Positions 1-64,000 of a stretch of 64,000 bases of DNA are shown piece by piece; within the stretch, counting starts at the first letter, position 1, and each line of letters begins with the position of its first letter. The notes under the pieces were generated by a model. It made no database searches, was not told the origin of the DNA, and saw nothing but the letters and a program-made list of their open reading frames with translations. Location of the stretch: assembly GCA_002753735.1 (NCBI GenBank), contig PEAN01000010.1, forward strand, positions 6,937 through 70,936. The letters run 5' to 3'. Source of the DNA: Magnetococcales bacterium DCbin4 (GTDB taxonomy: Bacteria; Pseudomonadota; Magnetococcia; Magnetococcales; UBA8363). The translations under genes and the position numbers were made by a program.

Positions 1-1
1 C

Positions 2-544
2 CGTCTGGCCATGACGGCCCTGGCCTGTCGGGATGTTCCCGAACTGGAGGCATGTGACATTGAAGTCATGCGCCCGACGACCGCCTATACCATCGACACC
101 CTGAGAGATCTTTCCACCCGTCATCCCGATCATGAACCGGTGTTCCTCATGGGCAGCGATCTGGTGGAGGAACTGCATTTATGGAAGTCGTGGCGCCGTC
201 TTCTGGAGGTTGCCCATCTATGCCTGATGTCCCGTCCGGGAACGACCGCCGACATCGATGATGGCAGCCCGACATGGGAATGGTTGCATCGGCATGAGCG
301 GACCGGCGTGAACACACTTTCCCGAGATTCCCAGGGGCATTTTGGGTATCTTCCTTTGCCGATCACCCGTTTGGCCATCAGTTCCTCGGACATCCGCAAC
401 CGGGTTCGTCTGGGGAAATCGATCCGTTTCCTGACTTCGGAACGGGTCATCGACTATATTGACCAGCATGGCTTGTACCGTGGCCATCTGGAACACCAGG
501 ATCAACCGGAGGGATCACCTTCAGGGAGTGAACATGGACAATGA
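2..544 (+). CDS. nadD: nicotinate-nucleotide adenylyltransferase, C-terminal part (5' end outside window)
   Basis: Frame is open to the window edge. Motifs FLMGSDL, ISSSDIRNRV and VIDYIDQHGLY match the NadD C-terminus. It is followed by rsfS and rlmH, the conserved nadD-rsfS-rlmH arrangement. Confidence 0.85.
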   Translation, partial: RLAMTALACRDVPELEACDIEVMRPTTAYTIDTLRDLSTRHPDHEPVFLMGSDLVEELHLWKSWRRLLEVAHLCLMSRPGTTADIDDGSPTWEWLHRHERTGVNTLSRDSQGHFGYLPLPITRLAISSSDIRNRVRLGKSIRFLTSERVIDYIDQHGLYRGHLEHQDQPEGSPSGSEHGQ

Positions 545-905
545 ACGGTTTCTCGATGCACTCAAGCAGGCATTGGATCAAAAAAAGGGAGAGGATATTC
601 AGGTCATCGATCTACGCAATCGGGCCATGTTCGCCGATTTTTTCCTGCTGGCCACCGGGACCTCCCGAACCCATGTCGCCGCCCTGGCCCAGGAAGTGGA
701 CCGGATCGCCACCGTTCATCAGGTTCATGTATTGGGGACCGAAGGATTGAGTGAAGCAAGCTGGGTCTTGCTGGACCTGGGTGACGTGGTCGTTCACCTG
801 TTCCAACGGCAGACCCGGGCATTTTTCAATCTGGAAAAACTTTGGAGTCCACGAACCATGATGTTGACCCATCCCATGCCATCCATTGAGGTTGGTGAGG
901 GATGA
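534..905 (+). CDS. rsfS: ribosomal silencing factor RsfS (iojap-like)
   Basis: GEDIQVIDLR...FADFFLLATGTSRTHVAALAQEV...WVLLDLGDVVVHLF...FFNLEKLW is a typical RsfS sequence. Start chosen at ATG 534 (MDNERF), preceded by GGGAGTG. The ORF-track start at 459 overlaps nadD. Confidence 0.9.
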   Translation: MDNERFLDALKQALDQKKGEDIQVIDLRNRAMFADFFLLATGTSRTHVAALAQEVDRIATVHQVHVLGTEGLSEASWVLLDLGDVVVHLFQRQTRAFFNLEKLWSPRTMMLTHPMPSIEVGEG

Positions 906-1381
906 TGAAGGTGACCATTCTTGCCGTCGGCCGGGGGATGGAACCTGCCATCGCCCATCTGGCCAAGGATTATCAAGGTCGCCTCCGTCGCCTGCTGCCG
1001 GTCGAATTGTTGGAGGTGGCGGAAGAACGCCGACCGCCCGGGCAAGCGGGACGAAAAGAAGAAGCGATGGCGAAGGAAGGGCGGCGTATTGATTCCAGAT
1101 TGCCCGAAGGGGCTTTGGTCGTTCCGTTGGATGGCCGCGGTGAAGCGCTTTCGTCCCTGGATCTGTCCCACCGCCTGCAAAAACTCATGGAAGAGGAGGT
1201 GCGGGAAATCGTGTTCGTCATTGGAGGACCCGATGGACTGGACCCGTCATTACTGGCTGACCGTTCCTGGATTTTTTCCCTGGGACCGATGACCTATCCC
1301 CACATGTTGGTACGGGTTCTCTTGCTGGAACAACTCTACCGTGCCATGAGCATCATCAAGGGGATCCCGTATCATCGTTAA
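902..1381 (+). CDS. rlmH: 23S rRNA (pseudouridine1915-N3)-methyltransferase RlmH
   Basis: MKVTILAVGR...VFVIGGPDGL...SLGPMTYPHMLVRVLLLEQLYRA...GIPYHR is the SPOUT RlmH signature. ATGA overlap with the rsfS stop. Confidence 0.9.
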   Translation: MMKVTILAVGRGMEPAIAHLAKDYQGRLRRLLPVELLEVAEERRPPGQAGRKEEAMAKEGRRIDSRLPEGALVVPLDGRGEALSSLDLSHRLQKLMEEEVREIVFVIGGPDGLDPSLLADRSWIFSLGPMTYPHMLVRVLLLEQLYRAMSIIKGIPYHR

Positions 1382-1470
1382 CCATGAACAACACCCCCTG
1401 AACGTCATGACCCCTTTTATGACCCTGCGATGGAGTCTACATCACAGACGAGCAAGCAATTCCTCCCGAA

Positions 1471-2112
1471 TCATGCCTTGGCACCCATTTTCTTCTTGAG
1501 TTCATCTAAGAAGCGCCTCGCCCAAGGTGACGCAGCACTGATCTTGCCTGGATCTATTATTGCGAGAAGTTTGAACGAATGCTCGCCTTTGCCATAGGGA
1601 GCCTTCGTCTTGCAATTGCCGCTCGCCTTGTCCAATCCATCATAGATCTGGGGCTTTAAAACACCTTCAATCGCATTCGCAGCCGCAGGAAGTAAATGAC
1701 TCTTGAAGCCCTGTCCGAAGAACTCCTTCAGAACATCGCGATCAGCAAGAAACCAACTTTCCATGACCTGCACCATGAGGTGACAATCAGTATCAAGACT
1801 GCCGTTGGGCTTTTCCCAACCATCGCCTTTGCGTTGCTTCAGGTGCTGCCATGGAAGCCACGTCTCGGGTTTCGCCGAATCCGACTGATACTCTGCGGCA
1901 ACAGACTCCTCGCTATCCACAAGCAGCATCGCATCTTCACCATGGCTGATCGCCGTGCAGAAAGACTCGTAGGCGTCTTTGCGGCTGCCACAAGCGACAA
2001 CCCGCGGACGCATGTTCAGTCCAGCATGGGTGATGAACGTCGAGAAACCCTCACGGCATGCTGCCTTAAGGGCAGCGGTATCGCCGCCACCTTCTACGTA
2101 GCGTTTTACCAA
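1471..2112 (-). CDS. DUF4276-like protein, putative TOPRIM-related partner of the upstream ATPase
   Basis: 213 aa. N-terminal YVEGGGD and later MLLVDSEE acidic motifs resemble a TOPRIM-style Glu plus DxD/E pair. The start overlaps the stop of the ATPase gene by 7 nt. Confidence 0.6.
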   Translation of the reverse strand: MVKRYVEGGGDTAALKAACREGFSTFITHAGLNMRPRVVACGSRKDAYESFCTAISHGEDAMLLVDSEESVAAEYQSDSAKPETWLPWQHLKQRKGDGWEKPNGSLDTDCHLMVQVMESWFLADRDVLKEFFGQGFKSHLLPAAANAIEGVLKPQIYDGLDKASGNCKTKAPYGKGEHSFKLLAIIDPGKISAASPWARRFLDELKKKMGAKA

Positions 2113-3281
2113 CGGACCCCCCCGATCTCACCTCGCGACCATAACTGCCCAAGGCGATATTTTTCAAGCCACGGTTTCAGTTTTTCGGCGTCCAGGCGTT
2201 CGAGCGTCGTACCGTTCTCAGTACGTCCAGCAACCAATATGGCTTCAGGCATGTCCGTCATCGCATCCACCAGGACATCGGAATGGGTCGTGACAATGAG
2301 TTGGGTTCGCTCGGAAGCTTTTTTCAAAAGCTGCGCCAAAGTCGGCAGAACATCGGGGTGCAGGCCAAGCTCCGGCTCCTCGATGCACACCAGAGGTCCC
2401 GGATTGGGGTGACAGAGGATCGCCAACAAACAAAGGTAGCGCAGTGTGCCATCTGAGAGACGGGTCGCAGGGATGGCATTGCGCCCCTCGTGGAAGAACA
2501 CTTGCACCGTTCCGCCTTCGATCTGGACATCAAAGTCATCGATACCGTCATACAAGATACGTAAAGCCTCCAACAACCGCTTCTTGACGACAGGTTCTCT
2601 GCGTAGGCGATTCAGAACCAAGCCGAAGTTGCTTGCATCGAGTTCCAAGTACTCGTTAGGTAAATCTGCCTTTTGTGGAAGGCGCTGCACCGTGTTGCGA
2701 CCGAAGTTCCATTCTCGATACAGCCGGAACTTGCTGAAGGTATTGCCCAAATAGGTCAGTTCCGGATACTGGTCCGGATCCTTGCGTTGCGACAAGATGG
2801 ATGCCGTGGGTTCGATCTCTTCATGTTGCAAGCGACGCTGCTGACCCTTGATGTTCAATACACCATGGCCATTTTCAAATCGGTAGTAGAAATACGGGCG
2901 AGCATGGCCATCATCCGTTTTTTCATTTTCGACATATTCATCAATGATTTCAAAACGCTGCCCGACCTCTGAAAAACTCAGGACATAACGGAGATCAACC
3001 GACCCCTTGGGATTGTCGAATACGGCATTGATCTTGGCGACGGGGATTTTGGCCGCGCCCTTCCAAAGCCAGTCTCGTACACCACCACCATCGCGAATAG
3101 CGGCGAGCAGATTGGATTTTTCCGAGGTGCTTGGGGCGGATCGAATGAGATCAATCGCTTCAATCAGATTGGATTTGCCCGATCCATTGGGCCCAATCAC
3201 AACGTTAAGCTGCCTCAGTTCGATGGGTGACGACGTCTCTCCAAAACTCAAAAAATTTTCGAGATGAATCGATTTAAGCAT
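2106..3281 (-). CDS. SMC/ABC-type AAA ATPase (AAA_21/AAA_15-like)
   Basis: MLKSIHLENFLSFGE, Walker A GPNGSGKSN, signature-like LSDGTLRYL, Walker B LVCIEEPELGLHP, H-loop TTHS. Start trimmed to the ATGATG at 3284/3281. Confidence 0.8.
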   Translation of the reverse strand: MLKSIHLENFLSFGETSSPIELRQLNVVIGPNGSGKSNLIEAIDLIRSAPSTSEKSNLLAAIRDGGGVRDWLWKGAAKIPVAKINAVFDNPKGSVDLRYVLSFSEVGQRFEIIDEYVENEKTDDGHARPYFYYRFENGHGVLNIKGQQRRLQHEEIEPTASILSQRKDPDQYPELTYLGNTFSKFRLYREWNFGRNTVQRLPQKADLPNEYLELDASNFGLVLNRLRREPVVKKRLLEALRILYDGIDDFDVQIEGGTVQVFFHEGRNAIPATRLSDGTLRYLCLLAILCHPNPGPLVCIEEPELGLHPDVLPTLAQLLKKASERTQLIVTTHSDVLVDAMTDMPEAILVAGRTENGTTLERLDAEKLKPWLEKYRLGQLWSRGEIGGVRW

Positions 3282-3438
3282 CATGACGACACCCATTGAA
3301 TCGATTACGAACCGAAATCCCCGCTGAGACGAATTCAGGGGGATTGGACCGGGCAGCGATTTCATAACCGAAACGCCCCAGATCAGATCGCGTTGATCTG
3401 TCTTCAGCAAGGGGGCACCCACTGGGACAGTTCATGAT

Positions 3439-4488
3439 CTAATGATGACGATCCACGGAGAACGTCGCCAACCGGATCAGGGCATCGCGTTCGCGTGAGG
3501 CGGGAAAACAGTCCGCTGCCTCCACCGCAGCCTCCGCCAGACTGCGCGCACGCGCCATGGCATAATCCAGGGAACCTCGTTGGCGCACCAGATCAATGGC
3601 CCGTTCCAGGCTTCCCTCGGGTTGATCTTTGGCTTCGATGCAACGGGTCCAAAAACGACGTTCTTCCTCGGAGCCATGATGAAAAGCATGGATCAAAGGA
3701 AGCGTGATCTTGCCTTCCTGGAAATCATCACCAATCCCCTTGCCCAGGGTTTCCCGGGTGGCGGAATAGTCCAGGGTATCATCCACCACCTGGTAGGCCT
3801 GTCCCAGAAGCAAACCATAGCGCGCAAGACGCTCTTCCTCGTCAACGGAACGATGATTCAACACGGCACCGATGCGGGCGGCGGCGGCGAATAATGTGGC
3901 GGTTTTTCTGGAAACCACTTCCATATATTGGGATTCGCTGGTCTCCAGATTGTTGCTGACCAACAATTGCATCACCTCTCCTTCCGAAATGACGGCACAG
4001 GCATCGGCGATGATTTCAAGCACACGCAGATCGCCATGCTCCACCAACATTTGGAAGGCACGGGAAAAAAGGAAATCACCAACGAGTACTGGAGCTTTGC
4101 TGCCCCAAACGGCATTGGCGGTCTGCCGCCCGCGCCGGGTGAGGGATTCATCCACCACATCATCGTGCAACAAAGTGGCGGTGTGAATGAATTCGACAAC
4201 CGCAGCCAGGGTGTAATGCTGTTCCCCCCGATAGCCAAACATGCGGGTTGCCAAAAGCGTCAGGATGGGCCGGAGCCGCTTGCCGCCACTGTTGATCAGG
4301 TGGGAACCCAGTTCGGGAATCAACGGCACCTGGGAATCAAGCCGATCAAGAATGACACGGTTGGTTTCCTTCAGGTCGGACCCGATGATGTCATGGAGAT
4401 AGTCAAGCACCGACTGGTCCCGTTCGCGAACCGACCGGTCCTGATGCGGGGATGCTTCCCGGGTCTGAGGCTGGACGAAGGCATCCAT
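3439..4488 (-). CDS. ispB: polyprenyl (octaprenyl) diphosphate synthase
   Basis: First DDxxD region LLHDDVVDESLTRRG and second motif YQVVDDTLDY. Overall trans-IPPS layout, 349 aa. Confidence 0.85.
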   Translation of the reverse strand: MDAFVQPQTREASPHQDRSVRERDQSVLDYLHDIIGSDLKETNRVILDRLDSQVPLIPELGSHLINSGGKRLRPILTLLATRMFGYRGEQHYTLAAVVEFIHTATLLHDDVVDESLTRRGRQTANAVWGSKAPVLVGDFLFSRAFQMLVEHGDLRVLEIIADACAVISEGEVMQLLVSNNLETSESQYMEVVSRKTATLFAAAARIGAVLNHRSVDEEERLARYGLLLGQAYQVVDDTLDYSATRETLGKGIGDDFQEGKITLPLIHAFHHGSEEERRFWTRCIEAKDQPEGSLERAIDLVRQRGSLDYAMARARSLAEAAVEAADCFPASRERDALIRLATFSVDRHH

Positions 4489-4787
4489 CTAGGAAAAAGT
4501 CCGTGAGGCAGTTTTCATCATTAATATTAAAAGAATTCTGTTCCAGCGACCACGTTATTTGAATGCGCGCATTCGGCTTGAAAGGCGGAGATTAAGTCCT
4601 GGTCAGCGTGTCGTCAAGTGTTCATTCATTCATCCGTCCCCATTAACCCAAAAAACATTCCCGACCATCCCCACCCCATGGCGCCCCCCTCAGGATTGAC
4701 GGATGAAAGAACCTGTGGTGAAATGAGGTCCATGACCTTGAGCCCGCGCCAATTTTGTTGCAATCCCCTGGACCGTTTGGAGTGTCT

Positions 4788-5420
4788 ATGATTTTGCCAC
4801 CGTTGCGCCCCCCGGGGTTGGAACAGATCGGACCCTTGCGGCTGGCGTCCGCCTCGCCCAGACGGTTGGAATTATTGCGCCAACTGGGTTTGGAACCGGA
4901 GGTCTTCCCACTGGACCTGGATGAAACACGACGCCCGGGAGAAACACCGTACGATTATTGCGTACGCATGGCCCAAACCAAGGCTGAAAAGGGATTTGCC
5001 CCGGGGATCATGGCCTGTCTCGGGGCAGATACCGTCGTCACGAAGGATGGCCGGGTTTTCGGCAAACCGGAACATGCCGCCCGGGCACGACAAACCCTCA
5101 ATGAGCTGGCGGGAGGCAGCCATCAAGTGTTGACCGCCGTGACGGTGGCCGCCGGCGCCCGACCGCACCTGCGTACCCGGGTCTCGACAACCGATGTCTG
5201 GATGAAAAAAGCGACCACCCGGGAACTCGATGCCTACATCGCCACCGGTGAGCCGATGGACAAGGCGGGCGCTTATGGCATACAAGGTCTGGGTGCCTTT
5301 CTGATCGAGCGAATCCATGGGTCCTATACCGGAGTCGTCGGACTGCCCTTGTTTGAAACCGTGGCTCTTTTACAGTGGGCAAAAAACCTGTATCTTGAAG
5401 GGAGCAATATTGCTGCCTGA
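4788..5420 (+). CDS. maf: Maf-like nucleoside triphosphate pyrophosphatase
   Basis: LRLASASPRRLELLRQLG, GADTVV, DKAGAYGIQG and GLPL motifs. ATG 4788 is preceded by GGAG. The track start at 4755 is a TTG. Confidence 0.85.
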   Translation: MILPPLRPPGLEQIGPLRLASASPRRLELLRQLGLEPEVFPLDLDETRRPGETPYDYCVRMAQTKAEKGFAPGIMACLGADTVVTKDGRVFGKPEHAARARQTLNELAGGSHQVLTAVTVAAGARPHLRTRVSTTDVWMKKATTRELDAYIATGEPMDKAGAYGIQGLGAFLIERIHGSYTGVVGLPLFETVALLQWAKNLYLEGSNIAA

Positions 5421-5461
5421 CTGACACCCCATGACCGCCATTTCCCAACCTTGGAGTCGTT

Positions 5462-6301
5462 GTGATTCAATCCTTGAAACGCACCTTGCGACCCCTCCTG
5501 GAACGATTGGGTTTATTGACCCCCTATGATCCCCCCAATTATCGCGCCGTGATGTTTGCAGCGTTGACACGCCTGAAACCTTCGCTTCAGGGACAGCGGG
5601 TTTTAGAAATCGGACCCAAGGATGGCAAGGATTCCGAACGGTTGGCCTCACTGCAACCCGAAACCCTGGTGTTGATGGACATCCCCGCCAACTTCACCCG
5701 GAATATCACCTCCAACGCCATCACTCCCAGAGAACACATCCCTTCATGGTTTCACCGCCTCCAACTGCCGGGCAAATCCTACAAGGAGGGCAACATCCTA
5801 TACCTGCCCCCCCGGGAACTCGATGCTCTGGGTCAGTTCGACCTGATCTGGTGTACCGGCGTGCTGTACCACAATCCGGAACCTTTGCGGTTCATCAAAC
5901 GTCTATTCAATCTGTTGCGCCCAGGCGGGTTGTTGATCCTTGAAACCTCCCTGACGCGACATCCGGTCCTGAAAAATTTCAACTGCGTTGAACTTCTGTG
6001 GCCAAAATCACAACAGTGTCTCCGATTGGGTGATGATGACAATACGCTGATTCCCAGCCTGGTCACCCCTGACGCCCGACAATCGCTGTCGATTCAAAGC
6101 AATGTTTCCCATCTCCCTTCCCGTCTGGCAGTGTTGAGCTGGTTGGAAATGACCGGATTCCAAGACATCATGGAAATTCCCATCCCCATTCCCGACCAGA
6201 CGAGGCTTGGATTGTCGGCCAGGAAAGAGACCTTTTCCGGTTATACCTACAGCAATCGTGGACCAACACCCTCACCCTACGGCATCGGAGATTCGTTATG
6301 A
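5462..6301 (+). CDS. class I SAM-dependent methyltransferase (DUF1698/CmoB-like)
   Basis: VLEIGPKDGKDSERL plus DLIWCTGVLYHNPEPLRFIKRLFNLLRPGGLLILET, a methyltransferase post-I/II pattern. GTG start. Confidence 0.6.
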   Translation: MIQSLKRTLRPLLERLGLLTPYDPPNYRAVMFAALTRLKPSLQGQRVLEIGPKDGKDSERLASLQPETLVLMDIPANFTRNITSNAITPREHIPSWFHRLQLPGKSYKEGNILYLPPRELDALGQFDLIWCTGVLYHNPEPLRFIKRLFNLLRPGGLLILETSLTRHPVLKNFNCVELLWPKSQQCLRLGDDDNTLIPSLVTPDARQSLSIQSNVSHLPSRLAVLSWLEMTGFQDIMEIPIPIPDQTRLGLSARKETFSGYTYSNRGPTPSPYGIGDSL

Positions 6302-6348
6302 TCCCGCGCCCCAAGAGATTCGGCATCCAGACCTTGGAGTAACGTCAC

Positions 6349-7749
6349 ATGCCCGGGCAGTTGTTCGCAGAAAAGGGTGCGACGGGAACAGGCCCGCTGC
6401 AATTGAAACCCCTTTGGATCATCCTCCTGAGCCTCTGGGCATTCCTGTTGGCCAGCGGTTGTGGTGGTGGTGACCGCACCAAGGATACCACCAGCAGTGA
6501 TTCCCCCACGTCCTCTTCGACCTCCTCGACCGCATCAACCTCATCCACCTGGTCCATCGCGGAAAAGAATGATTTCGTCCTGAGCCGCATGCGTGAATGG
6601 TATCTGTGGTACGATCAAATCCCCAGCAATCTCAACAGCAATAACTATTCTTCACCGGAAGCGGTGTTGGAAGCGGCAAGATACAAAGTCAAGGACCAAT
6701 GGAGTTATATCGCATCCCTGCAAGAGATCACTGCACAACTGTCCACGGGTGAATTCACCGGCATCGGAATCCGTACTTATCTGGATGATTCGATCAAACT
6801 TTGGGTCCGTCAGGTATTTCCCTCCTCACCCGCATCCACGGCTGGAATTCTCCGGGGAGATCGCATCTTAGGCATCAATGGCCGTACCGTCGAACAGATT
6901 CAGGCCGATAACGCTTGGGATCAGGCATTTGGCGCTGATTCCCCCGGAGTCACCATCACGCTGAACCTGTTGCGCTCGGGGGCGACCAAACTTGACATCA
7001 AGGTTACCAAAGCGACCTTTTTCGTCAACCCGGTTTATACCAGCAAGGTCATCCAGCAAGGCAGTACCAAAATCGCTTATCTGGCCTTTGATGCCTTCAC
7101 CAATGCCGCCTATCCCTCCATGCTCGATGCCTTCAATGATTTCAAAACCTCTGGCGTCACGGAAATGGTATTGGATCTGCGCTACAACTCCGGCGGGCTG
7201 GTTGACATTGCCGCCTATCTGTCCAGCCTGATGCGAGACGCCTCGGACAAGGATACCTTTGCAATTTTGAGCTATAATAATCGCCATACCTCCTCCAATC
7301 AGACCTTGAACTATACCCGGATGTCCTCCGATCTGAATCTTTCACGCATCTTTGTAATCACCACTTCAGCCACCTGCTCGGCCAGCGAAATGGTCATTCA
7401 GGGGTTGAAACCCTTCATTACCGTCGTGACCGTTGGTTCGACCACCTGTGGCAAACCGGTGGGGATGGATCTGGTTCCTTTCGATGATTTGGTTTTGGCT
7501 GCAATCACGTTCAGAATCACAAACGTCAACGGCGAGACCGATTATTTTGATGGCCTATCCCCCTCCTGTGCCGCCACCGATGATCTTTCACATGATTTGG
7601 GTGACACCAGTGAATCCTCACTGGCGGCTGCCTTGTCCTTTATTGCCCGTGGCAGCTGTCCTTCATCGACCAAACGCCTGCTGCCCAGGAATACCATGAC
7701 GGCCCTGCCACGCAGACTCCCCGATATGGGATGGGACGGCATGTGGTAG
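6349..7749 (+). CDS. S41-family peptidase lipoprotein with PDZ domain
   Basis: Lipobox LLASGC. Ser/Thr-rich linker. PDZ-like GIGIR...VRQVFPSSPASTAGILRGDRILGINGRTV. S41 core LDLRYNSGGL and TSATCSASEMV. Confidence 0.75.
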   Translation: MPGQLFAEKGATGTGPLQLKPLWIILLSLWAFLLASGCGGGDRTKDTTSSDSPTSSSTSSTASTSSTWSIAEKNDFVLSRMREWYLWYDQIPSNLNSNNYSSPEAVLEAARYKVKDQWSYIASLQEITAQLSTGEFTGIGIRTYLDDSIKLWVRQVFPSSPASTAGILRGDRILGINGRTVEQIQADNAWDQAFGADSPGVTITLNLLRSGATKLDIKVTKATFFVNPVYTSKVIQQGSTKIAYLAFDAFTNAAYPSMLDAFNDFKTSGVTEMVLDLRYNSGGLVDIAAYLSSLMRDASDKDTFAILSYNNRHTSSNQTLNYTRMSSDLNLSRIFVITTSATCSASEMVIQGLKPFITVVTVGSTTCGKPVGMDLVPFDDLVLAAITFRITNVNGETDYFDGLSPSCAATDDLSHDLGDTSESSLAAALSFIARGSCPSSTKRLLPRNTMTALPRRLPDMGWDGMW

Positions 7750-7804
7750 CAATGCATGGTAATTGCCATGGAAGTTTGGCAATCTTTTAAATCGCCTATA
7801 TATA

Positions 7805-7876
7805 ACAATATTATTGTGTTGTTAACACAATACAATCTCTTGAGATTAATTGTATTAATTCTATATTAATACAATT
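7805..7876. promoter_or_regulatory. cluster of inverted repeats (candidate operators) upstream of the MCP gene
   Basis: ACAATA-T-TATTGT (7805-7817). ATTGTGTT-GTT-AACACAAT (7813-7831). AATCTC-TT-GAGATT (7834-7847). Perfect 12-bp dyad AATTGTATTAAT-5nt-ATTAATACAATT (7848-7876). All lie in a very AT-rich spacer. Confidence 0.45.
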
Positions 7877-8017
7877 CATGGAGAAATATTGAAGTATAAA
7901 TGTCTGGCGAGCAGTAAATAATCATGGTAGATTTATTTCATGTGGTGATAAAAATTTCAACCGACGCAATGTACCACTTCCATTTTTTTAACACAAAAAA
8001 AACGGAGATTATCAACG

Positions 8018-9778
8018 ATGGCAAGCATGCTCCGAAAAATGCGTTTCCGCACTTTGATTATTCTTGTGTTCACCATTTCATACAGCGTCTTAGATCGGGT
8101 GATCAGTCTGAATTTTCGCGCCATCGGCGAAGTCAGGGACATGGGCCGACAATTACATAATGGCCCGATCAAACAACAGATTTTTTGGCAGGATATCGTC
8201 TTGGGTGTGCAAAAGGCGGAAGGGTTACGGCACCAATTCAGGCTGGACCACCATGCTGAAACGGTGCAACAGATGGAACAACTGGTAACAGAAATCAAAG
8301 GATCCTTGAGCACGCAGGGTAGCAAAGGTGACCAGAATGCATTTTTCGTGATGGTTGAATTGGATCAATATCACAAAGAATTCCTCGAACTGGTCGAAAC
8401 CCGAACTCAGTTGGACCAGTCCCGGGCGCAACTGGTCAAGAAACGGGAAGGGGTGGAAACCCTCATCTATGAAGCGGACAACGCTGGACTGGAAAAAGCG
8501 TTGGAAGAATTCATCATTGTCGAAATGACCTTTTTTACCGAGACCTCTTCTGGAGCCAAGATCAAAGGGGTACGGGTCATGCTGGATCGGCTGGATCGAG
8601 ACGGGGCTTCGATCAAAGATGAAAAGACCCGGTCTGGCCTGACCCGGGCGGTATCAGAATATCGAAAAGAATTCAATGCGCTTCTTGATTTTCAGGGACA
8701 AATGGCAAGCCGTTCCGAAGCCTTGCGCGACAGTGCCCAGCAGATGGTGAAAGATGTCAATGCAAGCACGGAACAGTCGCGCAACGAGGCGGAAACCGCA
8801 GCTCAGGCAGCCGACCAAATGGCACAGGATGCCCGCATGACCGCGTTGCTTTGGACATCCATCGGCATTGTCATCTCATTGCTGATGGCCGTGGGATTCG
8901 AACGCCGGATCAATCATCAGTTGGGTAGTGACCCGATTGAACTCGTGAATATTGTTCGTAACGTTGCGGATGGCAACCTGGTGGATGCGGTCAACAACAC
9001 CTGTGAAGGAACATCGGGTGTGATGTGCGATCTGCGGGGCATGTCGGTGCATTTGCGCTCGACGGTCACCGAAGTATTGGAAATCGCCCGGGGTGTGGAT
9101 GAGGGAGCCCAGGAAATGACAACCAACACCCGTATTCTGACCGATGGTGCCGTTGCCCAGGCCACGGCGATTGAACAGACTTCGGCAAGCATGGAAGAGA
9201 TCACGACCCTGGTCCGTTCCAACAGTGAAAGTGCCCGGCAGACGGAAGAAAAGGCCAATCAGGCAGCAACCGAGGCCCAGGAAAGTGGGACTGCGGTCAG
9301 TCGGGCGGTCAATGCCATGCGCGACATTGCCGGACGGGTGACGATCATCCAGGAAATCGCCCGCATGACCAACTTGTTGGCCTTGAATGCCGCCATTGAA
9401 GCGGCGCGGGCGGGAGAGCATGGGCGAGGATTTGCAGTCGTTTCATCCGAAGTGCGCAAACTGGCACAACGCAGTCAGGTGGCGGCGGGTGAAATCGATG
9501 CCTTGGCCAATTCAAGCCTTCAGGTGGCTGAGGATGCGGGTAATCGGATCCAAAGACTCTTGCCCACCATTCTTGAAACGGCCGAACAGGTTCGCTCCAT
9601 TGCTGCGGCGGGAAACAATCAGGAATCACATATTGGCCAAATCGATCAAGGGATCAAAAAGTTGGAGGCTGTGATCATGGCAAATCGTGAAGCGACTGAA
9701 CGAATTGCCTCCACAGCGGAGCTTCTTTCACAAAAGGCGGCACAACTCCCTGAAGAGTTGTCATTCTTCCGGGTTTGA
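8018..9778 (+). CDS. methyl-accepting chemotaxis protein
   Basis: N-terminal TM helix, roughly 250-aa periplasmic region, second TM ([18 protein letters not shown]), HAMP. Signalling hairpin [34 protein letters not shown]. Confidence 0.9.
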
Positions 9779-9925
9779 ACCCTGTTCAAAAAATAAGGCT
9801 CTTCCAGCGTTAGATGTGGTTGAATTGTGGAACCATTGCAAAACAGTCACTTTTTCTACTTTATCACATTCATTGATCAGGGATTATTGACAAAGTAGAA
9901 TTACAAAGCGTGAGGCATGACCAAA

Positions 9926-9945
9926 TGCGGCCCCGAAGGGCCGCA
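9926..9945 (-). terminator. GC-rich hairpin just downstream of the G/W-rich protein gene
   Basis: TGCGGCCC-cgaa-GGGCCGCA, a perfect 8-bp stem 13 nt after the stop at 9958. Only a weak T tract follows on the minus strand. Confidence 0.4.
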
Positions 9946-9957
9946 CGGTAAGACCTG

Positions 9958-10440
9958 TTATTGTTGCTGGGCAGCAGGAGCCGCTTCTTCGGCACCCTGG
10001 GGAGCCGCAGCGGGAGGAGCACCCCAACCGGGAGCACCACCCCAAGCACCCGGACCACCCGGACCAGCCGGACCGCCCCAAGCACCCGGACCGCCGCCCC
10101 AACCACCCGGACCACCCCAACCACCCGGACCACCCCAACCACCCGGATATCCGCCGTAAGGGCCGTAGCCATAACCGTTGTTCCAACCGTTGTTATTGTT
10201 CCAACCGTTGTTCCAACCATTATTGCCCGATCCGCCACCATCACCGCTCATGTTGAAACCGAAATTACCGGACGCACGACCGTTGCCAGTGCCGTTGCCG
10301 TTGTTCATCCAATTATTTCCCCAGTTGCCATTGTTATAGCCGGGGCCGTTACCCCACCAAGCCATGGCATCATCAGCGTTCATCATCACGACGCCCCCCA
10401 AAAGGGCCGCCACGGCCAACGTGGTCAATGTCTTCTTCAT
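9958..10440 (-). CDS. secreted Gly/Trp/Asn-rich repeat protein (sulfur-globule-protein-like architecture)
   Basis: Signal peptide MKKTLTTLAVAALLGGVVMMNADDAMA. Then WWGNGPGYNNGNWGNNW, central GNFGFNMSGDGGG, GWNN repeats, GGPGGW x3 (18-bp DNA tandem at about 10099-10150). Ala/Pro/Gln tail. Confidence 0.8.
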   Translation of the reverse strand: MKKTLTTLAVAALLGGVVMMNADDAMAWWGNGPGYNNGNWGNNWMNNGNGTGNGRASGNFGFNMSGDGGGSGNNGWNNGWNNNNGWNNGYGYGPYGGYPGGWGGPGGWGGPGGWGGGPGAWGGPAGPGGPGAWGGAPGWGAPPAAAPQGAEEAAPAAQQQ

Positions 10441-10510
10441 AGATTCGTTTCCTTACTCACATGGTTGATAAAAAAACACAAATCAAAAAATTCACTACCT
10501 TTTGAACAAA

Positions 10511-10933
10511 CTACCATCCCCAACCGCCGGGGCCACCCCAACGTCCAGGACCCCAGCCACCTGGACCACCCCAATTACCAGGACCCCAACCAACCGGACC
10601 ACCCCAACCCCCCGGGCCCCAGCCATTGTTACCCCAGCCATTGTTGCCCCAGCCATTGTTGCCCCAACCGTTGTTCCAACCGTTGTTCCACATATTGTTC
10701 CAGCCATCGCGGGTCAATCCTTCGAGATCCCCCTCCATGGTGAAATTCAAACGCGCCGTACCCCGCCCCCGACCATCGTTATTCCAATTATTTCCCCAAT
10801 TCCCCCCCCCATTGTTCCAACCCGGACCATCACCCCAACCCGGTCCCCACCAGGCAACGGATTCACTGGAAATCAGCATGCCAATGACCCCGATCAGAAC
10901 GGCCAAAACCGTCATTTGCAATTTTTTATTCAT
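10511..10933 (-). CDS. secreted Gly/Trp/Asn-rich repeat protein, paralog of 9958..10440
   Basis: Start at ATG 10933 (MNKKLQ) preceded by GAGGAG. Signal peptide ends SESVA-WWG. Central LNFTMEGD. GNNGW x3 (15-bp tandem at about 10619-10699). GGPGGWG repeats. Ends GGWGW. Confidence 0.8.
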   Translation of the reverse strand: MNKKLQMTVLAVLIGVIGMLISSESVAWWGPGWGDGPGWNNGGGNWGNNWNNDGRGRGTARLNFTMEGDLEGLTRDGWNNMWNNGWNNGWGNNGWGNNGWGNNGWGPGGWGGPVGWGPGNWGGPGGWGPGRWGGPGGWGW

Positions 10934-11116
10934 CCATCGACTCCTCATCCCGACAAAAAAAAAGCACCTTCCCCAGCAGCCCGCCAAAACGCCCTGGGGG
11001 TCTCAATGTCTCCAAAATATTCGTGTATGGACTAAAAACTAAAACAGGAATAAAGGTGGAAAAGAACAACCCAAGCCCTTCGTACACCCCGGCGCAACCC
11101 CACGCACCGACGTTTC

Positions 11117-11794
11117 CTACCATCGCCCCCCATCCCAATCGCCATATCCCCCATTGCCCCAGGGCCGCTCCTCCCACCCACGAGGGGGTCCATATGAGCG
11201 ATCCCCTCCCAATCCATGATCTGGGGCGCCCATATTGGGATTCACCGGAGAACCGTCACGGCCAAAACGCCAATCTCCACCCTCAGGACCTGCCCACCCG
11301 CCTGGATCGTGTTCCCAAGGGGCGATTGCTCCGGAACCATAATAATTCCGCCTCCGTTCCCAATCCCAATCGGCATGGGACGAAGAAGAGCCCCAAGGAT
11401 CATATTCCATCAAAGGCGAATTCCAATACCCCCACTGATTGGCACCCCATGGATCATACATGGGCACCGGTGTTCGATACCGATAGACATTCCTTCCATT
11501 TCCTTCAACCGGGCCATACCTCCGTTCATCAGCCTGCGGCGCATACCTGCCATCAGAAGCGCCTGCACTGCCCCGGTTCCCATCCACCCCTCCGGTCACA
11601 CCGGCATCACGCTTTGCACCGGACTTGCCCATTTCCTGCATGAAAGATCCCATGAACCGGCCAAACCGCTCACCCATATCCTGCAACTCACCATGGGCCG
11701 GAGCTTCACCACAATGGCCAAGTCCATTCCATAACAAAAGCACCTGAAAGAAACACCCAAAAACGATCAACCGTGTCATCAAGCTTTTTACCAT
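11117..11794 (-). CDS. secreted low-complexity W/G/D/R/P-rich protein
   Basis: Hydrophobic N-terminus MVKSLMTRLIVFGCFFQVLLLW. Then YDPWGANQWGYW, EYDPWG, DWDWERRR, GGDWRFGRDG. Ends DWDGGRW. Start uncertain (11794 or 11779). Confidence 0.6.
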   Translation of the reverse strand: MVKSLMTRLIVFGCFFQVLLLWNGLGHCGEAPAHGELQDMGERFGRFMGSFMQEMGKSGAKRDAGVTGGVDGNRGSAGASDGRYAPQADERRYGPVEGNGRNVYRYRTPVPMYDPWGANQWGYWNSPLMEYDPWGSSSSHADWDWERRRNYYGSGAIAPWEHDPGGWAGPEGGDWRFGRDGSPVNPNMGAPDHGLGGDRSYGPPRGWEERPWGNGGYGDWDGGRW

Positions 11795-11981
11795 GGCTCC
11801 CGGCAAGAAATGTTCCCTTTCCCTGTGTAAAATCCAATGCCATCGCCCCCATTTTATTATGACCACCATGCCACCTGAAAACCAGGATATATATTTTGAA
11901 TTTTTCATTATTCGAATATTATAAAATTCTAATATACAGACTGGGAGCACACTTTGCAAGAAAATAATCGGCGTTCCATCC

Positions 11982-12659
11982 TCATTTTTTCACCCCATCC
12001 GCCTGTGGAGGGGCACTGACTTTCTGAAATCCCGCCGGTAGATCAAACAAGGATTGAGGTTGCGCACCCTGTTTAAGGTTTTCCATATTCACTTCCAGGC
12101 CATCCACATAGGCTTCACGAATGGCAATTTTCAATCCAACATCCACCCACATCCGGGCATAAGGTTCAATCGAACCACCAGGGGCTGACGAACGCAACGA
12201 AATATCCCATAAACGGGTTTCACGCCCACCGATTGCCTGAACCCCCATCTCCCTGCAAACGAACTGAGGATCCTTGCGACACGGACTTTCCTGTTCATCC
12301 GGCATGGGTGGGCGACCGATGACCATCCCCTCGCTGACCGTATATACCTTCTGTTGCGGAAACAACGTCCAAACCAATTTTTCTTCGGGTTTGAAGATCA
12401 TCCATACCTTCTGTCCCGCCCGTTCACCTTCAGTCCGGACACCATGACGTCCCACATACATCCTTCCTTGGGTCACCCTGTTGTTTTCCTTTGTGTTCCT
12501 TCGCACAACATCCGCCGAAAATTCGTAAACCTCTGCGTCACCCTTTTCCGCCGCCGCTGCCAAGGTTGGCAGCCCGGCACAACAAAATACAGCCAAAAGC
12601 ACACCCCGAACCCACAAACGCTTAAGCGCCGAAGAAACCAATTGAATCGTAAAATTCAT
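11982..12659 (-). CDS. hypothetical periplasmic protein (ordinary composition, possibly LolA-like fold)
   Basis: Signal peptide LLAVFCCAGLPTLAAAAE. Globular composition unlike its neighbours. No motif I can name. Start set at MNFTIQL (12659). Confidence 0.55.
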   Translation of the reverse strand: MNFTIQLVSSALKRLWVRGVLLAVFCCAGLPTLAAAAEKGDAEVYEFSADVVRRNTKENNRVTQGRMYVGRHGVRTEGERAGQKVWMIFKPEEKLVWTLFPQQKVYTVSEGMVIGRPPMPDEQESPCRKDPQFVCREMGVQAIGGRETRLWDISLRSSAPGGSIEPYARMWVDVGLKIAIREAYVDGLEVNMENLKQGAQPQSLFDLPAGFQKVSAPPQADGVKK

Positions 12660-12954
12660 GAAATTCTGCCTGTGGAGACGATTGACCGGTATTGACATTC
12701 AAATAACAAAAAATGATTGGTAAATTGCATCAAGTCCATATTATGATTTAATACCATCACGGCAGCCTTGTCACACGATTTAAGATTTAAATAAAAAACA
12801 CCAGTTGGTTGAGGACAGGGCGTTGTCACGCATGATTGACCAATCACCCAAATTTCGGATCTCAAGCATGCGCCTGACAGGACGGAAACAACGCATAACT
12901 TGCTGGCGACTGGAAAGCAGGAAAACAATGTTTTTTACCATTCACCCGTTGGCA

Positions 12955-13325
12955 GGAAATCAATCAAAATCCCAGGTCCAATCCTTCAACATTCCTAAAC
13001 CGAGCCAAGCTTGGAATGCGCATTGTAACCATCCAGATCCACCCGCTTTTGGAAACAACCAAGAAAAAAAGGGTCCAGGAAAGGAAATTCCTCAAGGTTC
13101 TTCCATTATGCGCGTGATCGATCACCAATGAAAAACCTTGGGGGACTTCGTCCACCAGGTTTTGTTTTTTTCTTTTCCCGAAGGGACGTATCCTGAAACC
13201 AAAATCAAAACCAAAATCAAAACCTGGAGGACTTCGTCCCCCACACCCCCTGTGGGGGCTGTAAAACCAAAATCAAAATCTAAAGTCAAAACCCCGGGGG
13301 CAATCCCCCAGACCCCTTTTTTTTC
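12955..13325. repeat. intergenic repeat block, copy 1 of a dispersed hairpin-rich family
   Basis: Modules CAAAATCAAAACC, GGRGGACTTCGTCCCCC (GGGGGAC-ttc-GTCCCCC hairpin), CCCCCACA-ccccc-TGTGGGGG, GGGGGCAATCCCCC. A 10-bp inverted repeat CCAGGTTTTG (13155-13164) / CAAAACCTGG (13218-13227). Homologous blocks at 19212-19312 and 23221-23362. Confidence 0.7.
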
Positions 13326-13386
13326 TTAATAATGATGACAAAAACCACGTATCTAGAAGGCAGCGCGAATTTTTCTTGCTCAAGGG

Positions 13387-13728
13387 TCATCGCCGAAAAG
13401 CATCATCACCCCTGAACCGCGGTCCCCCCCCTGAAAGATCCTCCTCATCCTGCCACTCCAAAGGGACTTCACCCCAAGGCCGCACCGATTTCTGACGTGT
13501 CTGCGGCACAACCACCTTGTCCCCATCCTGATGCATCACGGCAGGCCACCCATATCGGGCACTTCCGGAAGCCGAAGGCGATGAAGTTCCATTCCGGCCG
13601 GTTGCCTGCGCGCCATCAGGGCGAATACGATATAAACCACTCCCCCAGGGGAGATCACCCGCCTGCCCCCACGCAGCAAAGGCCAATACCAATGCGACCG
13701 TCATTGAAATCCGAGAAAACGTCGACAT
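13387..13728 (-). CDS. small secreted hypothetical protein
   Basis: Signal peptide MSTFSRISMTVALVLAFAAWGQA. W/G/R/D-enriched mature part (DLPWGSG, RYGWP, RPWGEVPLEW). Confidence 0.55.
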   Translation of the reverse strand: MSTFSRISMTVALVLAFAAWGQAGDLPWGSGLYRIRPDGAQATGRNGTSSPSASGSARYGWPAVMHQDGDKVVVPQTRQKSVRPWGEVPLEWQDEEDLSGGGPRFRGDDAFRR

Positions 13729-13808
13729 GACAACCTACCGTCGACCAGAATTGAACATCAGGACAGGATGCCCTTGATGTGTTCATCCAACACGACCACT
13801 GCCCGCAC

Positions 13809-15047
13809 TCATCGCCACGGACCACGTACCGACCCCCCATCGGGATAATAACCACCCGGCCAGGAATAGGGATCATATCCCGGTCCATATCCCAAATCAT
13901 TCCCACGAAAGCCATCCCCTGGCCTCATCCACCCATCATAAGCAGGATTCAACCCCGGACTCGGAATCTCCCAGCTTCGATCACCACGATTCTCCCACCC
14001 CCCCGTCCACGAAAAACTGGAACCGCTTCCATTGCTTCCCATTCTCGAATCACCCACCCCCCCAGGGGCCACACGTCCCGGATGATCATCGCCATACTGC
14101 GGCCGATAAGGTCCGGAACCATATTCATAAGGATTGGAATCATAGGCCGTTCCCCTGCTTGGATCATCACCCGAACGCCCCTGATCAAGCCTCCCCGCAT
14201 CACCCGAATCGCGGAAACGTCCCTCCCCAACCTCGTCCTGACGAAAGCGACTCCCCGAAGGAGGATAACCATCATCCCGGTATCCATCTCCAGACCAACG
14301 CCCCGTCCCATCAACCGCACCACTTCGACCATCGCCCCAGAACCCCCGTGGCGGTTCCGCATGGACATCACGGCGCTGCTGCTTGCGCAAAAAATAAGGG
14401 TCAATCTCACGACGAGGGTCCAGCGTTTCCGAATCATAGAACTGATCCGAAGCCCCTGATCGATCAAAGTCGAAACGCCCCTCCCCGGATGAATCCCGCT
14501 CCGATCCCGATCCCACCCCCCGATCCTCACCAAATCTTGGATCGGGCAGTTTGCCATCACCATACCTCGGATCGGGCAGTCTGCCATCACCAAACCTCGG
14601 ATCGGGCAGTTTGCCATCACCAAACCTCGGATCGGGCAGTTTGCCATCACCCTCATTGCGAAATTCAGGCGGTGGATCCCAATAACGACTCCCCTCACCT
14701 GTATTCCAGCCCCACCCACGATTAGAGGCCGCCGGTGACGGTTGCCCAGTCGTGGTGGACTCCTTCCAACCATATACCCGATGTTCCGTACCAGCACCCG
14801 AAAAACCAACAGTGGCAGGATCGCTCGGCGATCCCTTCACTCCGGAATCATTGCCTTCTCTTCCTTCTTCTCCCATCCTTTGCGAACCGGAGGTGGAAAA
14901 CCGCTCCCCGGAGCTCACTGGACCCTGAACAACCGCCCCTTTCCCTGCCCCCGTTGCAGAAAATTCTCCGGCGGTGCCCACGACCGGGATCAAACCCAAA
15001 ACACACAGAACGAAAGGCAATGACTGTGCGCATGAAATTGGGCGCAT
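13809..15047 (-). CDS. secreted low-complexity G/D/R/P/W/Y-rich protein with decapeptide repeats
   Basis: ATG 15047 overlaps the RND stop (TGATG). Signal peptide MRPISCAQSLPFVLCVLGLIPVVGTAG. GDGKLPDPRF x4. Ends SVRGPWR. Confidence 0.7.
   Translation of the reverse strand: MRPISCAQSLPFVLCVLGLIPVVGTAGEFSATGAGKGAVVQGPVSSGERFSTSGSQRMGEEGREGNDSGVKGSPSDPATVGFSGAGTEHRVYGWKESTTTGQPSPAASNRGWGWNTGEGSRYWDPPPEFRNEGDGKLPDPRFGDGKLPDPRFGDGRLPDPRYGDGKLPDPRFGEDRGVGSGSERDSSGEGRFDFDRSGASDQFYDSETLDPRREIDPYFLRKQQRRDVHAEPPRGFWGDGRSGAVDGTGRWSGDGYRDDGYPPSGSRFRQDEVGEGRFRDSGDAGRLDQGRSGDDPSRGTAYDSNPYEYGSGPYRPQYGDDHPGRVAPGGVGDSRMGSNGSGSSFSWTGGWENRGDRSWEIPSPGLNPAYDGWMRPGDGFRGNDLGYGPGYDPYSWPGGYYPDGGSVRGPWR
14538..14652. 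repeat. 30-bp tandem repeat, about 3.8 copies, inside the coding sequence
   Basis: yGGATCGGGCAGTyTGCCATCACCAwACCT repeated head to tail. Encodes GDG(K/R)LPDPR(F/Y). Confidence 0.9.
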
Positions 15048-18000
15048 CACACCTCCTCGACGGTTCCTTCACCCGGATTCTTCGTCTTCAAACGAATCCC
15101 CCGCCGACCTCCGGTTGCCCCTTGCCCCTTGGATCGCCCCTGCGTTTGTCGCGAGGAAACACCCACATCCGCAGACTCAGGTTCCTTGACCGGCTCCAGC
15201 TCCTTGGGATCAAGCGCCACGGTATCCCTCTCAGCAACACCCGGGTGTTCACCCATGCCCACTTCTTCGACCATCTCCCTGGTCTGAGATTCATGATGAG
15301 TCGGTTCAATCTGATCTGCAACTGCCTCGCGTTCCTGAACCACAGCAGCTTCCTGAACCAAAGCAGCTTCCTGAACCACGACAGCTTCCTGAACCACGAC
15401 AGGCTCCTGAACCAAGACAGCTTCCTGTCCGACAGGATCTTGGACCTCGGCAGCCGCTTTTGGTTCCAACTCAATCTTGGCAGGTGATTCTTCGACCTGT
15501 ACCTGAGCGACCGTTTCCTGAACCATCACCTCGGACACGCCATCAGATTCCTTCGCCACGGCAACATCAACCTTGGGTTTCCGTGAGGTTGACCTCCCTT
15601 TTCCAGAACGCCGCCCCTTTTCTTCCACATCGTCACGCGCAACCTCCTTGCTTGCGACGATCTTGCGCAATTCGCTCTTGGCCCGGGTATAGGAATCCTT
15701 TTCCTCATTCACCGTTTCACTTTCACGCCATTCCACCGGAGCCGGGAGGTCAGGATCACATGCGGCACTGGCCCTGGCCGTCGACACACCACTACCCGGC
15801 CTGGCGAGGAAGCTTTCCGGTTCAGGGTGAACAAAACCACTCTGAGCCGTCACACATCCCAGGGGGATCACCAATAATGTCAACAAGGTGGAAACCAAAG
15901 CACCGAACAACAGCGAAATGGCCATCCCCTGAAAGATGAAATCCCCCAAAATCACGCTCGACCCCGCAACCAGGGCAAAAGCGGTAATCAGGATCGGACG
16001 TGTTCTGGCCTTACACGAAAGAATGACCGCATCCCGTACCGATACCCCTTTGAGGATCTCCTGTTGGGCGAAGTCGACCAACAGGATGGAGTTGCGCACG
16101 ATGATCCCCGCCAACGCAATGAAACCGATCATCGAGGTTGCGGTAAACTTGGCATTCAACAGCCAATGCCCGGGAATGATTCCCAACAGCGTCAACGGGA
16201 TGGGAGCCATGATGATGGCAGGGAGGATGAAGTTGCCAAATTCCCAGACCACCAACATGTAGATCAAAATCAAGGCGGCCCCAAACGCCATCCCCATGTC
16301 ACGGAAGGTTTCATAGGTCACGGTCCACTCGCCGGTCCACTCGAAACCAGACTGACTGTAGTTTTCCGGCGGCCCAAAATAGTTCCCTGAAATGGTCACG
16401 CCATCGGGCGTCTTGTACGTTGCGAGTTTCTCCTCGATCTCCGACATTCCATAGATCGGGGCATCCAAACGACCCGTCACCTCACCCGTGACGAACTCCA
16501 CCGGTCGTAAATCCTTATGGTAGATGATGGGATCTTGAAAATCCTTGATGAAACGTCCCAACTCACCCAATGGAATCGCCGTCCCATCCGGCGCAGAAAT
16601 GGGCAGGTCACTCATGCTGGATACCTTGGAACGAATTTCCAATGGGACCTGAAGGACAATGTAGGTCGGCTCCAGAATGCTCCCCCCTTTCACGTCACCC
16701 AACTGGGCCCCCCCCATCGCCATGGCCAGATTGCGATTGATGGCATCGACCGAGATACCCCGGCGTACCGCTTTTTCGGTATCGACCTCAAAGCGCCAGA
16801 ATTCATACGTTTGCTGGATGTAATTATCCACATCGACAATGCTTTCCGCTTCTTCGAAAAACCGGGTCATCTGTTCTGCCACCTGACGCCGGATCACAGC
16901 GGTCGGACCGGTCACCTCTGCCACGACCGACTGCAACACCGGCGGTCCGGGAGGCATTTCCACAACCTGAATGCGGGCACCCACCTTCTGGGCATAGGGG
17001 GTCAGGAATTCCCGGGTCGCCACCGCCAGATCATGACTGGTCCGTTTGCGATCACGCTTGTGCAACAGTTGCACCTGAATATCGGCCTCCCATGAATTGC
17101 GGCGCATATAGTAATGCCGCACCATCCCGTTGAAATTGAATGGCGAAGCGGTGCCGATATAAGTTTGCAAGGCCGTCACTTCGGGAACCTGACTCTTGAT
17201 CATTTCGGTCATGCGATTGGCCACATTGACCGTCCGTGGCAAAGCGGTCCCCTCGGGCATGTTGATGACCACATTAAACTCGGGTTTGTTGTCCAACGGC
17301 AGAATCTTCACCGTCACGTCAGTGGTATAGAACAAAAACATCGAACCAAAAAATCCCGCCACCAACAAACCCAGAAAGGCAAATCCCTTCACCCGGCTAT
17401 CCAACAGGCTGGGGATGATCCAACGATAAAACCGCTCCAGCCGCTCGACGCTCCGATGTTCCTTTTCCGAGTGAATGTGCAACGAACGCATGCTGGGTTT
17501 GATGAGCTGCGCCAGCCACGGGGTGAAAATGAACGCGGCAAACAATGAGAACAACATCGCCACCGACCCCAGCGCTGGAATCGGCTCCATGTACGGACCC
17601 ATCATCCCGCGGACAAACCCCATCGGCAGCAGGGCCGCAATCACGGTAAAGGTGGCCAGGATCGTGGGATTGCCCACCTCCCGCACCGCATCAATGGAAA
17701 TCAGATGACAGCATTGGTCTTCCAACAGCCAACGCCGATAGATGTTTTCCACCACCACAATGGCGTCGTCCACCAGAATACCGATGGAAAAAATCAGCGC
17801 GAACAACGAAACCCGGTCGATGGTGTACCCCAGGATCCAGGCGGCGAACACCGTCATCAGGATCACCACCGGGATCACCACCAACGTCACGATGGCCGGC
17901 TTGAACCCCAGGGAGTACCAGACCAGGAAGGTCACGGCCATGGTGGCGATCAACAATTTGAACAGCAGTTCGTTCACCTTTTCGTTGGCGGTTTCGCCAT

Positions 18001-19102
18001 AATTGCGGGTGACCGAAACATACACATTGTTGGGAATGAGATGCCCCTTCAACTCTTCCACCTTGGCCAACACCTGATTGGCGACGGTCACCCCGTTGGA
18101 GCCTTTTTTCTTGGCGATGGCCAGGGTTACCGCTGGAACGGAATTGGCCGCAGGGGTTTCCCCCTTGTAGGCGGGCCCGGTGGTGTAGGTCACCATCTGT
18201 TTGGTCTCTTCCGGTCCGGAAAACACCTGGGCCACATCCCGGACATAGACCGGCGAGTTGAACCGGGTTCCAACCATCAGCCGTGAAACATCCTGGGCAC
18301 TCTTGAGGAAGGATCCGGTATAGACCGTGAATCCCTGGTCGCCACTTTCAAGATGACCGATCCCCTGTTCGCTGTTGGCCGTCTTGATGGTTTGCGCAAT
18401 CTGGTCCAGACTGATCCCGAACCCCGACAACCGCTCCGGAAACACCTCCACCCGAATCTGCTCCGCCCGGCCACCGACGATAAACCCCTGGCTGGTATTA
18501 TCCACCTGTTTGATCTGTTGCAGCACATCCAGGGTCAAGGCACGCAAGGCACTGTCGTTGACATCCTCGCTCCACAAGGTCAACGTGACGATGGGAACGT
18601 CGTCCACCGCCTTGGGCTTCACCAGCGGCGGATTCACCCCAGGCGGAACCTTGTCCATGTTGGATTCGATCCGGTCGTACAACTTGACCAGCGATTCCTC
18701 CATATCCTGGCCGACATCAAACTCCACCGTGATCATCGCCTGCCCCCGCATCGATGCGGAATAGACATGCTTGACCCCCGATATTTCACTCATGATCCGT
18801 TCCAACGGATCGGTGACCAATGTCGCCACCTGCTCCGAAGAGGCACCGGGATATTGGACAAAAATATCCACCATCGGTACGGAAATCTGAGGATCCTCCT
18901 GGCGCGGCGTCAATAACAACCCCATCAACCCCATCGCCAGACACGCAAACAAAAACAACGGCGACAATGGCGAATGAATGAAGGCCTTGGCCATGTTGCC
19001 GGCCACGCCAAGGTTATGGTGAGGCCCTTCCATTTTTTCGGGTGGAGGAGGCAACTGACTACCTTTGGAATTGGAGGCTTTGGTCATGGTTCTTGGTTGC
19101 AA
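15047..19102 (-). CDS. RND efflux transporter permease (AcrB/AcrD/AcrF family) with long C-terminal low-complexity extension
   Basis: 12-TM RND layout with two large periplasmic loops (PMVDIFVQYPGAS..., GILVDDAIVVVENI, IALAGIIVRNSILLVDF). About 266 extra acidic residues follow the last TM. Alternative start at 19087. Confidence 0.85.
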   Translation of the reverse strand: MQPRTMTKASNSKGSQLPPPPEKMEGPHHNLGVAGNMAKAFIHSPLSPLFLFACLAMGLMGLLLTPRQEDPQISVPMVDIFVQYPGASSEQVATLVTDPLERIMSEISGVKHVYSASMRGQAMITVEFDVGQDMEESLVKLYDRIESNMDKVPPGVNPPLVKPKAVDDVPIVTLTLWSEDVNDSALRALTLDVLQQIKQVDNTSQGFIVGGRAEQIRVEVFPERLSGFGISLDQIAQTIKTANSEQGIGHLESGDQGFTVYTGSFLKSAQDVSRLMVGTRFNSPVYVRDVAQVFSGPEETKQMVTYTTGPAYKGETPAANSVPAVTLAIAKKKGSNGVTVANQVLAKVEELKGHLIPNNVYVSVTRNYGETANEKVNELLFKLLIATMAVTFLVWYSLGFKPAIVTLVVIPVVILMTVFAAWILGYTIDRVSLFALIFSIGILVDDAIVVVENIYRRWLLEDQCCHLISIDAVREVGNPTILATFTVIAALLPMGFVRGMMGPYMEPIPALGSVAMLFSLFAAFIFTPWLAQLIKPSMRSLHIHSEKEHRSVERLERFYRWIIPSLLDSRVKGFAFLGLLVAGFFGSMFLFYTTDVTVKILPLDNKPEFNVVINMPEGTALPRTVNVANRMTEMIKSQVPEVTALQTYIGTASPFNFNGMVRHYYMRRNSWEADIQVQLLHKRDRKRTSHDLAVATREFLTPYAQKVGARIQVVEMPPGPPVLQSVVAEVTGPTAVIRRQVAEQMTRFFEEAESIVDVDNYIQQTYEFWRFEVDTEKAVRRGISVDAINRNLAMAMGGAQLGDVKGGSILEPTYIVLQVPLEIRSKVSSMSDLPISAPDGTAIPLGELGRFIKDFQDPIIYHKDLRPVEFVTGEVTGRLDAPIYGMSEIEEKLATYKTPDGVTISGNYFGPPENYSQSGFEWTGEWTVTYETFRDMGMAFGAALILIYMLVVWEFGNFILPAIIMAPIPLTLLGIIPGHWLLNAKFTATSMIGFIALAGIIVRNSILLVDFAQQEILKGVSVRDAVILSCKARTRPILITAFALVAGSSVILGDFIFQGMAISLLFGALVSTLLTLLVIPLGCVTAQSGFVHPEPESFLARPGSGVSTARASAACDPDLPAPVEWRESETVNEEKDSYTRAKSELRKIVASKEVARDDVEEKGRRSGKGRSTSRKPKVDVAVAKESDGVSEVMVQETVAQVQVEESPAKIELEPKAAAEVQDPVGQEAVLVQEPVVVQEAVVVQEAALVQEAAVVQEREAVADQIEPTHHESQTREMVEEVGMGEHPGVAERDTVALDPKELEPVKEPESADVGVSSRQTQGRSKGQGATGGRRGIRLKTKNPGEGTVEEV
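15332..15429. repeat. 18-bp tandem repeat, about 5.4 copies, inside the RND tail coding region
   Basis: TTCCTGAACCAnrrCAGC units. Encodes the hexapeptide-periodic run QEAVLVQEPVVVQEAVVVQEAALVQEAAVVQE. Confidence 0.9.
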
Positions 19103-19211
19103 CCGGAAATTAAGGGTGTATGAATGGTATGTGCATTAGTGTTACCGCACCGACCGATCATCGGATTCATCATAACAATCGACAACAAAAATCCGATGCG
19201 TCCGCTCCATG

Positions 19212-19312
19212 AATTCAAAACTTTGGGGCAATCACCGCCCCCGATCCCCTGTTGAGGGATGTAAAACCATAAAAAAACAAAATCCCGGAGGCGATCCCCT
19301 GGCCCCCTGTCT
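19212..19312. repeat. intergenic repeat, copy 2 of the dispersed family
   Basis: CAAAACTTTGGGGCAATCACCGCCCCCGATCCCCTGTTGAGGGATGTAAAACCA...CAAAATCCCGGAGGCGATCCCCTGGCCCCC aligns module by module with 13214-13316. Confidence 0.65.
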
Positions 19313-19490
19313 TCCTCGATCCATGGTTCCGAGGAACCTTCCTTGAACCGCACCCCGCTTCAGATGCACCGTGTTCAAACGTGATTCCCGCAAACACTTT
19401 GGAATCCACCAGCGATGAACCTCACGTTGAATCCTGATGTCCCCCTCTTTCCCTGATCATGAGGGAAATGCATCTCGTACCGGCTGCGGA

Positions 19491-20726
19491 TCAGAACGAA
19501 GGTGATGGTTTTTCCTCTTCCTTGTCCTTGCCCTGCTGGGTATCCCAGCCTCCGATCATCCCTGCGGGTGGCTCGGCATAAATCTGCTCCCCAACCTGAA
19601 GCCCCGACAACACGCTGACCGAATCGGTTTCCACAAAACCACCCAGCCGGATCATGCGCAGTTCGGGTTCCTTCCCCGGCGTCACAATCAAAACCGCCGG
19701 CAGAGAACCGCGCCAGCTCACCGCCGACTTGGGGATGACAGGCAGACTGCGCACCGGGGTGGTGACGTCAGGAATCATCACCTCGGCATACATTCCCGGC
19801 CCCGCCGGAGAACCCTTGGCCAGATCCAGCTTGACCGTCACGGTATGCCGTTGCGGATCGGCCATGGGAAAGACCTGAGCCACCTTGGTTTCCGCTTCAA
19901 CCCCCCCGACATCAAGCTTGGCCGGAATCAACATCCCTTTTTTGACACCGGGCATGAGACGCGCAGGAATGTCCACCTTGATCTGAAGATGCCGGGTATC
20001 GGCAAAACTCAACAACGGCATCCCCGGCTGCACGGTATCGCCAAGTTCGATATGCTTGGCAACGATCACTCCGGCAAACGGGGAAATGGAACGGGTATCA
20101 CGCAGTTTGGCCTCCAGCTCCTGAAGCGCCGCCTGCGCCTGTGTCAATGCGTAACGGGCCTGGTCGATCTGGGTCCCCTGGGCATAGATCTGCGCCCTCC
20201 GGGTCAGTTCGGGACTGTCCAGCCCGATCATGTCGGACATGGGACGGGTCATCACCCGATCAAACATGCGGGGCATGTCCATCCCCATGTTATCCGAAGC
20301 CATGCTCGAACCCGAATAAACCTGACGGGTATACTGCACCCGGGCATTGCGCCAATTGGCGGTTGCCGTTGCCAATGCCGCCTGCGCCGATCGGCGCTTG
20401 GCCAGCAGGTCATCCTCGTCCAGGGCCACCAACACCACCCCCTTCTTGAACCAATCCCCCTCCACCCCGGCAATGTATTCCACCCGGCCGGGCATCTGGG
20501 CGGCAAACGACACCTCCCGATAGGGAACCACGGTTCCCCCCAGGGTCGTGGTTGCGCCGATGGCCGCTTCCCCCACGGTAATGATCCGGTGCCCACCTCC
20601 CGATGCTGCGGTGCCAACGGTTCCACTACCGGAAGCACTTTCGCCGGCTGCCCATGGCACATCGGGTCGAACAATCCAGACCGCAAGCGCCAGCAACAGC
20701 GCCATCAATGTGATCAATGTCCTCAT
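19491..20726 (-). CDS. efflux RND transporter periplasmic adaptor (MFP/HlyD family)
   Basis: Signal/TM MRTLITLMALLLALAVWI. Lipoyl-like, coiled-coil and beta-barrel layout (GGTVVPYREVSFAAQMPGRVEYI, ALTQAQAALQELEAKL, SISPFAGVIVAKHIELGDTV). Confidence 0.8.
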   Translation of the reverse strand: MRTLITLMALLLALAVWIVRPDVPWAAGESASGSGTVGTAASGGGHRIITVGEAAIGATTTLGGTVVPYREVSFAAQMPGRVEYIAGVEGDWFKKGVVLVALDEDDLLAKRRSAQAALATATANWRNARVQYTRQVYSGSSMASDNMGMDMPRMFDRVMTRPMSDMIGLDSPELTRRAQIYAQGTQIDQARYALTQAQAALQELEAKLRDTRSISPFAGVIVAKHIELGDTVQPGMPLLSFADTRHLQIKVDIPARLMPGVKKGMLIPAKLDVGGVEAETKVAQVFPMADPQRHTVTVKLDLAKGSPAGPGMYAEVMIPDVTTPVRSLPVIPKSAVSWRGSLPAVLIVTPGKEPELRMIRLGGFVETDSVSVLSGLQVGEQIYAEPPAGMIGGWDTQQGKDKEEEKPSPSF

Positions 20727-20839
20727 GGAACAAACCACCTCGCAAATCAGGAAGGGGATCCACCCATCATGACAGTAAATGGAAGCGGCCCGAAAAGACG
20801 CTTCAAGGCAAAACCTTCAGGGCGAATCGGCGCCCGGGT

Positions 20840-21235
20840 TCACACGCGTCCCATCACCGAAAAGGATTTGATGAATGGCGCCGCCATTCGTGGATCCTTG
20901 ATCATGGCACCGTAATCCCCCACGTTGAATTTAAGCTTGCGTGAGGTATAGGCCATGCCAAGACCCATCATGCCGATCCCTTTGGAAATCCATTTTTCCC
21001 AGTTGGCCTTGCTGGCGCGCAGATCCCAATTGAGGGGTTCTCCGTCGTAGGGACCGCTTTTGACGACCTTCCCCTTTTGCACCACAATCACACCGACGGG
21101 TTTGTCATCACCCTCGAAACCGTAGGCAATCGTCGAATTGAAATCGATTTCAGCCAGGGCATCGGAAAGTTCCTTTTCCTTATTCCACTCTTCCTGAAAA
21201 CGGGTCATCCATCCTGCGGAAAACAATTCGGCCAT
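20840..21235 (-). CDS. SCP2 sterol/lipid-binding domain-like protein
   Basis: 131 aa. ATG 21235 preceded by AAGGAG. SCP2-like pattern MAELFSAGWMTRFQEEWN...RASKANWEKWISKG...YTSRKLKFNVGDYGAM. Assignment by resemblance only. Confidence 0.5.
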   Translation of the reverse strand: MAELFSAGWMTRFQEEWNKEKELSDALAEIDFNSTIAYGFEGDDKPVGVIVVQKGKVVKSGPYDGEPLNWDLRASKANWEKWISKGIGMMGLGMAYTSRKLKFNVGDYGAMIKDPRMAAPFIKSFSVMGRV

Positions 21236-21428
21236 TTCAGCTCCTTTTCCTGTCATCAGATAGTTACACTGTACTTTTTCAATATGAGGATGTTTCTTGG
21301 TTTTATTAATTATTTCAAACGTTCCCTTTCATCCTGAAAGCGGTTCAACATACCGCATCACAGCCTGTTTGACAATCCTGAACTTCCCCTTCGGGGCAAA
21401 AAGTGGCTGTGGCGTGATGCAGTGAATC

Positions 21429-22226
21429 TCAGACGATGATGCGGCGACGCACCAATGCCACGGCAGCGACGAAGGAGATCATGGCATAAATGGCGATCAC
21501 CGCCAGATTCATCCCGATCTCTTCCGGCAGGCGGCCGTGCCCCGCGGGACGTACCAATGCCACGACATGGGTCAGGGGAAGCGATGACACCAGGAACTGG
21601 ACCAGGGACGGCAGTGAGGCGACCGGATAAAAGACGCCACAGAACAAAAACATTGGCGTCGTCACCAGGGTGAAATAATAAAGGAAAAAGTCGTACCCGG
21701 GAGAAATCGCCGTCACCACCATGGCCATGGCACCAAACGTCAAGCCCGACAGAAACACCACGGGCAGTGCCATGATGGCTGCTTGCGGCGGAAAGGCATC
21801 CAGCAGCATGGCGACGATGAAAATAGCCACCCCTGCGATCAGGGAACGGGTCGCGGCCCAGACCACCTCTCCCGCAACGACATCGGCCACCGTCAGTGGC
21901 GTTGCCAGCATGGCATGAAAGGTGTTTTGCCGAACCATCCGGGTGAATCCGCCGTAGACCGCCTCAAAGGTAGCGGTATTCATGCTGTTGGCGGCCAGGA
22001 TTCCCGAAGCCACATAGACCAGATAATCCATGTCGCCGATCATTCCCACAAACCGCCCCAGGCCATATCCCAAACCCACCAGATACAAAAAAGGTTCACC
22101 CAGACTTCCGGCAAGGGAAGCAGCCGCGGTTTTCCGCCATACCATGAAATGCCGCAGCCATACCTGGCCGAATCTTCTGGAGGGGATGAATCGCCACACC
22201 TGCCGCATCATGGAACCCCCGCTCAT
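21429..22226 (-). CDS. ABC-2 type transporter permease (NodJ-like)
   Basis: Six predicted TM helices. N-terminus WRFIPSRRFGQVWLRHFMVWRK is typical of ABC-2 permeases. ATGA overlap with the ATPase stop at 22223-22226. Confidence 0.75.
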   Translation of the reverse strand: MSGGSMMRQVWRFIPSRRFGQVWLRHFMVWRKTAAASLAGSLGEPFLYLVGLGYGLGRFVGMIGDMDYLVYVASGILAANSMNTATFEAVYGGFTRMVRQNTFHAMLATPLTVADVVAGEVVWAATRSLIAGVAIFIVAMLLDAFPPQAAIMALPVVFLSGLTFGAMAMVVTAISPGYDFFLYYFTLVTTPMFLFCGVFYPVASLPSLVQFLVSSLPLTHVVALVRPAGHGRLPEEIGMNLAVIAIYAMISFVAAVALVRRRIIV

Positions 22227-23143
22227 GAGCCTTCTCCCAGATCGTGACCGGTCAAACGCAAGAATACATCCTCCAGGTTGGCCGGACGCAGAAGACAGGA
22301 ATAGCCATCCCGTTGCCGCACCCGGGCACGCAACGATTCCAACTGCACGCCATGAACATAAAGGACATCCCCCACCCGTTCCAGTCGTCCCGGAAGTGGT
22401 CCGAACGTATTTGGATCGGGGCACCCCTTGTGGGTCCAAACTTCCAGCACTTCCGGTTCCACATGTTTGGCGATGAGGGCTTCAGGGGTCCCCTGATCAA
22501 GAATGCGTCCCTGGTCAAGGATCAACAACCGGTCACACAGACGGGAGGCCTCTTCCATGTAATGGGTCGTCAGGAGCAGGGTGACCCCGCGTTCCTTGAG
22601 GCTGGCCAACCGCTGCCAGATCAGATGCCGTGCCTGGGGATCCAATCCGGTCGTCGGTTCATCGAGAATGACCATTCTGGGTTGTGCCACCAGGGCACGG
22701 GCGATCACCAGACGGCGCATCATGCCACCCGAAAGGATGCGTACCGGGGCATCGCGCCGGTCGCTCAACTGGGCAAACTCCAAAAGATGTTCGATCCGTT
22801 CCGCCCGCGCCCTGGCCGGCATACCGAAATAGCGGCAATAGACCTCCAGATTTTCCGCCACCCCCAGATCGGTATCCAGATTGTTTTCCTGGGGAACGAT
22901 TCCCAATTGCGCCGCAATCAGGGGATCTTCCGGAACGACATCACGGCCCAGGATTTCCAGCCGGCCCCCATCCCTCGGAGTTAAACCGGTGATCATGCGC
23001 ATGGTGGTACTTTTGCCGGCCCCATTGGGTCCGAGAAACCCAAAGCATTCCCCTTGCCGGATTTCAAAATCGATCCCATCCACCACCATGCGCGCCCCAT
23101 AACGTTTGGTCAGATTGGAGGCCAGAATGATGGTCGATCGCAT
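22223..23143 (-). CDS. ABC transporter ATP-binding protein (NodI/DrrA-like)
   Basis: Walker A GPNGAGKST, Q-loop, signature LSGGMMRRL, Walker B ILDEPTTGLD, H-loop TTHYMEE. Start trimmed to MRSTII (23143). Confidence 0.85.
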   Translation of the reverse strand: MRSTIILASNLTKRYGARMVVDGIDFEIRQGECFGFLGPNGAGKSTTMRMITGLTPRDGGRLEILGRDVVPEDPLIAAQLGIVPQENNLDTDLGVAENLEVYCRYFGMPARARAERIEHLLEFAQLSDRRDAPVRILSGGMMRRLVIARALVAQPRMVILDEPTTGLDPQARHLIWQRLASLKERGVTLLLTTHYMEEASRLCDRLLILDQGRILDQGTPEALIAKHVEPEVLEVWTHKGCPDPNTFGPLPGRLERVGDVLYVHGVQLESLRARVRQRDGYSCLLRPANLEDVFLRLTGHDLGEGS

Positions 23144-23220
23144 GGTTGAATTCCCATTTATCGGTTGCACAGATGAAAAATACCCGTATTCTGGAAGCGC
23201 GTGTTCACATTCACAAAAAC

Positions 23221-23362
23221 AAACCATGAAAATTGGGGCTGGAACATTGCCCGAGGTTTTTGATTTTGATCTTTACCTGAACAATGATGAATACCTTGGA
23301 AGATTTCGTCCCCCGAACCCCCTGCTAGGGAAACTTCTGGACAACGTCACAATCAAAACCCT
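23221..23362. repeat. intergenic repeat, copy 3 of the dispersed family
   Basis: TTGGAAGATTTCGTCCCCCGAACCCCCTGCTAGGG matches TGGAGGACTTCGTCCCCCACACCCCCTGTGGGGG of copy 1. Flanked by GGTTTTTGATTTTGAT and ATCAAAACC in inverted orientation. Confidence 0.6.
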
Positions 23363-23452
23363 GTGAGCAAACCTCCAGCCCCATTTTTTAATTATTTGGC
23401 AACGATGGATCAACCGCTCTTTAAGTTTTTCACTCAAGACACGGATCAGACC

Positions 23453-25009
23453 ATGGCAAAACTACTGACCAGCGCCCAAATGCAGGAAGCGGACCGGCGA
23501 ACCATTGAGGAATTAGGACTGCCCGGCATGGTATTGATGGAAAACGCCGGCCAGGGAGTCGTCCAGATCCTCAAGGCTCAACTGGATGACTGGCACCAAC
23601 GACGCATCCTGATCGTGGCGGGAACGGGCAACAACGGTGGCGACGGGTTTGTCGTGGCACGACGCCTGTTGCAGGACGGTGTCTCCACCACAGTCCTCCT
23701 TCTGGGCCGCGTCCACACCCTCAAGGGGGATGCCGCCACCAATTATCAAGTATACCATCGGCTGGGGGGAAAAGTCCGAGAAATCGTTGTACCGGAAGAT
23801 CTGGATCGGCTGCAAAGCCGATTGAATCATGCCGGAGTGATCATTGACGCCCTGTTCGGCACCGGTCTGATTCGCCCCGTAACCGGCATCATCGCGACCG
23901 TCATCGACATGATCAACCAGACCGGCAAACCGGTGTTGGCGATCGATATCCCTTCGGGCGTCAGCGCCGATACCGGTCGCGTCATGGGAACCGCCATCCG
24001 CGCCGACTGGACCGTTACCTTTGCCGCCGAAAAGATCGGTCATCGCCTCTACCCCGGTGCCGGACTCTGCGGCCAACTGTTCCGGGTCGAGATTGGAATC
24101 CCGGCCGGTTATCTGGACCTTCCCCAACATCGGGTTGCCCGCAATCTGCCTGATGATCTCATCATTCCCGCTCGTCCCCGAGACAGTCACAAAGGACGGT
24201 TCGGTCATCTGTTCATTGTCGCCGGATCGGTTGGCAAGGAGGGTGCTGCCGCGCTGAGTGCCCTGGGAGCGCACAGTGTCGGTCCCGGACTCATCACCGT
24301 CGCCACCCCCGGCATCGCCCAACCCGCCGTCGCCTCCAAATTATTGGAAGCGATGAGCCTCCCCCTCCCCGACGACGGTCTGGCCTGCATCCAACCCGAA
24401 GCCCTCACCACGCTGCTCAATCACACCACCCAACCCTCGGCGATTGCCATCGGACCGGGATTGGGAACGGGTGATGGGACGGTTGCCGTCGTCACCGGCC
24501 TGCTGCACCATTGGCCTGACATTCCCATGGTCATCGATGCCGATGGCCTCAACGCCCTGGCCCGCAACCATGAGCCACCGCTACGACACCACCGCTCCGC
24601 CGCCACCGTACTGACCCCCCACCCGGGAGAAATGTCGCGTCTCTTGTGTCAACCGGTCGCTGCCATCCAGGGAGATCGGTTGTCCGCTGCGGCGACCCTG
24701 GCGGCCAGCCTTCAGGCATGGGTCGTTCTCAAAGGAGCCGACAGCGTGATCGCCGCCCCCGATGGCCGTCTGTGGATCAATGACACCGGCAATTCGGGTC
24801 TTGCCGCCGGTGGCAGCGGCGACATCCTCACCGGAGTGATCTCCGGCCTGCTGACGCGAGGCTGGCCGGTCGAAAGTGCGGTTCGGGCGGGCGTATGGGT
24901 TCATGGCCGGGCCGCCGAAGCAGCCGCAGCCGCCTTTGGTGGCGTCGCCGGGATCAAAGCGGGAGAACTCCCCCCCTTCATCCGCAGTGCCATCAACGCA
25001 CTGGGATAG
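23453..25009 (+). CDS. nnr: bifunctional NAD(P)H-hydrate repair enzyme (epimerase/dehydratase, YjeF)
   Basis: N-terminal YjeF_N (MQEADRRTIEELGLPGMVLMENAG, GTGNNGGDG). C-terminal carbohydrate-kinase-like part (GSVGKEGAAAL, TPHPGEM, VLKG, GGSGDILTG). Confidence 0.85.
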   Translation: MAKLLTSAQMQEADRRTIEELGLPGMVLMENAGQGVVQILKAQLDDWHQRRILIVAGTGNNGGDGFVVARRLLQDGVSTTVLLLGRVHTLKGDAATNYQVYHRLGGKVREIVVPEDLDRLQSRLNHAGVIIDALFGTGLIRPVTGIIATVIDMINQTGKPVLAIDIPSGVSADTGRVMGTAIRADWTVTFAAEKIGHRLYPGAGLCGQLFRVEIGIPAGYLDLPQHRVARNLPDDLIIPARPRDSHKGRFGHLFIVAGSVGKEGAAALSALGAHSVGPGLITVATPGIAQPAVASKLLEAMSLPLPDDGLACIQPEALTTLLNHTTQPSAIAIGPGLGTGDGTVAVVTGLLHHWPDIPMVIDADGLNALARNHEPPLRHHRSAATVLTPHPGEMSRLLCQPVAAIQGDRLSAAATLAASLQAWVVLKGADSVIAAPDGRLWINDTGNSGLAAGGSGDILTGVISGLLTRGWPVESAVRAGVWVHGRAAEAAAAAFGGVAGIKAGELPPFIRSAINALG

Positions 25010-25234
25010 CGGAAGAGGGATGCCATGGAACGACGGCGCTTCGGCAAAACCGACCGTCTGCTTTCGATTTCCACCCTGGGGACCATGCGTTTCTGGTCCA
25101 CCGGGCCCATCAGGAATTTTCCTGAAATCATTCACCTGTCATCAGGGAAAACAGGGGGGGCAACCTTCGCAGAAATGACGAAAGATTGCCCCGGTCCTTT
25201 TTTTCCTGATCATTTCCTGGACGAGGAAGCACCC

Positions 25235-25948
25235 ATGATGACCCCTGAAGAGCAGGCCGTATTGGCGCGGCAAAGCCGGTTCAAGGTGCATGGTCGCAAG
25301 AAGGGGATGCTCAAACGCAGTGAGGCGGACTGGTTACCCGAACGGGTTCGGCAATTGTCCCCCCCCTGGGCCGAAACCCGCAGGGAACTGTTGACCCGCT
25401 GGCACGCCAATCCCGACCATGCCCGTCTATGGTTGGAAATCGGCTTCGGCAATGGCGACACCCTGACCCACATGGCGACCCATGCCCCCCAGGATCGCCT
25501 GATCGGTATTGATGTTTTCATGGAAGGTTTTTCGGCATTGCTGCGACGGATGGAACGGTTGCACCTCGACAACATTGCCGTGGAAGCGGGGCATGCCCTG
25601 GAGATTCTTGAAACAAGGGGGGTAACCCATCTGTTCGACCGGGTCATGATCAACTTTCCCGATCCCTGGCCCAAAAAACGCCATCACAAGCGCCGTCTGA
25701 TCCAAACCGATTTTCTCGACACCCTCGCCCGGGCGATGACGCCCGGAGGACTCCTGACGCTGGCCACCGACTGGCCTGAATATGGTATCTGGATGCTGGA
25801 TCATCTGGAACGCCACCCCGCATTCATCAACGCCTACGGTCCCCGCCAGCCCGCTCCCGAACCCGACTTGTGGCTCCCCACCTGTTTCCAGAAAAAAGGG
25901 GAAGCGGCAGGCCGCACCATTCTCCATCTGGCCTACCATCGTCCGTAG
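25235..25948 (+). CDS. trmB: tRNA (guanine-N7)-methyltransferase
   Basis: LEIGFGNGD, IGIDV and NFPDPWPKKRHHKRRL are TrmB hallmark motifs. Start set at ATGATG 25235 after AGGAAG. The upstream 70 codons of the track ORF have no support. Confidence 0.8.
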   Translation: MMTPEEQAVLARQSRFKVHGRKKGMLKRSEADWLPERVRQLSPPWAETRRELLTRWHANPDHARLWLEIGFGNGDTLTHMATHAPQDRLIGIDVFMEGFSALLRRMERLHLDNIAVEAGHALEILETRGVTHLFDRVMINFPDPWPKKRHHKRRLIQTDFLDTLARAMTPGGLLTLATDWPEYGIWMLDHLERHPAFINAYGPRQPAPEPDLWLPTCFQKKGEAAGRTILHLAYHRP

Positions 25949-25999
25949 GCCCGCTCCTGCAACCTTCCATGCCATGGAGATTCAAGAAAACGAATAAAG

Positions 26000-26036
26000 A
26001 AAGGGTATGAGGCTGCGCCCCATACCCTTTCTTTTC
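26000..26036. terminator. bidirectional intrinsic terminator between trmB and ampG
   Basis: AAAGGGTATG-11 nt-CATACCCTTT, a perfect 10-bp stem, followed by CTTTTCC. An A-rich tract on the other side serves the minus strand. Confidence 0.6.
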
Positions 26037-26065
26037 CAACAATTGATTTTTTATGTCAACACACC

Positions 26066-27448
26066 CTAGTCGATACCATTGACCATCTGTTCGTTCGGTT
26101 CAGAAGGAAACCGTTTGATCATCCACGCCAACAATAACAATCCGGGAAGCGCCGCTGCGGTCGTGACCAGAAAGAACAGCTCCCAGGACATATGGTCCGC
26201 CAACCAGCCCCCCGTAGAGGAAAGGATGGTGCGACCAAAGGACATGAACGAGGAAAGCAGTGCATACTGGGTGGCGGTATAGGCGATGTTGCACAGGGAA
26301 GAAAGATAGGCGACAAAGGCGGCGGTTCCCATGCCACCGCTTAAATTTTCGATCAGGATCGTCATCGTGAATGCGGTCATGTCATTACCCGCACGGGCCA
26401 GAATCACGAACATCAGGTTGGAGGCCAGTTGCAACACGCCACACCAGAGCAGCGAACGCATGACCCCCAGACGGTTGACCATCCACCCCCCCAGAAACGC
26501 CCCGACGATGGTGGCGGTCAACCCCACCACCTTGCTGATATCGGCGATTTGGATGCGGGTAAAACCCAGTTCGGTATAGAACGGATTGCCCATCACCCCG
26601 GCCAGGGCGTCGCCCAATTTGTAGAGCAGGATGAACAGCAACACCTGCACCCATCCCCTGCGGGTCATGAACTCGGCAAAAGGACCAATCACCGCCCCGG
26701 AAAACCACAACACCAAATTCCGGCCCGTCTCTCCCAGGTTGAGGGTCGCGATGCGGGCGCGCATCTTTCGTTCCAGCCGGAGCGAAGCGCCACTCACCGG
26801 GATCTCCGGTTCGGGGGCCAACAGCACGGTCAACATTCCCACACTCATGAGACCCGCCATGACCAGATAGGTGATCTTCCAGCCAAACCAGGTCGCCAGA
26901 TACAAGGCCAAAGCCCCGGAAGCCAACATCCCCAGGCGATACCCCAATACCACCACCGCCGCACCCGCCCCGTAATGATCAGCGTCAAGCGCTTCCACCC
27001 GATAGGCGTCAATCACGATGTCCTGGGTGGCAGACCAAAAGGCGGTACTCAAGGCGAACACGGCGGTCCACCACGGCACGATATCCGGAGATGACAACCC
27101 CATGGCCGCAATGGAACACACAAGGAAAAACTGGGTCAGCAACGCCCAACCGCGTCTGCGGCCAAAGGCCCGGGTCACCCCCGGAATCGGCAGACGATCC
27201 ACCAAAGGGGCCCAAAGAAATTTGAACGTGTACGGAATTCCCGTCAACGCAAACAGGCCAATGGAAGTTTTACTCACCCCCGATTCGGACAACCACAGCG
27301 ACAACGTGCCAAAGGTCAACGCCAACGGCAGCCCACTGGAAAACCCCAGGAACAACACCACTACGACCCGTGGATGTCCATAAACGTGGAAAAAATCAGT
27401 CACACTTGCCCATGGGTTGGATGAACCCCGTTGCATGCTCGTTCCCAT
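26066..27448 (-). CDS. ampG: MFS transporter, AmpG family (muropeptide permease)
   Basis: FLGFSSGLPLALTFGTLSLWL...GLFALTGIPYTFKFLWAPLVDR...GRRRGW is the AmpG signature. About 12-14 TM helices. Confidence 0.8.
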   Translation of the reverse strand: MGTSMQRGSSNPWASVTDFFHVYGHPRVVVVLFLGFSSGLPLALTFGTLSLWLSESGVSKTSIGLFALTGIPYTFKFLWAPLVDRLPIPGVTRAFGRRRGWALLTQFFLVCSIAAMGLSSPDIVPWWTAVFALSTAFWSATQDIVIDAYRVEALDADHYGAGAAVVVLGYRLGMLASGALALYLATWFGWKITYLVMAGLMSVGMLTVLLAPEPEIPVSGASLRLERKMRARIATLNLGETGRNLVLWFSGAVIGPFAEFMTRRGWVQVLLFILLYKLGDALAGVMGNPFYTELGFTRIQIADISKVVGLTATIVGAFLGGWMVNRLGVMRSLLWCGVLQLASNLMFVILARAGNDMTAFTMTILIENLSGGMGTAAFVAYLSSLCNIAYTATQYALLSSFMSFGRTILSSTGGWLADHMSWELFFLVTTAAALPGLLLLAWMIKRFPSEPNEQMVNGID

Positions 27449-27549
27449 CCCTCCTTAGTTTGATCCAAAAGAACGGTGATCGTAACCTTATTCCCCTGCA
27501 ACAGACACGGTTGATCAGCAGACATCGTCACTTTACAAAAATTAAATCG

Positions 27550-27804
27550 TCAGACTGAAGCACGACCCGGTGTCATCGCCTTAATCGATTGAACCAAGGC
27601 ATCGATTGTGGTCATGGACATCAACGCTTCGATGGAAAACCGAATATTGAAAATTTCCTCGGCCCTGGTAATGACTTGCATGTGGATGATGCTATCCCAG
27701 TTGGGAATATCCATCATGACCAGTTCCGGGACGATTTCCATGGTGTCATCTCCAAGGATCTTGCGGATTTCGTGAATCATGGTATCGAGGATCTGTGAGG
27801 ACAT
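27550..27804 (-). CDS. acyl carrier protein-like (phosphopantetheine attachment site)
   Basis: 84 aa. DIPNWDSIIHMQVI carries the DS(I/L) Ser attachment motif in ACP helix-II context. Confidence 0.65.
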   Translation of the reverse strand: MSSQILDTMIHEIRKILGDDTMEIVPELVMMDIPNWDSIIHMQVITRAEEIFNIRFSIEALMSMTTIDALVQSIKAMTPGRASV

Positions 27805-27950
27805 GGGGGGATCTCCCTATTGAACCTGGAATAGACAACAGCACCCGAAATCTTGAAATAGATACATGATTTTCCCACACGTTCATCGACCGGGAAGCCA
27901 TTTTGTACGCATTACGCATCTGGTGAAAAGACTGAAAATACCCATCGGCG

Positions 27951-29045
27951 TCATAATCCTTGATCTCCTTCACCAAGAACAAAATAATATCCCCCCTGCA
28001 AAATTGCCTGCAACAATTCCGTTGGACCTTTCATGAGACCACCGGCATCACCCGGGGTGACGACCTTGAAACGATGACGATTCAACCAGGAACGAACCCA
28101 CGGATAATCAAAGGAAGACAAACCCCGATATTCATTGCGGGCAGCCCACTGCATCACCCCGTCGAACAGGACACCGCCCACCTGGTCGATATCTGAATCA
28201 ACCCACAGATCAAGACATTCCAGGTAGGGGTATCCTCGCACAATCCGCCGCTCAAAAATTGCATATCCAGCCAGCGTCTCTCCCTGAAAACATCCAAACA
28301 GTAATTTCATTTTGGATGGAACGCTGAAACAATACCAGTTAACATACGTTGCATTGCGAACCCGGGTCGTCGAAAATGCGGTTCGAGTTCGCTGCCAAAG
28401 ATGATCAAATGCGACCCCTGCTTGGTTTAACTGTTTCACCTGCCAGGGTCCACTGGAATATTTTTGGGACAACAGCAACTTAATTCGAACATACCACTGA
28501 TGAAATGATCCCAGTCTCCATTGTAATCCGATGGGCCATCGTCGGATGATGGATACATCGTGAAGCCAAGCGAAAATACTTGAAAAAACCAGGATACGTT
28601 GCGAAAACGGGTAGGGAATTGGCTGATAATGGAGTCGTTCAACTATTGCTCCAGACAAATTATTAAGTGTCGTATTCCATATAATTGTATCAGCCCCTTC
28701 CCTCAATACGGATAGAAATAGAATCAGGCCATTTTTCCTGTATTCCGGAGTCACATACCAAGAAGATACAGTCAATGTCAATCGTTCCTTCCCTGCCAAC
28801 TGGAAAAGAATCGGAATACAGCTAATAAACCCAACAATTCGTCCTTCTGCCCTTAGTAACCAGCCCCGAGGGATTGAATCCTCACGGAAAGGATTTTTAT
28901 CCCACCACATGGCAAATTTTCCTTGCCAATATTCATTAGATCGTACAGTGTTCCGGAAATCATGTAATAATTCCGCAATACCATCATAATCATTCGGAGT
29001 AACGCCATGAACAGAAACTGCGTGAGTTGGCTGTGGATTATTCAT
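27951..29045 (-). CDS. GNAT-like acyltransferase family protein
   Basis: GWLLRAEGRIVGFISCIPI...SSWYVTPEYRKNGLILFLSVL is a GNAT motif-A-like region. Similar layout to the ORF at 60885..61754. Confidence 0.55.
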   Translation of the reverse strand: MNNPQPTHAVSVHGVTPNDYDGIAELLHDFRNTVRSNEYWQGKFAMWWDKNPFREDSIPRGWLLRAEGRIVGFISCIPILFQLAGKERLTLTVSSWYVTPEYRKNGLILFLSVLREGADTIIWNTTLNNLSGAIVERLHYQPIPYPFSQRILVFSSIFAWLHDVSIIRRWPIGLQWRLGSFHQWYVRIKLLLSQKYSSGPWQVKQLNQAGVAFDHLWQRTRTAFSTTRVRNATYVNWYCFSVPSKMKLLFGCFQGETLAGYAIFERRIVRGYPYLECLDLWVDSDIDQVGGVLFDGVMQWAARNEYRGLSSFDYPWVRSWLNRHRFKVVTPGDAGGLMKGPTELLQAILQGGYYFVLGEGDQGL

Positions 29046-29787
29046 ATCACACGAACATGATCTGTAAAAACCGTTTATTTATACTCAATTACCTTTTAGG
29101 CGACATGTTTATTCCGTCATCCGACAACGAAACAAAACGACTTTGCAACTGGCCACAAAACGGTCAATGACTTCCATAGCCAATATCTGCTCCCGTTTTG
29201 AAACACCGTGCAATAATGGCATAAGGGCGGTACAACCCATAGTGAATCCAATAAATGCCTGCATCACTTCGAAATCAGATCCAGGTAACGACTTAACCAT
29301 GATGATCCCGGTAATCGATACCATTGATCCACGACAAATGGATATCACGTTTTTCTAAGAAATATTCAATAATTAGCTTGAAATTTCATTCGCCCTCCGC
29401 GACAAGGCAAGAAAATCATCATAGCCATTTTCGGCACAAACAGAATGTGCCGATATACCAAGTCAGGGCCATTCAGTATCATTTCCACCTGGGGCGAACA
29501 CCGTCTGCCATCAGGAAGAATACTCAATAATATTTCCATAATCCAAACCATCAGAAAGCTGCCAGGATATCAGGATTATGGGCGACAATTTGTTCAATGA
29601 TATCGGATATCCCGTAATCCTCATGATCATTCATGAAAACAAATACTGAATACGTCATCATATTCTTATTGTGTCAGATATTCATGAAGAAGAGTAAAAG
29701 CCATGGAGCGCGCCCACTTTGGCATCCCTGGGTCTTGTTTGACATTGGAGTGTATTGTCAAGCAGGCGACCTTGATCAGTTTCTCTG

Positions 29788-29991
29788 TCATGTACAATCA
29801 ACAACTCCCAATAGATTCCCATCTGGATCAGTCACCGGAAAATGATTATTCCTGAAGCGGTGAACAAATGACCCGGTGAAGGGATGCCGCATGCAGCGAA
29901 GCCTGGTTAAGAAGACCAAAGCTGGCAAGATCGGATTCGAAACAGCTCCAAAGGTGGATTTGATAATGCGCGTCCCTGTTTGGCTGATCAT
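29788..29991 (-). pseudogene. possible remnant of a VOC/glyoxalase-fold gene
   Basis: The ORF ends ...NHFPVTDPDGNLLGVV, resembling the FxDPDGNxxEl C-terminus of VOC proteins. No intact N-terminal half. Neighbouring short ORFs lie in other frames. Confidence 0.3.
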
Positions 29992-30823
29992 TACGGCATC
30001 GAGACAATATGCCCTTTGAAAAAAAAAAAGTCAAAACCAAACCGCGGACAGATCATTCCTCCACACGATCCAGCAATACGTGACGGGGCAAAGACCCTGC
30101 TTGATCAAGCTGAAAGCATCCGACACCTAGGGAACATTAAGGATCAACAACAGATCCTCCTTGCCCGCATTCTCATGAACATCATCGGACCGATCAATGG
30201 TCGTCCCATTTCCGACACCGCTCCGGCCGATAGTTGCCGCTAAAAATCATCAATATTCAACCCCCCACATCCCAGTTGCCAATTGGATCGCCACCTTTTC
30301 GCACAACGGGTGCCGGGAACACCCTGACCATGGATTCATGCGACCAGCCTGTTCATTGATCAAAAGAAAAAATAGAAAAAACCCCCCAACGCCATCATTG
30401 CAGTGCAACGACTGGAAGATGTTCGCACAACACCGTCACCCCCTGGGATCATTCCTTCTGTTCCACCATGGCCTCGTCACGACCCTCGTCCATGCCTGGC
30501 GCCCCGCCATCCACCTTGACAGAACCCTTTCCATTCGCGCCCCCAACCACCCCTGTTCATCTCCCATGGCATTGCCCCCCGTCATTTATCCTTTCTTTAT
30601 TCTGAAATCGTGACACCAAACCGACCACGCTGACGATTCCATCACCATCTAATCATTTGTTTTAGAATATTTTATTTTAATATTTCCCCCAACACCCCCA
30701 ATCACCTGGAATTTATCATGACAATTTGATATAAACCAAGCATAAAGAATCGAAGGGGAAATAACGCTGCAGGAACCAGAATACCTCTATTTTTCAACAT
30801 CAAACCATTCATAAAGGATTTGT

Positions 30824-32182
30824 ATGCAACGGTTCATCCTCATGCTGTTGACTGCATTTCTGGCCCCCGCCACTGCATGGGCCAGCTCCACCACGCCAAA
30901 CATGGAGGGGCCGGCACTCTTTGGCATCCCCCTCGATTTCATGTTGTTCGCCCTGGTCCTCCTCGGTGTGGCACTCTTTCACAACAATACCTTGCAGGTC
31001 GCCGTCACCGGTGTCACCACCATCATCATCTATAAATTGATCTTCACCGGTTTCAAACACGGAGATGGCCTGACTGGACTGGCGCTGCATTTCCAGCATG
31101 AATGGGTCATTCTGACCAATCTGCTCTGTCTGCTCATGGGATTTGCCCTGCTGTCCAACCATTTTGAACACAGCAAGGTACCTGACATTCTCCCCCGCTT
31201 CCTCCCTGGCGGCTGGGTCGGTAATTTTATCCTGCTGATTTTAATCTTCGTCCTTTCCAGCTTCCTCGACAACATCGCCGCCGCCCTCATCGGTGGCACC
31301 ATCGCCAAAAGCGTCTTTCGCAACAAGGTTCATATCGGTTATCTGGCCGCCATCGTCGCCGCCTCCAATGCCGGAGGAGCAGGCAGTGTCGTCGGTGATA
31401 CCACCACCACCATGATGTGGATCGCAGGCATCAGCCCCCTGGCGGTCCTCCACGCTTATGCCGGGGCATTCGCCGCCCTGCTGATCTTCGGCATCCCGGC
31501 ATCCATCCAGCAAGACAAACACTGCGCCATCAATTCCGATATCCCCGCCGACATCAAAGTCGATGGCCTGCGGGTCGCTCTGGTGGCCTTCATCCTGGTC
31601 ATGGCCATCAGTGTCAACACGTTCATCAATGTCAAGTTCAATGAAATTTCTGATACCTTCCCCTTCATCGGCGTTGCCGTCTGGATCGCAATCCTGGTCT
31701 CCGCCCCCATCCGCAGCCCCGATTGGAAACTGCTCCCTGATACCTTCAAGGGAAGCATTTTTCTCCTCTCTCTCGTGGTATGTGCCTCACTGATGCCGGT
31801 AGAAAAGCTTCCCGCCGCCTCCTGGGCCACCGCATTGGGACTGGGTTACGTCTCCGCCGTCTTCGACAACATCCCCTTGACGGCCCTGGCGATCAAACAG
31901 GGTGGCTACGATTGGGGGGTTCTCGCCTATTCAGTTGGTTTCGGCGGTTCAATGATCTGGTTCGGCTCATCTGCCGGGGTCGCCCTCTCCAACATGTTCC
32001 ATGAAGCGAAATCGGTGGGCCAATGGCTCAAACACGGTTGGCATGTCGCCGTCGCCTACACCATCGGATTTTTCATCATGCTCACCCTCGTTGGCTGGCA
32101 TCCGACCGCAGATCGTTACCACCAGGGAACCAATGGTCATCCCACCACTCCAGTCGAAATGACCGCACCCGCGCCTCACTGA
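30824..32182 (+). CDS. NhaD/ArsB/CitMHS-superfamily ion transporter (NhaD-like antiporter)
   Basis: 452 aa and highly hydrophobic. SFLDNIAAALIGG and SAVFDNIPLTALAI are repeated half-motifs typical of this permease superfamily. Confidence 0.6.
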   Translation: MQRFILMLLTAFLAPATAWASSTTPNMEGPALFGIPLDFMLFALVLLGVALFHNNTLQVAVTGVTTIIIYKLIFTGFKHGDGLTGLALHFQHEWVILTNLLCLLMGFALLSNHFEHSKVPDILPRFLPGGWVGNFILLILIFVLSSFLDNIAAALIGGTIAKSVFRNKVHIGYLAAIVAASNAGGAGSVVGDTTTTMMWIAGISPLAVLHAYAGAFAALLIFGIPASIQQDKHCAINSDIPADIKVDGLRVALVAFILVMAISVNTFINVKFNEISDTFPFIGVAVWIAILVSAPIRSPDWKLLPDTFKGSIFLLSLVVCASLMPVEKLPAASWATALGLGYVSAVFDNIPLTALAIKQGGYDWGVLAYSVGFGGSMIWFGSSAGVALSNMFHEAKSVGQWLKHGWHVAVAYTIGFFIMLTLVGWHPTADRYHQGTNGHPTTPVEMTAPAPH

Positions 32183-32251
32183 GACATGGTGTTTGTCATT
32201 CCAGGCAAGAGCGGCAATGACCTGAAACAATGAAGGTCCAACATTCAAAAG

Positions 32252-32286
32252 AAAAAAGGGGGCTTGATGATTGCCCCCTTTTTTCT
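32252..32286. terminator. bidirectional intrinsic terminator between the transporter gene and tex
   Basis: AAAAAA-GGGGGC-ttgatgatt-GCCCCC-TTTTTT, with an A tract on one side and a T tract on the other. Confidence 0.75.
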
Positions 32287-32303
32287 TGATCAATCCTCCG
32301 CCG

Positions 32304-34634
32304 TCAAATCCGCTTGCCCGCCTTGATGAACGCCGCAGCCATGGCACTCTCACCAACGGCAGGTTCCTGGCTTTTCTTCCGCTCCTGCGGAACCTGAACA
32401 GACGGACCCCGTTTGGAACGGTCGGTCGGTTCAAGCGGGTCATTCAACCGCATGCTCAAGGCAACGCGCCGCCGTTTCAAATCGATCTCCATCACCCGTA
32501 CCTTCACCACATCTCCCGCCCGAACCACGGCATGGGGATCTTTGACGAACCGGTCCGCCATGGCTGAAATATGGACCAGGCCGTCCTGATGAACGCCAAT
32601 ATCCACAAATGCGCCAAAATTGGTGACATTGCTGACCACTCCCTCCAAAATCATTCCAGGCTGCAAATCCTTGAGATCCTCCACCCCTTCCTTGAACGTT
32701 GCGGTGCGAAACACAGGACGGGGATCACGCCCGGGCTTTTCCAACTCCTGCAAAATATCCTGAACCGTCGGTTCCCCAAATCGGGCATCGATGAAATCAG
32801 CAGCCCTGAGACCCCGCAATACCTTCTGGTTGCCAATCAGCTCCGGCAAGGAAAGACCCGTTTTTCTCTGGATCCGTTCCACCAGGACATAGGACTCCGG
32901 ATGAACCGCAGAGGCATCCAACGGGGTATCGCCATGGTTGATGCGTAAAAATCCGGCGGCCAGTTCAAACGTTTTCACCCCGAACCTGGGCACCTTGTTG
33001 AGCGCCTGACGATTGGGAAACGGGCCATTTTTATCGCGAAAACGGACAATATTGCCTGCAAGCGTGGCATTCAACCCCGACACCCGTTCCAATAACGGTT
33101 GCGAAGCGGTATTCACATCCACGCCCACGGCATTGACCGCATCCTCCACCACCCCGTCCAAAGAAAGCGATAAACGGCGTGGATCGACATCATGCTGATA
33201 TTGCCCCACCCCAATGGACTTGGGATCGATTTTGACCAATTCCGCCAACGGATCCTGTAAACGACGGGCGATGGAAACCGCTCCCCGCAAAGAAACATCC
33301 AATTCAGGTAATTCCTTCGAGGCATACTCCGAAGCGGAATAGACCGATGCCCCCGCCTCACTCACCATCACCCCTTCCACCTTCAACTCGGGATGATCCT
33401 TTCTCAATTCCGCCACCAGACGCTCCGTTTCCCTTGATCCAGTGCCATTGCCGATGGCGATCAATCGAACACCGAATTCCTGCACCAACAAAGCCAGACG
33501 TCGTTTGGCCTCCTGCCACTGGTTCTTCGGGGGATGGGGATGGATCGTCGTTGTGATCAGCACCTTGCCGGTTTCATCCACCACCGCCACTTTCACCCCG
33601 GTCCGCAATCCGGGATCCAATCCCATCACGCCAACCATCCCCGCCGGTGCCGACAACAACAGGTCACGCAAATTGGCAGAAAACACCCGAACCGCCTCCT
33701 CCTCAGCGTTCTCGGCCAAACGGTTGAACAAGTCGCCATGCGTATGAGGCTTCAATTTTTTCAGCCAAACCTCATGCACCACCTCCATCAACCAGGGATC
33801 GGCAGGACGCCCCGCGTTCCGGATGGAACAATGATGACCGATCAATGCCTCGCATGCAGCCATCCTTTTACCCTCTGCCGCCACATCCCGGACATGTTCA
33901 ATGCCCAACCGCAGAATCCCCAGGCTTTTGCCGCGCAGGAGCGCCAGGATTCGATGGGGAGGAAGTTTTTTCACCGGCTCATCAAAATTGAAATAATCGG
34001 CGAACCTTTCCCCCTCCTCCTCCTTCCCTTTGACCAGGCGCGCCTGCAAGATTCCCTCATCCCACAGCGCATCCCGGATCCGACCGACCAATGCCGCATC
34101 TTCCGCAATCGTTTCGGACAAAACATGTAACGCCCCCTCCAAGGCCGCCCCCACATCGGCAACGCCCTTCGCCGGATCGACAAAAGCTTTGGCCTCCTGT
34201 TCCGGAACCATTTGCGGATTCTGGAACAGCTTCATGGCCAAAGGCTCCAGACCCGCCTCCCGGGCAATCATCGCCTTGGTACGACGTTTGGGCCGGTAGG
34301 GGAGGTAAAGATCCTCAAGCCGGGTCCGGCTTTCCGCCGCCATGATCACCGCTTCCAATTCCGCAGTCAGTTTTCCCTGTTCACGGATGCTTTTCAACAC
34401 CGCTTCCCGGCGTTCCTCCAATTCACGCAATTGTCCCAACCGTTCCTGGAGCAGACGCATATGGGTATCGGTCAACCCCCCGGTGACTTCCTTGCGGTAG
34501 CGGGCAATGAAGGGAACCGTGGCCCCTTCATCCAAAAGTGCAACCGCAGCGGTCACCTGGTCTTCCCGTACACCCAGTTCCTGGGCAATCCGTCGATTGA
34601 TCCCGCCAATGACATGTTCCGTGGGTATATACAT
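32304..34634 (-). CDS. tex: transcription accessory protein Tex (S1 RNA-binding)
   Basis: ATVPFIARYRKEVTGGL, a YqgF-like middle part and a C-terminal S1 domain (GMILEGVVSNVTNFGAFVDIG...GDVVKVRVMEIDLKRRRVALSMR). ATG 34634 follows GGAGG. Confidence 0.9.
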   Translation of the reverse strand: MYIPTEHVIGGINRRIAQELGVREDQVTAAVALLDEGATVPFIARYRKEVTGGLTDTHMRLLQERLGQLRELEERREAVLKSIREQGKLTAELEAVIMAAESRTRLEDLYLPYRPKRRTKAMIAREAGLEPLAMKLFQNPQMVPEQEAKAFVDPAKGVADVGAALEGALHVLSETIAEDAALVGRIRDALWDEGILQARLVKGKEEEGERFADYFNFDEPVKKLPPHRILALLRGKSLGILRLGIEHVRDVAAEGKRMAACEALIGHHCSIRNAGRPADPWLMEVVHEVWLKKLKPHTHGDLFNRLAENAEEEAVRVFSANLRDLLLSAPAGMVGVMGLDPGLRTGVKVAVVDETGKVLITTTIHPHPPKNQWQEAKRRLALLVQEFGVRLIAIGNGTGSRETERLVAELRKDHPELKVEGVMVSEAGASVYSASEYASKELPELDVSLRGAVSIARRLQDPLAELVKIDPKSIGVGQYQHDVDPRRLSLSLDGVVEDAVNAVGVDVNTASQPLLERVSGLNATLAGNIVRFRDKNGPFPNRQALNKVPRFGVKTFELAAGFLRINHGDTPLDASAVHPESYVLVERIQRKTGLSLPELIGNQKVLRGLRAADFIDARFGEPTVQDILQELEKPGRDPRPVFRTATFKEGVEDLKDLQPGMILEGVVSNVTNFGAFVDIGVHQDGLVHISAMADRFVKDPHAVVRAGDVVKVRVMEIDLKRRRVALSMRLNDPLEPTDRSKRGPSVQVPQERKKSQEPAVGESAMAAAFIKAGKRI

Positions 34635-34859
34635 CAATGGGTTCCCTCCCCGAGTTGAACTGCCTGAATACCTGTTTATCGCAGATTCAAGGTCGATACC
34701 TTGCCGTAACCCCATTCATCAGATTCGATTCCTGCGTTTCGATGAAAGGATGCCGTTTCCTTTCAGCGGATAAAAGAGTAACATCGCCGACCGTGCCCTT
34801 AAGAACAAGATTAAGAAAACTTAAAATTGTTACACTGTCCTTAATCCAGGAATACCCAT

Positions 34860-35225
34860 GTGAGCATCCGTCGTTTCAGCCTGCCCCTGCTTTTGGGTAA
34901 GGTTCGTCGTTTCCTGATGGTACGGTTCCGTCCGAACACCATAGCGCAACGTGCAGCATTGCGGCAGGGTGACTGCCATCGATGCGCCATCTGTTGCGAA
35001 CTCCTCTACCGTTGCCCAATGTTGTCCAAAGACAATTTGTGCATGGTCTATCATTCGCCGTTGCGGCCAGCCGTATGCCAACACTTTCCCCTGGATGATC
35101 GCGATTTGCGCGATGTCGCCCGTCTGGGTCGAGGCATCGGTTGTGGCTACGCCTTCGTGCGACAGATCGAAGGGCATCCCGTCGCGGAACGCACCAAGGA
35201 AGCCTTGGAGCCCCGTTGCCCCTGA
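34860..35225 (+). CDS. YkgJ-family cysteine-cluster protein
   Basis: CHRCAICC is an exact CxxCxxCC motif. Further Cys residues downstream (CPMLSKDNLCMVY...CQHFP). GTG start. Confidence 0.6.
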   Translation: MSIRRFSLPLLLGKVRRFLMVRFRPNTIAQRAALRQGDCHRCAICCELLYRCPMLSKDNLCMVYHSPLRPAVCQHFPLDDRDLRDVARLGRGIGCGYAFVRQIEGHPVAERTKEALEPRCP

Positions 35226-35232
35226 GATCTCT

Positions 35233-35745
35233 TCATTTCCGAAGATGACCCAGATGCAGTTCGATGGCCTGATGGATCTCGCCGCAACCGACATCCAGTG
35301 TGGCACACAGAAGAATCATGTGTCTGGGAAACATGAAGGACCATGAAGCATGCAGGATACGGCACCACATCGTCCGACCCGTGGGAAGATGTGGATGGGT
35401 CAAGGTCACTACCACTGCGGGCAGCACGACCCCCAGCCATCCCCGGGTCCGCCTCACCCCGACAACATCGGTCCATGGAACGACCTGATCGCTCAAACGA
35501 AAATCGGTGATCCCCCCGTGGTTGATCCGGAGGATCATTTTGCACCCGGGGCGCAACAGGCGCCGAACCGCCAGGAAGGCGAAAAACATCCCCGGCAGAC
35601 CCGGCACCGCCCCGACCTTGACGCTGAACATCCCCGACATTTTCCAGGCCACGTAGAGCAGCAGGAGCCCCATGACGAACATGAAACCAACCCGGTTGTC
35701 ATCCGATTGGGCATTGATGTTGGGTGGAGGGATTATCGAAGTCAT
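35233..35745 (-). CDS. hypothetical membrane protein (two N-terminal TM helices, PH-like C-terminal part)
   Basis: FMFVMGLLLLYVAW and GLPGMFFAFLAV helices, then ILRINHGGITDFRL...VPWTDVVGV. Start trimmed to 35745 to avoid overlap with gpsA. Confidence 0.45.
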   Translation of the reverse strand: MTSIIPPPNINAQSDDNRVGFMFVMGLLLLYVAWKMSGMFSVKVGAVPGLPGMFFAFLAVRRLLRPGCKMILRINHGGITDFRLSDQVVPWTDVVGVRRTRGWLGVVLPAVVVTLTHPHLPTGRTMWCRILHASWSFMFPRHMILLCATLDVGCGEIHQAIELHLGHLRK

Positions 35746-35791
35746 GGTTCGACCGTAGGCCGGTTGGAGTGAGCGCCTGGAGACATCAACA

Positions 35792-36796
35792 TCACGTTTC
35801 ACCTTTGAGGTCACGTTCCATCAACTCCGACACCACGGATCGTGGCGATCGGTGTTCATGGAGGATTTCATGGACGGCGTTGGAGATCGGCATGTCAATG
35901 GCACATCGGCGTGCCAGTTGATAGACCGCCTGGGCAGTCCGTACCCCTTCGGCCACTTCTCCCGCACCGATTCGTATCATTTCCAAAGTTTCACCCTGTC
36001 CAATGCGAATGCCCACTGAACGATTGCGTGATTGATCCGAAGTCGCCGTCAGGAGGAGATCGCCCAGGCCGGACAGTCCGGCGAACGTCCCCGGTTGGGC
36101 GCCGAGGTGGACCCCCAGGCGGATCATCTCCGCCAGCCCGCGGGTGATCAACGCCGCGCGCGCGCTGTGACCAAAACCCAGACCATCACTGATCCCCGCC
36201 GCCAGGGCGATGATATTTTTCAGTGCCCCGCCAAGTTCCAGCCCAACGACATCGGAAGTACGATAAATACGAAAATAAGAGTTTGAACAAAAATGTTGCA
36301 ATGTTTGCAAAAGATCCTCCCGGAACCCCGCCAAGGCCACAGCGGTTGGCAACCCCGCCAGGACATCGCTGGCAAATGAGGGACCGGAGAGGAAACAGGT
36401 CCGCGCCAACCCTTCCGGTCCGAACACCTGGCGATAGATTTCCGAGATCAAGGTCAAGGTATCGACTTCGATCCCCTTGGATGCGGAAATAAAGATACGC
36501 TCACCATGGATATGGTCGCGCAACGCATGGAGGATGGCACGGGTGAACTGGGTGGGGACGACGATGAGCAGAAGTTGATTTCGCGCCGCATCCTGCAACC
36601 GGGTGGTGGCATGGAGGTTATCGGGCAGGTGATATTGGGAGACAAACAGGGGATTTCGATGCCGTTCGTTGATCCCCCGGGCAACCTCTTCCTCACGGCA
36701 CCACAGGGTTACGGACCGGGCTTTGGCCGCCAGGAGGGCCGCCAGGGCGGTCCCCCAGGAACCGGCACCAATGACGGAAACATGTTGCAGATCCAT
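35792..36796 (-). CDS. gpsA: NAD(P)H-dependent glycerol-3-phosphate dehydrogenase
   Basis: VIGAGSWGTALAALLA Rossmann motif, NERHRNPLF, GALKNIIALAAG, SDQSRNRSVG. Confidence 0.9.
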   Translation of the reverse strand: MDLQHVSVIGAGSWGTALAALLAAKARSVTLWCREEEVARGINERHRNPLFVSQYHLPDNLHATTRLQDAARNQLLLIVVPTQFTRAILHALRDHIHGERIFISASKGIEVDTLTLISEIYRQVFGPEGLARTCFLSGPSFASDVLAGLPTAVALAGFREDLLQTLQHFCSNSYFRIYRTSDVVGLELGGALKNIIALAAGISDGLGFGHSARAALITRGLAEMIRLGVHLGAQPGTFAGLSGLGDLLLTATSDQSRNRSVGIRIGQGETLEMIRIGAGEVAEGVRTAQAVYQLARRCAIDMPISNAVHEILHEHRSPRSVVSELMERDLKGET

Positions 36797-36931
36797 GGAA
36801 CATCCTGTTATTTCAATGGGAAAAAATTAATATGACAAAGCCGCCGCAAGCGATGACCCCAAAAATCGTGATTTCAACCTTTGCCTGGAGGGTATCATGT
36901 TTTCCATCGTCAAAACCCTGGAGACCATCCC

Positions 36932-38011
36932 TCAAGATCTCTTTTTTTCTTCAATTGTTTCCCTGCACAGATCGCGGATGGGCCAACGGGCACGGGCATC
37001 CAGTGTCCCCCGGGAAGAATCCGAGGGTTGTTGCAATTGCGCCCAACCCGCCAGGGCAATCATGGCAGCATTGTCAGTACATAATGCCATGGGAGGGAAA
37101 TGCAAGGTGATTCCCCCCTCACGGGCCTCCTGAAGCAACCGTTCACGCAACCTTTGGTTGGCCCCCACCCCACCCGCCACCAACAAACGCCGACACCCCA
37201 CATGACGACATGCCCGAATCGACTTGAACGTCAGTGTATCGATAATCGCTTCCTGATAGGAAGCAGCCACATCCTCAAGAGGCTGTACCGGGATCGTTCC
37301 CGCCTGTTGACGCAGCAGTTCGGTCCTGAGCGCCGTTTTCAGACCGGAGAAAGAAAAATCGAATTTTTCCTTATCCAGCAGGATGCGTGGGAAGGCAATC
37401 CGGTGCCGATCCCCCCGTTGTGCCGCCTGTTCGATGGCAGGTCCCCCCGGATACCCCAGACCCAATACCCTGGCCCCTTTGTCGAACGCCTCACCCACGG
37501 CATCATCCCGGGTCTGCCCCAAAAATTCATAATCCCGCACCCCCCGGACATGCAATAAGAGGGTATGACCGCCCGAAACCAAGAGTGCCACAAAAGGGAA
37601 ATGGATCGGTTCCGGAACGGAGGGTGCCAGAAAAGGGCTCAACAGATGCCCTTCCATGTGATGAACGCCAACCAGTGGAATCCCGGCAGCCAGGGCAATC
37701 CCTTTGGCCACTGCCAATCCGACCAGAAGACCTCCGATCAACCCGGGACCCCGGGTCACCGCAACGGCATCCAATTCACCCGGTAGCACCCCCGCCGCAT
37801 GCAACGTCTGGGCAAGGATGGGTCCGATATGACGAATATGGGCACGGCTGGCCAATTCCGGCACCACACCACCATATTTGGCATGTTCATCCAATTGACT
37901 CCAGACCACATTGGCCAAAACCCGGGCTTGCGCCAAGGTTGCGCCATCATCGAACTGCACGATGGCCGCAGCGGTTTCATCGCAACTGGACTCCAACCCC
38001 AATATGATCAT
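36932..38011 (-). CDS. tsaD: tRNA N6-adenosine threonylcarbamoyltransferase
   Basis: MIILGLESSCDETAAAIV, GVHHMEGHL, LVSGGHT, VAGGVGAN. Start set at 38011. Confidence 0.9.
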   Translation of the reverse strand: MIILGLESSCDETAAAIVQFDDGATLAQARVLANVVWSQLDEHAKYGGVVPELASRAHIRHIGPILAQTLHAAGVLPGELDAVAVTRGPGLIGGLLVGLAVAKGIALAAGIPLVGVHHMEGHLLSPFLAPSVPEPIHFPFVALLVSGGHTLLLHVRGVRDYEFLGQTRDDAVGEAFDKGARVLGLGYPGGPAIEQAAQRGDRHRIAFPRILLDKEKFDFSFSGLKTALRTELLRQQAGTIPVQPLEDVAASYQEAIIDTLTFKSIRACRHVGCRRLLVAGGVGANQRLRERLLQEAREGGITLHFPPMALCTDNAAMIALAGWAQLQQPSDSSRGTLDARARWPIRDLCRETIEEKKRS

Positions 38012-38118
38012 CCCCTTGTCCCCGGTCCATTCCATGTCTATCCTGCCTGCACATCCACTGAAGGAGTGTACGTCCGATCCCTTCGACCTTAAAGACTTGT
38101 TGTGGGAGAACGCCATCC

Positions 38119-39063
38119 ATGGCCAAGAAGAATGTAAACATCGGCACGCGCAGCAGCGCCCTGGCCCTGTGGCAGGCCCGTTGGGTCAAATCGAAGATCG
38201 AATCCCTGCACGATGCCGTGACGGTGGAACTGATTCCCATCAAAACCCGTGGCGACAAGATCCTGGATGTCCCCCTGGCCAAGGTTGGCGGTAAAGGATT
38301 GTTCGTCAAGGAACTGGAAGATGCCCTCCTCGATGGTCGTTGCGACCTGGCGGTCCATTCCATGAAGGATGTCCCGGTCGATTTTCCCGAAGGGTTGATG
38401 TTGGGGCCCATTCTGCCTCGGGAAGATCCACGCGATGCCTTGTTGTCGGTCGCCTATTCAGGATTGCATGACCTGCCCCATGGGGCACGGGTGGGATCTT
38501 CATCACTCAGACGCCAAAGTCAATTATTGGCCATCCGCCCCGACCTGCGCATCCTCTCCCTGCGCGGCAATGTCAATACCCGCATCGACAAACTGCTTGC
38601 AGGTCAATTCGATGCCATCGTCCTGGCGGCGGCGGGGGTCAAACGTCTGGAGGCGACACAACATGTCGTGGAATATCTCGACATCCAGAAAATGCTGCCC
38701 GCCAATGGTCAAGGGGCGGTCGGGATCGAACTGCGTTGCGCTGATCCCGAAATTCAGGCATTGGTGCAACCCCTTGATGATCTGGCCACCCGGCATTGCG
38801 TCCTGGCGGAACGGGCTTTTTTAAAAACATTGGAAGGGGGATGCCAAACCCCCATCGCCGGTCATGCCACCCTGAACGGTGACCTGCTCCATCTTCGGGG
38901 ACGGGTCGCTTCGCTCGATGGCGGAATCTGTTACGAAGAGGTCATTGAAGGCGCCGCCCGAGAGGCGGAAGACCTTGGCGTCGCACTGGCCCAACGTCTG
39001 TTGGCCTCAGGAGCGGACCGACTCCTGGCCGATCTGCTGCGCGCCGCCCATGAACACCCCTGA
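38119..39063 (+). CDS. hemC: hydroxymethylbilane synthase (porphobilinogen deaminase)
   Basis: IGTRSSALALWQA, IKTRGDKILD, LAKVGGKGLFVKELE, AVHSMKDVP, GSSSLRR. Confidence 0.9.
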   Translation: MAKKNVNIGTRSSALALWQARWVKSKIESLHDAVTVELIPIKTRGDKILDVPLAKVGGKGLFVKELEDALLDGRCDLAVHSMKDVPVDFPEGLMLGPILPREDPRDALLSVAYSGLHDLPHGARVGSSSLRRQSQLLAIRPDLRILSLRGNVNTRIDKLLAGQFDAIVLAAAGVKRLEATQHVVEYLDIQKMLPANGQGAVGIELRCADPEIQALVQPLDDLATRHCVLAERAFLKTLEGGCQTPIAGHATLNGDLLHLRGRVASLDGGICYEEVIEGAAREAEDLGVALAQRLLASGADRLLADLLRAAHEHP

Positions 39064-39859
39064 GGCGATCAACCCTCATTGCGCCGATCACAAACCGGGA
39101 TCCAACCTGGCGGGTCGCCTGCTGTTGATCACCCGTCCTCTGCCGGAAGCACGAACCACCGCCCGCCAGTTGGAACGTCTCGGTGCCACGGCAAGGGTAA
39201 GCCCGGTCCTCCACCTTCAACCGCCCGATGATCCCGCCCCCTTCCGGGAAGCCCTCGCCCATCTGACCCGCTATGACGGCATCATCTTCACCAGTGCCCA
39301 TGCCGTCCGGGTCTTCCTGGATGATCCCGTTGCCAAAACCCCGCTTCCCAGGATTTATGCCGTTGGCAACAAAACCGCTTCCTTGCTGATTGCGGCAGGT
39401 CTCACCCCCGAAGTCCCCGACCGTCCCCTGGGGGGACACGAACTGGCATTGGAACTACTGCAAAACCACCCTTCGGACCGCCGATTTTTGTTTCTCCGCG
39501 CCCAGGAGGGGCGGGATGAATTGATCACCACCCTCCGTCAGGCTGGCAAGGCGGTCGATCTGGTCGCAGCCTACGCCATGGCCCCCACCCCCCACCTCGA
39601 CCCCGAAACGCTGCACCTGTTGGAACAGCGGCGCATCGATGCCATCCCTTTTTTCAGCGGACGGACGGCACAGGTGTTTTTCAATCTGCTGCCAGACGAC
39701 ACCCGACACGCCCTGCTCGACAGACCCCTTCTGGCCGCCCTCTCCGTCACCACCGCCCGCGCCATGGAAACCGCAGGGATGAGGGTGGATCTCATTTGCC
39801 ATCAACCCGGAACCGAAGCCATGATCGCCACCCTGGAAGAAGCATTTCGGCTGTCATGA
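39050..39859 (+). CDS. hemD: uroporphyrinogen-III synthase
   Basis: Follows hemC with a 14-nt overlap. LLLITRPLPEA..., IIFTSAHAV, FSGRTA are HemD-like half-domain motifs. The ORF-track start at 38879 lies inside hemC. Confidence 0.7.
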   Translation: MNTPEAINPHCADHKPGSNLAGRLLLITRPLPEARTTARQLERLGATARVSPVLHLQPPDDPAPFREALAHLTRYDGIIFTSAHAVRVFLDDPVAKTPLPRIYAVGNKTASLLIAAGLTPEVPDRPLGGHELALELLQNHPSDRRFLFLRAQEGRDELITTLRQAGKAVDLVAAYAMAPTPHLDPETLHLLEQRRIDAIPFFSGRTAQVFFNLLPDDTRHALLDRPLLAALSVTTARAMETAGMRVDLICHQPGTEAMIATLEEAFRLS

Positions 39860-40660
39860 TATTTTTTTCATCGTTCCAAACAGAATGAATCTTCCCGCAA
39901 ACCAGAAGCCAAGGGGTTTGAACATCATGAGCAGCAGCCGGTCCAGACGAGCGAGCATCGGGTAACTGTCGGGGACGATCCGGGTCACGAACATGTTGAA
40001 AAACAGGGTTTGTGATTGTGCCAACATGGCACGGCATGCGGCAAGATCGTGTTCGTTGAGCTTGACTTCATCCTCGGTGATATACGGTTTTTCGTTTTTG
40101 TAGATGAACGAGACCAGGCGCGGGTAGAAGAATTCGCAAACCCAGCGGGATTCGCGTATTTTCTGGATCAGGGAATGGGTATAATTTTCATTGATCATCA
40201 CCATGGCCCCGGGGTTGGCCATGTGGGACAATGCCGCCAACGCCTTGCCAACCTCCACATGGTGCAGAATGTCCCGGGCAAGGATCAAATCGAATGTGTG
40301 CCCGTGAAGGGAAGGTTGTTCCGCCGAGGTAACCTGGAAGTCGATGGTCAATCCTTCCCGGTCGGCGAGGTCACGCGCCAATCCGATCATGTCGGGACTC
40401 AGGTCGAAGGCGGTCACGCGATACCCCAACCGGGTCAACAGTCTGGCATCATCCCCCTGACCGCATCCCACCACCAAAGCCGATTTCCCCGCCCCCGGAT
40501 AACGGCGCAGCAGGGTGTACATGGTCCAATAACCATTCCACCAACGGCGCTGGTTGCTGGTGATGACATTGAGATCGACGGAGGCCCCCTTTTCCCGGCA
40601 AAGCAGGGCATGATCGCAATGGTATTCGCGTTCACGATGTTGTCGTGTCGTCAGGTTCAT
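39854..40660 (-). CDS. class I SAM-dependent methyltransferase
   Basis: ALVVGCGQGDDARLL (motif I), VTAFDLSPDMI, FDLILARDILHHV. Start trimmed to 40660 because the longer ORF runs into the tRNA gene. Confidence 0.7.
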   Translation of the reverse strand: MNLTTRQHREREYHCDHALLCREKGASVDLNVITSNQRRWWNGYWTMYTLLRRYPGAGKSALVVGCGQGDDARLLTRLGYRVTAFDLSPDMIGLARDLADREGLTIDFQVTSAEQPSLHGHTFDLILARDILHHVEVGKALAALSHMANPGAMVMINENYTHSLIQKIRESRWVCEFFYPRLVSFIYKNEKPYITEDEVKLNEHDLAACRAMLAQSQTLFFNMFVTRIVPDSYPMLARLDRLLLMMFKPLGFWFAGRFILFGTMKKIS

Positions 40661-40731
40661 CGATGTATGGCCACGGGTGTGAACCAACGAAAAACGGCCC
40701 GAATGGAATCCCATCCAGGCCGTTGAATTTT

Positions 40732-40807
<76 letters not shown>

Positions 40808-41254
40808 ATGGTTCAGAACAGGAAAGGGCAGGCTTTGTCAGGAAAATAACGCCCCCTTTCCGGAAGACCGATATTAGGGGGTCGCTTTTTGCGGGTCAAG
40901 GAACTTCCCGGCGACTTGGAAAAATTTTCTCGCGCGTCTCACATGGCCCTTTTATTGCGTGATCCATAGGCATAAGACAACACCGTTTCCCAGGAGTTCA
41001 GATGATGAAACGCAATCCCATGTGCATCAAGGATACCGAAGGAAAAGGGGCGAAAACCTTTTTTATTGCCACTCGGGGCGACCTTCTGGAGTGTCTCGAC
41101 GAACGGAGGCTGAGCGGAAGCAAAGCCAAGAACGGCAGCCTGAACCCTCCGGGAAGATCAATTGCACTCAAAACCCGGATGCCCGAATGAATGGATCCAT
41201 GGCGGTCGTGAAACGATCCGGACCGGGATCCATTCTTCACGCCTCGGAGGTTTC

Positions 41255-42013
41255 ATGTCGCTTGATGATGCCCAGATTGAACGTTACTCCCGTCAACTTC
41301 TGTTGAAGGAGTGGGGGGGAGCGGGACAGGAACAGTTACTCAATTCCAGGGTATTTCTCCTGGGAGTCGGAGGGCTTGGGGCGCCAGCGGCGTTGTATCT
41401 GGCTGCGGCGGGCGTTGGAACCCTGATCATCGCCGATTCCGACCGGGTGGAACGTTCCAACCTGCAACGTCAAATTCTCTATGGCACCCCCGACATCGGG
41501 CAACCCAAGGGGGAGACCGCAGCCCGGGTATTGCGTCGGCTCAACCCCGATGTCGAGGTTCAAGTCATTGGAACACGGGTCACCGATGCCATTCTTGATG
41601 ATCTCCTGCCCCGATGTGATCTGGCGCTGGATGCCAGCGATAATTTCGACACCCGTTATGCATTGAACGCGGCGTGTCTGCGCCATGGAAAACGGTTGGT
41701 GACGGGGGCTGTGCTTGGATTTGAAGGGCAGGTGGCGGTGTTCCACCATGGCATCGACGCCAACGCCTCATGTTATCGCTGCCTGTATCCCGCACCGTCA
41801 CAACGGTGTCAGGCGACCTGTGCCACGGCGGGCGTTCTGGGCGGGGTGGCCGGAATGATCGGCACCTTGCAAGCAGTAGAAGCGATCAAGGAATTGTTGG
41901 GCATCGGCACCACCCTGGCGGGACAGGTGCTTCTCATCAATACCCTTGACACCGTGTTCCACCGCGTCCGCGTCCCCCGCAATCCATCCTGCCCCACCTG
42001 CCGCCGCTCCTGA
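41255..42013 (+). CDS. moeB: HesA/MoeB/ThiF-family adenylyltransferase (molybdopterin-synthase adenylyltransferase-like)
   Basis: IERYSRQLLL, LLGVGGLGAPAALYLAAAGVG, DRVERSNLQRQ, zinc CxxC pairs CYRC and CPTC. GGAGG lies upstream of ATG 41255. Confidence 0.8.
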   Translation: MSLDDAQIERYSRQLLLKEWGGAGQEQLLNSRVFLLGVGGLGAPAALYLAAAGVGTLIIADSDRVERSNLQRQILYGTPDIGQPKGETAARVLRRLNPDVEVQVIGTRVTDAILDDLLPRCDLALDASDNFDTRYALNAACLRHGKRLVTGAVLGFEGQVAVFHHGIDANASCYRCLYPAPSQRCQATCATAGVLGGVAGMIGTLQAVEAIKELLGIGTTLAGQVLLINTLDTVFHRVRVPRNPSCPTCRRS

Positions 42014-42124
42014 GAAATTGGAAGCCACCAACCTGTTGTCGGCTTTCCACTTCTACTTTGTCACATTCATTAACAGGAGAGGATGGCTGGCAATTGACTG
42101 ATATGCATAGGAATATTGAAAGAG

Positions 42125-42160
42125 AAAAGGGGGCTTGAGGGATTGCCCCCTTTTTTCTTT
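42125..42160. terminator. bidirectional intrinsic terminator between moeB and the PP2C regulator gene
   Basis: GAAAA-GGGGGC-ttgagggatt-GCCCCC-TTTTTT. Nearly identical to the hairpin at 32252-32286. Confidence 0.7.
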
Positions 42161-42320
42161 CAATAATTAATTCAAAATCATCATATTGCAGTAAAACGAT
42201 GTGTTCACCCACATTTAACGCTAGAAGAGCCAATGAAAACCCTTGTTGAACCCATGCGCCTGATCATGAACCCTGGGAGATTGCGTCCTTCCTCTTTCTG
42301 CCGCTCTACGGACCCAGGGA

Positions 42321-43850
42321 TCAACATTCAATTCCCACCACGGTCATGTCGTCACTCTGCCCCTTCCCCGCACGATATCCTCGTAGCGCATTCTCAAGCA
42401 TTTCCAACGATTCGTTTCGATTGATCATCTGACTCAAAAGTTTTTCCATTTTTTCCTGGCCAAACATATTGCCCTCCGCATCCCGTTCCTCGACCCACCC
42501 ATCCGTGAAGGCGAAGATTCGGTCACCAGGTTGAAGATCAACGGTTTGACCCGAGCAAACAGGCCGATTGAGCACACCAAGAGGAAAACATTTCGACCCC
42601 AGACGGTGAAGAAGCCGTCCTTTTCGAAAAACCAGGATGTCCGGGATGGTACAATTCCAGACGGTCAGCATCCTTCGATCCAGGGAAATCTCTAAAGATC
42701 CTGCGGCCATGAACATGTTGACAGGCGTCTTCTTGGTAAGCATGGCATTGATCTCGTTTACGATTTCCGCAAGCGGAATATTTTGTTCCGTCATGGAATA
42801 AAAAATATCCGCGACCAAAGCCCCCCCCACGGCTGCTGGAAGACCATGTCCGGTAAAGTCCCCCAGGAACACATGTTGGCTTCCATCGGAACGAAAGGCG
42901 GAAAGGAGCAAATCGCCGGTGGTATGTTCCACCGGCGATTGCAGGAAATGAAGGGATCGGGAATCGAACTCCTCATTCGTGCGCATTCGGACAATGATCT
43001 CTTCAATGATTTCCCGTTCACAGCTGAGATGGTCTCGGTGTTTCTTGATCTCATCCTCCAACTCTTTTTGCTGTGTGATATTTTCGGTGAACATCATGAC
43101 CCCACCCGTTTTTCCGTCCTCCTTTTGCCAGGGAAAGGCTTCCCATCGGTACCATTGAACCCGCCCATTCCGATCTTCGATGGGATCGGCGTCATGCCTT
43201 TCCCATGCACCGTTCAGACAACGCTGATGAATGTCCCGCCAATATTTTATATCATTCGGAAGGAGATCATAATGACATTGATGTATGACCGACTGATGAA
43301 CGAGGCCGAAATCATCGAGCCATTTTTGGCTGGCATGTAGATAGCGCATTTGCTCGTCGAACATGGCAATGGCAACAGGCGCTTTATGCATGAACAGTTT
43401 GATCCGCTCATCCCGTTCACGAATGATCTTCAAATGTTCATGGATTATGTGAAGATTTTTTTGTTGCCGCAGAAGAAGCCGAATGCGTTGATGAAGAACC
43501 GCCCAATTGATGGGCTTGGTGATATATTCCTGGGCGCCACTTTCAAACGCCCTGTTGACCAAATCCTCATCTTCCAGACCCGTCACCAAGACGACAGGGA
43601 CATCCTTCCCATTGGCGCTTTCCTTCACCAGACGGCAAGCATGAAAACCGTCCATTATTGGCATGTCTGCATCAAGGAGCACCAAGGAGGGTTCATGCTC
43701 TATGAACAAATCAACTGATTCCTTACCATTTCCCGCCTTGATCACGCCGTATCCGGCCTGTTTCAGATAATGAGTCATGGCATCCAGCATGTACTCATCA
43801 TCGTCTGCGACAAGGATGGTATCCGGGCAGGCAGAGTGAAGCGCGCTCAT
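42321..43850 (-). CDS. response regulator with PAS and PP2C/SpoIIE phosphatase domains (RsbU-like)
   Basis: REC (ILVADDDEYM...LLDADMPIMDG...K). PAS (APVAIAMFDEQMRYLHASQKW...). PP2C (GDFTGHGLPAAV...FTDGW...GQSDDMTVVGIE). GGGGGA lies before ATG 43850. Confidence 0.8.
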   Translation of the reverse strand: MSALHSACPDTILVADDDEYMLDAMTHYLKQAGYGVIKAGNGKESVDLFIEHEPSLVLLDADMPIMDGFHACRLVKESANGKDVPVVLVTGLEDEDLVNRAFESGAQEYITKPINWAVLHQRIRLLLRQQKNLHIIHEHLKIIRERDERIKLFMHKAPVAIAMFDEQMRYLHASQKWLDDFGLVHQSVIHQCHYDLLPNDIKYWRDIHQRCLNGAWERHDADPIEDRNGRVQWYRWEAFPWQKEDGKTGGVMMFTENITQQKELEDEIKKHRDHLSCEREIIEEIIVRMRTNEEFDSRSLHFLQSPVEHTTGDLLLSAFRSDGSQHVFLGDFTGHGLPAAVGGALVADIFYSMTEQNIPLAEIVNEINAMLTKKTPVNMFMAAGSLEISLDRRMLTVWNCTIPDILVFRKGRLLHRLGSKCFPLGVLNRPVCSGQTVDLQPGDRIFAFTDGWVEERDAEGNMFGQEKMEKLLSQMINRNESLEMLENALRGYRAGKGQSDDMTVVGIEC

Positions 43851-44217
43851 GACGATCCCCCATAACAACAAAAATCCACAATCTCCATCTTTCCATGATG
43901 GAGATCCAATAGAAGCTAAAACATAAAAATTATATCACTTTGAAAGTAATCACAGGAATGACGACCGTATCAATTATCGCAAAGTTGTATTTTGCTGGCT
44001 ATTGCTCCAATTTTTCCCCATTTTACCACAGAGAGTTTATGAAGATAAAGCCAGCATAAATCCATGCATTGATGATCGACAAAAACAATCAAGGAATATT
44101 TCTTGGCAGATTTGCGAAAAAAAATCTCCATGATAGTGATGAAAAAAACCTGAATCACAATCATGGAGACAATTCCCCGTCATTCCCGCGAATGGGGGAA
44201 CCCTTCATTTTTCTTGA

Positions 44218-45354
44218 TCATTGTACGGAATCGATCGGCACGTTGAGATCGATCATGAGACTTTGCAATCGATTGTCGCGCAAAAACGTCAATACAGGCC
44301 GAGGATTGCGCTCGCGGGAACGCAGCAACCGGACCAGTGTGTGCGACGAAGTCAGGGGGGCATCATCCAGGCGCAAAGGACGATCACCCACCTTCAAACC
44401 TGCCCGAGCGGCAGGAGAATCCGGCGTCACCTCGGTAATGACCAACGCGGAAGCAACCATCTCCAGAGCAACCCCCAGCCGGGACAGGGGGATGTCGGAC
44501 GGCGGCGGTGGCGTTCCCCAGGCAAAATCGGCAGCCATCGCTGGCAGCGGTTGTTCCTGACCATTCCAAGGCAGAAGCGTCACTGTCTCTTTCTCTAGTC
44601 CCATGGCGGCCAGTTGATGGGGAATCCCATGCTTCATCAACAGGTGACCCGAACCTGCAAGGGCAACGATCCGCCCCCGTGGATGCCGTTGCACCCACTG
44701 GGCAATCGCCCGGGCCATGACCCCATCCCACAAGCGCTGGGCATCGATGAAATATTCCAGATTGCCCGCACGTGACATCATCGGATGGCTGTCGAACACC
44801 TCCTGCAACCGTTCCCGATACTCGGGGACAGCGGGTGCCAGAGTCGGCAACTCTTTTTTGACCGCATCCTCCAGTTGCTCCAACCCCCGGGTTCGCACCT
44901 GGCTGACGATGGTGCGATCAATGTTCATCGCGACCAGGGGAATCCGATGCGTGCGTGCCAGACGCAGAAGTGGCAGATAAAGTTCAGCATCGAATCCCCA
45001 GGTGAAATACCAGGTTACGGCATCGAGGAATTCCGTCTCGGTCATCCCCCCCGCGATCCATCGATCCAGAACGGGTTGCAGATGACGGGGAAACATTTCC
45101 ATCGCCAACGCCACCTCCCCCCCGCGTTCCAGCATGGCGGTCAAGACCGCTTTTTGTACCTCATGGTGCCCTGGATCATCATGGGTTTCCCCCACCAGAA
45201 TGATGCGATGGCGCGCCAACTCCGACATGAGCGCGCCCTGCTCCAATCGCCGCCCCTGCGCAAGCCAGACGATCTCCCCCGGTTCAATGTTCAATCCACC
45301 CATACCCATTACCTGCTGCATGATGAGAAAGGCGACAACGGTAAATGGAACCAT
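44218..45354 (-). CDS. ChaN-family (Tiki/haem-binding uptake superfamily) protein with C-terminal PDZ domain
   Basis: IILVGETHDDPGHHEVQ...LAMEMF...Q..LD...YLPLLRLARTHRIPLVAMNI is the ChaN pattern. C-terminal VITEVTPDSPAARAGLKVGDRPLRLD is PDZ-like. Confidence 0.65.
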   Translation of the reverse strand: MVPFTVVAFLIMQQVMGMGGLNIEPGEIVWLAQGRRLEQGALMSELARHRIILVGETHDDPGHHEVQKAVLTAMLERGGEVALAMEMFPRHLQPVLDRWIAGGMTETEFLDAVTWYFTWGFDAELYLPLLRLARTHRIPLVAMNIDRTIVSQVRTRGLEQLEDAVKKELPTLAPAVPEYRERLQEVFDSHPMMSRAGNLEYFIDAQRLWDGVMARAIAQWVQRHPRGRIVALAGSGHLLMKHGIPHQLAAMGLEKETVTLLPWNGQEQPLPAMAADFAWGTPPPPSDIPLSRLGVALEMVASALVITEVTPDSPAARAGLKVGDRPLRLDDAPLTSSHTLVRLLRSRERNPRPVLTFLRDNRLQSLMIDLNVPIDSVQ

Positions 45355-45464
45355 TTTTCAACGCCTTGAGTTTGATTGTGGAAAAATTGGGACAAACAGA
45401 GTCTTTAAGGATCATTCCCTGTCAGTACCATGAAAAGGGCCACCTGTTTTTCCTGCAAGGCCCC

Positions 45465-47018
45465 TCAGGCCAGCCAGGGACTCAGTCCTTCCAGGGCCAA
45501 TGCCCGAACCTGGTCGGTCACCCGGGGATCGACGAATACGCGGGCCAGGCGGCGGCGACTCTGGCCGAGGAAATGAACCAATGGACTGACCTGTTCTGCG
45601 GGTCGCACCGTCCCCTCCTGCGTGATGACATAGACCGGATCCGCGCCCAAGGGATCATATTGCAGGTGGGAATAGGGGGCACGCTGAATCCGATCCACCC
45701 GTGCCAACAAACGCAACGGAACATTCAAATAACCCCCATCCTCCTGAGGGGTTGCGATCATGTCCTCATCATGGTCGCGAAAAAACCGTTCAACCCGTTC
45801 CACAAGCTGAGGGTCATGGATCAAATCGGTCGCCTGTGGTGCTGCCCGTAACGTCGGATCCAATGCCACGCCCCCGGGGAACGGGGTGAAACCAAAAGAC
45901 AACTGCCCTTGATCCTCGCCTCCCGTCGGCATGTTCCACCTCAGTCGGCGATAAATGGACTGGCGATGACAAAACATGCGGCAACGCTGCCGCAACTCGC
46001 CCTGTACCGCCGTGCGCGGTTCCATGCTGGCCCAACGTCCAAGGGCATAATCGACCACCGTATCATCCAAAGCAAGAAATGCTTCGACCCCGGGATCCCG
46101 TCCCTGACGGGCGCTGGTCAGAAAAGTCACCAATGGCGGTGGTGTTTCAGGGGGTGGCGCTCCTTCAAGGGTCCAGATCCAATCGATGAGGCCGAAAATA
46201 TGGACCAGCAAGGTTTCAAAGGCGCGCACCGTCTTGTGATCATAGACCTGACGATACATGTGATCCCGGGCGAAAATATAGCTTTCCAGGGCGGCAGGCC
46301 CTTTACCCAGATCGACACACAACCGCAAACGTCCATCCACCGGTTGCACGTTCAAGGAGTGCAGCAGCCATTCCAGATCGAATCGGCCATAGGAGACCCC
46401 GGTACAATGGGCATCGCGCAACAGATAATCCATGCGGTCGGCGTCCAATTGACTGGAGATGAACGGCCTGCCGCTTAACCGTTCACTGGCACACGTACCG
46501 GAAGGCTGCCATATGTCACGCAAGGCATCCATGAACCGGTCCATCGCCAACCCCAATCGGTGACCATGTCGCTCCAGGAGGGTTCTGGGCAGACCCGGTT
46601 CCGAAAGAATGCGCCATCCCCAAGCTTCATGGTTGGGCAGATCGGGGAAAATATGTTCAAAGGCATGGGAATGGGGACCATGCCCGATATCGTGAAACAA
46701 GGCGGACACCTTGATGGCGAGGAGTTCAACCGGCTCAAGTCCGGTGAAACCACCCTGAATCGCCTGGGCGATCATTCTTTTGGCCAGGTGGAGCGTTCCC
46801 AGGGAATGCGAAAACCGTGAATGTTCCGCCGAAGGATAAATTTTCGCGGCGGGTCCCAACTGCCGGATGCGCCGCAGTCGTTGCATGGGGAGGGTATCGA
46901 TCAGGTCCAACAGCAACGCATCCCCCCAATCAACCGGGGCACAATCAGGGCCCTGGTCGATCCGATGCAGGATGATCATGTCATGCACCGCATCACGAAA
47001 TACCTTGCGGGCAACCAT
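45465..47018 (-). CDS. SAMHD1-like HD-domain dNTP triphosphohydrolase family protein
   Basis: KVFRDAVHDMIILH...LIDTLPMQRLRRIRQLG...SAEHSRFSHSLGTLHLA...ALFHDIGHGPHSHAFE...DADRMDYLLRDAHCTGVSYG. Start trimmed to 47018. Confidence 0.75.
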   Translation of the reverse strand: MVARKVFRDAVHDMIILHRIDQGPDCAPVDWGDALLLDLIDTLPMQRLRRIRQLGPAAKIYPSAEHSRFSHSLGTLHLAKRMIAQAIQGGFTGLEPVELLAIKVSALFHDIGHGPHSHAFEHIFPDLPNHEAWGWRILSEPGLPRTLLERHGHRLGLAMDRFMDALRDIWQPSGTCASERLSGRPFISSQLDADRMDYLLRDAHCTGVSYGRFDLEWLLHSLNVQPVDGRLRLCVDLGKGPAALESYIFARDHMYRQVYDHKTVRAFETLLVHIFGLIDWIWTLEGAPPPETPPPLVTFLTSARQGRDPGVEAFLALDDTVVDYALGRWASMEPRTAVQGELRQRCRMFCHRQSIYRRLRWNMPTGGEDQGQLSFGFTPFPGGVALDPTLRAAPQATDLIHDPQLVERVERFFRDHDEDMIATPQEDGGYLNVPLRLLARVDRIQRAPYSHLQYDPLGADPVYVITQEGTVRPAEQVSPLVHFLGQSRRRLARVFVDPRVTDQVRALALEGLSPWLA

Positions 47019-47129
47019 CCAGATCCCCCATTTTCCAAGTCGTGTTGGTAACAATGAATTGTTCTGGCACCAAAGGAATCGGCTACAATTCGGTAACGTG
47101 TATGATGACCAGGGCTTCCAACATTTTGG

Positions 47130-47149
47130 CCCCCCCCCCCCCGGGGGGG
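47130..47149. repeat. homopolymer tract C13 followed by G7
   Basis: ggCCCCCCCCCCCCCGGGGGGGatg read directly. Intergenic, between the helicase stop (47196) and the HD gene start (47018). Confidence 0.95.
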
Positions 47150-47195
47150 ATGATTGATGATCATTTTGGTCGTGATTTGTTGTCACAGGGAAAGT

Positions 47196-49514
47196 TCAGC
47201 TTGCTTGAGTCTTCCTCAGTGCCTCCCAAGCTGATTGAGGGTCGAAGACATTGCCAGCCAATTCCAGGTCAAGCAGTTCTTCCGAAAGATACGGATGATG
47301 CTTCTCGGTTTTCTTGATCGCTACATGACGGGCCAATGTCAGTGGCTCAGGGGGGCCATGCGCCACGAACCGTGACAACAGTGCTTCAACCTCTGGCACT
47401 TTGCACTTGTCGAGCCGCAGGAGCGTCCACTCCTGATTGGCTTTAATCCCTTCGGCAACCAACCAGAATCGCAGGGTATGCAAAACGCGGTCCCCCTGCC
47501 AGACAAACAATAACACCTCCGTCCCCTCTTGCAAAAGCCTGACCCTCCCTAAATCCAAACGCCGAAAATGGTCTCGTCCTTCCACCAACAACCTTTGAGC
47601 CCCGGCATCCAAATAGGGGGGGACATCGTCTGCCCCGTACAGGGCGAACATCTCCTGCCGTACCGCATCATGAATCCATGCCCCATTGCCGCTGAACAGG
47701 GGGGGTTGACCACCTTGACTGGGAGTCAAAATGATGGCCCGGCCCTTTTCATTGATTTCAAGGATCTGCCAGCGCTTTCCGGCAAACAGCAACATCTGGC
47801 CAGGTGCCAGGGGAAAATCCACCGGCAGCGTGCCCAGGGTCTTGCCGTTGCTGATCAAACGATATTCCTCAGGCGTTTGGAATGCGGCATAGAACGTGTA
47901 GTGGTTGACCACACGCTCTCCCATTGCTGCCAAAACCAATGTGCCGTCATGGTCCTGGGTGATGAGGTCGTGTTTCGCCAGATCCCTCAGGAGTTGCTTG
48001 AAATGGTTATTTCCCAATCCATGGAACGGACCCGTCTGACAGAACACCCGCCACGCCTCGTGCGGCTGGATACCACCCCGTTGCGCCAGGAGGGAAAGCA
48101 GCTGCTGCACCAGGGTGGAAAGATGCAACCGATTGGGACGGGGCGGTTCCGTCCAGCGTCGCAGCATCAGGTTAACCATGGCCACGGTTTGGAAGAAACG
48201 CATTCGCAAAAGGTCAACGACACTGACCAAGGGTGTCAGCGCACGCTCCTGGACATACAACCGCAACACGGAAGGGGATCCGCGTCGACCTGATCGACCC
48301 AACCGTTGCCGCAGGGCTGCAACTGACGGTGGACAGCCGATCTGGGCCACACTGGCCATTTGTCCAATATCGATCCCCAGTTCCAGGGTGGAAGTGCAGA
48401 TGGCCGTGGCAGGAGTGTCGCGCTGTTTCAAAGCCGCTTCCACATCTTCCCGTATGGCCTTGGACAAATTGCCATGGTGCGGCCAGAACTCGTTGGGGAG
48501 ATGCTGATCTTCGCACCTCCGGCGCAGCTTGTCGGCAATGATTTCCACCGTGCCCCTGGCATTGGCGAATACCAGATGCGAATCCCCACGTAAAGTTTGA
48601 AAAAGTGCCGTGATGATCTCATCCTGGTTCTCCTCATGCGGGGGCTTTTCATCCTCCGACGAAGAACCCCGTTGCCGGAACGGATCCCTTTCAATAAAAC
48701 CGTGCAGTTTTAAACGCACGGTCTGTCCGCCACCATCCGCTTGTACGATCTGACACGGCCATCGCCCATCGTGGCGCAGGGCACGCACGGCAAGCCCCGG
48801 TTCACCCAGGGTTGCGCTCAGACCGATGCGGGGCACCCGCCGACGGATGGTCAGCTCCAGTCGATGCAGCAAGGACTGGAGCTGCATCCCCCGTTCCGTG
48901 CCGATAAACGCGTGCAATTCATCCACCACAATACCGCACAGGGGCTGAAACAATGATGCCACCTGGCTACCACGCAGCACCATGAGGGCTTCCAACGATT
49001 CCGGGGTGATCAGGAGCACGCCTCCCGGTTCCTTGATGGCTCTGCCCTTCTCGGATGCCGAAACGTCCCCGTGGCGACGATGCAAAGGGAGATCCAGACG
49101 TTCACACAATCCTTGCAGGCGGTCGTATTGATCGTTGATCAAGGCTTTGAGGGGACTCACTGAGAGTACCCGGAAGCCCATGATCGTCGAGGTTTCTTGC
49201 AACAGGCGGGTAGCGAGGGGGAGATAAGCCGCCTCGGTTTTACCAGCGGCGGTGGCAGCGGAGACCACCACATCACGGTCTGCGGCAAGGATGGGCGGGA
49301 TGGCCCGTTCCTGGACATCGCGCAAGGTCGCCCACCCCTGTTCCCAGACCCATCGCTGAACTTGAGGATGCAATACGGCAAAGGCGTTGGATGGCCCGCA
49401 TTCGGCAGAGGATTCCACCGGATTGGCGACCCTGGCGGGAACGCCATCAGAGGCGGAAGTCATGGAGGTCGTCATCTCCGGTCGAAAGTGGCGTTGTCGG
49501 CCCGTCGGTGTCAT
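47196..49514 (-). CDS. DExH-box (Lhr/Ski2-like) helicase, third gene of the TerB-ATPase-helicase operon
   Basis: Motif I ATAAGKTEA, II VVDELHAF, III SATL, V TSTLELGIDIG, VI QRLGRSGRRG. Large C-terminal extension. Start ambiguous (49514, 49475 or 49463); all overlap the upstream gene. Confidence 0.8.
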   Translation of the reverse strand: MTPTGRQRHFRPEMTTSMTSASDGVPARVANPVESSAECGPSNAFAVLHPQVQRWVWEQGWATLRDVQERAIPPILAADRDVVVSAATAAGKTEAAYLPLATRLLQETSTIMGFRVLSVSPLKALINDQYDRLQGLCERLDLPLHRRHGDVSASEKGRAIKEPGGVLLITPESLEALMVLRGSQVASLFQPLCGIVVDELHAFIGTERGMQLQSLLHRLELTIRRRVPRIGLSATLGEPGLAVRALRHDGRWPCQIVQADGGGQTVRLKLHGFIERDPFRQRGSSSEDEKPPHEENQDEIITALFQTLRGDSHLVFANARGTVEIIADKLRRRCEDQHLPNEFWPHHGNLSKAIREDVEAALKQRDTPATAICTSTLELGIDIGQMASVAQIGCPPSVAALRQRLGRSGRRGSPSVLRLYVQERALTPLVSVVDLLRMRFFQTVAMVNLMLRRWTEPPRPNRLHLSTLVQQLLSLLAQRGGIQPHEAWRVFCQTGPFHGLGNNHFKQLLRDLAKHDLITQDHDGTLVLAAMGERVVNHYTFYAAFQTPEEYRLISNGKTLGTLPVDFPLAPGQMLLFAGKRWQILEINEKGRAIILTPSQGGQPPLFSGNGAWIHDAVRQEMFALYGADDVPPYLDAGAQRLLVEGRDHFRRLDLGRVRLLQEGTEVLLFVWQGDRVLHTLRFWLVAEGIKANQEWTLLRLDKCKVPEVEALLSRFVAHGPPEPLTLARHVAIKKTEKHHPYLSEELLDLELAGNVFDPQSAWEALRKTQAS

Positions 49515-50790
49515 CGAAGGTCAGGGGAACCAGATCCAGATTTTCTTCCTTCTGGATTTGAACCCGACCCAAAAGGTCCTCCCATGCCATACCGGGTGCG
49601 TGTTCCAGGACCGCAAGGAGGTCCAGAAAGGCCCGGATGGTGTTGCGAGGGGTTTGGAAATAGGCGCTGCCCATGGTTTGGGCGCAATGATGCATGAAGG
49701 CGTGCAAGGCTTCGTCGGGCACGGCCAACTTCGTCGGATCGCCACCAGCCTGCACCAGCCGCAGTTTACCCAACAGCACGTAAAGATCCTCCTGTGTCAG
49801 GTTGGCCAAGCGGATCACCGGACCGGAAAAGTCCCTCACTCCTGCCTGAGCCGCGAAGCGGTTCTCCCGCAAACGGCTTTCCAACGCAGAATAACTGTAA
49901 AGTCCCCGGCGGGGATCGGTCAGGAATTCCGGAGTCCCGGCCATCAGAAATCCCAATCCCTCCGTAGCACCCTGGAGGGCATCGTTGAGGATGCGCAGAA
50001 TCTGTTCATAATTACCCTGCCGCGCCTGGGTGTTGGCCATCTTGTAAAGATTGACCATTTCATCCAACCCCACCAGCAGCCCTCGATAGTCTGCCAGTCG
50101 GACGAAGCGGGCCATCAGTTTGAGCTGGTCGTAAACATTGGCATCGTCCACAATGGTCCGCACCCCCAGGGCGTGGCGCGCTTCGGTTCGGGTGGCATAC
50201 TCCCCGCGCAACCAGCGGACGGCATCGGTCTTAAGCGAATCATTACCACTCTCGTGTCCGCGCCAATAGGCCGCAATGACCTCAGCGAAATCATAGCCGC
50301 CCACCATCTCTGAAAGATGCTCCAGACGGCGGTAGATCACTGTTTCCACAGACTCCCCAGAGTTCTTGCCCTCTTTGAGGGCCGTACTGACGAACCGTTC
50401 CACGACACTGGATAAGGCACCCCCCTCGTGTTTGGTGCGCGTGGCCAGGTTTCGCATCAGTTCGGCGTACAGGATACGTGCTTGTCCCCGGGTGGCGTGT
50501 AAACGGCGATCGGGGTTGAGGTCGGCTGTAGCGACCACGAGACCTTTTTCCAATGCAATGGCGCGAATCAGATTGAGAAAGAACGTCTTTCCGGATCCGT
50601 AATCGCCGATGATGAAGCGAATGGTCGCCCCACCATCCAGCAGACGGTCCAGATCGTCCACCAAGGCATGCACTTCCTCAGCCCGTCCCACTTGGATGTG
50701 TTGCAGGCCATGGCGCGGCGCCACTCCGGCGCGCAAAGATTGCAGGATGGCGCTGCGTTCCCGGGGACGCAGTGGAACGACATGGCTCAT
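49447..50790 (-). CDS. DUF2791/BrxD-like P-loop ATPase, second gene of the operon
   Basis: SAILQSLRAGVAPRHGLQHIQVGRAEEV...RFIIGDYGSGKTFFL (Walker A), LLVGLDEM (Walker B). ATGA overlap with the TerB gene stop at 50787-50790. Confidence 0.75.
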   Translation of the reverse strand: MSHVVPLRPRERSAILQSLRAGVAPRHGLQHIQVGRAEEVHALVDDLDRLLDGGATIRFIIGDYGSGKTFFLNLIRAIALEKGLVVATADLNPDRRLHATRGQARILYAELMRNLATRTKHEGGALSSVVERFVSTALKEGKNSGESVETVIYRRLEHLSEMVGGYDFAEVIAAYWRGHESGNDSLKTDAVRWLRGEYATRTEARHALGVRTIVDDANVYDQLKLMARFVRLADYRGLLVGLDEMVNLYKMANTQARQGNYEQILRILNDALQGATEGLGFLMAGTPEFLTDPRRGLYSYSALESRLRENRFAAQAGVRDFSGPVIRLANLTQEDLYVLLGKLRLVQAGGDPTKLAVPDEALHAFMHHCAQTMGSAYFQTPRNTIRAFLDLLAVLEHAPGMAWEDLLGRVQIQKEENLDLVPLTFDDTDGPTTPLSTGDDDLHDFRL

Positions 50791-53387
50791 GAGATCATCT
50801 CCTCGACGATATCCCGATTGACAGTGATGGGATCCTCTCCTTCCACCAGGGGATTGCCACACGCGACAAAGGCCGCTTCGTTGATCGCTTCCATGGCGCC
50901 GTCGGGTAGCAACGCCAATTCAGCGCACAGGATCTCATAAGAGGCTCTGGCCCATGTCCCCTGCTCCCGCAACCGGTGGAACAGGCTCAGGAGTTCACCC
51001 TCCAATCCCGGCACGCTTGGCAGCGCAACCTCTGCGGAAGCGGACACGACGGGTGCTGTGACAGGTGTGGGTTCATCTTGTTCTGCGACAAAAATCGTTG
51101 CCAACAATCGTTGCACGGCCTCGGTATTGGCCATGGTGGACGCCACCTTGCGCATATCGAGTTGGACCCCCGGCACGGGGAGATGACCCAAAACCCCTGT
51201 CGGCGGTTGCATCAAGGGCATTTGTTGGCCGTGGTCCCACCCGTCCATGACTGGTTGGCGGGAAGCCGCCTGGAAGGCATGCAAGTCTGAGTGGATGGAC
51301 GCGGGATCCAGATGAAGCAATGGGTATAGGTTACCCAGAATTTTGATCTCGGCTGGATCAATGTGACCGTCAGAACCGGCAATGGCCATCAGGAATCGGG
51401 CAATCGTTTTCCCTTGTTCGACCGTCAACGCCCCCAGACGGCTTTTCAATCCGCTCAACCGGGGCCGTTCCTCCAACAACCATTCCAAGTGGGCCCCCAA
51501 ACGCCTTCTTTCCCAGAGTTCGAGTCCGTCCAGACAGACGAGGTACTCTGCCAATTGCTGGTATTCCTCTTGGGAGACCTGGCCATCGGCGCCGACCATC
51601 GTGGCCGCAAAATGTAAAGTGACCGCCGCGTTCTTAAAGGCTTGGGAGGGGGCCGCCCCCTCTGTTTCCTGTTGCCGGAAAAGGCAGAGTTTGCCATTTG
51701 GTTTGAGCTGAAACGGGCCAAAACGGATGTCGGGCTCCAATCCCACATGGAGCTTGCCCAGGAGTTGGGCCATGGCGACCGCTTCTTTTTTACTCACCCT
51801 GCCCGTTTCCTGCAACGGCCAGTGATGGAGCAGGTCGGCAGCCACCACCACCACCTGTTCTTCCCGCCCCAGGATCGTCCGGAGTGCCGAGGCCAGGGGC
51901 TCCAGGGGGGGCTCATTGACTTTTGCACGCAAAAGCACGGGGTGGAGCAGGGTCAACGCAGTCAGACTTCCAATCCGTTCGGGATCCCTCCCCAACAACC
52001 GGCTGTACGGCTCCAATTCCTCCATGCACCACTCGGCAATCTCCCGAATGGCCCTCATGGGTTTTTTCAAGGCGCTCACATCCGGCAAGGATGAAAGATG
52101 CTCCATGATTCGATGACCGAATCCACCACTGGCAGGTTGATAGGTCGCCTTGAGCAGGGTTTTGTTGGGCGGGATGATCATCCCTTCCAAATAATCCTGA
52201 TCGTAGCGCCAAAAGAACAGCTTGGCGAACATCTCCCAACAACGCGTGGCCGGTGTCCTCAGTCGGCTCTCGGGATCGGCCAACAGCCAAGCCAGGGCAA
52301 GATGCGCAGGAATCGGCTGATGCTCATGAACCAGCCGTCCAATATGGATCAACACATCCGATGGTGGATTATTCCAAACCCCCTGTTCCAGCAGATGGGT
52401 CTGCGTCAAAGGAACAGTAAAACCGTCGCGCAACGCCAGGAACGCCAGCAATCCGCCGGAATATCTACGAAACGAACCGTTGTTGCCATAAATCCGTCTC
52501 AGACGGAGGATCTCCCGGGACAATACAGGCCGCTCCTCCCGGGCATGCTCCGAGGTATCGACATCGACCAGCAGGCGGCGCTCCAGACCGTAATAATAGA
52601 GGAACACATAGCCGATGTTGGTATCCGGGGATTGGGCACCGTCGGCAAGCCACTCCAAATACGCTGCCCGGGCGCTTGGCCGAAACTCGGAGTAGGAGGG
52701 CCAATAGTCCAATGTACTGCCTGACCGATCCGGCAGGAGGGAATCGATGGGTTGGCGGGGGCGGATGAGGGATGGTTCCACACCATCCGCTTTGAAAGCG
52801 CCAAATGCGGATGAAAGCTGGTTGCCCACATAGACCATGCCCCCCGGGATCACGTACCCTTGCACTGAAACCGGCTTGCCTGCCGGAATCCAGCAATCGT
52901 CTCCATGTTGTGCCAAGGTCGGAAGCGGGGATGACGGTAAAGTCCATTCGCGTCGTGCTTCGACTTCATCAATTCGCAGCGCGACAAGTGATCGATCATG
53001 CAGATCTGGGATCGGCTCCGATGAAGGTTGGTGGATGCAATGTCGGGATTGAGGAAACCACTCTTGCGAAGAACTGAGTTGAGAAGGGGAAGAGGTGACC
53101 TCACATTCATGCCCCCCACAGTGACTTCCCCCATCTTGCGACAGACTGTCGGGTGATGGAACTGGGGTTTCGGGCGGTCTGGTCACATGTTTTGATTTTG
53201 GAGCATACGCACCCGTGGGTGGTTGTGGAAAAGGGGATTTGCGCAGTCTGGTCACATGTTTTGATTTTGGAACAGGCGCGCCCGTGGAGGGATTTGGGGA
53301 TTGAGATGGATCAGAAGGTTTGGCTTTTTCTCCAAACAACCAACGATGGCCAATGAACACCACTCCGAGCAGAAGCAAAAACTCCAT
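50787..53387 (-). CDS. TerB-domain protein (TerB-N / TerB / TerB-C-like), first gene of the operon
   Basis: N-terminal TM helix MEFLLLLGVVFIG and a Pro-rich duplicated linker. WIPAGKPVSVQGYVIPGGMVYVG is TerB-N-like. Two TerB-type motifs: ATMVGADGQVSQEEYQQL and MAIAGSDGHIDPAEIKIL. Confidence 0.7.
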   Translation of the reverse strand: MEFLLLLGVVFIGHRWLFGEKAKPSDPSQSPNPSTGAPVPKSKHVTRLRKSPFPQPPTGAYAPKSKHVTRPPETPVPSPDSLSQDGGSHCGGHECEVTSSPSQLSSSQEWFPQSRHCIHQPSSEPIPDLHDRSLVALRIDEVEARREWTLPSSPLPTLAQHGDDCWIPAGKPVSVQGYVIPGGMVYVGNQLSSAFGAFKADGVEPSLIRPRQPIDSLLPDRSGSTLDYWPSYSEFRPSARAAYLEWLADGAQSPDTNIGYVFLYYYGLERRLLVDVDTSEHAREERPVLSREILRLRRIYGNNGSFRRYSGGLLAFLALRDGFTVPLTQTHLLEQGVWNNPPSDVLIHIGRLVHEHQPIPAHLALAWLLADPESRLRTPATRCWEMFAKLFFWRYDQDYLEGMIIPPNKTLLKATYQPASGGFGHRIMEHLSSLPDVSALKKPMRAIREIAEWCMEELEPYSRLLGRDPERIGSLTALTLLHPVLLRAKVNEPPLEPLASALRTILGREEQVVVVAADLLHHWPLQETGRVSKKEAVAMAQLLGKLHVGLEPDIRFGPFQLKPNGKLCLFRQQETEGAAPSQAFKNAAVTLHFAATMVGADGQVSQEEYQQLAEYLVCLDGLELWERRRLGAHLEWLLEERPRLSGLKSRLGALTVEQGKTIARFLMAIAGSDGHIDPAEIKILGNLYPLLHLDPASIHSDLHAFQAASRQPVMDGWDHGQQMPLMQPPTGVLGHLPVPGVQLDMRKVASTMANTEAVQRLLATIFVAEQDEPTPVTAPVVSASAEVALPSVPGLEGELLSLFHRLREQGTWARASYEILCAELALLPDGAMEAINEAAFVACGNPLVEGEDPITVNRDIVEEMIS

Positions 53388-53663
53388 GCACTTTCCCCAG
53401 AGGCTTTGGATTTCATTCGATATGGCATGATCATATCAGTTGTTTATTTCTTCCGCAAGACGACAGCATACCCTTCACAGGCTTGCAATCATGCCATCCA
53501 TACCTCACAACATTAAACTTTACTTTGATTGTCGATCAGGAACGAAAAAACTTCATATACTATGATAAAAAACACCAGGCAGGAGTGAATCGGGGGACCA
53601 ACCGCTCCACGCATCATGCATGAAAGCATTCATGACAATCCCTTGATCCCCATTTGATCTTGA

Positions 53664-54098
53664 TCATACCGACGGAAGGTCGTTGAGTGTCGCCCAGGCC
53701 CTTTGATAACGCTGCATCCGCGCCCAATCCCGTTCATCGGGGACATGATCCAGACGGCGAACATCCATGTTGTCGATCAAATCCAATAATTTGATCTTCC
53801 GGGCAACCCGATTGGGCTTCAACCGCGCGATATAATCTTCATAACTGTCCTCAGCACGGTGGGTCAGAAGATCCACCACCGATAAAACCGATTCGGAAAA
53901 CCCTTCGCGCTCCAAATCTTTCAAGGTGATCGGGGTATCCTCCACCACATCATGAAGCAGGGCGATCATCTGATGGGAGGGATCGTCCAACTGCATCATC
54001 AACCGAAGTGGGTGCAGGATATACGGCTGACCCGACCGGTCAACCTGCCCCTCATGATACCGGGCCGCCAGGGCCAAAGCCTTCTCCAGAGTAGACAT
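53664..54098 (-). CDS. small HD-domain protein (SpoT/RelA hydrolase-like, putative alarmone hydrolase)
   Basis: ALALAARYHEGQVDRSGQPYILHPLRL...ALLHDVVEDT is the HD_4 pattern. 144 aa. Confidence 0.7.
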   Translation of the reverse strand: MSTLEKALALAARYHEGQVDRSGQPYILHPLRLMMQLDDPSHQMIALLHDVVEDTPITLKDLEREGFSESVLSVVDLLTHRAEDSYEDYIARLKPNRVARKIKLLDLIDNMDVRRLDHVPDERDWARMQRYQRAWATLNDLPSV

Positions 54099-54111
54099 GA
54101 TCACCTGCCGA

Positions 54112-55218
54112 TCAACTGACGGAAAGCATCCGTTCCAAGGCCAGTTTGGCCAGTTGCGCTTCCCGTTGGGGAACGGAAATGCGATTGACCAACCGCCCTT
54201 GGACCAATTGTTCCAAAGTCCAACACAAATGTTGGGTGTCGATGCGAAACATCGTCGAACACATGCAGATGGTCGGACACAAAAAATGAATTTCCCGGTC
54301 AGGGAGTTCGTGTTTCAAACGGTTGACCAGGTTCAATTCGGTACCGATGGCAAACCGGCTCCCGGGCGGGGCAGAGCGTACCACCTGCTGGATCTTCTCG
54401 GTGGAACCCAACTCGTCGGCCAGGTCACACACTTCCATCGAACATTCGGGATGCACCACGATCCGAATGCCAGGAACCCTTTTGCGGAACAATTCCACAT
54501 GGGCCGGTTGAAACATTTGATGGACCGAACAATATCCATTCCACAAAATCACCCGCGCCTTGCGGATGGCGTCCTCGGTCAATCCCCCCAGGGGGAGATC
54601 GGGCTGGTACAGGACGATCTCGTCCAGCGGGATCCCCATCCGTTTGGCACTGTTGCGCCCCAAATGTTGATCCGGGAAGAAAAACACCTTGGGACGTTGG
54701 GAGAATGCCCATTTTAATATGTTTGTGGCATTGGAAGAGGTACAGACGATCCCTTGATGGGCACCACAAAAAGCCTTGAGTTCAGCAGTCGAATTGACGT
54801 AGGTAACAGGCGTCACCTGGGATTCCACGGGAATGACCCGTTCCAATTCCTTCCAGGCCGCCGTCACCTGAAGCAAATCGGCCATATCAGCCATGGAACA
54901 CCCTGCCGCCAGATCAGGCAGGAGGGTCACCTGATTGGGACCGGAAAGGATGTCTGCGACCTCGGCCATGAAATGGACACCGCAGAACACAATCGTCTCG
55001 GCCCGGGTTCGTTGTGAGGCCAGGCGCGACAATTTCAACGAATCGCCCGTCAGATCAGCGAATTGATAGACCTCCTCCCGTTGATAGTGGTGGCACAGGA
55101 TCACCAGTTTTTCCCCAAGCTGGTCCCGTGCCGCCTGAATACGCCGGTTCAGTTCCTGATCGCTGCACTGATACAGGGATTCCAGCAATGATTGGGAAGA
55201 ATCGGCAACAGCATTCAT
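54112..55218 (-). CDS. nadA: quinolinate synthase
   Basis: LVILCHHYQREEV, VFCGVHFMAE, CSMADM, VCTSSNA, CPTICMCSTM are NadA motifs with the cluster Cys residues. Start trimmed to 55218. Confidence 0.85.
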   Translation of the reverse strand: MNAVADSSQSLLESLYQCSDQELNRRIQAARDQLGEKLVILCHHYQREEVYQFADLTGDSLKLSRLASQRTRAETIVFCGVHFMAEVADILSGPNQVTLLPDLAAGCSMADMADLLQVTAAWKELERVIPVESQVTPVTYVNSTAELKAFCGAHQGIVCTSSNATNILKWAFSQRPKVFFFPDQHLGRNSAKRMGIPLDEIVLYQPDLPLGGLTEDAIRKARVILWNGYCSVHQMFQPAHVELFRKRVPGIRIVVHPECSMEVCDLADELGSTEKIQQVVRSAPPGSRFAIGTELNLVNRLKHELPDREIHFLCPTICMCSTMFRIDTQHLCWTLEQLVQGRLVNRISVPQREAQLAKLALERMLSVS

Positions 55219-55285
55219 GAACGAACCCGTCAGGATGGGGGTGGACGATTCCCGGAGGAAACCGGTCGGCAGTGAGCACCACGGC

Positions 55286-56464
55286 ATGGACAATGGTAAC
55301 AATCCCTGGCTGAAACTGAAAGAGTCCTTGCGTGCCCGGGCACATGCATTGGGATTTGACGCCGTCGGTTTCGCCGCCCCGCACCCCCCGCCAGGGAGTC
55401 ACCATTTCCCATCATGGATCGAATCGGGCCGACATGGCTCCATGGAATGGCTCGCAAACCATGTGGAACGCCGCCTGGATCCGGGTCGATTATTGCCGGG
55501 GGCCGGGGTCGTGATGACCCTGGGGATGAATTACCGCCCCCGGGAGGCCACTGATGACCATGACCCGGCACCGCACCGGCCACGAATGGCCGCCTTTTGC
55601 CGCATCGATGATTATCACGTCGTGGTCAAGCAACGATTGAAGGAACTGGCACGGTGGCTGGAACGGGAATGGGGGGCACCCCTGGAAGGACGTGTATTCG
55701 TGGATACCGCACCGATCATGGAAAAACCCTTGGCCATGGCCTCCGGACTGGGATGGCAGGGAAAAAATACCCTGTTGGTGTCAAGAAAATGGGGCTGCTG
55801 GTTGTTTCTGGGAGAATATGTACTCCCCCTCCCCTTGCCCCCCGACCCTCCCGCCACCTCCCATTGCGGACGGTGCCGACGCTGTTGCATCGTCTGTCCC
55901 ACCGGCGCCCTGGAAGGCAATGGCGGCATGGATGCCCGACGCTGCATCGCCTATCTGACCATCGAATCCCGGGATCCCATCCCCAGAGATTGCCGCACCG
56001 CCATGGGCAACCGCCTGGTGGGATGTGACGATTGTCTGCGCATCTGTCCATGGAATCGTTTCGCCCCGCCAACCCGTGAACCACGATTCAATCCGAGAAC
56101 AACCCTGGCCAAACGTTCACTATTGGCGTATGTGACCCTGGATGACACCGCATTCCGCCGCCGGTTCCACAAAACCGGCATCCAACGGCTGGGACGGACA
56201 CGATTTTTACGCAATCTGGCCATCACACTGGGCAACTGGGGAACGGCGGCGGCGGCAGAAGGTTTGAAACGATTGTTGCACGAAACCGAACCCCTGATCC
56301 GGGGTGCAGCGGTGTGGGGCCTGGGTCAGGTCGCCGTTAATTCCCGGGAAAATGGTCAAAAAATATTCCCGATCTTGCGGGAAATGGCACAACGGGAACA
56401 AAATCTCCAAGTACGGGAAGAAATCGACCAAACCCTGTCGCCCTGCACGAAGTCATATCAATAG
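55286..56464 (+). CDS. queG: tRNA epoxyqueuosine(34) reductase
   Basis: Two 4Fe-4S motifs (CGRCRRCCIVCPTGAL, CDDCLRICPWN), CIAYLTIE, C-terminal HEAT-like repeats. Divergent from nadA. Confidence 0.85.
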   Translation: MDNGNNPWLKLKESLRARAHALGFDAVGFAAPHPPPGSHHFPSWIESGRHGSMEWLANHVERRLDPGRLLPGAGVVMTLGMNYRPREATDDHDPAPHRPRMAAFCRIDDYHVVVKQRLKELARWLEREWGAPLEGRVFVDTAPIMEKPLAMASGLGWQGKNTLLVSRKWGCWLFLGEYVLPLPLPPDPPATSHCGRCRRCCIVCPTGALEGNGGMDARRCIAYLTIESRDPIPRDCRTAMGNRLVGCDDCLRICPWNRFAPPTREPRFNPRTTLAKRSLLAYVTLDDTAFRRRFHKTGIQRLGRTRFLRNLAITLGNWGTAAAAEGLKRLLHETEPLIRGAAVWGLGQVAVNSRENGQKIFPILREMAQREQNLQVREEIDQTLSPCTKSYQ

Positions 56465-56482
56465 ATAAATGACACTCCATCC

Positions 56483-59400
56483 ATGACAATCCCGATCATG
56501 ACCAAACGTTACCTTGGCGCCATACTCCCCTGGGTGATTCTGCTCACCGGCTTTGCGATCACCGGCCTGCTGCATCACATGGCCCAAAACCATGCCTACA
56601 ACGTATTGCAGGACAATTTTCAGTCCCAGACCCGGGAGATCACCGCGCGGATCAAACAACGGATGATCTCTTATGAGCAGGTTTTATGGGGGATCAAAGG
56701 GTTGTTTGCCGCCTCGGAACAGGTCACCCGCACCGAATTTCACCGCTTTGTGGAAGCACTCCAGTTACCCCTCCAATTCCCGGGGATCCAGGCGGTCGGT
56801 TTTACACGGATCATCCCGCCCCGGGATAAAGAAAAACATATCCAGGAACTCAGAAATGAAGGTTTTCCCCAGTATACCCTCCACCCGGAGGGAGAACGGT
56901 CGATTTATTCCGCCATCACTTATGTGGAACCGTTTTCCGGTCGCAACCTGAAGGCTTTCGGGTTCGACATGTATTCCGAAGCGATCCGCCGCGTCGCCAT
57001 GGAGCGTGCCCGCGATTCAGACCAGGCCGTCATCTCGGGCAAGGTCACCCTGGTGCAGGAAGACCAGCAACAAATTCAGTCCGGATTTTTAATGTATGTC
57101 CCGATCTATGCCAATGGCCCCCCACACACAACCCTCGAAGAGCGCCGGACCCATCTGATCGGCTGGAGTTATGCCGCGTTTCGCATGAACGACCTCATGA
57201 ACGGAATTCTCGGCCATTTGTATGACCATTTCGATCTGGAAATTTACGATCAACCCAACCCGACCCCCGATTCGGTGATGTTCGACGCCGATGGATGGTT
57301 ATCCTTGAATCCCCGGGAGGGGAAATCAACGTTGTTCCAAAGCATGGAGCGTTTGGACCTCGCCAGACATACCTGGAGCATCATCATCCACTCGCTGCCG
57401 ACCCTCGAGGAGCAACTTGACCGGCAACGCCCAAGGATTGTCATGATGTCGGGTCTCCTGACCAGCGTATTGCTGTCACTGCTGGTCTGGTCGTTGGCGA
57501 CAGGTCGAATTCGCGCCCTCAAACTGGCGCACAGGATGACCCATGAACTGCAACAAAGCGAACATCGTTGGAAATTCGCCATCGAAGGGGCGGGCGATGG
57601 ACTCTGGGATTGGGACCTGGTCACTGGAACGGTGTTTTATTCCAAACGATGGAAGGAGATGCTCGGATTTTCGGAACACGAAATCGGGGAACGGTTGGAG
57701 GAGTGGCAACAACGGATCCATCCCGAAGATCAAAACCAGGTATTGGCAAGAATACAGGCGCACCTGAATGGCGAAAAACCGATCTACCAGAGCGAACACC
57801 GGTTTCAGTGCAAGGATGGCCAATGGAAATGGATGCTGGATCGGGGAATGGTGGTCCATTGGGATGCCCATGGCAAACCCAAACGGCTGATCGGCACCCA
57901 TTCCGACATCACCGAACGCAAACAGGCAGAAGATGTCCTGATTCTCTCACGCAAAGTATTCGACAACGTCGGCGAAGCCATCCTGATCACCAATGAAAAG
58001 GGATTGATCACTGACGTCAATCCCGCCTACGAACGGATCACCGGTTACCGCCGGGAGGAACTGTTGGGAAAAAGTCCCGGCACTGCAAAATCGGGACGGC
58101 ACGATGCCGATTTTTATCGCCACATGTGGGAGAAACTGACGCAGGAGGGACGATGGGAAGGGGAAATATGGGATCGGCGCAAGAATGGGGAACTCTTTCC
58201 CAAATGGCTTTCCATCAATGCCATCCGCAACGCCATCGGTGAACTGACCCACTATGTCGGGGTGTTTATCGACATCAGTGACCGCAAGGATGCGGAACAA
58301 AAGTTGGTGCAACTGGCCTTTTACGATCCATTGACGGGACTGCCCAACCGTTTGTTCTTCCGCGACCGCCTGACGCATGAACTGGTCCATGCCGGAAATC
58401 GAGAACACCCCATGGCCTTGATGTTTCTTGATCTGGACCGATTCAAGTGGGTCAACGACACCCTGGGTCATGCCGCCGGCGATGATTTGCTCAAGGAAGT
58501 CGCCAAACGTCTGCAAGGGTGCGTCCAGGACAACGATACGGTCGCACGTCTGGGAGGGGACGAATTCACCATCATCCTGGCCAACGGCCAGGGACCGGAA
58601 CAGGCCACCCTCGTTGCTGAACAGATCATCAATCGGGTTCGCGAACCGATGACCCTCCACGGTCAGGTCGTGCATGTAGGGGTCAGTATCGGGATTGCCG
58701 TTTATCCCGGCGACGCCAGGGAGATGGAAGATTTGATCAAATTTGCCGACATGGCGATGTATCAGGCCAAGGAAGCAGGACGCAACACCTTCCGTTTCGC
58801 CTCCAATGAATTGCATATTCGGGCCTTTGCACGTTTGGCGCTGGAAAGCGACCTGCACCAGGCACTCGACCGGCAGGAACTGGTCCCCTACTATCAACCC
58901 AAGTTTAATCTGCACGACAACCGGTTGATCGGTGCCGAAGCCCTGGTCCGTTGGATCAAACCGGATGGTCGGCTGGTGAACCCCGGTCAATTCATCCCCC
59001 TCGCCGAAGAAACGGGTTTGGTCGTTCCCATGGGTAAATTGATCCGGCAACAAGCCTGCCAATGCACCGCTCAATGGTTTGCAGACCGGGAAACTCCGTT
59101 TGTCATGGCGATCAATCTTTCCTCGCGGGAATTCCAACAACCTGATCTGTTGGCACGCATCCTGGACACATTGGATCAGACCCGCCTCTCCCCGGAACGG
59201 ATGGAGCTGGAGATCACCGAAAGCGCGGTCATGGGCAATCTGGAACAGGCCATCCATATCATGCGAGGATTGCGCGACGCCGGCATCGCCCTGGCGATGG
59301 ACGATTTCGGCACCGGTTATTCATCGTTGGGATATCTTAAAAAATTTCCCCTGAACACCCTCAAGATTGACCAATCCTTCATCCGGGATCTGCCGGGGTG

Positions 59401-59611
59401 TCATGGTGACGGGGCCATTGTGGAAGCGATCCTCTCCATGGCCCACAGCCTGAAATTGAAGGTGGTGGCGGAAGGGGTTGAAACCGTGGCGCAACTGGAA
59501 TATCTGCGGCAGAAAGGGTGTGAAGCGGTTCAGGGATATCTGCTGGGCAAACCGATGCCGGAAAAAGAGTTTGTCCCGCTTTTGGATGCATCCCCATTCA
59601 ACGTGGCCTGA
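56483..59611 (+). CDS. CHASE-PAS-PAS-GGDEF-EAL sensor protein (c-di-GMP turnover)
   Basis: N-terminal TM plus CHASE-like periplasmic domain (ITYVEPFSGRNLKAFGFDM), second TM, two PAS domains, RLGGDEF, EALVRW with DDFGTGYSSL. Confidence 0.9.
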   Translation: MTIPIMTKRYLGAILPWVILLTGFAITGLLHHMAQNHAYNVLQDNFQSQTREITARIKQRMISYEQVLWGIKGLFAASEQVTRTEFHRFVEALQLPLQFPGIQAVGFTRIIPPRDKEKHIQELRNEGFPQYTLHPEGERSIYSAITYVEPFSGRNLKAFGFDMYSEAIRRVAMERARDSDQAVISGKVTLVQEDQQQIQSGFLMYVPIYANGPPHTTLEERRTHLIGWSYAAFRMNDLMNGILGHLYDHFDLEIYDQPNPTPDSVMFDADGWLSLNPREGKSTLFQSMERLDLARHTWSIIIHSLPTLEEQLDRQRPRIVMMSGLLTSVLLSLLVWSLATGRIRALKLAHRMTHELQQSEHRWKFAIEGAGDGLWDWDLVTGTVFYSKRWKEMLGFSEHEIGERLEEWQQRIHPEDQNQVLARIQAHLNGEKPIYQSEHRFQCKDGQWKWMLDRGMVVHWDAHGKPKRLIGTHSDITERKQAEDVLILSRKVFDNVGEAILITNEKGLITDVNPAYERITGYRREELLGKSPGTAKSGRHDADFYRHMWEKLTQEGRWEGEIWDRRKNGELFPKWLSINAIRNAIGELTHYVGVFIDISDRKDAEQKLVQLAFYDPLTGLPNRLFFRDRLTHELVHAGNREHPMALMFLDLDRFKWVNDTLGHAAGDDLLKEVAKRLQGCVQDNDTVARLGGDEFTIILANGQGPEQATLVAEQIINRVREPMTLHGQVVHVGVSIGIAVYPGDAREMEDLIKFADMAMYQAKEAGRNTFRFASNELHIRAFARLALESDLHQALDRQELVPYYQPKFNLHDNRLIGAEALVRWIKPDGRLVNPGQFIPLAEETGLVVPMGKLIRQQACQCTAQWFADRETPFVMAINLSSREFQQPDLLARILDTLDQTRLSPERMELEITESAVMGNLEQAIHIMRGLRDAGIALAMDDFGTGYSSLGYLKKFPLNTLKIDQSFIRDLPGCHGDGAIVEAILSMAHSLKLKVVAEGVETVAQLEYLRQKGCEAVQGYLLGKPMPEKEFVPLLDASPFNVA

Positions 59612-59697
59612 CCCACCCCCTTGAAGCCGGGCCAGAAGAACATGGTCCATCGCCATGTCAGGATGATGCGGCGATGGACCAAATTCAAACAGATCGT

Positions 59698-59805
59698 TCA
59701 GATCTTTTCAAACGCTTCCGGCCCCTCGCCACACACCGGACATCTTTTGGGTGGGGCGTCGCCTTCATGGATGTGGTCACACACCGTGCATTTCCACTTT
59801 TTCAT
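59698..59805 (-). CDS. 35-aa rubredoxin-like zinc-ribbon mini-protein (absent from the ORF track)
   Basis: My own translation of the minus strand gives MKKWKCTVCDHIHEGDAPPKRCPVCGEGPEAFEKI. CxxC-12-CPxCG spacing as in rubredoxin and the rubrerythrin C-terminal domain. GGAG lies 6 nt upstream. Confidence 0.55.
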   Translation of the reverse strand: MKKWKCTVCDHIHEGDAPPKRCPVCGEGPEAFEKI

Positions 59806-59977
59806 GATCATCTCCGTAAAATTTAAGATCGAAGGAACCTCAATATCCGTTCACTGTACCACGAACCCCGTGGAACGGCACAACGCGGCAGCATCCAACC
59901 GCCACGATCCATGCTATTGGAGCCTATCCGCCGGCCCAAGGGAAGGGACAACGCATTTGAAATACCACAATGTTGCA

Positions 59978-60637
59978 TTATTGATCGACACCCCTCTGGC
60001 ACCCCGGTTCCCGCTCCTCGTTTAATCGGGAGGTCAAAAACGTTGTAATGACGTGGTCGAAAATCAGATGGGCATCTTCTACCGGACCATATTCCCCGCG
60101 ATGCGTTTCAACCTTGAGGACATGGTGTGCCATGTTCCCCAGTTGACCGCCATCGAATCCAACCAGAGCGATGACAATCCCCCCCCTTTCCTTGGCGAAC
60201 CGGGCCGCCTCCACCACATTGGGGCTGTTACCGCTGGCAGAAATGACCACCAGGACATCGCGTTCCTGGAACAAAAACATCATTTGAGTTGTAAAGATGT
60301 TATGGTAGCCATAATCATTGCCGGCGGCGGTAATGTAGGAAACATTATCCGTCAGACTCAACGTCCTGAACCCTTTGACCTTGGCCTTCCGGCCCACTTC
60401 CGCCAGATCCTGACAAAAATGGGAAGCGGTCGCGGCACTGCCGCCATTCCCAGCAAAGAAAATGGTGCGCCCCTCTTCTCGGGCACGAAGAAAGACCTGT
60501 CCGACCGCTTCCAACTGCGCAAGATCGACAGTTTCCAGGCATCGGTGCAGGTAGGAGGCGTATCCGGTATAAAAAGCGGCCAGACCGGGTGAACGGGCCA
60601 GGAGGTCGGAAATTGAATCGCCTGTGCAAACATCCAT
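59978..60637 (-). CDS. SIS-domain sugar-phosphate isomerase (GmhA-like)
   Basis: IFFAGNGGSAATASHFCQDL, VLVVISASGNSPNVVEA, ALVGFDGG are phosphoheptose isomerase-type motifs. Confidence 0.75.
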   Translation of the reverse strand: MDVCTGDSISDLLARSPGLAAFYTGYASYLHRCLETVDLAQLEAVGQVFLRAREEGRTIFFAGNGGSAATASHFCQDLAEVGRKAKVKGFRTLSLTDNVSYITAAGNDYGYHNIFTTQMMFLFQERDVLVVISASGNSPNVVEAARFAKERGGIVIALVGFDGGQLGNMAHHVLKVETHRGEYGPVEDAHLIFDHVITTFLTSRLNEEREPGCQRGVDQ

Positions 60638-60884
60638 ATTTTGGTTCCTTTTCCCTGAACCAGAAATGATCCCAAAACGTAATAATATATAATTTCATGA
60701 GGGTGGGGCAATGGGCTGGAACGGCGGATGGAGATCGCTCATGAACAAAATCCGTTGCGCAGGGTGAGACCGCGCTTGCAAGATCGTCAGGAACCAAAGA
60801 AAATTGGTCCGTGTTCTTTGATTTTCCGACGCACAGGAGGGTGACCGAACCCCTGATGGTCAAGCAGAGAAGGAGGTACCCCCC

Positions 60885-61754
60885 ATGAGCACGGATCACG
60901 ATCTTCAAATCCCTGAACTCCATCCCATCGAAGATCGAGATCTTGATGGCGTTTGTCGGTTTCTCCAAGCCAATCTTAATCCAAAAGTATCCCTGGAAGA
61001 ATGGATGCGGGCTTATCGTCATCCCTGGGATCCGGAAAAGCCGAACAACGGATTCATGTTACGGTATCAAGAGAGGATCGTTGGGGTGTTCATGGCCATT
61101 TACAGTCGGCAAACCATTCGGGGTCATGTGGAACCATTCTGCAATCCGAACAGTTGGGTTGTTGAACGTGATTTTCGCAAATATAGCAACCTTCTGTATC
61201 GCGCCCTGCTGGCCCAGAAAGCCTATCACTTTTTCATCACCACACCCAACCCCGTTGTCGCGAAAATTTTCAGCAGGTCAAACTTTCAATATATGCCTGA
61301 TCAAATCACGGTATTGCCCTGCGTTCCTTTGCGCTGGAGTTCAGGACGGATTATAGACAATGGCCGGGATTTTGAAAATTTTCTTGATGCCACTTCCTAT
61401 CAAATTTTTAATGATCACCGTGACATTCCCTGGTTGCATCACGTTGCGGCAGGCAGTCCGGAACATTATGTCTACATGATCTTCAAACGGGTTCGGTTAA
61501 AAAGGATGAACAGTATTCGTATTTTGCATGTCAGCAATCCAGATCATTTTTTGGATTACCGTCATCTGTTGGCAATTCATTTTTTTCGACGTTATTTTGC
61601 GATCACCATGCAGATCGACCGTCGTTTTCTCAGTCAAACGCCACTCGTTTCTCTGAACAGGCAGGACGGACAACCGAAAATGTATTTCAGCGACCATCTG
61701 GGCGCTGCTGATTTCGGCTATATTTATTCTGAATCGACAGCTCTGGATCAATGA
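60885..61754 (+). CDS. GNAT-like acyltransferase family protein (paralog-like of 27951..29045)
   Basis: GFMLRYQERIVGVFMAIYS...NSWVVERDFRKYSNLLYRAL mirrors GWLLRAEGRIVGFISCIPI...SSWYVTPEYRKNGLILFLSVL. Confidence 0.5.
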   Translation: MSTDHDLQIPELHPIEDRDLDGVCRFLQANLNPKVSLEEWMRAYRHPWDPEKPNNGFMLRYQERIVGVFMAIYSRQTIRGHVEPFCNPNSWVVERDFRKYSNLLYRALLAQKAYHFFITTPNPVVAKIFSRSNFQYMPDQITVLPCVPLRWSSGRIIDNGRDFENFLDATSYQIFNDHRDIPWLHHVAAGSPEHYVYMIFKRVRLKRMNSIRILHVSNPDHFLDYRHLLAIHFFRRYFAITMQIDRRFLSQTPLVSLNRQDGQPKMYFSDHLGAADFGYIYSESTALDQ

Positions 61755-61811
61755 CGGATCGAATGGCTTCAGTACAATCGATTTTTCCATGGGTATGGGA
61801 GGTTTGGTTTC

Positions 61812-62036
61812 ATGAATATGCAATGGACCGCTGTTTTCAAGAAAGTTTCGGAAGGATATATCGGCTTTGTCGAGGAACTTCCCGGGGCGAACACCCAGGG
61901 GGCCACCCTGGAAGAAGCCCGAACCAACCTGGAGGAGGCCATCCAAATGGTGATTGAGGCCAACAGGATGATTGCGGAAGAATCATTACAAGGGGATGGA
62001 TGGATCCGTGAATCATTCACTCTGGTCATTGCATGA
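61812..62036 (+). CDS. hicB: type II antitoxin, HicB family
   Basis: 74 aa. YIGFVEELPGANTQGATLEEARTNLEEAIQMVIE is the HicB/UPF0150 N-terminal fold signature. GGGAGG upstream. 4-nt overlap with hicA. Confidence 0.8.
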   Translation: MNMQWTAVFKKVSEGYIGFVEELPGANTQGATLEEARTNLEEAIQMVIEANRMIAEESLQGDGWIRESFTLVIA

Positions 62037-62230
62037 AACGGCGTGATTTGATTCGCCACCTTGAACGCTGTGGATGTGAATTGTTACGCGAAGGAAATCG
62101 GCATTCATTGTTCATCCATCGCACCGGAAACAAGATCTCAACCGTTCCCAGACATCGAGAAATCAACGAAAGTCTTGCCATAAAGATATGCAAAGACCTG
62201 GATATCCCAAAACCTGATTCGATTCGCTGA
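62033..62230 (+). CDS. hicA: type II toxin, HicA mRNA interferase
   Basis: MKRRDLIRHLERCGCELLREGNRHSLF...STVPRHREINESLAIKICKDLDIP is the canonical HicA sequence pattern. 65 aa. Confidence 0.88.
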   Translation: MKRRDLIRHLERCGCELLREGNRHSLFIHRTGNKISTVPRHREINESLAIKICKDLDIPKPDSIR

Positions 62231-62276
62231 ATGAAACCGCAACCAGATTGGGAATGGAGATGAACCTGAACTCCAC

Positions 62277-63659
62277 TCACCCCTTGACCGATTCATTCTG
62301 GGTGATGAAGGTGTGGTAGGGCAGGTCCAGAATATGGCGAAAGGTGATGATGACGGCCACCATGAAGGTGAGGAGGCAGGCACCGAAATAACCGAATCCA
62401 TAATAGGGAAATCCTTGATTCATGGAGATCACCGTCAGACAGGCATTGGATCCCAGGAAAAAAAGACTCACCTTCAACGCCTTGCGGCGGCAGTCGAAAT
62501 AGGACAACAAAATATTCAAAAACAGGATGGAGACGTGATAAAACGCCCCCAGAACCCCCAGGCGATACATTCCCATCTGTTTGAAATTGATGCCAAACCA
62601 TTGAAAAATACTCGGCGCCAGCAGGATGGCGAGCAAACTGACCCCTCCCTGAAGGATCAGAAAATTGCGCCCGCTCACATGGACCGCCTGGACCAGTGCC
62701 CGGTGATTGGCCTCGATGGCCTGAAAAGAAACATGTTTTTGGATATCGCGATAAAATTTTAAATAATGTTCATAAAACCGGGTCTCCATGCTCAAAACAA
62801 AGGAGGCCATGGAGGGGACGATGGACAGATAGGCCAGAAACATGGCGCTGTCATAGTTGGAATAGGAATAAAACCCACCCGCCACCGTTTCCCGCTCGGG
62901 GGCGAACCACATGATCCACTTGTCCACCCAGGCGGCCAGGTTGAAGGTCAATCCGACCAGCGCCAGATCCCAATAACGGCGAAAATGGCCCATGAATCCA
63001 AAGAAATCTTTTGCTTCATAGGGATATTCGGCAAACACCCTGGCGATGATCCCAAAAAAGATGATCGCAAGGCCGGCATTGAACCCGAAGAACATCCCCA
63101 CCACCCCCAAATCCTTGGCCAGAAACGGATTGGCCACCGCGCCCAAGGTCATCCCCATGAAAAAAACACGGATGACCATTTTGTAATCCTTCAGGGCGGT
63201 CACAAAGATGGTCACCAGCCAGACGCCATTGATCAGGAAATAATTGACGAAGGCACTGACGGCCGTCATGAATTCCAATTGGACATGGACGAAATAAAAA
63301 TAGAATGCCACGGGAAACTGTACGGCATAGACCAACATCAACCCGCCCAGAAGGGCACCCGGGGCCTTTTCCACCTCCTTGAGGAAAATCAGATCGGAGA
63401 CATATCGGGTGAGCACCATGACGATGGGGCCGGAAATCACCAGGGAAAATGAAAAATTATAAATCACGACGATGCGAAAGGTGATCTGCTGCTCGAACGT
63501 GGTGAAATAGGAACCGAGCGAAAGAATGCCGGTCAACGCAAGGATGGTGAAGAGCCACGGACCCGTTGCCACCAGGGCGGAATAACCAAACCCACTCAAC
63601 AGACCGATCAGGTTGTCCTTGGTCGTCAGATTGCGCAAGACGAAACCGATGCCCGCCAT
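62277..63659 (-). CDS. pelG: Pel exopolysaccharide biosynthesis membrane protein PelG
   Basis: MAGIGFVLRNL...LIGLLSGFGYSALVATGPWLFTILAL is the PelG N-terminus. About 12 TM helices, 460 aa. Immediately follows pelF. Confidence 0.8.
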   Translation of the reverse strand: MAGIGFVLRNLTTKDNLIGLLSGFGYSALVATGPWLFTILALTGILSLGSYFTTFEQQITFRIVVIYNFSFSLVISGPIVMVLTRYVSDLIFLKEVEKAPGALLGGLMLVYAVQFPVAFYFYFVHVQLEFMTAVSAFVNYFLINGVWLVTIFVTALKDYKMVIRVFFMGMTLGAVANPFLAKDLGVVGMFFGFNAGLAIIFFGIIARVFAEYPYEAKDFFGFMGHFRRYWDLALVGLTFNLAAWVDKWIMWFAPERETVAGGFYSYSNYDSAMFLAYLSIVPSMASFVLSMETRFYEHYLKFYRDIQKHVSFQAIEANHRALVQAVHVSGRNFLILQGGVSLLAILLAPSIFQWFGINFKQMGMYRLGVLGAFYHVSILFLNILLSYFDCRRKALKVSLFFLGSNACLTVISMNQGFPYYGFGYFGACLLTFMVAVIITFRHILDLPYHTFITQNESVKG

Positions 63660-63662
63660 GGT

Positions 63663-64000
63663 CTACCCCTGCCCCTCGGTCTCACGCTGGCACAACTCCG
63701 TATAAATTTTGCGGTAGGTTTGCGTCAGCGTTTCCTGATCATAATAGCTTTTCACCCGTTGGCGAATGGCCCGGGAACATTGCTGCCACCATGCGGGCTG
63801 GGTCAACAGACGCACCAATTCATGCGCCGTCTCCGCAGGACTGGAGACCCGGGTCACCGCCCCCGCCGGCCCCAGGGGCGGATCTTCATCGGGCATCCCC
63901 AAAATCATCTCGCGACATGCCCCGACATCGGTCGCCACCGTCGGCACCCCCGCCGCCCCCGCCTCCAGAATCACCAAAGGTTGCCCTTCACTGATGCTGG
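63663..64000 (-). CDS. pelF: GT4 glycosyltransferase PelF, C-terminal part (5' end outside window)
   Basis: Open to the window edge. ...PLVILEAGAAGVPTVATDVGACREMI... is the GT-B C-terminal EX7E region. Position upstream of pelG. Confidence 0.75.
   Translation of the reverse strand, partial: SISEGQPLVILEAGAAGVPTVATDVGACREMILGMPDEDPPLGPAGAVTRVSSPAETAHELVRLLTQPAWWQQCSRAIRQRVKSYYDQETLTQTYRKIYTELCQRETEGQG

Follow-up and report, generated by a model that had tools for sequence, protein, structure and literature searches.

The RND permease gene of Magnetococcales bacterium DCbin4 raises the question of why a membrane transporter should carry a long extension behind its last transmembrane helix, and what that extension could do for the pump. 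We analyzed the gene within a 64,000-nucleotide stretch of DNA (the window; Table 1). An initial annotation had put the extension at about 266 residues past TM12, and this length holds, since the Pfam ACR_tran match ends at residue 1081 of an ORF of 1351 residues. That match (PF00873; 493 bits against a cut-off of 28, E 2e-147, model positions 2-1015 of 1021) is full length and places the protein in the RND superfamily. The alignment with RND homologues proposed earlier also located the end of homology: solved RND pumps align across residues 41-1080, and E. coli AcrB aligns over the same residues with its positions 5-1023 (of 1049), leaving about 26 residues past the aligned region in AcrB versus about 270 in the window protein.

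The core has the expected features of such a pump. The TM4 proton-relay Asp pair lies in LVDDAIVVVEN (sequence ILVDDAIVVVEN), and D437 and D438 do not vary across 70 homologues (alignment A2). The AcrB alignment and an AlphaFold model of the homologue P0013 (helices plus beta-rich loops, pLDDT 80-95, pTM 0.78) point to twelve transmembrane helices with two large periplasmic loops; the P0013 core is about 79% identical to that of the window protein. The protein scored far below the curated NCBIfam cut-offs for the HAE1 multidrug and CusA/CzcA heavy-metal subfamilies (best subfamily score NF033617, 436 bits against 1250; TIGR00915, 267 against 940; TIGR00914, 248 against 701). The MMPL model PF03176 gave no match, Pfam returning ACR_tran and a weak SecD_SecF_C only. 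Translation may actually begin at an in-frame ATG further on (19087, 19033 or 18994). A 1042-aa ORF at 56483..59611, considered as a second, tail-less RND that could serve as internal control, was rejected because it encodes a CHASE-PAS-GGDEF-EAL protein.

Table 1. Features of the pump locus, in positions of the window.
Feature	Position	Strand	Basis or remark
RND permease ORF, 1351 aa	15047..19102	(-)	length counted from first possible start, TTG
AcrB-type RND core, aa 38-1081	15860..18991	(-)	Pfam PF00873, structure alignment, TM4 Asp pair
Cytoplasmic C-terminal tail, 266 aa, aa 1086-1351	15050..15847	(-)	counted from TM12 end (..IPLGCVT)
Island DSYTRAKSELRKIVASKEVARDDV	15626..15697	(-)	kept only among closest Magnetococcales relatives (window vs L006, L007, L028, L008)
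Basic stretch KGRRSGKGRSTSRKPK, aa 1162-1177	15572..15619	(-)	read from tail sequence
18-bp tandem repeat, 5.3 copies, (A/V)xVQE(A/P) hexapeptides	15332..15427	(-)	Tandem Repeats Finder
RRGIRLK, aa 1333-1339, 12 residues before C-terminus	15086..15106	(-)	candidate docking peptide, conserved short linear motif
Gene junction	15045..15058	(-)	stop TGA 15049-15047 overlaps next gene's ATG 15047-15045
Secreted G/D/R/P-rich repeat protein, downstream gene	13809..15050	(-)	GDGKLPDPRF x4
DUF4412-like exported protein, cluster member downstream of pump	11982..12698	(-)	tblastn
Periplasmic adaptor (membrane fusion protein)	19491..20738	(-)	Pfam HlyD_D23, HlyD_3; TIGR01730 RND_mfp
Small cytoplasmic SCP-2-like protein	20840..21256	(-)	homologues 63-75% identical across classes

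The tail was as acidic and as rich in E, V and A as had been described (E 15%, V 14.7%, A 10.9%; D+E 20%, K+R 13%; net charge -18), and the basic stretch noted earlier was found in it, its GKGR..RK portion being retained in the nearest relatives. AlphaFold gave the window tail pLDDT values mostly of 42-57 and a single weak helix, which coincides with the island DSYTRAKSELRKIVASKEVARDDV (fragment residues 101-118, low confidence). The tail of P0013 came out at pLDDT 28-43 next to a confident core. With such low values the tail is probably intrinsically disordered; a search of solved structures with the window tail gave no match.

Long tails were found in all complete sequences among the 120 best homologues, with net charges from -18 to +50. 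Within one RND clade, which spans Magnetococcales and many Gamma- and Alphaproteobacteria, almost every relative had a tail of 107-434 aa of very variable composition. In a tail-length survey of a 50%-clustered library, with relatives ranked by TM11-12 identity, sequences at about 60% identity or more had tails of 150-550 aa, whereas those at 57% or less ended with 5-40 aa, bearing out the earlier remark that canonical pumps stop shortly after TM12. The long tail is the distinguishing mark of a single RND transporter clade of wide distribution. The sequence of the tail changes quickly: between the window protein and its nearest relative, the tails are 56% identical and the TM11-12 regions 99%. 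The gamma- and alphaproteobacterial tails start with a hydrophobic segment of 20-50 aa, and no such segment was found in the window tail. If these segments formed a single extra span, those tails would be periplasmic, which would count against docking in the cytoplasm.

The conserved element is the heptapeptide RRGIRLK, which lies beyond the features singled out by the initial annotation. It was present in 103 of 121 homologues, most of the others having near-variants or being truncated proteins, and in 151 unique tails the motif or a near-variant stood 0-30 aa from the C-terminus. As many as 63 distinct 21-nt versions, drawing on all Arg and Leu codons, encode RRGIRLK, which shows that selection acts at the protein level. 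A six-frame scan of the window found it once only. The RND reading frame stays open up to the TGA at 15047-15049, and the conservation of an in-frame heptapeptide near this stop in more than 100 homologues indicates that the frame is not a chance ORF. The view that the tail is translated is upheld, as almost every member of the clade has one that ends in the in-frame motif, and the 266-aa extension is, on this comparative evidence, a real, translated part of the RND protein. Docking of RRGIRLK back onto the pump was rejected: AlphaFold left the motif disordered and undocked, which is weak evidence, coming from a monomer model. Our literature search on RRGIRLK, on RND proteins with ParA and dynamin and on disordered RND tails found nothing on the tailed clade.

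Gene neighborhoods pointed to a possible partner. Downstream of the pump, at a distance of a few genes at most, the majority of relatives encode a small ParF-like ATPase of the ParA/MinD family. Counts covered loci whose tail is complete and whose downstream sequence runs to 6 kb or more: a ParF-like gene was nearby in 36 of 44 with the motif and in none of 9 without it (Fisher p = 5e-6, uncorrected for phylogeny). Loci that lack the motif are spread over about four distinct clades, and two of these have lost the entire tail; motif and ParF-like gene have been lost together at least four times independently. Searching the other way round, from a ParF-like profile, 20 of the 24 metagenome loci that matched had an upstream RND gene on the same strand, tailed and with the motif, 39-4414 bp off. 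Other neighboring genes were much more weakly associated with the motif; the SCP-2-like protein was rejected as a partner, its presence in 22 of 44 motif-positive and 4 of 9 motif-negative loci showing no association. The proteins that partner ParA/MinD ATPases do so through a disordered peptide of positive charge (PMC10241942), and RRGIRLK is a short positively charged peptide within a region of low predicted order (tail pLDDT 28-57).

The window lineage itself departs from this pattern. No ParA/MinD-type gene was found in the 64 kb of the window or in 9 kb past its left edge, and no ParF-like gene in the three closest genomes within the 7-10 kb fetched downstream; RRGIRLK is kept in all four. 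Contig PDZY01000002.1 of a related MAG (GCA_002753215.1), 99.6% identical across window positions 1-11382, likewise yielded no ParF-like gene. A Magnetococcales ParF-like protein, P0315, was rejected as the ATPase of the window organism because it belongs to another MAG.

We propose that the disordered tail would hold RRGIRLK out from the inner membrane, that a ParF-like ParA/MinD ATPase would be its most likely docking partner, and that the basic peptide would dock on the ATP-bound ATPase dimer so that the pump complex is distributed or localized in the cell. To this explanation as a whole, in which a flexible tether offers a docking peptide to a positioning ATPase and most of the tail is a fast-evolving spacer whose length would matter and whose sequence would not, we give an even chance. 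We infer the binding of the motif, the positioning that would result and any retention of an ATPase by the window organism. Against the ATPase as partner stand the window, which holds no such gene, and the known peptides, which are N-terminal on soluble adaptors. That the ParF-like ATPase uses RRGIRLK to position the RND complex, which would make the pump the first transporter cargo of this ATPase family, is a tentative claim to which we would assign somewhat less than an even chance. The tether to a cytoplasmic partner suggested by the initial annotation is the best reading of the predicted disorder, the end motif and the ParF-like co-occurrence, with the partner gene itself missing from the window.

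The tail might instead be a tether, and RRGIRLK a docking motif, for a partner other than the ParF-like ATPase, which we regard as unlikely while still deserving attention. The transmembrane coiled-coil protein or the membrane dynamin-like GTPase could be the true binding partner: the gene for the former directly follows the ATPase gene in 56 of 76 loci, and that for the latter occurs in 23 of 44 motif-positive loci versus 1 of 9 motif-negative ones. As the ATPase gene travels with both, the joint loss may reflect the loss of a whole module, and in the window lineage the motif persists without an ATPase gene close by. However, Magnetococcales clusters lack the dynamin-like gene and still retain the motif, as do those loci checked for it among the 20 that have the ATPase gene and no detected coiled-coil gene, and the ATPase shows the cleanest association of all. 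Further alternatives are anionic lipids and, as RRGIR matches the pattern RxxxR, a nucleotide messenger, but binding of either would not account for joint loss with the downstream module.

It is improbable, in our view, that the tail needs no specific partner and acts as an entropic bristle or spacer, or as a polyanion- or nucleoid-binding arm (many homologues are rich in K, A and P, as is histone H1), that tunes the spacing or activity of the pump; the motif would in that case be no more than a basic patch contacting membrane or DNA. Predicted disorder would suit this idea, as would the net basic charge of most of the 151 unique tails (median +12) and the matches of some homologous tails to the low-complexity Pfam models HC2 and extensin. 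Charge is, however, not conserved, since the window tail is at -18 and 23% of the tails are net acidic. Moreover, seven residues conserved exactly across classes argue for a specific protein interface, and the motif is lost along with a particular gene.

The features stressed in the initial annotation, acidity and the hexapeptide repeat, are present and not conserved. The 18-bp repeat (Tandem Repeats Finder: period 18, 84% matches, score 127) encodes EAVLVQEPVVVQEAVVVQEAALVQEAAVVQE; its period is divisible by three and the frame stays open, as had been reported. A function of the repeat itself, as an acidic array for binding cations or iron, comparable to the acidic repeat proteins known from magnetotactic bacteria, could be entertained for a Glu-rich, in-frame repeat in a host of the magnetotactic order Magnetococcales. 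We consider it very improbable: VQE occurs six times in the window tail and not once in the nearest relatives (L006, L007, L028 and L008), with cores 79-90% identical to that of the window; the window tail is an outlier, the most acidic of the 151; and the neighborhood examined showed no magnetosome genes. Absence from the nearest relatives makes the repeat a lineage-specific spacer, and the array appears to be a recent expansion of that spacer by in-frame slippage in the window genome. A frameshift, missed stop codon or assembly fusion of two genes, which the repetitive tail and a break in the related MAG contig at about window position 13,500 might suggest, is effectively refuted by the more than 150 independent assemblies that share the frame and the motif, by the absence of any free-standing tail gene among the sequences seen, and by a stop that overlaps the next gene's start, with a ribosome-binding site (GAGGAGG, in the last RND codons GAG GAG GTG) just ahead of it.

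From this junction we infer a coupling of the RND gene with the gene downstream. The latter's GDGKLPDPRF repeats are encoded by a tandem array with a 30-bp unit (14527-14651); family searches with the downstream low-complexity proteins gave no match, and we presume a resemblance to sulfur-globule envelope proteins. The DUF4412-like gene is a conserved cluster member, 42% identical to genes of loci L003 and L002 (tblastn, E 1e-39), with Pfam DUF4412 matches in relatives. On the other side, the adjacent adaptor (145 bits against TIGR01730, cut-off 95) is encoded in 53 of 53 related loci, and about one related cluster in two has the SCP-2-like gene upstream of it. NCBI names the latter protein "SCP-2 sterol transfer family protein"; because homologues have 131 aa, it probably starts at its second Met. 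Together with the positioning reading, and with the same reserve, we propose that SCP-2-like carrier, adaptor, tailed RND, secreted low-complexity proteins, DUF4412-like protein, ParF-like ATPase, coiled-coil protein and dynamin-like GTPase may form one conserved envelope module, present in hundreds of species of proteobacteria.

The tailed pump marks a large unnamed gene module, and the clade occurs in 560 or more genomes at species level, among them Magnetococcales, large sulfur bacteria and marine Alphaproteobacteria. Its members have a built-in tether and a predicted docking peptide, tied genetically to a ParA-type ATPase. If the physical link is true, the list of ParA/MinD cargoes would extend to membrane transporters, the partner peptide could be C-terminal and cargo-borne, and seven residues would offer a testable handle on why cells position pumps. 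For annotation, the "extra" 100-430 residues of tailed RND proteins are genuine, and cutting them off as errors would be a mistake.

The common view of RND pumps is one of self-contained machines that are placed passively in the membrane. AcrB, MdtB, TriC and CmeB share with the window protein a homologous full-length core, the TM4 Asp pair and an adjacent adaptor gene, but end about 20-40 aa after TM12. Unlike canonical RND systems, the tailed clade has no adjacent outer-membrane factor gene, and its pumps cluster with genes for SCP-2-like and secreted low-complexity proteins. In FtsZ, with its C-terminal linker and peptide, and in SSB, with its linker and acidic tip, a hypervariable disordered linker ends in a conserved docking peptide. 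The RND tail, too, would be a variable linker of constrained length leading to a conserved short peptide; the parallel goes no further than design, as proteins, motifs and partners are unrelated.

MmpL3, a lipid transporter of mycobacteria, is also an RND-superfamily protein with a long unstructured cytoplasmic C-terminal tail. Its C-terminal domain is poorly conserved and dispensable for transport, yet required for polar or septal localization through protein partners (PMC11092516). MmpL3 belongs to another RND family, the window protein having no MMPL Pfam match, and its partners are Wag31 and PlrA instead of a ParA-type ATPase, with no described equivalent of RRGIRLK. The adaptors of ParA/MinD ATPases differ in other ways: a domain for binding a centromere or DNA is absent from the window protein, the window does not contain the ATPase gene, and RRGIRLK is C-terminal and sits on the cargo itself, a 12-TM pump, not on a soluble adaptor. 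The likeness lies in the peptide. In ParB, ParG, McdB and MinE, a short positively charged disordered peptide touches the dimeric ATPase and so connects it with a cargo (PMC10241942), and the N-terminus of Caulobacter ParB, RRGLGRGL, resembles RRGIRLK.

The Pfam AcrB/AcrD/AcrF model spans aa 38-1081 of the RND permease and has almost run out at that point (model position 1015 of 1021), and aa 41-1080 align to the solved RND pumps TriC, MdtB, CmeB and AcrB, which are all 1022-1069 aa long. Homology to solved pumps stops around aa 1080, leaving ~270 residues past the aligned end compared with ~26 in AcrB. The features described there (tail, composition, repeat and basic stretch) are all present in the window: the tail contains 15% E, 14.7% V and 10.9% A, with 20% D+E against 13% K+R and a net charge of -18, and its 18-bp repeat encodes EAVLVQEPVVVQEAVVVQEAALVQEAAVVQE. 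The RND stop codon overlaps the ATG of the next gene, and the final codons of the RND gene spell out a ribosome-binding site, GAGGAGG.

Features of the pump cluster in the window and its continuation in relatives
Feature	Position	Strand	Remarks
RND permease ORF	15047..19102	-	1351 aa
Tail	15050..15847	-	266 aa, measured from TM12 end (..IPLGCVT)
18-bp tandem repeat	15332..15427	-	Tandem Repeats Finder: 5.3 copies, 84% matches, score 127
Basic stretch KGRRSGKGRSTSRKPK	15572..15619	-	
Motif RRGIRLK	15086..15106	-	aa 1333-1339; in the window reads GGRRGIRLKTKNPGEGTVEEV
Periplasmic adaptor gene	19491..20738	-	upstream of pump
Small SCP-2-like gene	20840..21256	-	upstream of adaptor gene; NCBI name SCP-2 sterol transfer family
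Gene directly after pump	13809..15050	-	413 aa, signal peptide, G/D/R/P-rich
30-bp tandem repeat in that gene	14527..14651	-	4.2 copies, 93% matches; GDGKLPDPRF units
DUF4412-like protein gene	11982..12698	-	downstream of pump
Three signal-peptide protein genes	9958..10440, 10511..10987, 11117..11959	-	largely G/W/N/P repeats (GWNNGWNN, GGWGGPGGWGG)
Four-gene continuation in relatives' loci	L002:16311-19660, L003:18349-19770, L004:14333-16601, L005:17996-21654		

The 120 best homologues (66-83% core identity, protein lengths 1160-1450 aa) belong to Magnetococcales, Gammaproteobacteria (e.g. Endothiovibrio, Thiorhodospira) and Alphaproteobacteria (e.g. Magnetospirillum), and their tails extend 107-372 aa past the TM12 anchor, a few contig-truncated proteins excepted. 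A 50%-identity clustered library showed a sharp break between tailed and short-ended relatives: proteins with at least ~60% identity in TM11-12 carry tails of 150-550 aa, whereas those with 57% or less end 5-40 aa past TM12, like canonical pumps. Relatives were found in at least 560 genomes in a scan of species-representative genomes, including Beggiatoa, Thiomargarita, Ectothiorhodospiraceae, Granulosicoccaceae, Competibacteraceae, Rhodobacteraceae and Hyphomicrobiales. This clade-wide presence of long tails excludes a frameshift or fusion artefact, and the tail is a genuine trait of the whole clade.

The acidic repeat character emphasized in the initial annotation did not hold up across relatives. 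The net charge of 151 unique tails ranges from -18 to +50 (median +12), the window tail being the most acidic. Its nearest relative, L006, shares 99% identity in TM11-12 and 56% over the alignable tail, and by blastn the RND gene of L006 aligns to window positions 15724-19123 only. VQE occurs six times in the window tail and not once in those of L006 and three other relatives (L007, L028 and L008). From these comparisons, tail composition is not conserved and tail sequence barely so, and the VQE hexapeptide array, unique to the window genome, is a recent in-frame spacer expansion and not a conserved element. The tails of Gammaproteobacteria and Alphaproteobacteria open with a hydrophobic or amphipathic segment of 20-50 aa, e.g. 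MVFYLLRAVFILLLEALKGL, seen in the first 30-90 tail residues at loci L002, L033, L043 and L063 and in protein P0042 and in none of the Magnetococcales; it could cross the membrane once more, fold as a hairpin or lie in-plane as a helix.

One tail element is conserved, the heptapeptide RRGIRLK. The strict pattern was matched in 103 of 121 homologues, most exceptions being near-variants (RRGIRVK, RRGIQLK, HRGIRLK) or truncated proteins, and lies 0-30 residues from the C-terminus (median 9). Exact RRGIRLK is encoded by 63 distinct 21-nt sequences in 68 loci, with every one of the six Arg and six Leu codons used; this synonymous diversity shows that selection acts on the protein. A search of all six reading frames found no second RRGIRLK in the window. 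In one subclade (e.g. P0086, P0088, P0091, P0094 and P0106) the motif is directly followed by an acidic-aromatic end, xFDDDFDL, which may be a second short motif. The acidic repeat tail of the initial annotation is the least interesting part of the finding; further study should go to the conserved end motif and its genetic partner.

AlphaFold modeling of the homologue P0013 with a 70-sequence alignment gave a confident RND core (pLDDT 80-95, pTM 0.78) and a tail without secondary structure (pLDDT 28-43), and the motif was not seen docking back onto the pump in this model. In a fragment comprising TM12 and the window tail (24 sequences), the membrane helices were modeled and the tail scored 42-57, with a single weak helix at DSYTRAKSELRKIVASKE and pLDDT only slightly higher at the motif than in its flanks. 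The helical island is conserved among close relatives only. It is established that the C-terminus of RND pumps lies on the inner side of the membrane; because of this topology and since the window tail contains no hydrophobic segment, the tail is cytoplasmic. No relatives of the tail were found among solved structures.

Downstream of the pump, the window carries genes for secreted low-complexity proteins and the DUF4412-like gene. The 413-aa protein and the three G/W/N/P-repeat proteins have no family match. Comparably odd P/R/Y/W-rich secreted proteins occupy the position of the former in relatives, and two of the latter have homologues at the same position in L003; the G/W/N/P-repeat genes cause a strong local GC skew (-0.35), and their composition is, we presume, reminiscent of sulfur-globule envelope proteins. 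The small cytoplasmic SCP-2-like protein, 63-75% identical between Magnetococcales and Gammaproteobacteria, hints at a lipid or other hydrophobic substrate for the pump. Elsewhere in the window, a DUF4276 protein and an AAA_21/AAA_15/SMC_N ATPase are encoded by an adjacent gene pair (1471..3422, -) that looks like a two-gene defence-type module, and the 1042-aa ORF at 56483..59611 (+) was rejected as a second RND pump, being a CHASE-PAS-GGDEF-EAL signaling protein.

In distant relatives the cluster goes on with a ParA/MinD-family ATPase, in many cases a transmembrane coiled-coil protein (with a conserved KRWELVVYPSL..YSLT segment), and a membrane-anchored dynamin-like GTPase (its C-terminus bears two membrane helices); the full four-gene continuation also includes a membrane-anchored DUF302 protein. 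The ATPase, 202-233 aa long and nearest to ParF and type Ib ParA, belongs to a large family with generic names only. The pump cluster and these four added genes constitute an unnamed conserved envelope module.

The comparison covered 53 loci in which the tail is complete and the sequence runs on for 6 kb or more downstream. A ParF-like gene lies close by in 36 of the 44 motif-bearing loci and in none of the nine that lack the motif (Fisher p = 5e-6, uncorrected for phylogeny). The motif-less loci are spread over about four separate clades in a neighbor-joining tree of the cores; at two of these loci the whole tail is gone (8 and 19 aa left). Other neighbors track the motif far less well: SCP-2-like (22/44 vs 4/9), DUF4412-like (33/44 vs 5/9) and dynamin-like (23/44 vs 1/9). 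In the reverse direction, metagenomes were scanned with an ATPase profile, which gave 24 loci whose upstream sequence reaches 5 kb or more. At 20 of them a tailed RND with the ending RRGI[RK]LK precedes the ATPase gene by 39-4414 bp in the same orientation; many short metagenome contigs bear only the tail end and motif.

No ParA/MinD-type Walker A motif or ATPase homologue was found in the 64-kb window, nor was the gene present in the 9 kb past its left edge on contig PDZY01000002.1 (L168; GCA_002753215.1, a Magnetococcales MAG), or within the 7-10 kb fetched downstream in the three closest genomes. This contig is 99.6% identical to window positions 1..11382 and stops around position 13,500, inside repetitive low-complexity genes; the window therefore represents the same population in an assembly that is more contiguous. 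The motif is kept in all four genomes (the window and the three closest) despite the lack of a nearby ATPase gene, and may have a partner other than the ParF-like ATPase, the coiled-coil or dynamin-like protein being an alternative. The ATPase gene may also have moved in this lineage; in L011, another relative, it lies 12.6 kb from the pump on the other strand.

On the most economical reading, the tail would act as a flexible tether whose terminal RRGIRLK peptide would dock the ParF-like ATPase, which would in turn distribute or localize the pump complex. This reading keeps the tether idea of the initial annotation; the genetic link between motif and ATPase is observed, and from it we infer partner binding and positioning. 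We found no literature describing the motif, the tail of this RND clade or any link between a ParA-type ATPase and an RND pump. RND pumps, disordered tails that end in a motif, and ParA-like ATPases served by a basic partner peptide are each familiar; their combination is new. Partners of ParA/MinD ATPases touch the ATPase dimer via a positively charged disordered peptide, coupling the cargo (PMC10241942), and the N-terminus of Caulobacter ParB, MSEGRRGLGRGL, resembles RRGIRLK. Among RND-superfamily proteins, the nearest precedent for the tail is the unstructured C-terminal domain of MmpL3, which is dispensable for transport and needed for polar localization (PMC11092516).

What the first reader, a model, noticed from the sequence alone, without database searches (positions are those of the whole stretch)
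47196..53387. TerB-domain protein / DUF2791-like ATPase / DExH helicase operon: Shango-type antiphage architecture
Seen in sequence: three overlapping minus-strand genes. The first is an 866-aa membrane-anchored protein with a TerB-N-like GGMVYVG region and two TerB-type ADG/SDG...E helices. The second is a 447-aa P-loop ATPase (GDYGSGKT, LVGLDEM) resembling BrxD/DUF2791, and it starts at an ATGA overlap with the TerB gene stop. The third is a 772-aa DExH helicase with motifs I-VI whose 5' end overlaps the ATPase gene. Established knowledge: comparative genomics predicted TerB-N/TerB-C plus ATPase plus helicase triads to be membrane-linked DNA-processing conflict systems. This gene trio corresponds to the experimentally supported Shango defence system (SngA/B/C). 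The mechanism is still unknown. This copy has a duplicated Pro-rich N-terminal linker and sits next to a dNTPase.
Basis: partly seen in the sequence, partly recalled or inferred. Interest (0 to 1): 0.7.

Follow-up and report, generated by a model that had tools for sequence, protein, structure and literature searches.

The report
Shango antiphage cassette in a Magnetococcales genome
This is an intact three-gene copy of Shango, a known bacterial anti-virus system whose mechanism is unknown, and in this magnetotactic bacterium it was inserted between two ancestral housekeeping genes, so the find is solid but ordinary.

Summary
The three overlapping minus-strand genes exist as described and match the Shango profiles over nearly their full length: SngA E 1.5e-78, SngB 2e-175, SngC 5e-263. 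These scores are close to those of an E. coli plasmid Shango. Walker A/B and all helicase motifs are intact and invariant across relatives.

In 82 of 82 related loci from many phyla, SngA is followed directly by SngB. SngC follows in 77; the other five contigs end first. No fourth gene recurs.

The neighbouring "dNTPase" is not part of the system. It is a core Magnetococcales gene. In three contigs of close relatives that lack Shango, it overlaps the small SpoT-like HD gene by 4 nt. The cassette is therefore a ~6.65-kb insertion (47019..53663) that split this two-gene operon.

SngC models as a full-length Lhr-core-type helicase with no nuclease domain. SngB belongs to the BrxD family. SngA has an N-terminal hydrophobic helix, a disordered Pro/Ser linker with a 69-nt tandem duplication, then TerB_N, a conserved unnamed middle region, TerB and TerB_C.

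The most likely mechanism is inferred, not shown: a membrane-tethered sensor/scaffold recruits an ATPase loader and a 3'-5' DNA translocase to incoming DNA.

Verdict: a new member of a known kind, of low to moderate interest.

The parts
50787..53387 (-). sngA: 866-aa TerB_N / TerB / TerB_C protein, the sensor or scaffold component
   Evidence: Found as an ORF. Pfam TerB_N E 3.3e-47, TerB E 9.6e-10, TerB_C E 2.5e-21. PADLOC SngA E 1.5e-78, covering profile positions 30-523 of 528. 34% identical over residues 166-864 to the SngA of an E. coli IncF plasmid.
53334..53384 (-). SngA residues 2-18: N-terminal hydrophobic helix, the putative membrane anchor
   Evidence: AF2 models a helix at residues 2-18. 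Kyte-Doolittle mean is 1.79 over 17 residues. The 'ME + hydrophobic stretch + basic residues' pattern is the same as in E. coli SngA. A comparable helix occurs in 66 of 120 homologues. Membrane insertion itself is inferred.
52926..53333 (-). SngA residues 19-154: disordered Pro/Ser-rich linker, not conserved in homologues
   Evidence: pLDDT is below 50 for residues 19-154. The segment is 17% Pro and 17% Ser. Homologues align only from about residue 155-166 onwards.
53152..53289 (-). Tandem duplication of 69 nt (23 codons) inside the linker
   Evidence: Direct repeat D1: two copies, 80% identical, 69 nt apart. It encodes ...PKSKHVTR... twice.
52248..52886 (-). TerB_N domain, residues 168-380
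   Evidence: Pfam PF13208 matches profile positions 1-207 of 207, E 3.3e-47. Invariant residues include Y186, G188, Y228, W229, Y232, R240, Y266, G267, E269 and R271.
51609..52247 (-). Conserved middle region of SngA, residues 381-593, with no Pfam model
   Evidence: Invariant residues are R382, G402, S420, L458, S462, R463, G466, P552, D553, R555 and F556. It is modelled with confidence as an alpha/beta fold. Foldseek finds no match in the PDB.
51294..51608 (-). TerB domain, residues 594-698, with two DG...E motifs
   Evidence: Pfam PF05099 E 9.6e-10. Sequence and fold matches to TerB-type structures 2h5n, 2jxu and 2ou3. D601, E608, D673, G674 and E680 are conserved.
50799..51173 (-). TerB_C domain, residues 739-863, the candidate adaptor to SngB/SngC
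   Evidence: Pfam PF15615 E 2.5e-21. It is the only part shared (41% identity) with the Sel1-repeat head protein that precedes SngB/SngC in locus L088.
49447..50790 (-). sngB: 447-aa BrxD-family (PF10923) P-loop ATPase
   Evidence: Pfam BrxC_BrxD E 1.8e-151. PADLOC SngB E 2e-175, against BrxD E 1.6e-45. ATGA overlap with sngA. Walker A G62, G65, G67 and K68 and Walker B D243 and E244 are invariant in 79 of 79 sequences.
47196..49463 (-). sngC: 755-aa Lhr-core-type DExH SF2 helicase. The ORF is open upstream to 49514.
   Evidence: PADLOC SngC E 5.4e-263, BrxHI E 3.4e-116. Motifs Q, I, Ia, II, III, IV, V and VI are invariant in 74 of 74 sequences. The AF2 model (pLDDT 82.5) matches M. smegmatis Lhr-core 5v9x over its whole length, TM 0.68/0.66. 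It overlaps sngB by 17 nt.
53388..53663 (-). 276-nt AT-rich spacer (43% GC) upstream of sngA, at the left end of the insertion. It contains a sigma-70-like site at 53562..53589.
   Evidence: GC 0.428. TTCACT-16-TATCAT matches 9 of 12 positions. The scan found no more sites than shuffles do, so this is only a candidate promoter.
47019..47195 (-). 177-nt spacer between the sngC stop and the HD517 start, at the right end of the insertion. It contains a C7G13 homopolymer tract and a sigma-70-like site at 47157..47186.
   Evidence: Sequence read. Promoter-like site. The fold is no more stable than shuffled sequence.
53664..54104 (-). Flank, not part of the system: 146-aa SpoT-like HD_4 gene, the upstream half of the split ancestral operon
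   Evidence: Pfam HD_4 E 8.1e-07 and NCBIfam spoT_relA E 5.1e-17. In L084, L085 and L086 it overlaps the 517-aa HD gene by 4 nt.
45465..47018 (-). Flank, not part of the system: 517-aa SAMHD1/EF1143-type HD phosphohydrolase, the downstream half of the split ancestral operon
   Evidence: PDB sequence matches to 2o6i (EF1143) at E 1.7e-40 and to SAMHD1 at about 1e-23. Orthologues occur throughout Magnetococcales. It is absent from 82 of 82 other Shango loci.

Best explanation
The locus is a complete and apparently functional Shango (SngA-SngB-SngC) antiphage cassette. It was acquired horizontally and inserted as a ~6.65-kb block (47019..53663) between two core genes of a Magnetococcales bacterium.

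Proposed mechanism, marked step by step:
1. SngA is tethered to the inner membrane by its N-terminal helix through a long disordered linker. The domains are shown; the membrane location is inferred.
2. Its TerB_N, middle and TerB part acts as the sensor or scaffold. This is inferred.
3. Its TerB_C domain docks the other two proteins. This is inferred from a relative in which only TerB_C is kept while the head is replaced.
4. SngB, an ORC/Cdc6-like AAA+ ATPase of the BrxD family, uses ATP to load or activate SngC. This is inferred by analogy with the BrxD-BrxHI pair of type 2 BREX.
5. SngC is an Lhr-core-type DExH helicase. The fold is shown. By homology it should move 3'-to-5' along single-stranded DNA. 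It would act on phage DNA as it enters or begins to replicate near the membrane.
6. None of the three proteins has a nuclease domain. The system therefore either blocks replication directly or hands the DNA to host nucleases. This is inferred.

The three genes are translationally coupled by 4-nt and 17-nt overlaps and are probably transcribed from the AT-rich spacer that came in with the cassette.

The confidence of 0.85 refers to the identification as an intact Shango cassette inserted between the HD genes. The mechanistic model alone would be about 0.3.
For: Family assignment: near-full-length profile matches to SngA, SngB and SngC, with bit scores close to those of an E. coli plasmid Shango (264/582/873 against 349/618/936). 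The Pfam domains agree.

Co-conservation: 82 of 82 loci keep the order A then B. SngC follows in 77, and the remaining five contigs end first. No other gene recurs within 4 kb.

Intact catalytic residues: the Walker A/B residues and all helicase motifs are invariant in 74-79 relatives and present here.

Mobility:
- Relatives occur in more than 15 phyla.
- SngA and SngB relatives are on 680-686 plasmids, 540-541 of them conjugative.
- In an E. coli plasmid the trio is flanked by IS elements.
- In Magnetococcus loci it sits next to BREX genes or an integrase.

Insertion: in L084, L085 and L086 the order is queG-nadA-HD_4-HD517-ChaN/PDZ, with HD_4 and HD517 overlapping by 4 nt. In the window the same flanks enclose the cassette.

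Helicase type: the AF2 model matches Lhr-core 5v9x over the whole chain, followed by MrfA. Sequence matches are to Lhr and YprA.

Loader idea: BrxD is classified as an ORC/Cdc6 AAA+ ATPase, is tightly linked to BrxHI, and has been proposed as its loader (PMC12839542).

Adaptor idea: the protein upstream of SngB/SngC in L088 has Sel1 repeats, a ZorC-like region and TerB_C only.

Experimental defence activity of Shango: PMC10250203 and bioRxiv 10.1101/2022.05.11.491447.
Against: - No experiment exists for this copy or this host. The published phenotypes are modest (10-100-fold).
- The mechanism is unknown in the literature held here, so steps 2 to 6 rest on homology and gene context only.
- The N-terminal helix is borderline as a membrane span: Kyte-Doolittle 1.52 over 19 residues, with His and Arg inside it. 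About 45% of close homologues lack such a helix.
- The adaptor role of TerB_C rests on a single variant locus.
- The promoter candidates are no more frequent than in shuffled sequence.
- GC and GC3 of the cassette equal those of the flanks, so composition gives no independent sign of recent transfer.
Confidence: 0.85

Rival explanations
1. The ATPase and helicase are a remnant or satellite of a type 2 or type 6 BREX system (BrxD + BrxHI), not Shango.
For: SngB also matches BrxD (E 1.6e-45) and SngC matches BrxHI over its full length (E 3.4e-116). NCBIfam BREX_BrxD matches at E 5.3e-45. One Magnetococcus Shango locus lies next to brxL and pglZ.
Against: The Sng profiles score far higher than the BREX ones: 582 against 154 bits, and 873 against 387 bits. 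The NCBIfam BrxD score of 154 is well below its cut-off of 350. The genes examined around the cassette and most of the other large ORFs of the window are housekeeping, none is PglZ, PglX, BrxC or PglW, and the only other defence-like genes are the HEC-01 pair. A TerB_N/TerB_C gene precedes the pair with an ATGA overlap, as in all 82 relatives.
Confidence: 0.03
2. The trio is a housekeeping stress-response or DNA-repair module rather than an immune system. It would be a Ter-type metal or membrane stress sensor coupled to an Lhr/MrfA-like repair helicase.
For: TerB was first described in tellurite resistance. The closest solved helicases, Lhr and MrfA, are DNA-repair enzymes. No nuclease or toxin effector is present. 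Apart from the HEC-01 candidate pair 45 kb away, the window holds housekeeping genes, not a defence island.
Against: The closest Magnetococcales relatives lack the cassette at this site. The family has a patchy, cross-phylum distribution with heavy carriage on plasmids and next to IS elements or integrases. SngA diverges much faster (33-45% identity) than SngB (59-74%) or SngC (43-62%) across the same loci, as expected for a component facing phage. Homologous trios give measured phage protection in two species.
Confidence: 0.07
3. The system has four genes: the downstream SAMHD1-like dNTPase (and perhaps the upstream SpoT-like HD gene) works with Shango as a nucleotide-depletion effector.
For: The HD gene starts 177 nt after sngC on the same strand with no convincing terminator between them, so read-through transcription is plausible. 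dNTP-depleting enzymes are a known class of defence; this point is from my own knowledge. PADLOC gives a weak dGTPase match, E 0.0034.
Against: There is no HD573 or HD146 homologue in any of the 82 other Shango loci and no recurrent fourth gene. The HD gene has orthologues throughout Magnetococcales at 78% down to 45% identity. In three contigs without Shango it is directly coupled to the small HD gene in the same nadA-queG context. The adjacency is therefore a consequence of where the insertion landed.
Confidence: 0.03
4. The cassette mainly excludes other mobile DNA, such as incoming conjugative plasmids, rather than phage. It would act on single-stranded DNA entering at the membrane.
For: 540-541 of the 680-686 plasmids that carry relatives are conjugative. 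An Lhr-type 3'-5' single-stranded-DNA translocase tethered at the membrane would suit the single-stranded DNA delivered by conjugation; this is inference.
Against: The only published phenotypes are antiphage. No conjugation data were found in the library. This rival does not exclude the best explanation, because both could be true.
Confidence: 0.1

Closest known systems
Shango (SngA/SngB/SngC) of E. coli and P. aeruginosa PA14 (Millman et al. 2022; Johnson et al. 2023)
   Same: It has the same three genes in the same order with overlapping reading frames and the same domain set: an N-terminal hydrophobic helix, TerB_N, TerB and TerB_C; a PF10923 ATPase; and a DExH helicase. PADLOC matches are near full length. 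Identity to an E. coli IncF plasmid trio is 34%, 61% and 44% for SngA, SngB and SngC.
   Different: The host lineage is Magnetococcales. The N-terminal linker is longer (about 135 residues) and carries a 23-residue duplication. The cassette sits alone between core genes rather than in a defence hotspot or on a plasmid. This copy has not been tested.
BrxD-BrxHI pair of type 2 (Pgl) and type 6 BREX
   Same: Both have a homologous ATPase and a homologous Lhr-like helicase as a tightly linked pair. They probably share the loader-plus-translocase logic.
   Different: There is no PglZ, PglX methyltransferase, BrxC or PglW here, and no sign of epigenetic self/non-self marking. Here the pair is coupled to a TerB-domain protein instead. 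The profile scores clearly favour the Sng subfamilies.
Mycobacterial Lhr-core and B. subtilis MrfA/YprA repair helicases
   Same: These are the best structural and sequence matches for SngC over the whole chain: two RecA domains, a winged helix and a C-terminal domain.
   Different: Sequence identity is only 16-20%. Those enzymes are stand-alone repair factors, whereas SngC is always encoded with SngA and SngB.
Zorya (ZorAB membrane sensor with ZorC and the ZorD helicase-nuclease)
   Same: The concept is similar: a membrane-anchored sensing part coupled to an SF2 helicase that acts on invading DNA. A Shango variant head in L088 even carries a ZorC-like 'EH signature' region.
   Different: The window's proteins show no homology to ZorA, ZorB or ZorD. 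Shango has no ion-driven motor and no nuclease domain. The resemblance is in how it might work, not in family membership.
Other TerB-containing defence systems: Bunzi (BnzA) and Dionysus (DinB)
   Same: They share a TerB domain and the proposed idea of membrane surveillance.
   Different: Those systems pair TerB with pore-forming or other membrane effectors, not with an ATPase and a helicase. They lack TerB_N and TerB_C.

Membership tests
Shango | SngA: a protein with TerB_N and TerB_C domains, usually with a central TerB domain | tested here: met
   Pfam TerB_N 161 bits, TerB 39 bits and TerB_C 77 bits, all above the gathering cut-offs. PADLOC SngA E 1.5e-78, covering profile positions 30-523 of 528.
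Shango | SngB: a PF10923 (DUF2791/BrxC_BrxD) P-loop ATPase with intact Walker A and B motifs | tested here: met
   Pfam E 1.8e-151. PADLOC SngB E 2e-175, covering positions 5-426 of 439. G62, G65, G67, K68, D243 and E244 are present and invariant in 79 sequences.
Shango | SngC: a DEAD/DExH SF2 helicase of the SngC/BrxHI clade with intact motifs | tested here: met
   PADLOC SngC E 5.4e-263, covering positions 3-718 of 720. Motifs Q and I-VI are present and invariant in 74 sequences. The fold is that of Lhr-core.
Shango | The three genes are adjacent, on one strand, in the order A-B-C | tested here: met
   The A/B overlap is 4 nt and the B/C overlap is 17 nt. The order is the same in all related loci and in an annotated E. 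coli plasmid.
Shango | It confers protection against phage, dependent on the ATPase and the helicase | not testable with these tools
   Published evidence covers only the E. coli and P. aeruginosa systems. This copy needs heterologous expression and plaque assays.
BREX type 2 / type 6 | PglZ phosphatase and BrxC/PglY ATPase core genes (with the PglX methyltransferase) in the same locus as BrxD and BrxHI | tested here: not met
   None of the genes examined in the window (the cassette's neighbours and most other large ORFs) has a PglZ, PglX or BrxC match. The NCBIfam BrxD score of 154 is below its cut-off of 350.
Ter (tellurite resistance) stress-response cluster | terZABCDEF-type genes (TerD-family, TerC and TerA proteins) accompany TerB | tested here: not met
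   Among the genes examined, no TerD, TerC or TerA family match lies next to the cassette or elsewhere in the window. Here TerB is one internal domain of a larger TerB_N/TerB_C protein.
Defence dGTPase / dNTP-depletion systems (for the neighbouring HD gene) | A significant match to a defence dNTPase model, together with variable, island-like genomic placement | tested here: not met
   The PADLOC dGTPase match is only E 0.0034, 14.8 bits. The gene is a syntenic core gene across Magnetococcales.

The most novel reading that the evidence does not exclude
Shango may be one face of a broader modular family. In that family the TerB_C domain is the constant adaptor that couples interchangeable sensor heads to a BrxD-type loader and an Lhr-type helicase, the same pair that type 2 and type 6 BREX use. 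Known heads would be the membrane-anchored TerB_N/TerB head here and the Sel1-repeat plus ZorC-like head in Magnetococcus sp. MYC-9 (L088). If so, the unknown Shango mechanism would reduce to membrane-proximal loading of a 3'-5' translocase on entering DNA, and head swapping would set what is sensed.
Probability: 0.3. Interest if true: 0.55.

Novelty: new member of a known kind. Interest (0 to 1): 0.3.

Why it matters
The locus adds a clean, intact Shango copy from a little-studied lineage of magnetotactic bacteria. Its insertion boundaries are unusually well defined because three contigs of close relatives show the empty site. That settles which genes belong to the system: three, and not the neighbouring HD genes.

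The comparison also gives three leads on the unknown Shango mechanism:
- SngA evolves much faster than SngB and SngC.
- The membrane helix is a common feature of the family, present in roughly half of close homologues.
- TerB_C is the only part retained in a head-swapped variant.

These points suggest which domain to mutate first. None of this is surprising to a specialist in phage defence. The system, its domains and its wide distribution are already catalogued.

Tried and rejected
1. Terminal repeats or target-site duplication at the insertion ends. Only an 8-nt exact match (AAATGGGG) was found, and 179 of 500 shuffles reached it. Rejected as chance.
2. Compositional evidence for transfer. 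GC and GC3 of the three genes (0.57-0.59 and 0.62-0.67) equal those of the flanking core genes. No signal. Only the upstream spacer is AT-rich.
3. A fourth conserved gene. All-against-all clustering of ORFs within 4 kb of 82 loci gave no family present in more than 5 loci.
5. No solved structure matches SngB by sequence.
6. Promoter and terminator scans. There were 5 promoter-like sites against 4.8 expected. The terminator-like sites lie inside genes. These are candidates only.
7. The C7G13 tract downstream of sngC folds no better than shuffled sequence (z = -0.19).
8. Rfam found no RNA family between 44000 and 56500.
9. The 688-aa SngA call in GCA_015229035.1 is not a frameshift variant. The DNA is identical to the window.
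10. The Anantharaman et al. 2012 paper that predicted the TerB_N/TerB_C-ATPase-helicase association is not in the held library. That point rests on citations and on my own knowledge.
Full report
**Observation**

The region 47196..53387 holds three long minus-strand ORFs exactly as described.

The first ORF (50787..53387, 866 aa) has three Pfam domains, all far above the gathering cut-offs:
- TerB_N, residues 168-380, E 3.3e-47
- TerB, residues 594-698, E 9.6e-10
- TerB_C, residues 739-863, E 2.5e-21

The second ORF starts at ATG 50790, inside an ATGA that also holds the stop codon of the first. It encodes a 447-aa protein that matches Pfam BrxC_BrxD (PF10923, the former DUF2791) at E 1.8e-151.

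The third ORF is open from 49514. NCBI's start at 49463 gives 755 aa and a 17-nt overlap with the second gene. It carries the DEAD and Helicase_C domains and a weak Lhr winged-helix match.

The "duplicated Pro-rich linker" is a genuine 69-nt tandem repeat at 53152-53289 with 80% identity. It lies in a segment that AlphaFold2 leaves disordered (residues 19-154).

**Family assignment**

All three proteins find their Shango counterpart as the best PADLOC match, with near-complete profile coverage:

| Protein | Best match | Next match |
|---|---|---|
| SngA | E 1.5e-78 | none |
| SngB | E 2e-175, 582 bits | BrxD, 154 bits |
| SngC | E 5.4e-263, 873 bits | BrxHI, 387 bits |

As a calibration, I scored an annotated trio on E. 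coli IncF plasmid NZ_CP054225.1 against the same models. It gives 349, 618 and 936 bits, against 264, 582 and 873 for the window. The window proteins are 34%, 61% and 44% identical to that trio over essentially their full conserved lengths. The E. coli SngA also begins with "ME + hydrophobic stretch + basic residues", like MEFLLLLGVVFIGHRWLFGEKAK here. This supports ATG 53387 as the true start.

One public annotation of identical DNA starts SngA at residue 179. That start would remove conserved positions from W166 onwards.

**Co-conservation**

A scan of one genome per species, using an alignment of 47 SngA homologues, returned 80 loci. They come from Desulfobulbaceae, Geobacteraceae, Planctomycetota, Cyanobacteria, Actinomycetota, Myxococcota, Acidobacteriota, Pseudomonas and others. 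Two Magnetococcus loci were added.
- In 82 of 82 loci, SngA is followed directly by an SngB homologue.
- In 77 loci an SngC homologue follows. The five exceptions are contigs that end first.
- Clustering of all flanking ORFs found no further gene shared by more than five loci.
- Across these loci SngA is 33-45% identical to the window protein, SngB 59-74% and SngC 43-62%. SngA is the fastest-evolving part.
- The Walker A and B residues of SngB and helicase motifs Q, I, Ia, II (DExH), III, IV, V and VI of SngC are invariant in 74-79 sequences and intact here.

The family is large. It comprises 1,796 clusters at 50% identity with E below 1e-30. Relatives of SngA and SngB are on 680-686 plasmids, 540-541 of them conjugative and most from Klebsiella and Salmonella.

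**The flanks and the island**

The downstream HD gene is best read as 517 aa (45465..47018). Its closest solved relatives are the dNTP triphosphohydrolases EF1143 (2o6i, E 1.7e-40) and SAMHD1. It is not part of Shango, for three reasons:
- It has orthologues throughout Magnetococcales, with identity falling smoothly from 78% to 45%. These include Magnetococcus marinus, strain MO-1 and Magnetofaba.
- It is absent from all 82 other Shango loci.
- Three contigs of close relatives (L084, L085, L086) lack Shango. L086 shows the full order queG-nadA-HD_4(144 aa)-HD(517 aa)-ChaN/PDZ. L084 shows it as far as the HD gene, where the contig ends. L085 shows only the two HD genes and a partial upstream gene. 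In all three, the two HD genes share an ATGA overlap.

The window has the same flanking genes, but the three Shango genes sit between the two HD genes. On the left, homology to the empty site runs up to the ATGA at the HD_4 stop. On the right, it resumes at CCGCAAGG in codons 3-5 of the HD gene. The cassette is therefore an insertion of about 6.65 kb (47019..53663). It brought its own 276-nt AT-rich upstream spacer and split a translationally coupled two-gene operon.

Two other assemblies carry the same insertion with identical or nearly identical DNA (GCA_002753215.1 and GCA_015229035.1).

No integrase or significant terminal repeat lies at the junctions, and the only tRNA gene is about 6 kb beyond the cassette. 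GC and GC3 match the flanks. How and when the insertion happened therefore remains open. Most of the rest of the window is housekeeping. The exception is a candidate HEC-01 defence pair 45 kb away.

**Anatomy and likely mechanism**

The AlphaFold2 model of SngA (mean pLDDT 79.6) shows these parts:
- a helix at residues 2-18
- a disordered linker at residues 19-154
- a confidently folded block from 155 to 713, made of TerB_N, a conserved alpha/beta middle region with no Pfam model and no PDB match, and a helical TerB domain
- two short disordered stretches
- a compact TerB_C at residues 790-866

A comparable N-terminal hydrophobic helix is present in 66 of the 120 closest homologues.

The SngC model (pLDDT 82.5) superposes on Mycobacterium smegmatis Lhr-core bound to single-stranded DNA (5v9x) over the whole chain (TM 0.68/0.66, E 2.6e-30). 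MrfA is the next match. There is no extra nuclease domain.

Lhr-core is a 3'-to-5' single-stranded-DNA translocase; this is established for that enzyme and cited. A 2026 comparative study classifies BrxD as an ORC/Cdc6-type AAA+ ATPase, notes its tight linkage to the Lhr-like BrxHI, and proposes that it loads or activates the helicase (PMC12839542). An independent phylogeny places SngC, BrxHI, DruE and DpdJ in one defence-specific clade (PMC12278908).

A variant locus in Magnetococcus sp. MYC-9 (L088) has SngB and SngC homologues scoring 590 and 829 PADLOC bits. The protein upstream of them has Sel1 repeats, a ZorC-like region and only the TerB_C domain of SngA, which is 41% identical to the window's.

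Taken together, the best-supported model is that SngA is a membrane-tethered sensor or scaffold. Its TerB_C domain would dock an SngB loader and an SngC 3'-5' translocase, which then act on incoming or replicating foreign DNA. Because no nuclease is present, the outcome would be either a direct block or a hand-over to host nucleases. The domain content, the conservation and the fold are shown. The membrane location, the docking role, the loading step and the target are inferred.

**Comparison with known systems and novelty**

The locus passes every testable defining feature of Shango. It fails those of BREX type 2/6 (no PglZ, PglX or BrxC) and of Ter clusters (no TerD, TerC or TerA). Shango was validated in E. 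coli and in P. aeruginosa PA14 with modest protection. Its mechanism was still described as unclear in a September 2025 preprint. No Shango protein appears in the PDB copy by sequence or fold.

This is therefore a new member of a known kind. What this analysis adds is the exact extent of the cassette, the demonstration that the dNTPase adjacency is incidental, and some pointers towards the mechanism.

**Scores**

The confidence of 0.85 refers to the identification as an intact Shango cassette inserted between the HD genes. I would put the mechanistic model alone at about 0.3. Interest is 0.3.

Noticed in passing
window 45465..47018 and 53664..54104; loci L084, L085, L086: In Magnetococcales without Shango, a 144-aa SpoT-like HD_4 gene and a 517-aa SAMHD1/EF1143-like HD gene form a conserved pair with a 4-nt overlap, next to nadA and queG. 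The function of this pairing of an alarmone-hydrolase-like protein with a dNTPase-like protein is unknown. In the window the pair has been split by the cassette, and the HD517 start codon context has changed (ATGAGCCGC to ATGGTTGCC).
   Followed up: partly
L088 6944..12163 (Magnetococcus sp. MYC-9, JAMOAY010000009.1): This is a head-swapped Shango variant. Typical SngB and SngC genes are preceded by a 594-aa protein with Sel1 repeats, a region matching the ZorC 'EH signature' (E 8e-13) and only the TerB_C domain. A phage-type integrase lies about 2.4 kb upstream.
   Followed up: partly
window 1471..3422, minus strand: A second candidate defence pair lies 45 kb from Shango. A 438-aa AAA_21/AAA_15 ATPase matches PADLOC HEC-01A (E 2.4e-186), and the adjacent 213-aa protein matches HEC-01B (E 1.6e-76).
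   Followed up: partly
L017 12139..13017 and L025 (Geobacteraceae): In these two Shango loci there is a gap of about 1 kb between sngA and sngB. In L017 it holds a 292-aa gene with a Bro-N domain (E 4e-08). The L017 SngA also carries repeated Cys-rich (CxxC...CxC) units in its N-terminal extension.
   Followed up: partly
window 47128..47150, minus strand: A C7G13 homopolymer tract (CCCCCCCGGGGGGGGGGGGG) lies about 45 nt downstream of the sngC stop. It is unusual sequence that could be slippage-prone or an assembly artefact. Its predicted fold is no better than shuffled sequence.
   Followed up: partly
L002 6862..11500 and L003 233..3613 (Magnetococcus sp. YQC-5): This genome carries two Shango copies. 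One is adjacent to BREX genes (brxL, pglZ). The other is adjacent to a UvrD-type helicase and a DUF1016/YhcG nuclease-like gene. Both settings look like defence islands, unlike the solitary copy in the window.
   Followed up: no
window 27000..31000: This is a low-GC stretch (0.44-0.48 against about 0.55 for the window). It contains a GNAT-like gene (27951..29045) and a 452-aa ORF (30824..32182) with no Pfam or PADLOC match. It may be another acquired segment.
   Followed up: no
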